From contig NC_015067.1 in the NCBI RefSeq assembly GCF_000196555.1, positions 270,001 to 302,000 of the forward strand: a stretch of DNA of 32,000 nt, written 5' to 3'. Both the position numbers and the translations under genes were made by a program. Below are positions 1 through 32,000 of the stretch, piece by piece. The stretch's first letter is position 1. Each line of letters begins with the position of its first letter. Source of the DNA: Bifidobacterium longum subsp. longum JCM 1217. Lineage in GTDB: Bacteria > Actinomycetota > Actinomycetes > Actinomycetales > Bifidobacteriaceae. The notes under the pieces are model-generated. The model was not told the origin of the DNA and ran no database searches. It saw only the letters and a program-made list of their open reading frames with translations.

Positions 1-11
1 GCGCCGGGGCT

Positions 12-908
12 GTGCCCGTGCATAAGTCCAAGGCGAAGGCGGCGCAGACCAGGCGAGGTCTGCTGTACGCACTTCCGGACTGGCTGATGATTATCGTCCT
101 GTTCTTCGTGCCGATTGTTCTACTGGTCGTCATGGCCTGCTCTCGTTGGAGCCTGCTGGGTGGCAACCGCGGCGTGAACTTCCCGGACAACTTCGTCAAG
201 GTGTTCGAGAACAAATTGTTCTGGCCCTCGATTTGGTTCACGCTCGAGTACACCGTGATCGTCACGATCTTCCTGTTGGTCCTTGGCCTGGGCATGGCCA
301 TGATCGTGCAGGAGAGCTCGAAGTGGAACAACGTGCTGCGTACCTGCTTCCTGCTGCCGTCCGCGACGGGCCTGGCGTCCGCGTCCCTGCTGTTCTACGC
401 CCTGTATTCCCCGCAGGTGGGCCCTGTCACCAAGATTCTGAGCTCGTTGGGCCTGATGCAGGAGGGTGGTTCGGTGCTGGCCACTGGCCAGTCGGCCCTG
501 TGGGCCACGATTATCGTGATTGTCTGGCGTTTCTCGGGCTACTACATGCTGCTGATGATGATCGGTCTGCAGGCCATCCCCGGTGATCTGTACGAGGCGG
601 CCCGCATGGACGGCGCCGGTTCCTGGCGTATCTTCCGCTCCATCACCCTGCCGCTGATGAAGCCGACCATCGTGATGTGCCTGGTCTACTGCGTGACCGG
701 CTCGATCCTCGCGTTCGATCAGTTCTTCATTCTGACCAAGGGTGGTCCGAACAACTCCACCATGACCGTGGTGCAGCTCATCTACAACTTCGCCTTCGAT
801 TCCAAGAAGGATCTGGGTATGGCCGCGGCGCTCTCGCTGATCGTGCTGGTGGCCCTGGTCATCATCAACTCCATCCAGATGCGCGGCATGCGCGACAACA
901 CCAAGTGA
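12..908 (+). CDS. ABC sugar transporter permease (MalF/UgpA-like, CUT1 family); start may lie upstream of the window
   Basis: 298-aa ORF with multiple hydrophobic spans. It carries the binding-protein-dependent transporter EAA loop (IPGDLYEAARMDGAGSWRIFRSITLPLMKP). The frame stays open to the window edge, so GTG at 12 is only a provisional start. Confidence 0.85.
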   Translation: MPVHKSKAKAAQTRRGLLYALPDWLMIIVLFFVPIVLLVVMACSRWSLLGGNRGVNFPDNFVKVFENKLFWPSIWFTLEYTVIVTIFLLVLGLGMAMIVQESSKWNNVLRTCFLLPSATGLASASLLFYALYSPQVGPVTKILSSLGLMQEGGSVLATGQSALWATIIVIVWRFSGYYMLLMMIGLQAIPGDLYEAARMDGAGSWRIFRSITLPLMKPTIVMCLVYCVTGSILAFDQFFILTKGGPNNSTMTVVQLIYNFAFDSKKDLGMAAALSLIVLVALVIINSIQMRGMRDNTK

Positions 909-928
909 GAAAGGGGAGGTAACACATT

Positions 929-1747
929 ATGACTACCCCATTGTGGAAGCGTATCATCGCCCGGATCCTCGAGGCCCTGCTGGCCATCATCTTCATCAGC
1001 CCGCTGGTCTGGGTCATCATCTGCTCGTTCAGCCCGCAGGCCGGTTCGGCCCAGTCCAAGGGCTGGGGCGTGGCCAACTACCTGACCCTGTTCGGTTATC
1101 AGGAAGGTCTGCCCAAGTACCTGTTCAACTCGGTAATCGTGACTCTGGTCGCGGTCGTGTTCTCCGTGGTCGTCTGTACGCTGGCCGGCTACTCGTTCTC
1201 CCGCTTCGACTACCCGGGCCGCAACCTCGGCTTCATGGTCACCCTGTCGATCCTGATGGTACCGTACGCCTCGCTGCTGATCCCGCTGATGGTCTGGTAC
1301 AAGCAGATCGGCCTGAACGACAGCCTGCTGGGCGTGGGCCTGGTCATCACCCTGTTCCAGCTGCCTATGAGCACGTTCATCATGCGCAACGCGTTCGACG
1401 CGATCCCCAAGGACATGGAGGAGGCCGCCATGGTCGACGGCTGCAACAGCCTCCAGGCCTTGTTCAAGATTCTGGTGCCGGTGGTCAAGCCTTCGATGGT
1501 TACGGTTGGCCTGCTCGCCTTCCTCGAGGCATGGAACAACTTCATGATTCCGCTGTACTTGAGCTCTTCGTCCAAGTCCACGCTGCCGCTGGCGATGGTG
1601 AACATGCGTCAGCAGACCATGGGCGTCATCGATTACGGTGCCACCGAGGCCGGCGTCGTGATCCTGCTGATTCCCTGCGCCATCCTGTTCCTCGCACTCC
1701 AGAAGTACTACGTCAAGGGCTTTATGGCTGGAGCCGTGAAGGGCTGA
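929..1747 (+). CDS. ABC sugar transporter permease (MalG/UgpE-like, CUT1 family)
   Basis: 272-aa ORF preceded by the RBS gaaaggggagg. Six hydrophobic spans and the EAA loop (IPKDMEEAAMVDGCNSLQALFKILVPVVKP). It starts 21 nt after the upstream permease stop. Confidence 0.9.
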   Translation: MTTPLWKRIIARILEALLAIIFISPLVWVIICSFSPQAGSAQSKGWGVANYLTLFGYQEGLPKYLFNSVIVTLVAVVFSVVVCTLAGYSFSRFDYPGRNLGFMVTLSILMVPYASLLIPLMVWYKQIGLNDSLLGVGLVITLFQLPMSTFIMRNAFDAIPKDMEEAAMVDGCNSLQALFKILVPVVKPSMVTVGLLAFLEAWNNFMIPLYLSSSSKSTLPLAMVNMRQQTMGVIDYGATEAGVVILLIPCAILFLALQKYYVKGFMAGAVKG

Positions 1748-1749
1748 TC

Positions 1750-3726
1750 ATGAACGTTACAATCACTTCCCCGTTCTGGAAGCGGCGTCGCGACCAGATT
1801 GTCGAATCCGTCATCCCCTACCAGTGGGGCGTGATGAACGACGAGATCGACACCACGGTGCCCGACGACCCGGCCGGCAACCAGCTGGCTGACAGCAAAA
1901 GCCATGCGGTTGCCAACCTGAAGGTTGCCGCCGGCGAATTGGACGACGAATTCCACGGCATGGTGTTCCAGGATTCCGACGTCTACAAGTGGCTTGAGGA
2001 AGCCGCCTACGCATTGGCATACCACCCGGATCCCGAGCTCAAGGCGCTGTGCGACCGCACGGTCGATCTCATCGCCCGCGCTCAGCAGTCGGACGGCTAT
2101 TTGGACACTCCGTACCAGATCAAGTCCGGCGTATGGGCCGACCGCCCGCGCTTCAGCCTGATTCAGCAGAGCCACGAGATGTATGTGATGGGTCACTACA
2201 TCGAGGCCGCCGTCGCCTACCATCAGGTGACCGGCAACGAGCAGGCCCTTGAAGTCGCCAAGAAGATGGCCGACTGCCTGGATGCCAACTTCGGCCCCGA
2301 AGAAGGCAAGATCCACGGCGCCGATGGTCATCCTGAGATCGAGCTCGCCCTCGCCAAGCTGTATGAAGAGACCGGTGAGAAGCGTTATCTGACGCTTTCC
2401 CAGTATCTCATCGACGTGCGCGGTCAGGATCCGCAGTTCTACGCCAAGCAGCTCAAGGCGATGAACGGCGACAACATCTTCCATGATCTCGGCTTCTACA
2501 AGCCCACCTACTTCCAGGCCGCCGAACCTGTGCGCGACCAGCAGACCGCGGATGGCCACGCCGTGCGCGTCGGCTACCTGTGCACTGGTGTGGCCCATGT
2601 GGGCCGACTGCTCGGCGATCAGGGGCTGATCGACACTGCCAAGCGTTTCTGGAAGAACATCGTCACCCGTCGCATGTATGTCACCGGCGCGATTGGTTCC
2701 ACCCACGTGGGCGAGTCGTTCACCTACGACTATGATCTGCCGAACGACACGATGTACGGTGAGACCTGTGCTTCCGTGGCTATGAGCATGTTCGCCCAGC
2801 AGATGCTCGACCTCGAGCCCAAGGGCGAATACGCCGACGTGCTGGAGAAGGAACTGTTCAACGGTTCCATTGCCGGCATCTCGCTCGACGGCAAGCAGTA
2901 CTACTACGTCAATGCACTGGAGACCACGCCTGACGGACTGGATAACCCGGACCGCCACCACGTGCTCTCCCACCGCGTCGACTGGTTCGGCTGCGCCTGC
3001 TGCCCGGCCAACATCGCCCGACTCATCGCCTCCGTGGACCGCTACATCTACACCGAGCGCGACGGCGGCAAGACCGTGCTGAGCCACCAGTTCATCGCCA
3101 ACACAGCCGAATTCGCTTCCGGCCTGACGGTCGAGCAGCGTTCGAACTTCCCGTGGGATGGCCATGTGGAATACACGGTGAGCCTGCCCGCCAGCGCCAC
3201 TGACAGCTCGGTCCGTTTCGGACTGCGCATCCCCGGCTGGTCGCGGGGCTCCTACACGCTGACCGTGAACGGCAAGCCCGCAGTGGGCTCACTGGAAGAC
3301 GGCTTCGTATACCTTGTGGTCAACGCCGGCGATACGTTGGAGATTGCGCTCGAGCTCGACATGTCCGTCAAGTTCGTGCGCGCCAACTCCCGCGTGCGCT
3401 CCGACGCCGGCCAGGTGGCCGTTATGCGCGGTCCGCTGGTCTACTGCGCCGAACAGGTCGATAATCCCGGTGATTTGTGGAACTATCGTCTGGCCGATGG
3501 CGTCACCGGTGCGGATGCCGCTGTGGCTTTCCAGGCCGACTTGCTGGGTGGAGTCGATACCGTTGATTTGCCGGCAGTGCGCGAGCACGCCGACGAGGAT
3601 GACGCGCCGCTGTACGTGGATGCCGACGAACCGCGTGCGGGCGAACCCGCGACGCTGCGCTTGGTGCCGTACTACTCGTGGGCCAACCGCGAGATAGGCG
3701 AGATGCGTGTCTTCCAGCGTCGATAA
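1750..3726 (+). CDS. hypBA1: GH127 beta-L-arabinofuranosidase (DUF1680 family), cytoplasmic
   Basis: ATG at 1750 lies 2 nt after the permease stop (tgatcATG) and gaaggg lies 7 nt upstream. The product is 658 aa with no signal peptide. Counting from this Met gives E322 (GESFTY), E338 and C340 (YGETCAS), and C415/C417/C418 (WFGCACCPAN). This is exactly the acid/base, Zn-ligand and Cys-nucleophile numbering I recall for B. longum HypBA1. The long in-frame extension back to 943 overlaps the permease and is not coding. Confidence 0.92.
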   Translation: MNVTITSPFWKRRRDQIVESVIPYQWGVMNDEIDTTVPDDPAGNQLADSKSHAVANLKVAAGELDDEFHGMVFQDSDVYKWLEEAAYALAYHPDPELKALCDRTVDLIARAQQSDGYLDTPYQIKSGVWADRPRFSLIQQSHEMYVMGHYIEAAVAYHQVTGNEQALEVAKKMADCLDANFGPEEGKIHGADGHPEIELALAKLYEETGEKRYLTLSQYLIDVRGQDPQFYAKQLKAMNGDNIFHDLGFYKPTYFQAAEPVRDQQTADGHAVRVGYLCTGVAHVGRLLGDQGLIDTAKRFWKNIVTRRMYVTGAIGSTHVGESFTYDYDLPNDTMYGETCASVAMSMFAQQMLDLEPKGEYADVLEKELFNGSIAGISLDGKQYYYVNALETTPDGLDNPDRHHVLSHRVDWFGCACCPANIARLIASVDRYIYTERDGGKTVLSHQFIANTAEFASGLTVEQRSNFPWDGHVEYTVSLPASATDSSVRFGLRIPGWSRGSYTLTVNGKPAVGSLEDGFVYLVVNAGDTLEIALELDMSVKFVRANSRVRSDAGQVAVMRGPLVYCAEQVDNPGDLWNYRLADGVTGADAAVAFQADLLGGVDTVDLPAVREHADEDDAPLYVDADEPRAGEPATLRLVPYYSWANREIGEMRVFQRR

Positions 3727-3863
3727 ATATCGGCGATATGCCGGCCTGCGCGCAACTGGCCGGCAAAAAAATACTTATGCCGCCATCGTCTGTAATAAGT
3801 CGATGACGGCATAGGCCGGATGTCAGTATCGATTGGAGCCGAAAACACATCCGGGGAATGAGG

Positions 3864-3906
3864 TCTCCTGTGCGGGGTAATACCCGTGCAGGAGATTATT
3901 TTTTAA
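3864..3906 (+). terminator. Rho-independent terminator downstream of hypBA1
   Basis: Stem tctcctgtgcgggg / acccgtgcaggaga (two G-U pairs) with loop taat, followed by ttattttttaatt. Confidence 0.7.
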
Positions 3907-3912
3907 TTATAT

Positions 3913-4020
3913 GCTCCTGCTGTGAGAGCTGTCGGCGGAGTCGACTGAGGGTGGTCATAAGCGGTACCGTGTAAGCCACCCTCAGTCTCGCTTTGCGAGC
4001 CAGCTCCCGCCAGCGGGAGC
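3913..4020. repeat. ~108-bp nested-palindrome intergenic repeat (REP/MITE-like), degenerate left arm
   Basis: An inner inverted repeat actgagggtggtc ... g(c)caccctcagt sits between outer arms gctcctgctgtgagagctgtc ... (c)cagctcccgccagcgggagc. It is related arm-for-arm to the element at 31740-31844. Confidence 0.8.
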
Positions 4021-4173
4021 CTGTTGGTTCCTGATTCAGCGAGGCTGAATCGGCGCGCCGTAGGTACTGCGACACGGCGAAACGCAGCAATGCTCTAATG
4101 CGAAAGTAAATGCGAAAACTGAGAAATTGCCGGGTTTTTGTTGTGTAAGATGGTTGATATCGCTGAGGGAAAG

Positions 4174-4202
4174 TTGCGAAACCGTATTCGCTCGGTTATG
4201 AT
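4174..4202 (+). promoter_or_regulatory. Candidate sigma-70-type promoter for hypBA2
   Basis: TTGCGA (4174-4179), a 17-bp spacer, then TATGAT (4197-4202). This predicts a ~215-nt leader before the ATG at 4425. Sequence-only prediction. Confidence 0.4.
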
Positions 4203-4233
4203 GTGGAATCAGCTTCGGTGAATTGCTCCAACC

Positions 4234-4256
4234 GTGATATCCATGGCGGATATCAC
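4234..4256 (+). promoter_or_regulatory. Perfect 9-bp inverted repeat, candidate operator downstream of the predicted hypBA2 promoter
   Basis: gtgatatcc-atggc-ggatatcac has perfect arms. It lies about +25 to +47 relative to the predicted transcription start. Confidence 0.35.
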
Positions 4257-4424
4257 ACCAGATTCACTGAAGATACTCATTCCGGTGAACCCAATAGCCA
4301 ATAAAGGAAACTGACGGAGAACGGGCTCTGCGGCCCAGCATCCACAGAAGAAGTCCTGGTCGCATAGATGCGACGTAGCCTGAGCGAAGACGCGAAAGAC
4401 CGGGGCGGAGAGGTCCAAGCAGGA

Positions 4425-7400
4425 ATGCATCACTCAACACGAAAGCGGTGGCTTGCGTCAATCGGCGCGGTTGCAGCGGTCGCCACACTGGCCACCGGCG
4501 GTGCAGTCACCGCGCAGGCAGCCGATGCGCCCGTCATCAAGAATGCGGATGTGGCATATCCGTCGTTCAAGGGATCTGATGATCCGATGAAGACGGCGGC
4601 GAACAACACCACATATAACCCTGCCGTCAGCTATCTGCAGGAGACATTCGATAACGACGTGAAGAACCTGGCCGGCATCGACACCGACCATGACTTCTGG
4701 ATCGATAAGATTCTCACCCGTACTGGTGCACAGCCAACTGGTAAAGGCACGAACGACAAGGGTGCTTACTCGTATGAAGGCTCCGACGGCAACAACTACC
4801 TGTTCACCCGTGGTCGCGCCGCCTACATGTACACGCACACGCCTAATCAGCTCGGTTTTGTGGGTGATACCGCCTACTGGGACCAGACCAGCAGGAGCGG
4901 CTTCACCGTTACCGTAAACGCTGATGGATCAAACCAGACCCTTAACGAAGACGCCTCCCAGCGCAAGCAGACGCCGAGCTACTTCACCTCCCTGTTCCAG
5001 ACCGGTGGCAAGAGCCTCAAGATCAAGGAAGTCAAGTACATCACCTACAACAACGTGATGGTTGCGAACCTCACCGTGGAAAGCACGCAGGACCGCGATG
5101 TCACACTGACCACGGCCTCGCCGTTCGCCGCCGAGGGTGCTGATGGTGCCACCGAACTTACTGGCCGCGTGAACGTCAAGAACAACCTGACGACCATCTA
5201 TCCGCGCTTCTCCGCCAACAACCAGGACGGTTCCAACTGGATCGTCAGCGGTGGCAAACTCACCAGCACGTTGAGCCTCAAGGCCAACGAACCGCAGACC
5301 GTCAAGATTCAGCTCGGCCTGATCGCCAACGAACTGCCTGACTCCACCAAGGAATATGAGGCCCGTTACACCGGCGACCTTAAGGATGCTGCCGCCTCCT
5401 ACAAGGATTCCGTGACCACCTACAACAAGTGGTGGGTCGATAACGCTCCCTACGTGGACACTCCGGAAGACAATATCGATAAGACCGTGGTCTACCGCTG
5501 GTGGCTGAGCCGTTTCAACATGCTCGACGCCAACATGCCTGGCAACACCTTCCAGTACCCGACCTCCATCGAGGGTGTGCTCGGCTACAACAACCAAATC
5601 GTGCTCACCTCCGGCATGTTCATGATGGACACCAAGTGGTTCCGCAACCCCGAGTACTCCTACGGCACCTGGCTTTCCGCCGGCGATACCGCCAAGAAGA
5701 GCAAGGCGGGCTATTACTACTACCACGACAATCCGGGCGACCCGGCCAACTGGAACCATAGCTACACGCAGTACATCACGCGCGCCGGCTGGGACTCCTA
5801 CAAGGTGCACGGCGGTCCGTCCACCGTGGCCGAGGAGCTGGCCGACCAGGGTGCCGAGGACGTGCAAGGTCTACTCGCTTCCAAGAGCGAGCCGGACAAC
5901 AACGACAACCAGAACAACAATGACAACAGCTTGATTGACTGGTCCTGGTGGTCGATGACCGGTAACGATGCCGACGCCGTTTCCTTCTCTGAGCCGGGTC
6001 GCTCCGGCCAGCGCATGGATCGCGCCGATGGTTCCGCCAATATGTGGGCCAACGCTAACGCGGCTGCTCAGGCATACAAGGCTGCTGGCGATACCGCCAA
6101 CGCCGAGAAGATGCAGGCCATCGCCGACAAGATCCAGAAAGAAGTCACCACTGAACTGTGGGACAAGTCCGACAACCTGCTCAAGCACAAGTGGCTGAAC
6201 GACGGTGCTTTCGCCAAGTACAAGGAGATCAATAACTACTACCCGTACTCCGAAGGCCTGATGCCTACCGGCAACGAAGATTACAACAAGGCTCTGCGCC
6301 TGTTCGAGGATTCCAACGAGTTCCCGATCTTCCCGTTCTTCACCGCCAACCAGGCGGACAAGGCGGCGCTGAACTTCCCCGGTTCCAACAACTTCTCCAT
6401 TATCAACGCACAGCCGCTGCTGCAGGTCTATTCAGCCGGCATCCGCAATTACGATGCAGCCAAGAATGGCTACATCACCAATGAGCAGTTCAAGAAGCTG
6501 CTGTACTGGGTGGCGTTCGCGCACTACCAGGGCGGCGATAACAACTACCCTGATCAAAACGAGTTCTGGAACGAGGACAACAACAACGTCGGCGATGTAA
6601 ACGGTGACGGCGTGATCAACAACCTCGACAAGAACCTTGACGCCGCACAGAACGGCGGCAAGATCACCTACCGCTCCTGGATCCACCACACCCAGCTCGG
6701 CACCACGAACTGGACGATGGTCGAGGACGTAGCCGGTATGGTGCCGCGCGAGGACAACAAGATTGAGCTAAACCCGATCGAAATCCCCGGTTGGAACTAC
6801 TTCACGGTAAACAACCTGCGCTACCACGATCAGGATGTCTCCATCGTATGGGACAAGGACGGCAGCCACTACGGTGGTCCTGCTGGCTACAGCCTGTACG
6901 TGGGCGGCAAGCTCGCCTTCACCTCCGACAAGCTGGCGCACCTCATCTATGACCCGGCTGCGGGAACGGTCGAGGTCAAGGACGATTCCAGTGCCCAGGT
7001 TACCGTCGGCGCCGAAGCCGTCAAGAACGTGAAGGCCGCCAATCAGGTTACCTTCAATGCCGATCAGCGCGTGACCGACCTGTTCGCCAAGTCCGGCACC
7101 AACGTCGACTCCGCCTCCAAGTCCACCACGAACGTGGCCAAGGACGCGGACGTGACCGGTACCACCTACGCCGAGAAGGACACCAACTACCCGGCCAAGA
7201 ACGCGGTGGACGGCAAGACCGTGATGGAATCGTTCTGGGGTACCAAGGGCTCTGAGAACAAGACCGACACGCTCAATATCAAGTTCAAGGACGGCAAGCA
7301 GAAGATCGACGACATCCGCTTGTACTTCTACCAGAGCTCGTCCAGCCAGACCATCTCCGGCTATGCCGAGCCCGCCAACTACAAGTTGGAGTACCAGAAG

Positions 7401-10256
7401 GATGACGGCACATGGGCCCCGATTGCGGATCAGGTGCGCACCCCGAACTACGCGGGCGCGAACTACAACCGTATCCAGTTCACTCCGGTGGAGACCACGA
7501 CCATCCGCGTCACCTTCACGCCGCAGGCCGGCATGGCCGTCGGTGTCAAGGAGATCGAAGCCTACAACACCGGTATCAAGGCTGACGGCACTTCCGAGAA
7601 CCAGACTCCGCAGGTGGATGCTTACGTGTCTTCCAGCACCTCATCTGGTGCCAAGCTCGTCGGTACGGTGAAGGATGACGGTCTGCCCGCAGAAGGCGAC
7701 GTCACCACCACATGGTCCCAGGTCTCCGGTCCGGAAGGCGGTACTGCGAAGTTCGTGGACGCCTCCGCTGCCAGCACCACCGTCACCTTCAACAAGGAGG
7801 GTGACTACGTCCTGAAGCTCACCGCTTCCGATGGCGAGAAGGAAGGCTCCAAGGAAATCACCGTTCACGGCATCCCCTCTGACGGTACCGTGAACGTAGC
7901 CCCGCAGTCGAGCGCCTCTGCCAGCTACACCAACGGCTACCAGCCGAAGGACAACGCCAAGAAGGTCATCGACGGTCAGGTGGTATACGCCAACACGCCG
8001 AACGAGACCTGGAACAACTGGGGCGACTCCACTGGTGTGGAGCCGTGGCTGCAACTGAAGTGGGCCGGCAAGGTGCCGCTGAAGAAGGCCAAGGTCTTCT
8101 TCTGGACCGATGGCGGTGGCGTGCCGATGGTCTCATCTTGGAAGCTCCAGTACGCTGACGCTGACGGTAACTGGCAGGATGTGAAACTGGCTGACGGCCA
8201 GTCCTACACGGTCAACCGGAACGAAGGCAACGAAGTGAAGTTCGCCGACGCCGTCGAAACCGACAAGCTGCGCGTGGTCTTCCCGAAGGGCGCCATCGTG
8301 GGTGCTTCCGAGTTCGAGGCGTACGCCATCGAGCCGGTGAGCGTGGACGAAGTCAACCGACTGGTGCAGACCGGTTCCAAGGCTGATGATCTGAAGCTGC
8401 CATCCACCGTGAGCGCCGTATACACCGACGGTTCTCGCCGTGACCTCGCCGTCACGTGGGGTAAGGTGACCGACGCTCAGCTGGCCGCCGATGCCGTATT
8501 CGATGTCAAGGGCACCGTCGCCGGTGCGCTGAACGGTACGGTTGCACACATCGCGGCTCGTTCCGATACCGCATCGCAGACCGTGGGTAATGCGCAGCCG
8601 GTTGAGCAGACCGTCTACCAGAACGCCAAGTCCATCGACCTGCCCGCCACGGTTCCGGTGAAGTTCCCGAACGGATACAACGACGACCGCAAGGTCACGT
8701 GGAAGGATGCCGACATCAAGGCCATCGACCTGACCAAGGTTGGTGACTACGAGGTGGCTGGTACCGTCGACGACGGTTCATCTTCCGCAGCTGCCAAGCT
8801 CACTGTCCACGTGGTTGCCGACCCGAACGGTTCCTCCACTCCGGAGCCTGAGCCTGAGCCGTTGGTCGGTTGGATTGAAGGCAAGGCGACCAGGACCACC
8901 ATTTCGCCTGATTCCGAGGCGACCTGGTCACCGGCCGAAGGCAAGCTCAACGACGGCGTAGTCGTCGATGATACTTGGCCGACCACGGATGATCAGAACG
9001 TCAACGACAAGGTCTGGGGTTCTTGGGGCAAGGCAAAGGACGGCATGTACGCCCAGTACGACTTCGGTCAGTCCGTGACCATTGACCAGAGCCGCGCCCA
9101 GTTCTGGGCCAACTTCGCTGAGACTGACGATTCGAAGGGTGGTCTGGAAGTCCCGGACGCTTGGAAGATTCAGTACCTCGCCGAGGATGGTTCTTGGAAG
9201 GACGTCGAGCCCACCGAGGATTACACCGTCGTGCGTAATTCGCCGGCTTCTCGTGCGGATACCGATGCCAAGGGTTGGAGCGCTGTGACCTTCAAGCCGG
9301 TCACCACCAAGTCGCTGCGACTCGTGCTCACTCCGTACACCGGCAGCAGCACCTTCGGGGCCGCCGTGGCCGAGTGGGGCGTGCATGGTATTGACGGCAC
9401 CGAGCCTGAACCTACCCCGGTCGACAAGACCGCGCTCGAGTCGGCTCTTGACACAGCCAACGGCCTCGATGCAAGCCGCTACACCGCCGCTTCATGGGCT
9501 GAGTTCCAGCAAATCATTGACGCTGCCCAGGCTGTGTACGACGATGCCAACGCCACCGCAGAACAGGTCGCCGAGCAGGTGACCAAGCTCGAGGACGGCC
9601 AGAAGGCACTCGTTGCGCTCGCCACCGACGTGGAGAAGTCCACGTTGCAGGCGGCCATCGATGCGGCCAAAGCCGAGGCCGCTTCCGGCAAGTACACGGA
9701 TAAGAGTGTCGAGGCCTTGAACAAGGCCATCGAGGCTGCGGAAGGTGTGCTCAAGGTCGGTGAGGTCGGTGAGGTCACTCAGGCCGCCGTCCAGGAAGCG
9801 TCCGCTTCGCTGAACAAGGCCGTCAAGGCCTTGGAAGAGAAGCCCGCCGCCGAAACGGTGAAGAAGGAGTCCCTCGAGGCTTCCATCGAGCAGGCCAAGA
9901 AGGCTGACAAGTCGAAGTACACCGAGGAGGCATGGCAGGCTCTGCAGAGCCAGATTGCCGCCGCTCAGAAGGTGTACGACGACAAGGATGCCAAGCAGGC
10001 CGATGTCGATGCCGCACAGGATGCCCTTGACAAGGCATTTTGGGCCACCAAGGTTGAGCAGAAGCCCGGCTCCCAGCAGCCTGGTGTGACCGACACTGAT
10101 AAGGATGATAAGGACAACAAGGGTGATCGTGTGCCTCCGACTGGTGCCGCGGTTTCCGTAGTTGCTGCGGCTGCCGTGCTGCTCACCGCCGCAGGCGTGA
10201 CCATCCTGAAGCGTCGCCAGTCCGGCGACCACGGTTCGGCTCGCCACTCGGCCTGA
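4425..10256 (+). CDS. hypBA2: Secreted, cell-wall-anchored GH121 beta-L-arabinobiosidase, multidomain (1943 aa)
   Basis: The ATG at 4425 has ggagagg 13 nt upstream and gives a Sec signal peptide (MHHSTRKRWLASIGAVAAVATLATGGAVTAQA/AD). The 1943-aa length matches my recollection of HypBA2. The large N-terminal catalytic region is followed by F5/8-type-C (CBM32-like) modules, an Ig/PKD-like module, Big_4-like repeats (LPSTVSAVYTDGSRRDLAVTWGKV; LPATVPVKFPNGYNDDRKVTWKD) and three FIVAR-like helical repeats. The C-terminal sorting signal is VPPTG + hydrophobic helix + KRRQS. The ORF-track start at 4368 has no RBS or signal-peptide logic. Confidence 0.88.
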   Translation: MHHSTRKRWLASIGAVAAVATLATGGAVTAQAADAPVIKNADVAYPSFKGSDDPMKTAANNTTYNPAVSYLQETFDNDVKNLAGIDTDHDFWIDKILTRTGAQPTGKGTNDKGAYSYEGSDGNNYLFTRGRAAYMYTHTPNQLGFVGDTAYWDQTSRSGFTVTVNADGSNQTLNEDASQRKQTPSYFTSLFQTGGKSLKIKEVKYITYNNVMVANLTVESTQDRDVTLTTASPFAAEGADGATELTGRVNVKNNLTTIYPRFSANNQDGSNWIVSGGKLTSTLSLKANEPQTVKIQLGLIANELPDSTKEYEARYTGDLKDAAASYKDSVTTYNKWWVDNAPYVDTPEDNIDKTVVYRWWLSRFNMLDANMPGNTFQYPTSIEGVLGYNNQIVLTSGMFMMDTKWFRNPEYSYGTWLSAGDTAKKSKAGYYYYHDNPGDPANWNHSYTQYITRAGWDSYKVHGGPSTVAEELADQGAEDVQGLLASKSEPDNNDNQNNNDNSLIDWSWWSMTGNDADAVSFSEPGRSGQRMDRADGSANMWANANAAAQAYKAAGDTANAEKMQAIADKIQKEVTTELWDKSDNLLKHKWLNDGAFAKYKEINNYYPYSEGLMPTGNEDYNKALRLFEDSNEFPIFPFFTANQADKAALNFPGSNNFSIINAQPLLQVYSAGIRNYDAAKNGYITNEQFKKLLYWVAFAHYQGGDNNYPDQNEFWNEDNNNVGDVNGDGVINNLDKNLDAAQNGGKITYRSWIHHTQLGTTNWTMVEDVAGMVPREDNKIELNPIEIPGWNYFTVNNLRYHDQDVSIVWDKDGSHYGGPAGYSLYVGGKLAFTSDKLAHLIYDPAAGTVEVKDDSSAQVTVGAEAVKNVKAANQVTFNADQRVTDLFAKSGTNVDSASKSTTNVAKDADVTGTTYAEKDTNYPAKNAVDGKTVMESFWGTKGSENKTDTLNIKFKDGKQKIDDIRLYFYQSSSSQTISGYAEPANYKLEYQKDDGTWAPIADQVRTPNYAGANYNRIQFTPVETTTIRVTFTPQAGMAVGVKEIEAYNTGIKADGTSENQTPQVDAYVSSSTSSGAKLVGTVKDDGLPAEGDVTTTWSQVSGPEGGTAKFVDASAASTTVTFNKEGDYVLKLTASDGEKEGSKEITVHGIPSDGTVNVAPQSSASASYTNGYQPKDNAKKVIDGQVVYANTPNETWNNWGDSTGVEPWLQLKWAGKVPLKKAKVFFWTDGGGVPMVSSWKLQYADADGNWQDVKLADGQSYTVNRNEGNEVKFADAVETDKLRVVFPKGAIVGASEFEAYAIEPVSVDEVNRLVQTGSKADDLKLPSTVSAVYTDGSRRDLAVTWGKVTDAQLAADAVFDVKGTVAGALNGTVAHIAARSDTASQTVGNAQPVEQTVYQNAKSIDLPATVPVKFPNGYNDDRKVTWKDADIKAIDLTKVGDYEVAGTVDDGSSSAAAKLTVHVVADPNGSSTPEPEPEPLVGWIEGKATRTTISPDSEATWSPAEGKLNDGVVVDDTWPTTDDQNVNDKVWGSWGKAKDGMYAQYDFGQSVTIDQSRAQFWANFAETDDSKGGLEVPDAWKIQYLAEDGSWKDVEPTEDYTVVRNSPASRADTDAKGWSAVTFKPVTTKSLRLVLTPYTGSSTFGAAVAEWGVHGIDGTEPEPTPVDKTALESALDTANGLDASRYTAASWAEFQQIIDAAQAVYDDANATAEQVAEQVTKLEDGQKALVALATDVEKSTLQAAIDAAKAEAASGKYTDKSVEALNKAIEAAEGVLKVGEVGEVTQAAVQEASASLNKAVKALEEKPAAETVKKESLEASIEQAKKADKSKYTEEAWQALQSQIAAAQKVYDDKDAKQADVDAAQDALDKAFWATKVEQKPGSQQPGVTDTDKDDKDNKGDRVPPTGAAVSVVAAAAVLLTAAGVTILKRRQSGDHGSARHSA

Positions 10257-10282
10257 CCCGCAACGGAGTCATTCTGCCGAGT

Positions 10283-10316
10283 GAGCCCCCTCACAGAGGG
10301 GGCTCTAGCCTTTTCC
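10283..10316 (+). terminator. Rho-independent terminator after hypBA2
   Basis: Stem gagccccctc / gagggggctc with loop aca, followed by tagccttttcc. Confidence 0.7.
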
Positions 10317-10360
10317 TTCTACCCATCATTACTCTTTTCACTCACTCAATGAGGAGCACT

Positions 10361-13300
10361 ATGAGTTTCCATGTATCCGCGCAATCGGTTCGCGCGGTGG
10401 CCGGTGGACTCGTCGCCGCAGCGACATTGCTGTCAGGCCTTGCCCTTGCGCCGACCGCAATGGCCGCCGATTCAGCCACCGCTGACAACGCGCCCAGCGT
10501 TGCCGGTCACGCGTATAACGAACTGCCGTATAACAATCCTGATGTCACCGTCACCCAAATCGACAATAGCGCACTGCCCAGCTACATGCGCAACCCCATC
10601 GGGCAGAACGAGGGTATTGACACCCCGAACGATCTTTCGCAGAACTACTACTCTGCAGATGCATCCGCGCTGAGCTATGACGGCAAACTCTTCGTCTTCA
10701 CCGGTCACGATGAGGCTTCGCCCGACTACGGCTCCTTCAACATGAAGGACTGGGGCGTATACGTCACCGATGAAGACGGCCTGAATCAAGGCAAATGGAC
10801 ACATTACAAGACCATCGCCAAGGCAGGCCTGTTCAGCTGGGCCACCGGCGATGGCGCGTACGCCGGCCAAGTCGTAGCCGACGATAACGGCACCCCGAGC
10901 GACACTTCCGATGATTGGTTCTACTACTACGTGCCGGTGAAGGACAAGGCTTCTGAGGCGGCTGGACAGGACCCGTTCGCCATCGGCGTGGCCAAGTCGA
11001 AGAGTCCGCTCGGCCCGTGGAAGGATGCCATCGGCAAGCCGCTGCTCACCACATCGCAAACCCAGATTGAAACCATCGATCCGGCATTCTTTGTGGACGA
11101 GGATGGCACCGGATATTTGCACTTTGGTACGTTCGGCACTCAGCTCGCCATCAAGATGAAGAAGGACGCCACAACCGGCCGCACCTCATACACCGAGGTG
11201 GAAACCAAGGCTGATGGCACCACGCCGAACCTCCACACCATGAAGGACGCGGACAGCAACGCGAACGGCCCGAAGGGATTCTTCGAGGCGGCGTGGGTGT
11301 TCCGTAAGGGCGATACCTATTACAACGTGTACGACGGCGGTAAGCCCGGTTCGGGCACGGCCACCTGCGTGGAATCGAACTATCAAGCTTGCATCCAGTA
11401 CTCCACTTCCGACAGCCCGCTCGGCCCATGGAAGTACCAAGGCGTAATCGTGCCTTCTGGCTCGGCCACCACGATGCACCCCTCGGTGCTCCAGTTCGGC
11501 GACAAATGGTATGTGACCTATCACACCGGCGACAAGGAAGGCGGCACCGATTTCCGCCGTGCCGTGTGCATTGATGAAGTCGATTGGACCGCCGACGGCC
11601 AGATGGTTTCCACCGCCCATCCAACCAAGGCCGAGAAAACGCAGCCCTCCACCAACGTGGCTCCGTACGCAAAGGTGAGCGCCACGTTCACTGAAACGCC
11701 TGCTTGGAAGGGTTCGGTGAACGACGGCCGTGTGTTGCAAACCGCTGTGGTCCCGCCGAATCACTGGACCAACTACCGTTCTATCCCGCAATCGCAGTCC
11801 GGCGATTCTCTGGTCTACCAATGGGATGGCACTGTGCGCGTCAACTCGTCTAAGGTTTGGTTCGACGTGGATTCCAACGCTCTGCGCGCGCCCGCCTCGT
11901 GGAAGATTCAGTACTTGGACGCGGACGGCACATGGAAGGATGTCACCAACCCGAGTGCCTATACAACGACCACAGGCAAGGCCAACCCCAACGCCGTCAC
12001 CTTCGATGCGGTGACCACTACTGCCTTAAAGCTCGACATGACCGGTCAAGCTGTGGATGGCGGCTATGCCTCCGTGGCCGTTGCTGAATGGGAAGTCGGC
12101 TCCGACTCCAGCGAATCGCCGGCAATCACTGCGCCGAAGAGCGTGACCACCGCCACCGGTACTGCGCCTACTCTGCCGGCCACAGTGGATGTGAAGTACG
12201 GGAACCCAACCGTTGCCTCCCCAGTAATTTGGCGTCCAGTTGATGCTTCCTCGTATGCCAAGGTCGGTTCGTTTACGGCCTACGGCGTGGTCGCCGGCGT
12301 GCCCGGTGAGGCAAGCGAGCAGGGCAATGTGTCGGTAAATGTCACCGTGCAGGACGGCTACCAGCCTGCCGCTGATACCACGAAGCCGACTGTAACCGTT
12401 GCCGTTACTGCTAACGCAGGCAATAGCGAGTGGCTCACCACCGCTCCGTTCGCCACCGTGCAGGCCACGGACGACACCGCACCTATCGCCAAGCTGGAGA
12501 TTTCCGCTGATCAAGGCAAGAGCTGGACCACCATCGACGCGAATGCAAACGCGGCCATTGCCACGCTTTCCCAGCAGGGCGATGTCGAAGTGTGGGCTCG
12601 CGCCACCGATCAGGCCGGCAACGTTTCCGACGTGGCCAAGGCCGGCGGCAAGGTGGACTCCGCCGCGCCAACCGTGACCGCCGCCGCCGATAAGGAGGAG
12701 CGCACGCTGACCTTGACCGCTGATGACGGCACCGGTTCCGGTGTCGCATCAATTGAATACCGCATTGGCACAGACGGTCAATGGGCCACGTACAGCAAGC
12801 CGATTGCTGCACCGAGCGCGTCGCGCGCCACCGTGTACTACCGCGCCACCGATAAGGCCGGCAACGTGTCCGCTTCGGCGAAAACCGACATTCCATCCGA
12901 CACTTCCGTGCCGCTGACCGGCTACATTGAGGGCGATGCCACCGCCACCGATGTGGACGGCAAGGCATCCGGCTGGGTCAAGGGTGCCGCCGCGTTGAAC
13001 GACGGCAAGATCATTCCCGATATCACCATTGCCAACGAGGATGTCTGGGGCACTTGGCCCAACACCGGTGAGATGCGCCTCGACTACGAGTGGGACCGTG
13101 AAGTGACTATCGACTCTAGCCGCGTGCAATTCACCTCGGATGATGGCGGATTGGGTATTCCGGCATCGTGGGAATTGCAGTACTGGGACGCCTTGGCGAA
13201 CAACGGTGCCGGCAACTTCGTGGATATTCCCGACGCCACCTACACTGTGACCGCCAATTCACCGTCTGCTGGCTGGGCCACCGGCGATGCCAAGGGGTGG

Positions 13301-14077
13301 TCTGATGGCACGTGGAACACTCCGGTCAAGACTACCAAGTTGCGTATGGTTATCACGTCCGGCTCGGCTTCTCCGGCTGTTGCCGAATGGCAGGTTCATG
13401 CCATTGACGACAGTACGCCTGAGCCGCCTGAGCCCACACCGATCGACAAGACCGAGCTCAAGCAGGCGCTCGCTGACTCGCCTAAGGCTGACGATGCCTC
13501 CAAGTACACCGAGACTTCATGGGCGGAGTACGCGGCGGTATTGGATTCGGCGCAGCAGGTGTATAAGGCTGAGGATGCCACCGAAGCTGCGGTGGTGGAT
13601 GCCGCAACCCAGCTGAAGCAGGCAGCGAAGAAGCTGGTGCTTGTAGCTACGGTGCAAGATCGTGCCGCGCTGAGCGCTCAGCTCGATGCCGCTGCTGCCG
13701 TGGATCGCACAAAGTGGACTGATGAATCGCTGGCCGTGCTTGATTCGGCAGTCGCTATGGCGAATGCGCTGACGAGTGATGGTCAGGCCGCCCAGTCTGA
13801 CGTACAGGCTGCGACTGAGGCAATCAGCGATGCCATCGCGGGTCTGGTTGAGAAGAGCACCACGAAGCCTGGCCAGGGTGGCGATAAGCCCGGTTCCGGC
13901 ACGGACAAGCCCAACCAAGGCAACGATTCCAACCAGAACAAGGGTGATGCAGACTCCGGCAAGCACAAGAAGATACCTGACACCGGTGCAGCCGTGCTTG
14001 GTGTTGGCATCCTCGCCGTGGTACTTGCTGTTGCGGGTGTAATCATCCTCAAGCGCCGCAAGTCCGGTACCTGCTAG
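10361..14077 (+). CDS. hypAA: Secreted, cell-wall-anchored GH43 alpha-L-arabinofuranosidase, multidomain
   Basis: GAGGAG lies at 10351-10356, just upstream of the ATG at 10361; the alternative ATG at 10349 has no RBS. Signal peptide ...LALAPTAMA/AD. GH43 five-bladed-propeller signatures are present (IDPAFFVDEDGTGYLHFG; FFEAAWVFRKGDTYY). These are followed by F5/8-type-C modules, a Big_4-like repeat, two Ig-like repeats, two FIVAR-like repeats, and the sorting signal IPDTG + hydrophobic helix + KRRKS. Confidence 0.85.
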   Translation: MSFHVSAQSVRAVAGGLVAAATLLSGLALAPTAMAADSATADNAPSVAGHAYNELPYNNPDVTVTQIDNSALPSYMRNPIGQNEGIDTPNDLSQNYYSADASALSYDGKLFVFTGHDEASPDYGSFNMKDWGVYVTDEDGLNQGKWTHYKTIAKAGLFSWATGDGAYAGQVVADDNGTPSDTSDDWFYYYVPVKDKASEAAGQDPFAIGVAKSKSPLGPWKDAIGKPLLTTSQTQIETIDPAFFVDEDGTGYLHFGTFGTQLAIKMKKDATTGRTSYTEVETKADGTTPNLHTMKDADSNANGPKGFFEAAWVFRKGDTYYNVYDGGKPGSGTATCVESNYQACIQYSTSDSPLGPWKYQGVIVPSGSATTMHPSVLQFGDKWYVTYHTGDKEGGTDFRRAVCIDEVDWTADGQMVSTAHPTKAEKTQPSTNVAPYAKVSATFTETPAWKGSVNDGRVLQTAVVPPNHWTNYRSIPQSQSGDSLVYQWDGTVRVNSSKVWFDVDSNALRAPASWKIQYLDADGTWKDVTNPSAYTTTTGKANPNAVTFDAVTTTALKLDMTGQAVDGGYASVAVAEWEVGSDSSESPAITAPKSVTTATGTAPTLPATVDVKYGNPTVASPVIWRPVDASSYAKVGSFTAYGVVAGVPGEASEQGNVSVNVTVQDGYQPAADTTKPTVTVAVTANAGNSEWLTTAPFATVQATDDTAPIAKLEISADQGKSWTTIDANANAAIATLSQQGDVEVWARATDQAGNVSDVAKAGGKVDSAAPTVTAAADKEERTLTLTADDGTGSGVASIEYRIGTDGQWATYSKPIAAPSASRATVYYRATDKAGNVSASAKTDIPSDTSVPLTGYIEGDATATDVDGKASGWVKGAAALNDGKIIPDITIANEDVWGTWPNTGEMRLDYEWDREVTIDSSRVQFTSDDGGLGIPASWELQYWDALANNGAGNFVDIPDATYTVTANSPSAGWATGDAKGWSDGTWNTPVKTTKLRMVITSGSASPAVAEWQVHAIDDSTPEPPEPTPIDKTELKQALADSPKADDASKYTETSWAEYAAVLDSAQQVYKAEDATEAAVVDAATQLKQAAKKLVLVATVQDRAALSAQLDAAAAVDRTKWTDESLAVLDSAVAMANALTSDGQAAQSDVQAATEAISDAIAGLVEKSTTKPGQGGDKPGSGTDKPNQGNDSNQNKGDADSGKHKKIPDTGAAVLGVGILAVVLAVAGVIILKRRKSGTC

Positions 14078-14105
14078 TCCCACTCGCTCGGCCTAGCATC
14101 ACCAA

Positions 14106-14142
14106 GCCCCCGCGCATGAACAGCGGGGGCTTCACTTTTGTT
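14106..14142 (+). terminator. Rho-independent terminator after hypAA
   Basis: Stem gcccccgc / gcgggggc with loop gcatgaaca, followed by ttcacttttgtt. Confidence 0.65.
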
Positions 14143-14207
14143 CAATAACAAGCATTATGTGCGCGTATGAGACTACGATGGTGGGGAATCTACGAACAGG
14201 GGCAGCA

Positions 14208-15041
14208 ATGACGGCATACATGGACCATAAGGATCTCGCCAACGAAGTTATCGATCAGGCGCGCGCACAAGAGATTACTGATGGTGTGCATCGCGTGCTT
14301 GACCGGATTGCCTCAGCGGAGTCCGCAGCCGGGCGTGCTGCCGGTTCGGTCCAATTGCTGGCTGCCACCAAGACGCGCGATGTCGGCGAGATTCTGGCGG
14401 CTATCGATGCTGGTATTCGCGTGATTGGTGAGAATCGTCCACAGGAGATTACTGTCAAGGCTGACGGTCTGGCAAAACGACTGGGGGAGCGTGGTTATTC
14501 GCTAGGCGTGATTGATGCCGCTGAGGCTGACACGGCCAATGCCGCAGCTGCAACGCATATTCCTTTCCATCTCATCGGCCAATTGCAAGCCAATAAAATC
14601 GGCAAGGTGCTGCCGGTAGTGGACACCATCGAATCCGTGGATTCCATCGAACTGGCGGAAAAGATCGCCCGCCGTGCCACCATGCGCGGCATCACGGTCG
14701 GCGTGTTGCTGGAGGTGAACGAATCCGGCGAGGAATCGAAGTCCGGCTGTGCGCCCAGCCACGCCATCGACTTGGCCCAGCGCATCGGTGCGATGGGCGG
14801 ACTGCGCTTGCAGGGATTGATGACCATTGGCGCCCATGTGGATGATGAGCGCACGATTCGTGCGGGCTTCGCGCATCTGCGCCGCACGCGCGACCAGATT
14901 ATTGCCTCCGGTGCCGAAGGCACGGCCGACTGCACCGAACTGTCCATGGGCATGACCCACGACATGACCTACGCCATCGAAGAAGGCTCCACCATCGTGC
15001 GCGTCGGCACCGCCATCTTCGGCGAGCGCGCCTTCATCTGA
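14208..15041 (+). CDS. yggS: YggS-family pyridoxal-phosphate homeostasis protein (start uncertain: 14157, 14178, 14208 or 14220)
   Basis: Family motifs are present: LLAATKTRD (PLP lysine), GENRPQE, HLIGQLQANK, LSMGMTHD, VRVGTAIFG. About 20 extra residues (GYSLGVIDAAEADTANAAAATH) lie between the ENR and HLIG motifs compared with E. coli YggS as I recall it. Confidence 0.85.
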   Translation: MTAYMDHKDLANEVIDQARAQEITDGVHRVLDRIASAESAAGRAAGSVQLLAATKTRDVGEILAAIDAGIRVIGENRPQEITVKADGLAKRLGERGYSLGVIDAAEADTANAAAATHIPFHLIGQLQANKIGKVLPVVDTIESVDSIELAEKIARRATMRGITVGVLLEVNESGEESKSGCAPSHAIDLAQRIGAMGGLRLQGLMTIGAHVDDERTIRAGFAHLRRTRDQIIASGAEGTADCTELSMGMTHDMTYAIEEGSTIVRVGTAIFGERAFI

Positions 15042-15054
15042 TTGGAGCTATACG

Positions 15055-15093
15055 AAAAAACGCCGCTTGATCAATAGCCAAGCGGCGTTTTTT
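15055..15093. terminator. Bidirectional rho-independent terminator between convergent yggS and prs
   Basis: aaaaaa-cgccgcttg-atcaatagc-caagcggcg-tttttt. The 9-bp stem is perfect and is flanked by an A-run and a T-run. Confidence 0.8.
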
Positions 15094-15116
15094 CGTAAGG
15101 ATTTTCGGCGTATCAA

Positions 15117-16130
15117 TCACGCATAGATATTGCGCGGACGCATGTCCTCGGGCAGGCCGTCGAGCAGAATCGCCACGGAACCTTCCTCGAACACGGAGCG
15201 AATACCCGCGGCCAGCAGCGGTGCGCAAGACAGTACGGTCATATTCGGCAGGCGCTTCTCTTCGGGAATCGGCACGGTGTCCATAAACACGATTTCATGC
15301 GCGCCGCAGTGAGACAGGCGCTCCACGGCCGGGCCGGAGAGCAGGCCATGGGTGGCGACCAGCGTCACCGACTTGGCGCCGGATTCGTTCAGGGTGCGCA
15401 CGGCTTCGCAGATAGTACCGGCGGTATCGACCATGTCGTCGATGACCACGCAGTCGCGGCCGTCGACATCGCCGATAATGCCATGTGCCTCGGCATGGTT
15501 CGGACGAGTAATATCACGCTGTTTGTGGATGAATGCCAGCGGCAGATTGCCTAGCTTGGCGGCCCACTGTTCGGACACCTTGATACGGCCGGCATCCGGG
15601 GACACGATGGTGGTGTTGCCCAGATCAAGGGTGGAACGCACGTAATCGAGCAGCACCGGCATGGCGGTTAGATGATCGACCGGACCATCGAAGAAACCCT
15701 GCTCCTGAGCGGCGTGCAGATCGACCGTCATAATGCGGTCTGCACCGGCGGCGTGGAACAGATCGAAAATCAGACGGGCGGTGATGGGCTCACGACCGCG
15801 GTGCTTCTTATCCTGGCGCGAGTAGCCGAGGAAGGGCGCCACCACGGTAATCGACTTGGCGGAGGCGCGCTTCAAAGCGTCGATCATGATGAGCTGTTCC
15901 ATGATCCACTTGTTGATATCGCCCGAATGACACTGCAGCACGAACACGTCCGCACCACGCACCGGTTCGGTGAAACGCACGTACATCTCGCCATTGGCAA
16001 AGTCATAGGACGTGGTTTCGAGGATTTCGGTTCCCAAACATTCGGCCACCTTCTCAGCTAGCTCGGGGTAGGCGCGGCCCGTGACCAATACGAGTCGTTT
16101 ATCCGGAGTGCCTTCAAGAATCGCCGACAT
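15117..16130 (-). CDS. prs: Ribose-phosphate pyrophosphokinase (PRPP synthetase)
   Basis: Starting at MSAILEG (ATG at 16130, aaagga 9 nt upstream) gives 337 aa. Motifs present: DLHAAQEQGFF, YSRQDKK, and the PRPP loop VVIDDMVDTAGT. The upstream 20 codons in the ORF track have no RBS. Confidence 0.93.
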   Translation of the reverse strand: MSAILEGTPDKRLVLVTGRAYPELAEKVAECLGTEILETTSYDFANGEMYVRFTEPVRGADVFVLQCHSGDINKWIMEQLIMIDALKRASAKSITVVAPFLGYSRQDKKHRGREPITARLIFDLFHAAGADRIMTVDLHAAQEQGFFDGPVDHLTAMPVLLDYVRSTLDLGNTTIVSPDAGRIKVSEQWAAKLGNLPLAFIHKQRDITRPNHAEAHGIIGDVDGRDCVVIDDMVDTAGTICEAVRTLNESGAKSVTLVATHGLLSGPAVERLSHCGAHEIVFMDTVPIPEEKRLPNMTVLSCAPLLAAGIRSVFEEGSVAILLDGLPEDMRPRNIYA

Positions 16131-16186
16131 GCGTTCGCATCCTTTGTTTGAGTCGCTGTGTGATTTACGCCTTAACCAGTGTACAA

Positions 16187-16220
16187 GCACCCCGCCGCAG
16201 CGAACGCCACGGCGGGGTGC
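16187..16220 (-). terminator. Strong stem-loop (11-bp perfect stem) after the 16252-16734 gene; probable terminator without a U-tract
   Basis: gcaccccgccg-cagcgaacgcca-cggcggggtgc. No T-run follows on the minus strand and only a weak one (ttatttcg) on the plus strand. Tail-less terminators are common in Actinobacteria. Confidence 0.45.
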
Positions 16221-16251
16221 TTATTTCGTAAGAGTGTTGAGATTGCCGAAA

Positions 16252-16734
16252 TTACTCGGAGAACTCGACACTGACCTTATTGTCTTTGATGGTGAAGTTG
16301 CCGTTGACCTCCTTGCCTTCAAGCGTGTACGTCAGCTGGGCGCTCACGGTGCCATCGGCATTATTGGAGGTCTGCGAGATGCGCGCGTTGGTGATGCGCG
16401 TGTTCTCGCCCGAGGATGCCTTGCTGGTCAGCAGTGCGCGCTGGTTCGTATTCACGTGAGGATCGGCGATGGTGTTGGCCTTGTCGTAGTTGCCGGAGGA
16501 GATGGCGGCCACATAGCTGTTCGCAACGCTCTTCGCGCTGAACACGGCGGAAGACAGCACGCCATACACGATACCGAACAGCACGAGGAAGCCGGCCACG
16601 GCACCAACGATGATGAAGATTTTCTTCTGTTGCTCATTCATGGTGGTGGAGGTCGCGCCAGGTGCGGCTACCGGTGCCGCTCCGGGAGTGATGGGAGCCG
16701 CGGGCTGCGTGGGCTTGGCCAAAACGGTGGACAT
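16252..16734 (-). CDS. Single-pass membrane protein of unknown function (Pro/Ala-rich N-terminus, extracytoplasmic beta-rich domain)
   Basis: 160-aa ORF with one TM helix (IFIIVGAVAGFLVLFGIVYGVL). It is followed by a ~100-aa domain resembling small DUF4878/NTF2-like anchored proteins. An internal start at MNEQQKK is possible. Confidence 0.6.
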   Translation of the reverse strand: MSTVLAKPTQPAAPITPGAAPVAAPGATSTTMNEQQKKIFIIVGAVAGFLVLFGIVYGVLSSAVFSAKSVANSYVAAISSGNYDKANTIADPHVNTNQRALLTSKASSGENTRITNARISQTSNNADGTVSAQLTYTLEGKEVNGNFTIKDNKVSVEFSE

Positions 16735-16847
16735 CGCGAAACCGGCAAGAATATGGGCATACCCTGTCCCGCCTCATATATAGACTGTCCAAGTTGCCCG
16801 AAGAGGCGGTGCCGGTTTGGTGCTGCGTCATGGGCTAACACGCATAC

Positions 16848-16894
16848 ACACTCCTGCCACGGAACGTCCGTGGCCGAATAGTCCGAAGGAGGTG
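16848..16894 (+). promoter_or_regulatory. Candidate rpsF 5' leader structure sequestering the Shine-Dalgarno
   Basis: Hairpin gccacgga-acg-tccgtggc at 16856-16874. In addition, acactcc (16848-16854) can pair with ggaggtg (16888-16894, the SD) with one bulge. Confidence 0.35.
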
Positions 16895-16898
16895 GGTG

Positions 16899-17189
16899 AT
16901 GTCTGCGCACAAGTACGAACTGATGTTCATCGCCGATCCTGAGCTGGATGAGCGCGGTCTGAAGAAGCTGACCGAGCAGTATCTGGAACTCGTCACCAAG
17001 GAAGGCGGCTCTTTCGATGAGCCCGATTACTGGGGCCGTCGCAAGCTCGCCTATGAGATTGCCGGTAAGACCGAAGGCAACTACGTCGTGGTGAAGTACA
17101 CCGCCGAGCCCGCTACCAGCGATGAGCTTGACCGTGTTCTGAACCTCAACGAATCCGTGATCCGTACGAAGATTCTTCGTAAGGGCTGA
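16899..17189 (+). CDS. rpsF: 30S ribosomal protein S6
   Basis: The RBS aaggagg lies 6 nt upstream of the ATG at 16899 (the GTG at 16896 is too close to it). MSAHKYELMFI... shows typical S6 sequence and is the first gene of the conserved rpsF-ssb-rpsR-rplI order. Confidence 0.95.
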   Translation: MSAHKYELMFIADPELDERGLKKLTEQYLELVTKEGGSFDEPDYWGRRKLAYEIAGKTEGNYVVVKYTAEPATSDELDRVLNLNESVIRTKILRKG

Positions 17190-17245
17190 ATCAAGCGTTT
17201 AGTCAGCTGAACAGCTGGTATTCAAGGTAAGTAAGAAGGACCGTT

Positions 17246-17902
17246 ATGGCAGGTGAAACCGTCATCACCATCGTGGGCAACCTCACTGCGGACCCCGAGC
17301 TGCGCACTATTGGCAGCGGTGCGACCGTGGCGAGCTTCACGATTGCTTCCACCCCGCGAACCTGGAATCGTCAGACCAACCAGTTCGAGGATGGTCAGGC
17401 GCTGTTCATGAGGTGCTCCGCTTGGCGTGATCTGGCCGACCACTGCGCCCAGTCCCTGAAGAAGGGCATGCGCGTGATTGCCACCGGTCGCCTCCAGCAG
17501 CGTTCCTATCAGGCACAGGATGGTTCCCAGCGAACCGTCGTGGAGATGCAGCTCGATGAAATCGGGCCCTCCCTGCGCTACGCCACCGCACAGGTGACTC
17601 GCCAGTCGTCCGGTCAGGGCGGCTTCCAGGGTCGTTCCGGTGGTTTCCAGGGTGGTCAGCAGCCCAATCAGGGCTATGGCAACCAGGGTGGCCAAGGTGG
17701 TTATGCCGGTGGCCAGGGCGGTTACAACGGTGGCTATCAGGGTGGTGGCGCTGGATACTCCCAGCAGTCTGCCGCTCCCGCCAACCCGTCCGCTCCTGCG
17801 GTCGACCCGTGGAGTAATGCCGGTGCATCTGATGCCGGTAGCTTCTCCACGTTCGGCGCTTCCTCCGATTTCGGCGGCGACGATTCCGACCCGGAGTTCT
17901 GA
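17246..17902 (+). CDS. ssb: Single-stranded DNA-binding protein
   Basis: OB-fold N-terminus ([14 protein letters not shown]), a long Gly/Gln-rich linker and an acidic C-terminal tip (DDSDPEF). RBS gaagga. Confidence 0.95.
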
Positions 17903-17962
17903 TCAGTACTTGCCTCCCCGCTGCCAGCAGCAATCAATATCAAGATTTATAAGGAGAACATC

Positions 17963-18211
17963 ATGTCACGTAAGAGGCCGCAACCGCCGGTCAAGCCGTT
18001 CAAGAAGAAGCCGAACCCGCTGAAGGCCGCCAAGGTCACCGAGATCGATTACAAGGACGTTGCGCTGCTGCGTAAGTTCATTTCCGATCGCGGCAAGATC
18101 CGTTCCCGTCGTATCACCGGCGTGACCGTGCAGGAGCAGCGTGAGCTGTCCAAGGCGATCAAGAACGCCCGCGAGATGGCCCTGCTGCCGTACGCCACCT
18201 CGGGTCGCTGA
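17963..18211 (+). CDS. rpsR: 30S ribosomal protein S18
   Basis: 82 aa, RBS aaggag, motif [26 protein letters not shown]. Confidence 0.95.
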
Positions 18212-18230
18212 GTTAGGGAGGCTTTGAACA

Positions 18231-18677
18231 ATGGCTGAAACCAAGGTTATTCTCACCAAGACCGTGTCCAACCTGGGCCATTCCGGTGACGTTGTCGACG
18301 TGAAGTCCGGCTACGCCCGCAACTACCTGTTCCCGCAGGGCCTCGCTTTCGCGTGGACCAAGGGCGCTGAGGCTCAGATCGTCGCTATGAAGCGCGCTCG
18401 TCTGGCCAAGGCCGTCGCTACCCGCGAGGACGCCGTCGCCGCTAAGGCCGCCATCGAGGGCACTACCGTCGAGATCGCCGCCAAGGTGTCCGAGTCCGGC
18501 AAGCTGTTCGGTGGTATCTCCAACGAGGCCATCGCCGTCGCTCTGTCCGACAAGGCTGCGGTGAACCCGAAGGCCATCGAGGTCGAGACCATCAAGACCA
18601 CCGGCGATTTCCCCGCCAAGGTGGCCCTCCACCCGGAGATCACCGCTTCCTTCTTCGTGAAGGTCGTGGCCGAGTGA
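18231..18677 (+). CDS. rplI: 50S ribosomal protein L9
   Basis: 148 aa, RBS gggagg, motif [35 protein letters not shown]. Confidence 0.95.
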
Positions 18678-18732
18678 GTCATTCCGGCCTAGTGCTGGAA
18701 TCACACAGACCAAGAGTCTGAGCTTAAGCATC

Positions 18733-18770
18733 ATCCCCCGTGCGGTTTGCGCCGCATGGGGGATTTTTGT
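18733..18770 (+). terminator. Rho-independent terminator of the rpsF operon
   Basis: Stem atcccccgtgcgg / ccgcatgggggat (one G-U pair) followed by ttttgt. Confidence 0.75.
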
Positions 18771-18810
18771 ATTAGCAAAAACGCCGGAAATAGGCGCGAC
18801 ACGCCGAGAG

Positions 18811-18838
18811 TTGCATTCGCTTCAAATCTGAGTATATT
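18811..18838 (+). promoter_or_regulatory. Candidate promoter for tRNA-Lys
   Basis: TTGCAT, a 16-bp spacer, then TATATT. It lies about 39 nt upstream of the mature tRNA 5' end. Confidence 0.45.
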
Positions 18839-18876
18839 TATCACCTGTTGCAAGGAATACTTCAACATCTAACCAA

Positions 18877-18950
18877 GCCCCTGTAGCTCAGTTGGTTAGA
18901 GCAGCTGACTCTTAATCAGCGTGTCCAGGGTTCGAATCCCTGCGGGGGCA
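18877..18950 (+). tRNA. tRNA-Lys (anticodon CTT), CCA not encoded
   Basis: Hand-folded cloverleaf: acceptor gcccctg/cgggggc, D-arm gctc-agttggtta-gagc, anticodon arm gctga-ctCTTaa-tcagc, variable loop gtgtc, T-arm caggg-ttcgaat-ccctg, discriminator A. Total 74 nt. Confidence 0.93.
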
Positions 18951-18955
18951 CAGAC

Positions 18956-18990
18956 AACCGGAATCGAAAGATTCCGGTTTTTTGTTTTTT
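18956..18990 (+). terminator. Rho-independent terminator after tRNA-Lys
   Basis: Stem aaccggaatc / gattccggtt with loop gaaa, followed by ttttgtttttt. Confidence 0.8.
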
Positions 18991-19063
18991 CCAGTATCAG
19001 TCCGTAGCTGGTGCGGAAAGGCCGTCTTCGCGCGTGACGGCCGGACGTGTAAGGAGCAACGTC

Positions 19064-19323
19064 ATGCCTCAGATATTCACGTTCACCGTATCCGACCCCG
19101 AAGGCATGCACGCCCGCCCGGCTGGCCGGTTGGTTGCCAAAGCGCAGGAATATGAATCGAGCATCACCGTTGCCTACGGTGGAAAATCCGTGGATGCCAA
19201 GCGTATCTTCGGTGTTATGGGACTTGATGTTCAACAAGGTGACGAGGTTACGGTTCGGGTGCAGGGCAACGATGAAGCTGTCGCTGCTGCAGAGTTCGAG
19301 CGATTCCTCAAGGAGCACCTGTA

Positions 19324-19324
<1 letters not shown>
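19064..19324 (+). CDS. ptsH: PTS phosphocarrier protein HPr
   Basis: The RBS aaggag lies 7 nt upstream of the ATG at 19064. 86 aa with the active-site His in GMHARPAG. The ORF-track GTG start at 19034 lacks an RBS. Confidence 0.92.
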
Positions 19325-21003
<1,679 letters not shown>

Positions 21004-21236
21004 GATTCAAGGTCGCTTCGGCTGATTCCGATGGCTTTTTGGGCATTGCATTCGGCTGGACATTCGACATCGCATCTTGCCGGCATTTCGTCGTGGGGCA
21101 AAGTGTACAATCACCACGTTTGCTTTCGCGCCCAGCGTAAATCGCGTCGCCGGCTCCGCGAACGGATTTCCAGTCACACAGAATGCCGTGAACAGTCAGC
21201 CATGCCTGTTGCGCGGCGAAGAGAAAAGAAGAAGCA

Positions 21237-21971
21237 GTGGATTATCCTCTCTTTACCAAGCTGGCCGCCGAGTTCTTCGGCACCGCCATTCTGATGATCT
21301 TCGGCAACGGCTCCGTGGCCAACGTTGAGCTCAAGAACACCAAGGGCCACCACGCCGGCTGGCTGAACATCGCCATGGGCTACGGCTTCGGCGTCATGTT
21401 CCCGGTGCTCATGTTCGGTAGCGTCTCCGGCGCGCACATCAACCCGGCCATGACCATCGCCCAGGCCGTCAACGGCCTGTTCCCGTGGAGCGACGTGCTG
21501 CCGTACATCGTCGCCCAGCTGCTCGGCGCCCTGCTCGGCCAGCTCATCGTCTACATCACTTACTACCCGCACTACAAGGAGACCGAGGACGCCGAGGCGA
21601 TTCTGGGCACCTTCTGCACCACTGACGCGGACAACCAGAAGGTCAACTACTTCCTCAACGAGATGTTCGGCACCCTGGTGCTCGTCTTCGGCGCCCTGTG
21701 CTGCCTGTCCCTGGCTTGGGGCAAGCAGGATTACGCCGCCGCCTCCATCGTCGTCGGCTTCATTGTGTGGGGCCTCGTGACCTCCATGGGTGGCCCGACC
21801 GGCCCTGGCCTGAACCCGGCCCGCGACCTCATGCCGCGTCTGCTGCACGCCATCCTGCCGATCCCGCACAAGGGCTCCTCCCGCTGGGGCGAGGCCTGGA
21901 TCCCGGTTGTGGCCCCGATTGTCGGCGCCATTATCGGCGCTTGGCTGTTCGTGTTCTTCTTCGCCAGCTGA
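21237..21971 (+). CDS. MIP-family channel (aquaporin/glycerol-facilitator-like)
   Basis: GTG start, 244 aa, six TM spans and two NPA boxes (HINPAMT, GLNPARD). Substrate class cannot be assigned by eye. Confidence 0.9.
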   Translation: MDYPLFTKLAAEFFGTAILMIFGNGSVANVELKNTKGHHAGWLNIAMGYGFGVMFPVLMFGSVSGAHINPAMTIAQAVNGLFPWSDVLPYIVAQLLGALLGQLIVYITYYPHYKETEDAEAILGTFCTTDADNQKVNYFLNEMFGTLVLVFGALCCLSLAWGKQDYAAASIVVGFIVWGLVTSMGGPTGPGLNPARDLMPRLLHAILPIPHKGSSRWGEAWIPVVAPIVGAIIGAWLFVFFFAS

Positions 21972-21995
21972 TTCGTTGATTGATTCATATATGCA

Positions 21996-22028
21996 AATGG
22001 CCTCCGCTCGTTTTGGGCGGAGGCCATT
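21996..22028. terminator. Stem-loop between convergent MIP-channel and ATPase genes (shared terminator candidate)
   Basis: aatggcctccgc-tcgttttgg-gcggaggccatt has a 12-bp perfect stem. The flanks are only weakly T-rich. Confidence 0.55.
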
Positions 22029-22054
22029 GTCGTTGAATCAGGTAAACGCAGAGA

Positions 22055-24763
<2,709 letters not shown>

Positions 24764-24803
24764 AACCGTTCCTTCCCCTTGTTTGTTGTACTGAACAACA
24801 GTG

Positions 24804-24833
24804 TATACCCTATACCCCTAGAGGGTATATAAT
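24804..24833. promoter_or_regulatory. CsoR-type operator overlapping a TATAAT -10 box in the divergent copA/csoR intergenic region
   Basis: tataccc-tataccc-ctaga-gggtata contains a 7-bp perfect inverted repeat at 24811-24829, plus an extra direct copy of the left arm. TATAAT lies at 24828-24833 on the + strand. The flanking 7-bp inverted repeat is ctgaaca (24791-24797) / tgttcag (24839-24845). Confidence 0.6.
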
Positions 24834-24874
24834 GGGGTGTGTTCAGCTGACGGATAAGTATCAGGGGGTTTGCG

Positions 24875-25156
24875 ATGCATGGTTATGACGAAGACAAGGC
24901 CAAGGTCATCGCACGATTGCGCCGTATCGAAGGACAGGTGCGTGCCATCACGCAGATGGTGGAGGATGACAAATACTGCATCGATATCCTGACGCAGATT
25001 TCGGCGTCGAATTCGGCGCTGAAATCCGTGGCGTTATTGCTGCTGGACGATCATCTCAACCATTGCGTGCGGCAGGCGTCGATTCAGGGCGGCGAGGTGG
25101 CCGATGAAAAACTTGCGGAGGCTTCCGCGGCCATTGCGCGTCTCGTCAAATCGTGA
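24875..25156 (+). CDS. csoR: CsoR-family copper-sensing transcriptional repressor
   Basis: 93 aa with RBS aggggg. It shows the RLRRIEGQVRAI helix and the x-C-H-C Cu(I) ligand pattern (YCIDIL ... DHLNHCV). It is divergent from the ATPase gene. Confidence 0.9.
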   Translation: MHGYDEDKAKVIARLRRIEGQVRAITQMVEDDKYCIDILTQISASNSALKSVALLLLDDHLNHCVRQASIQGGEVADEKLAEASAAIARLVKS

Positions 25157-25198
25157 CGAGTTTTACCGTCATTCACCATCGATGACATACTGGGTACC

Positions 25199-26623
25199 AT
25201 GTTTGAGCAAATAGGAACCGTGATTATCGTCATCGTCGTGCTAGTGGTTGGTGCAGGGCTTGGCCTCTTCGCCGGCTTCGTGCTAGGCCGTCATAAGGGT
25301 CAGGAGATGGCTCGAGGCGTCAAAAGCGAGGAGCTGGAAGAGGCCAAGACCTCGCTGGAGAATGCGCGATTCGAGAACGCTGAGCTCAGTGCTCGCAATG
25401 CTGCCGCACAGGCTCAGATTGAAGGCGTGAACCAGCAATTGGCTTTCGCCAAGTCACAACTTGCCCAGGCGCAGCAGGCTGAGCAGATTCGCATTCAGCA
25501 GGAACGTGAGCGTGCAGCTGCGGAGGCAGAACGGAAGCGTCAGGCGGATGCTCAGGCCGCCGAGGCCAAGCGTGCTGAACAGGAAGCACGTTTGAAAGAA
25601 CAGAGCAAGGTGCTCGAGGCGCTTGCGCCAGTGGCCAAGAATCTTGATACCTTGCAGAACAAGGTCACGCAGATCGAAGAGGGCCGCAAGAGGGAAATGG
25701 GCGCATTGGGAGCCCAACTCAAGGGGCTCAACGATCAGCAGGCCCGTTTGGACAAGGAAACCAGTTCCTTGTCCGCCGCGTTGCGCAACAACAAGGTGCG
25801 TGGCGCGTGGGGCGAGGCCCAGCTCAAGAACATTGTCGAGTCCGCCGGATTGCTGGAACATGTCGATTTCGACACCCAGGTGGTGGTCACGGATGCCGAT
25901 GGGCGTACGTTGCGCCCGGATATGATCGTGCATCTGCCGGGAGGCAAGACCATTCCGATTGATGCCAAAGTGCCTTATGCCGATTACCAGCGTGCCTGCG
26001 AAATCCCGGACACCGCCAGCCCCGAGGATATTGCCCGCCGCGATGATTTGCTGCGGTCCCATGCCAAGGCGTTGCGCGAGCATGTACGTGCTCTCGGCGA
26101 AAAGGCCTATTGGAATGCCTTTGATGTAGCACCTGATTTTGTGGTGGCCTTCATCCCCAATGAGGCACTACTGCAGGCCGCGCTCGAAGCCGATCCCACA
26201 CTGATGGATGATGCGTTCTCTCGCAAAGTGGCGCTCACCTCGCCGGTCACGCTCTGGGCCGTGCTGAAATCCGTGGCCTATGCCTGGCAGCAGCAGTCGC
26301 TCACCGATGACGCCAAGCAGCTGTTCGATTTGTCCCGAGAACTGTACGAACGGTTCTCCACGCTGGGTGATTATGCCATCAAATTGGGCACCCAGATTAC
26401 TAAGACGGTCAGCGCCTACAACAAGTTCGCGTCCAGTTTGGAACGCCGTGTGTTGCCCACCGCTCGCAAGCTGCAAAAAATCGAACCGACCAAGATCATC
26501 GAGGAAGTACCGATCATCGAATCAGATAAAGGCAATGTGAGCGAACTGTCCGCCCCTGAAGTGGTGCCGGCCGATGAAGGTGATACTCATCTGACTGCCT
26601 CAGGCGATAGTCTGGAGTCATGA
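25199..26623 (+). CDS. rmuC: DNA recombination protein RmuC (membrane-anchored coiled coil + PD-(D/E)xK-like nuclease domain)
   Basis: 474 aa. N-terminal TM helix, a ~150-aa Q/A/E-rich coiled coil, and a C-terminal RmuC domain (RPDMIVHLPGGKTIPIDAKVPY, FVVAFIPNEALL). Confidence 0.9.
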   Translation: MFEQIGTVIIVIVVLVVGAGLGLFAGFVLGRHKGQEMARGVKSEELEEAKTSLENARFENAELSARNAAAQAQIEGVNQQLAFAKSQLAQAQQAEQIRIQQERERAAAEAERKRQADAQAAEAKRAEQEARLKEQSKVLEALAPVAKNLDTLQNKVTQIEEGRKREMGALGAQLKGLNDQQARLDKETSSLSAALRNNKVRGAWGEAQLKNIVESAGLLEHVDFDTQVVVTDADGRTLRPDMIVHLPGGKTIPIDAKVPYADYQRACEIPDTASPEDIARRDDLLRSHAKALREHVRALGEKAYWNAFDVAPDFVVAFIPNEALLQAALEADPTLMDDAFSRKVALTSPVTLWAVLKSVAYAWQQQSLTDDAKQLFDLSRELYERFSTLGDYAIKLGTQITKTVSAYNKFASSLERRVLPTARKLQKIEPTKIIEEVPIIESDKGNVSELSAPEVVPADEGDTHLTASGDSLES

Positions 26624-27249
26624 CTGAATCTGGATTCCGCCCCACTGGTACCCCGGACCTTGCCGTCGCGAAGAGCCATAATGACTTTGCCATGCTGGAG
26701 CCGCGTGAACAGCTAGCCACCTTGCTGAAGGAGCATGTGGTGGGCCGTCCGTTCTCCGAACTTGCCGCGGTGACTTTCGACCACCGTGCCGCCACTGTCA
26801 TGGGCCATGTACTGATTGACGCTTTGGAAGATGCGGGCTATTCGATTGATGACTTCGATGCTGTTGGTGCCTTGACCGCAGCATCTGTGCCCATGGTGTC
26901 TGCCATGATCCAGGCCGCCGCCTCTCGTGGCGAGGACCTAGATGGATTCGTGATGGACTTCGTCTACCCGTCCATCAAGGGCCCCTCCATCGAAGGCCGC
27001 CGTGTGGTGCTGTTGGATGCTTGGCTGTCCGAAAAGTCGTACGTGCAGACAAGCTCGCTGGTCACCCTGCGCAACGGCAATGAGCTGAGCCTCGACTTTG
27101 GCATAGTGGAGCAGCTGGGTGCCAAGGTCGTGGCCATCGCCTCGCTGGTCGGTGGCGGTGCCAAAGACATCAATGTGGTCAACCCCTCCACCGGCGACGA
27201 GCAAACGCTCCCCTTCATCCAGGTCTTCGACGAATCCGAACTGCGGTAA
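26620..27249 (+). CDS. Type-I phosphoribosyltransferase-fold protein (PyrE-like) with degenerate PRPP-binding loop
   Basis: The ATG overlaps the rmuC stop (ATGA). 209 aa, with DAVGALTAASVPMVSAMI resembling the PRTase core. The PRPP-loop position reads RVVLLDAWLSEKSYVQT instead of the canonical VhhhDDVhTTGGT. Confidence 0.65.
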   Translation: MTESGFRPTGTPDLAVAKSHNDFAMLEPREQLATLLKEHVVGRPFSELAAVTFDHRAATVMGHVLIDALEDAGYSIDDFDAVGALTAASVPMVSAMIQAAASRGEDLDGFVMDFVYPSIKGPSIEGRRVVLLDAWLSEKSYVQTSSLVTLRNGNELSLDFGIVEQLGAKVVAIASLVGGGAKDINVVNPSTGDEQTLPFIQVFDESELR

Positions 27250-27342
27250 ATCCACCTTTGACGTCCCTCGCATAAAGTCAGCCGGGCTGAGCAGCGAAGC
27301 TGACTAAGAGGAACCGGTGAATAGCGTTATCGAGGAGAAAGA

Positions 27343-28191
27343 TTGCACGCACCCAACCAGATTTCTTTGGCTGCCAAGGCTTCAGGTGAACCGGAATTCC
27401 GTGAAATCGGCCTTGGGCCGTGGTCTGAGACCCATCCCGGTGAGCCTCGTCCCGATGATCCGACTTCTTCGAATTATGACGGTCGTTTCGACTCGGTGCT
27501 GTTGAACGACGGAGACCGCCGCAACGTATTGGACCGTTACCGCTACTGGACCGTTGCTGCCATTAAGGCCGATCTTGACGCTCGAGGGCGTCACGACTTC
27601 GAAGTTGCGGTGGAAAACTGGACCCACGATTTTAACATCGGTTCCATGGTCCGCACCGCTAATGCCTTCCAGGCCAAGCGCGTACACATTGTCGGTCCAC
27701 ATAAGTGGAATCGCAAGGGCGCGTTGATGACCGAACTGTACCAGCACGTCGAACACCACCCCTCCATCGCCGAACTGGTGGAAAGCTGGCATCATCGCAT
27801 CGCCGGTGAAATCGCCTATGAACGAGCCAAGGCCGGTGCCGCCGCCATCCATGCGCATGATGTGGCTGTGGATGGAGACAACAAGCACCTTCATGAGCTG
27901 CTGGCCGAAATCGATGCTTGTGATGCACGCATCAAGGAGCTTCAAGCCGCCCGCGTCATCGCCCTCGACATTATTCCCGGCGCAGTGCCGATGGAAGCCT
28001 ATGCCTTCCCCAAGCGGTGCCTGCTGCTCTTCGGTGCAGAAGGCCCCGGATTGAGCGAGAAGGCCCTCGCATTGGCCGACGATGTGGTCTACATCTCTCA
28101 ATTCGGTTCCGTGCGCTCCATTAATGCAGGCGCTGCGGCGGCCGTGGCCATGCACGCATGGATTGCCCAACACGCCGTATCAGGCGTGTAG
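27343..28191 (+). CDS. SpoU/TrmH-family (SPOUT) RNA 2'-O-methyltransferase-like protein with N-terminal extension and internal insertion
   Basis: TTG start with gaggag 5 nt upstream. SPOUT motif 1 is [13 protein letters not shown], motif 2 is [12 protein letters not shown] and motif 3 is [22 protein letters not shown]. Confidence 0.85.
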
Positions 28192-28351
28192 CCATGCGCC
28201 GACAATCCTGCCGCATGGATCGGCGGTCTCATCGTCACCAGAAAAGCGGATATCAAATAATGACCCGAGTGCCTGCCCTGCTGAAATGGTCTCAAAGGGT
28301 AGGAAAATGCGGTTTCCCGACAACTGCGTGTCACATACGGCTCATATAGTT

Positions 28352-28657
28352 ATGGCCATGCCAACATTTTCACGCGAAGAAATCGTGCATTTGGGCGATC
28401 TGGCCCGAATCGCGCTCACCGATGAGGAAATCACCCGTCTGCAGGGCGAACTGAACGTCATCGCAGACTCCATCAACAAGGTCCAGGAAGTCGCCTCCGA
28501 CGATGTGCCGCCGACCGCCAACCCGGTTCCGCTGGAAGCCTACCTGCGCCCGGACGTCGCCGAAACCCCGCTCACGCAGGAAGAGGCGCTCGCCGGTGGC
28601 CCGAAGACCGAGGCCGGCATGTTCGTGGCACCGCGAATCCTGGGAAGCGAGGAGTAA
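28352..28657 (+). CDS. gatC: Asp/Glu-tRNA amidotransferase subunit C (start 28352 or 28358)
   Basis: (MA)[35 protein letters not shown]... is a typical GatC of ~99-101 aa. The upstream 90 codons of the ORF-track entry overlap trmH-like coding sequence and intergenic DNA. Confidence 0.9.
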
Positions 28658-28660
28658 TCG

Positions 28661-30202
28661 ATGAGCAACGAAACCGCAACTCTCGTCAAACTGTCTGCTG
28701 CCGAGCAGGCCGCTGCCGTCAAGAAGGGCGACGTCACCTCTCGCGAGCTCGTCGAAGCCCACCTCAAGGTGATCGAGGCTGCCGAGCCGTCCATCAAGGC
28801 CTTCCTGAAGGTTTCCGGCGATGTGGCTCTCGAGCAGGCCGACGCCTTCGACGCCAAGTCCGCCGAAGACAAGGCCGCCCTGCCTGAGCTGGCTGGTGTG
28901 CCGATTGCCATCAAGGACATGATCGTCACCAAGGGCATCGAAACCACCGCCGCCTCCAAGATCCTCGAGGGCTGGGTGCCGCCGTACGACGCCACCGTCA
29001 TCGAAAAGCTCAAGGCCGCCGGCATGCCGATTCTCGGCAAGACCAACCTCGACGAATTCGCCCAGGGGTCCTCCACCGAGCACTCCGCCTACCAGACCAC
29101 CCACAACCCGTGGGATACCGAGCGCGTGCCCGGCGGTTCCGGTGGTGGCTCCGCCTCCGCAGTCGCCGCATTCGAGGCACCGATCGCCCTCGGCACCGAC
29201 ACTGGTGGCTCGATTCGCCAGCCCGGCGCCCTGACCGGCACCGTGGGCGTCAAACCCACCTACGGCGGCGTCTCCCGTTTCGGAGCCATCGCCATGGCCT
29301 CCTCGCTCGACCAGATCGGCCCGGTCTCCCGCACCGTGCTCGACTCCGCACTGCTGCAGGAGATCATCGGTGGCCACGACAAGCGTGACTCCACCTCCAT
29401 CCCCGAAGGCCCGCGCCCGATGGTCGCCGCCGCCCGCGAAGGCGCCAAGCGCGATCTGAAGGGTATGAAGGTCGGCCTCATCAAGGAACTCGGCGGCGAC
29501 GGCTTCCAGCCCGGCGTCGAGGCCCGCTTCAACGAGGCCGTCGACAAGCTCAAGGAGATGGGTGCCGAGGTCGTTGAGGTCTCGGTCCCGCACATCGGCT
29601 ACTCGCTAGGCGCTTACTACATCATCATGCCGTCCGAGGTCAGCTCCAACCTGGCCCGTTACGATGGCATGCGCTACGGCCTGCGCGTGATGCCGCCGAC
29701 CGGCGTGCCGCAGACCGCCGCCAACATGATGGCCTACACCCGTGAAGCCGGCTTCGGCGACGAGGTCAAGCGCCGTATCATCCTCGGCACCTACGCCCTG
29801 TCCGCCGGCTACTACGACGCCTGGTACGGCTCGGCCCAGAAGGTCCGCACGCTGATTATCGAAGACTTCAAGAAGGCCTTCGAACAGGTCGACGTGCTCG
29901 TGGCCCCCACCAGCCCGTCCACCGCCTTCAAGTTCGGCGAGAAGATGGACGACCCGCTGGCCATGTACATGAACGACATCGCCACCATTCCGGCCAACCT
30001 CGCCGGCGTGCCTGCCATGTCCATCCCGGCCGGCCTGTCCGACGACGGCCTGCCCGTCGGCTTCCAGTTCATCGCCCCGCAGCAGCGCGACGAAGTCATG
30101 TACAAGCCGGCCGCGGCCCTCGAAGCCGCGCTGGAAGACAGCTGGAACGGCCCGATCTGGAACGACCTCAAGACCCCGTGGCTTGACGGTCTGGGCAAGT
30201 GA
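28661..30202 (+). CDS. gatA: Asp/Glu-tRNA amidotransferase subunit A
   Basis: RBS gaggag. Amidase signature present ([26 protein letters not shown]). 513 aa. Confidence 0.96.
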
Positions 30203-30227
30203 GCATCGGAAGGAAAGAAACAACATC

Positions 30228-31727
30228 ATGGCTGAAAAACTGATGAAGTACGCCGATGCCACCAAGAAGTACGATGTGGTCTTCGGTCTGGAAACCCACG
30301 TGGAGCTGTCCACGAACACCAAGCTGTTCTGCCCGGCCCACATCGAGTTCGGTGGCGAGCCGAACACCGAGCTGACCCCGGTGAGCCTTGGCCTGCCGGG
30401 CTCTCTGCCGGTGATCAACAAGACCGCCGTCGATTACGCCATCAAGCTGGGTCTGGCCCTGCACTGCGAAATCGCCGAGTGGAGCCAGTTCGCCCGTAAG
30501 AACTACTTCTACCCGGACATGCCGCGCGACTACCAGATCTCGCAGTACGACAAGCCCACCAACGGCAACGGCTACCTGGACGTCGAGCTGGAAGACGGCA
30601 CCGTGTTCCGCGTGCCGATCGAGCGCGCGCACATCGAGGACGACGCCGGCAAGAACACCCACGTGGGTGGCGCCGACGGCCGTATCGAAGGTGCCGACCA
30701 CTCGCTGGTCGACTACAACCGTGCCGGTGTGCCGCTGATTGAGATCGTCACCAAGCCGATCGAGGGGGCGGGCGACCGCGCTCCCGAAATCGCCGGTGCC
30801 TATGTGCGCGCCATCCGCGACATCGTGCGCGCGTTGAACATCTCCCACGCTCGTATGGAGCAGGGCAACATGCGCGCTGACGTGAACGTCTCGTTGCGCC
30901 CGAGCCCGGACGCTCCGTACGGCACCCGTTCCGAGACCAAGAATGTGAACTCGTTCCGCGGCATCGAGAAGACCATCCAGTACGAGATTCGCCGTCAGGC
31001 CGCTCGTCTGGACGACGGCAAGGAGATTCTGCAGGAGACCCGCCACTGGGATGAGGCTACGCAGACCACCGCTGGCGGCCGTCTGAAGTCCGATGCCGAC
31101 GACTACCGCTACTTCCCGGACCCCGACCTCGTCATGCTCCACATCACCAAGGAGCACATCGAGGAGATGAAGGCCCAGATGCCGGAAATGCCGCGCGAGC
31201 GCCGCAACCGCCTCAAGTCCGAGTGGGGCCTGAGTGATCTGCAGATGCGCGACATCCTCAACGCCGACGCCCTCGACCTGATTGAGGAAACCGTCAAGGC
31301 CGGTGCCAAGGCTGCCGGTGCCCGCAAGTGGTGGCTGGGCGAGCTTTCCCGCGAAGCCAACGCCAAGGGTGTGTCCCTCGAAGAGCTGCCGATCACCCCG
31401 GCCGATGTGGCCGAGGTCGAGAAGCTCATCGCCTCCGGCAAGCTCAACGACAAGCTCGCCAAGCAGACCGTCGAAGGCGTGCTTAAGGGCGAAGGCACTC
31501 CGGATGAAGTCGTCAAGAAGCACGACTACAAGATCGTCGAAGACAACGGTGCCATCGAGGCGGCCGTCGACGCGGCGTTCGAAGCCAACCCGGACGTTGT
31601 CGAGAAGCTCAAGAGCGGCAACATGAAGCCGATGGGTGTAATCATCGGTGCCGTGATGAAGGCCACGCGCGGTCAGGCCGACGCCAAGGCCGTCACCAAG
31701 GTCGTCATGGGCAAGATCAAGGGCTGA
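30228..31727 (+). CDS. gatB: Asp/Glu-tRNA amidotransferase subunit B
   Basis: The ATG at 30228 ([27 protein letters not shown]) gives 499 aa with a typical GatB N-terminus. ggaagga lies upstream. The ORF-track start at 30183 overlaps the gatA end. Confidence 0.95.
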
Positions 31728-31739
31728 TTAGATTCACTG

Positions 31740-31844
31740 GCTCCCGCTGGTGGGAGCTGTCGAACGGAGTGAGACTGAGGGTGGTCGCCATGTACGGATG
31801 ACCACCCTCAGTCCGCTTCGCGGACAGCTCCCGCCAGCGGGAGC
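31740..31844. repeat. ~105-bp nested-palindrome intergenic repeat (REP/MITE-like), well-preserved copy
   Basis: gctcccgctggtgggagctgtc-gaacggagtgag-actgagggtggtc-gccatgtacggat-gaccaccctcagt-ccgcttcgcg-gacagctcccgccagcgggagc. It starts 13 nt after the gatB stop. Confidence 0.85.
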
Positions 31845-31883
31845 ACTTATTTGTAGGGAAATTCTCCAGTTCAAATCCGTTAG

Positions 31884-31904
31884 ACAGCTCCCGCCAGCGG
31901 GAGC
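31884..31904. repeat. Solo terminal arm of the same repeat family
   Basis: acagctcccgccagcgggagc is identical to 31824-31844 and near-identical to 4000-4020. It is itself a 7-bp-stem hairpin (gctcccg-ccag-cgggagc). Confidence 0.8.
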
Positions 31905-32000
31905 CTTTATTGATTCTGTAAGAAAGTCGACTCAGAGCATTTCCAGCGTTCACCCAGTCGAGTAAGATATGTTCGGCACTGGACCGTGAGCCGAAACAAG

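What the first reader, a model, noticed from the sequence alone, without database searches (positions are those of the whole stretch)
12..14077. Division-of-labour locus for hydroxyproline-linked beta-L-arabinooligosaccharide (extensin) degradation: GH43 + GH121 on the cell wall, ABC import, GH127 in the cytoplasm
Seen in sequence:
- Two giant enzymes (10361-14077 and 4425-10256) each have a Sec signal peptide, carbohydrate-binding/Ig/FIVAR modules and an LPXTG-like anchor.
- The 658-aa enzyme at 1750-3726 has no signal peptide. It is translationally coupled (2-nt gap) to two CUT1 permeases.
- Each unit ends in its own terminator.

Established knowledge (from memory): the characterised B. longum hypAA/hypBA2/hypBA1 pathway works in three steps. 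GH43 trims the alpha-1,3-Araf cap of Ara4-Hyp. GH121 then releases the disaccharide Araf-beta1,2-Araf. That disaccharide is imported and split by the GH127 enzyme.

Beta-L-arabinofuranosidic linkages and these two GH families were unknown before that work. A naive annotation would call 1750-3726 a DUF1680 hypothetical and 4425-10256 a 'large surface protein'. No ATPase or solute-binding gene lies in the window. The binding protein is presumably upstream, and the ATPase is shared in trans, as is usual for bifidobacterial CUT1 systems.
Basis: partly seen in the sequence, partly recalled or inferred. Interest (0 to 1): 0.8.

Follow-up and report, generated by a model that had tools for sequence, protein, structure and literature searches.

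The report
Known B. longum extensin-arabinoside degradation locus

Summary
- BAJ65881.1: HypBA1, GH127, PDB 3WRE
- BAJ65882.1: HypBA2, GH121, PDB 6M5A
- BAJ65883.1: HypAA, GH43

Window 1-11747 is 100% identical to a complete B. longum chromosome. In that chromosome the missing parts lie just upstream: the beta-arabinobiose-binding protein (PDB 6LCE) and the LacI-family regulator BauR. The published BauR1 operator sits at 4174-4191 on a promoter-like site in front of hypBA2.

HypAA removes the alpha-1,3 cap. HypBA2 releases beta-Ara2. The ABC system imports it. Cytoplasmic HypBA1 splits it.

Corrections:
- The first permease starts 19 nt before the window, so the start at 12 is an edge artefact.
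- Only the hypBA1 terminator is canonical. The other two are GC hairpins with weak T tails.
- The anchors read VPPTG and IPDTG, and the literature calls them transmembrane or membrane anchors.
- Current Pfam and NCBIfam name these proteins, so they are no longer "DUF1680/hypothetical".

HypAA's own biochemistry is still cited only as unpublished data. Interest is low.

The parts
1..908 (+). bauB (BLLJ_0209), first ABC permease of the beta-arabinobiose importer. It is 5'-truncated by the window edge; the true start is 19 nt upstream of base 1.
   Evidence: Pfam BPD_transp_1, 77 bits. Best NCBIfam similarities are UgpA, GlcT and MalF, below their equivalog cut-offs. Called as 308 aa at 9054-9980 in L004, which is 100% identical to the window.
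929..1747 (+). bauC (BLLJ_0210), second ABC permease (MalG/UgpE-like).
   Evidence: Pfam BPD_transp_1. NCBIfam similarities to GlcU, MalG and UgpE. A GGGGAGG ribosome-binding site lies in the 20-nt gap after bauB. The exact protein occurs on many B. longum contigs.
1750..3726 (+). hypBA1 (BLLJ_0211), cytoplasmic GH127 beta-L-arabinofuranosidase with a cysteine nucleophile. It starts 2 nt after the bauC stop codon.
   Evidence: Pfam GH127 catalytic, middle and C-terminal domains. 100% identical to PDB 3WRE over 658 aa, including Glu322, Glu338, Cys340, Cys417 and Cys418 (catalytic Glu322/Cys417, the other Zn-ligand numbers from my own knowledge). Exact match to BAJ65881.1. No N-terminal hydrophobic segment.
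3862..3897 (+). Intrinsic terminator closing the bauABC-hypBA1 operon.
   Evidence: 15-bp stem followed by ATTTTTT. -27.6 kcal/mol, z -6.46.
4174..4202 (+). BauR1 (LacI-family) operator TTGCGAAACCGTATTCGC at 4174-4191, overlapping a sigma-70-like promoter (TTGCGA, 17 nt, TATGAT) for hypBA2.
   Evidence: Promoter-like site. The site matches the one published for B. longum NCC2705 hypBA2 at -250. It is the only match in the window. Related sites lie upstream of bauA in L004 and in orthologous loci.
4425..10256 (+). hypBA2 (BLLJ_0212), surface GH121 beta-L-arabinobiosidase, 1943 aa. Signal peptide 4425-4520. Crystallised catalytic region 4521-7106. F5/8 type C from about 7173, PKD-like module, Big_4 around 8595-8771, FIVAR around 9423-9611. 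VPPTG, hydrophobic stretch and KRR tail at 10131-10253.
   Evidence: NCBIfam HypBA2 equivalog, 3622 bits against a cut-off of 3200. PDB 6M5A at 1989 bits, equal to the self-score. Domains. Termini. Exact match to BAJ65882.1.
10283..10305 (+). GC-rich hairpin between hypBA2 and hypAA. It could be a weak terminator or a processing site, and read-through is possible.
   Evidence: 10-bp stem. The 56-nt segment 10270-10325 that contains it folds at -21.9 kcal/mol, z -3.14. The tail UAGCCUUUUCCUUC is interrupted. The consensus terminator scan did not call it.
10361..14077 (+). hypAA (BLLJ_0213), surface GH43 alpha-L-arabinofuranosidase, 1238 aa. Signal peptide 10361-10465. GH43 domain about 10628-11617. 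Weak F5/8-like hit (below the Pfam cut-off), Big_4, OmpL47-type barrels and FIVAR. IPDTG, hydrophobic stretch and KRRK tail at 13973-14074.
   Evidence: Pfam GH43, 85.8 bits against a cut-off of 32.2. Aligns with GH43 structures 8HCJ and 3QED, with the ADP, IDP..D.DG and FxEA motifs conserved. Domains. Termini. Exact match to BAJ65883.1.
14104..14132 (+). Terminator-like hairpin after hypAA.
   Evidence: 10-bp GC stem followed by CACUUUUGUUC. The 56-nt segment 14095-14150 that contains it folds at -22.1 kcal/mol, z -4.07.

Best explanation

How it works:
1. Outside the cell, surface-anchored HypAA (GH43) removes the alpha-1,3-linked terminal arabinofuranose of Ara4-Hyp.
2. [quoted passage not shown]
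3. Beta-Ara2 is captured by the binding protein BLLJ_0208, which is encoded just upstream of the window.
4. It is imported through the BauB/BauC permeases, probably energised by a shared MalK-type ATPase encoded elsewhere in the genome.
5. In the cytoplasm, the cysteine glycosidase HypBA1 (GH127) splits it into two L-arabinose.

Regulation: the LacI-family repressor BauR1, also encoded upstream, is predicted to hold both transcription units (bauABC-hypBA1 and hypBA2, with or without hypAA) through 20-bp palindromic operators.

What is shown here: the sequence identities, the domain content, the topogenic signals, the gene order, the operator and the terminators.

What is taken from published biochemistry and structures: the HypBA1 and HypBA2 activities and the beta-Ara2 specificity of the binding protein.

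What is inferred: the HypAA step (unpublished data plus a Xanthomonas homologue), the trans ATPase, BauR repression, and the type of anchor.
For: - Exact-sequence identity of the three enzymes to BAJ65881.1, BAJ65882.1 and BAJ65883.1 of JCM 1217.
- HypBA1 is 100% identical to PDB 3WRE.
- HypBA2 matches 6M5A at self-score level and passes the NCBIfam HypBA2 equivalog cut-off.
- GH127, GH43 and permease Pfam domains.
- The window is 100% identical to L004. There a binding protein matching the sequence of PDB 6LCE (923.7 bits over residues 28-441) and a divergent LacI-family gene sit immediately upstream.
- The BauR1 operator at 4174-4191 matches the published NCC2705 site and is accompanied by paired sites upstream of bauA.
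- The two large enzymes have signal peptides and C-terminal anchors, and HypBA1 has neither.
- The pathway is described in PMC7263609, PMC6085000, PMC5928203, PMC8106489 and PMC10850190.
- The gene order bauR / bauABC-hypBA1 / hypBA2 is kept in other Bifidobacterium species, and a similar gene set in a different arrangement occurs in a Luteimicrobium genome.
Against: Nothing contradicts it. Weak points:
- HypAA's activity on Ara4-Hyp is cited only as 'unpublished data', and I could not determine its GH43 subfamily.
- No ATPase gene lies in the window or in the 9 kb upstream, so the energising subunit is assumed.
- hypAA is absent from some otherwise complete loci (B. saguini and B. imperatoris), so it is an optional module.
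- No expression data were examined.
Confidence: 0.95

Rival explanations
1. The two large enzymes are not covalently attached to the cell wall by sortase. They are simply held in the cytoplasmic membrane by a C-terminal transmembrane helix, as the published descriptions say. On this view the 'LPXTG-like anchor on the cell wall' part of the finding is wrong in detail.
For: - The pentapeptides are VPPTG and IPDTG, not LPXTG.
- Orthologues carry LTDTG, LSATG, IGNTG or AATG, without the proline.
- Pfam Gram_pos_anchor is below its cut-off for HypAA (14.4 against 20 bits) and absent for HypBA2.
- The papers speak of a 'C-terminal transmembrane region' or 'membrane anchor region'.
Against: - The three-part layout (xxxTG, about 20 hydrophobic residues, an Arg/Lys-rich tail at the very C-terminus) is that of a sortase sorting signal.
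- The TG immediately before the hydrophobic stretch is kept in the bifidobacterial-type orthologues whose C-terminus carries a hydrophobic anchor, even where the linker has diverged. The Luteimicrobium proteins (L019) have no such tail.
- From my own knowledge, class E sortases of Actinobacteria accept LAXTG-type motifs.
Confidence: 0.5
2. hypBA2 and hypAA are a single operon driven from the BauR-controlled promoter at about 4174-4202. The hairpin at 10283-10305 would be an attenuator or mRNA-stability element rather than a terminator, so the locus would have two units rather than the reader's three.
For: - The regulon reconstruction lists 'hypBA2 - BL0420 - BL0419' as one operon, and the text says BLLJ_0213 is in the same operon as hypBA2.
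- There is no promoter-like hexamer pair and no BauR-like site in the 104-nt gap.
- The hairpin's T tail is interrupted.
Against: - The hairpin is GC-rich and more stable than nearly all shuffles of its segment (2 of 200 shuffles fold at least as well).
- The promoter scan covers only sigma-70 consensus sites.
- hypAA comes and goes independently of hypBA2 between species.
Confidence: 0.55
3. HypAA's physiological substrate is some other alpha-L-arabinofuranoside (arabinan, arabinoxylan or arabinogalactan-protein side chains), and its position next to hypBA2 is incidental.
For: - Its closest solved relatives are annotated as beta-xylosidases or as an arabinan-type alpha-L-arabinofuranosidase (8HCJ, 3QED).
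- The direct assay is unpublished.
- The gene is missing from some loci.
Against: - The group that studies this cluster states that the B. longum enzyme cleaves only the alpha-1,3 bond of Ara4-Hyp.
- The Xanthomonas homologue XeHypAA was shown to do exactly that and nothing else.
- HypBA2 cannot act on Ara4-Hyp without decapping.
- Where hypAA is present it sits directly downstream of hypBA2, in B. aesculapii, B. pullorum, a MAG and Luteimicrobium.
Confidence: 0.07

Closest known systems
[quoted passage not shown]
   Same: The window is this cluster. The three enzymes are exact-sequence matches to the JCM 1217 proteins. Gene order, regulator, binding protein and operator are as published.
   Different: Nothing of substance differs. 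The window lacks BLLJ_0208, bauR and the first 19 nt of BLLJ_0209, because it starts inside the operon.
Xanthomonas euvesicatoria XeHypBA1, XeHypBA2 and XeHypAA (genes XCV2724, XCV2728 and XCV2729)
   Same: The same three-enzyme logic on Ara4-Hyp, demonstrated in vitro with all three recombinant enzymes.
   Different: Per the paper, the Xanthomonas extracellular enzymes lack the C-terminal membrane or wall anchor, and the organism does not use L-arabinose as a carbon source. It is a Gram-negative plant pathogen, not a gut commensal.
BauR2/BauT-type bifidobacterial loci (hypBA1 with a GPH symporter)
   Same: A cytoplasmic GH127 enzyme fed by a dedicated beta-arabinooligosaccharide transporter under a LacI-family repressor.
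   Different: They use a secondary transporter instead of an ABC system. The reconstructed BauR2 regulons do not include hypBA2, so those strains may depend on other organisms or other enzymes to release the disaccharide.

Membership tests
GH127 (HypBA1-type beta-L-arabinofuranosidase) | GH127 catalytic, middle and C-terminal domains | tested here: met
   PF07944 at 410 bits, PF20736 at 70.7 bits and PF20737 at 86.1 bits, all above their cut-offs.
GH127 (HypBA1-type beta-L-arabinofuranosidase) | Cys417 nucleophile, Glu322 acid/base and a Zn site made of Cys3-Glu | tested here: met
   100% identity to PDB 3WRE over residues 1-658. E322, E338, C340, C417 and C418 can be read in the alignment. 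Catalytic roles of Cys417 and Glu322 and the (Cys)3-type Zn site are from PMC8106489; the numbers of the other Zn ligands are from my own knowledge.
GH127 (HypBA1-type beta-L-arabinofuranosidase) | Hydrolysis of beta-Ara2 to L-arabinose | not testable with these tools
   Published for the identical protein.
GH121 (HypBA2 beta-L-arabinobiosidase) | Full-length match to the curated HypBA2 equivalog model | tested here: met
   NF041578.1 at 3622.3 bits against a cut-off of 3200.
GH121 (HypBA2 beta-L-arabinobiosidase) | Catalytic (alpha/alpha)6 region identical or close to the solved GH121 structure | tested here: met
   6M5A scores 1989 bits over query residues 52-913. The self-score of that fragment is 1987.6 bits, and each substitution costs about 3 bits.
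GH121 (HypBA2 beta-L-arabinobiosidase) | Release of beta-Ara2 from Ara3-Hyp | not testable with these tools
   Published for the identical protein BAJ65882.1.
GH43 (HypAA alpha-L-arabinofuranosidase) | GH43 five-bladed propeller domain | tested here: met
   PF04616 at 85.8 bits against a cut-off of 32.2. PDB 8HCJ at E 4e-44 and 3QED at E 7e-34.
GH43 (HypAA alpha-L-arabinofuranosidase) | Catalytic Asp (base), Asp (pKa modulator) and Glu (acid) | tested here: met
   The motifs Y-S-A-D, I-D-P-A-F-F-V-D-E-D-G and F-F-E-A-A-W align with the A-D-P, I-D-P..D.D-G and (Y/F)-x-E motifs of 8HCJ and 3QED. Assigning these motifs to the catalytic triad rests on general knowledge of GH43, not on a structure of this protein.
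GH43 (HypAA alpha-L-arabinofuranosidase) | CAZy GH43 subfamily | not testable with these tools
   No dbCAN or CAZy subfamily models were available.
GH43 (HypAA alpha-L-arabinofuranosidase) | Specific cleavage of Araf-alpha1,3-Araf in Ara4-Hyp | not testable with these tools
   Stated as unpublished data for the identical protein. Demonstrated for the homologue XeHypAA.
CUT1-type ABC sugar importer (BauABC) | Two MalF/MalG-type permeases | tested here: met
   BPD_transp_1 in both. The best NCBIfam similarities are UgpA/GlcT/MalF for the first and GlcU/MalG/UgpE for the second, all below the equivalog cut-offs.
CUT1-type ABC sugar importer (BauABC) | A cognate MalE-type binding protein | tested here: met
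   It is not in the window. In L004, which is identical to the window, it lies at 7441-8766 with SBP_bac_1 and matches PDB 6LCE at 923.7 bits.
CUT1-type ABC sugar importer (BauABC) | An ATPase subunit | tested here: not met
   No LSGGQ or Walker A motif in any frame of the window, and no ATPase gene among those called in the 9 kb upstream. A shared MalK in trans is inferred from PMC9599254.
BauR1 regulon | An adjacent LacI-family regulator and palindromic operators before bauA and hypBA2 | tested here: met
   LacI-family gene at L004 5933-6955 on the minus strand. Operator-like sites at L004 7276 and 7317 and at window 4174. Chance expectation is about 0.08 sites per 32 kb.
Sortase (LPXTG) cell-wall-anchored proteins | LPXTG pentapeptide, hydrophobic segment and positively charged tail | tested here: inconclusive
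   The motifs are VPPTG and IPDTG, followed by a hydrophobic stretch and KRR. Gram_pos_anchor scores 14.4 bits, below its 20-bit cut-off. The orthologues that carry such a hydrophobic anchor keep only xxxTG.

The most novel reading that the evidence does not exclude
HypBA2 and HypAA, and by extension the many B. longum surface glycosidases with the same FIVAR-plus-C-terminal tail, may be covalently linked to peptidoglycan. This would happen through an actinobacterial class E-type sortase acting on degenerate [LIV]xxTG signals (VPPTG, IPDTG, LTDTG, LSATG). The literature instead describes them as held by a transmembrane helix. In addition, the hairpin at 10283-10305 may act as a partial terminator that sets the HypBA2:HypAA ratio.
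Probability: 0.35. Interest if true: 0.2.

Novelty: already known. Interest (0 to 1): 0.08.

Why it matters
The system matters biologically. It defined GH121 and GH127, revealed a cysteine-nucleophile glycosidase, and explains how a gut bifidobacterium feeds on plant extensin side chains. All of that is already published for exactly these proteins. This re-examination adds only small points:
- It places the published BauR operator on a promoter-like site.
- It notes that the anchor type and the hypBA2-hypAA transcript structure are still untested.
- It notes that HypAA's biochemistry has not appeared in the papers I could read.

Tried and rejected
- The genome-contig scan with the HypBA2 catalytic region returned 13 loci from other species but not B. 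longum itself. The organism was identified instead by exact protein look-up and by identity to locus L004.
- Rfam at gathering thresholds found only a tRNA-Lys at 18877-18950 and nothing in the locus.
- The consensus terminator scan found no more sites than shuffled sequence and caught only one of the three hairpins. I folded the other two separately.
- I looked for a structured leader between the hypBA2 promoter and its start codon (4205-4430). The z-score is -2.07, which is not convincing.
- I looked for an ABC ATPase by motif in all six frames and found none.
- I considered whether the 4368 and 10349 ATGs are the real starts. I rejected them because the deposited proteins (1943 and 1238 aa) and the ribosome-binding sites fit 4425 and 10361.
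- I ran no further search on HypAA against XeHypAA, because the protein is already identical to BLLJ_0213.
Full report
**What is in the sequence**

The + strand of window 1-14077 carries five long ORFs in one direction.
- Two of them (12-908 and 929-1747) are binding-protein-dependent ABC permeases (Pfam BPD_transp_1). Their best NCBIfam similarities are to the sugar-type pairs UgpA/MalF/GlcT and GlcU/MalG/UgpE.
- The 658-aa ORF at 1750-3726 starts 2 nt after the TGA of the second permease. It matches all three GH127 domains.
- A canonical terminator follows at 3862-3897.
- After a gap of about 700 nt come a 1943-aa ORF (4425-10256) and a 1238-aa ORF (10361-14077). They are separated by 104 nt.
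- Both large proteins have signal-peptide-like N-termini ending AQA|A and AMA|A.
- Both carry F5/8 type C, Big_4 and FIVAR modules. The F5/8 hit passes the Pfam cut-off in HypBA2 but is below it in HypAA.
- Both end in a pentapeptide (VPPTG or IPDTG), then about 20 hydrophobic residues, then a KRR tail.
- HypBA1 has no hydrophobic N-terminus.

**Identity of the genes**

- The 658-aa protein is 100% identical over its full length to the crystallised B. longum HypBA1 (PDB 3WRE and 3WKW). This includes Cys417 and Glu322 and the Zn ligands.
- The 1943-aa protein passes the NCBIfam equivalog 'beta-L-arabinobiosidase HypBA2' at 3622 bits against a cut-off of 3200.
- Its residues 33-894 match the GH121 crystal construct 6M5A at 1989 bits. 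That equals the fragment's self-score of 1987.6 bits, and one substitution costs about 3 bits.
- The 1238-aa protein has a GH43 domain. It aligns with GH43 structures with the three catalytic-motif positions conserved.
[quoted passage not shown] BAJ65881 is BLLJ_0211, and HypBA2 and HypAA are BLLJ_0212 and BLLJ_0213.
- Window 1-11747 is 100% identical to a complete B. longum chromosome, locus L004 (CP049767.1).

**What lies just outside the window**

In L004 the genes immediately upstream are as follows.
- A divergent LacI-family regulator of 340 aa.
- A 441-aa SBP_bac_1 binding protein. It matches PDB 6LCE, the beta-arabinobiose-binding protein, at 923.7 bits.
- The first permease, called as 308 aa, which begins 19 nt before window base 1.

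No ABC ATPase motif exists in any frame of the window, and none is among the upstream genes. A shared MalK ATPase is described for B. longum subsp. infantis (PMC9599254), so energising in trans is a reasonable but untested inference.

**Regulation and transcript structure**

- The published BauR1 regulon lists one site for hypBA2 in strain NCC2705 (TTGtGAAAcCGtaTTCGCtc, at -250) and two sites before bauA.
- The window has TTGCGAAACCGTATTCGC at 4174-4191, which is 251 nt before the 4425 start. This is the only such match in 32 kb, and it coincides with a promoter-like TTGCGA-17-TATGAT.
- L004 has the two bauA sites. Orthologous loci in other species keep them, and several also keep a site before hypBA2.
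- The hairpins after hypBA2 (10283-10305) and hypAA (14104-14132) are stable but have poor T tails. The literature treats hypBA2 and BLLJ_0213 as one operon. Whether hypAA is a separate unit is therefore open.

**Mechanism**

HypAA removes the alpha-1,3 cap of Ara4-Hyp. HypBA2 releases beta-Ara2 from Ara3-Hyp. The binding protein specifically binds beta-Ara2 for ABC import. Intracellular HypBA1 hydrolyses it to L-arabinose (PMC7263609; PMC6085000; PMC8106489).

The HypBA1 and HypBA2 activities, the binding-protein specificity and the structures are experimental. The HypAA activity is cited as unpublished data in 2018 and 2020 and listed without a reference in 2024. The Xanthomonas homologue XeHypAA was shown to do exactly this.

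**Conservation**

- The order bauR / bauABC-hypBA1 / hypBA2 is kept in B. saguini, B. imperatoris, B. phasiani, B. pullorum and several MAG contigs. The Luteimicrobium genome has a similar gene set in a different arrangement, with the transporter and GH127 genes on the opposite strand.
- hypAA is optional. In the B. saguini locus (L007) hypBA2 is followed directly by the yggS homologue, and hypAA is also missing downstream of hypBA2 in the B. imperatoris contig (L008). Where present, it lies directly after hypBA2.

**Points where the finding needs trimming**

1. The coordinate 12 is an edge artefact.
2. 'Each unit ends in its own terminator' is only one-third canonical.
3. 'LPXTG-like' is acceptable, but the motif is degenerate. 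Orthologues keep only xxxTG, and the literature calls the segment a transmembrane or membrane anchor. Sortase attachment is untested.
5. Current Pfam and NCBIfam models already name these proteins.

**Verdict**

Novelty is 'already known' and interest is low.

Noticed in passing
L002:10820-10981 and L003:10820-10981 (window junction 1747/1750): Two complete B. longum genomes carry a GC-rich insertion of about 160 nt between the bauC stop codon and the hypBA1 start codon. It contains a hairpin (GGCTGGGAGCCC...GGGCTCCCAGC). In those strains the 2-nt coupling seen in the window is absent.
   Followed up: partly
L006:13088-15254 (window about 3934-3937): One B. longum metagenome chromosome has two tandem transposase genes inserted between the hypBA1 terminator and the hypBA2 promoter. 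Their domains (HTH_38 plus rve) suggest an IS30-like element. The flanks overlap by about 4 nt.
   Followed up: partly
L001:13497-19330 and L005:13497-19200: hypBA2 is called as two ORFs (883+1061 aa and 1782+122 aa) in two metagenome-assembled chromosomes. These are either frameshifted pseudogenes or assembly errors.
   Followed up: no
L007:15600-16630 and L008: hypAA is absent in B. saguini and in the B. imperatoris contig. In L007, hypBA2 is followed directly by the yggS homologue, so hypAA behaves as a presence/absence module.
   Followed up: partly
L017:3187-7488 and L017:10001-15589: B. saguinibicoloris has two GH121 genes in the same locus. One is 84% and the other 50% identical to the HypBA2 catalytic region, so there may be a second specificity.
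   Followed up: no
L010, L011, L012, L015, L016, L018: MAG contigs labelled Anaerovoracaceae, Senegalimassilia, Dysosmobacter, Acidaminococcaceae and Slackia carry this locus at 71-92% protein identity to B. longum and 58-65% GC. This probably reflects binning contamination by bifidobacterial contigs, or else horizontal transfer.
   Followed up: no
window 3943-3987 and 4003-4020: The non-conserved part of the hypBA1-hypBA2 intergenic region holds a 12-bp inverted repeat (GACTGAGGGTGG ... CCACCCTCAGTC, 21-nt loop) and a second GC hairpin. Similarity to B. saguini resumes only at about 4098.
   Followed up: no
window 4205-4424: The promoter and operator lie about 220-250 nt before the hypBA2 start codon, which implies a long leader. 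It contains a long imperfect hairpin (about 4211-4277), but its folding energy is not clearly unusual (z -2.07).
   Followed up: partly
window 22055-24763 (-): A 902-aa P-type ATPase has an N-terminal cupredoxin-like domain and a C-terminal YHS domain. This is a less common set of metal-binding domains for a presumably copper-transporting pump.
   Followed up: no
window 16081-16881 (+), 21174-21869 (-), 26620-27249 (+): These ORFs of 209-266 aa have no Pfam or NCBIfam hit. Some may not be genes. The surrounding genes are housekeeping: yggS, prs, ssb, tRNA-Lys, ptsI, rmuC, a SpoU methylase, and amidase-family (GatA-like) and gatB genes.
   Followed up: no
literature (PMC5928203): The regulon paper swaps the family labels, giving 'GH121 HypBA1' and 'GH127 HypBA2', in both its text and its supplementary tables.
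   Followed up: yes
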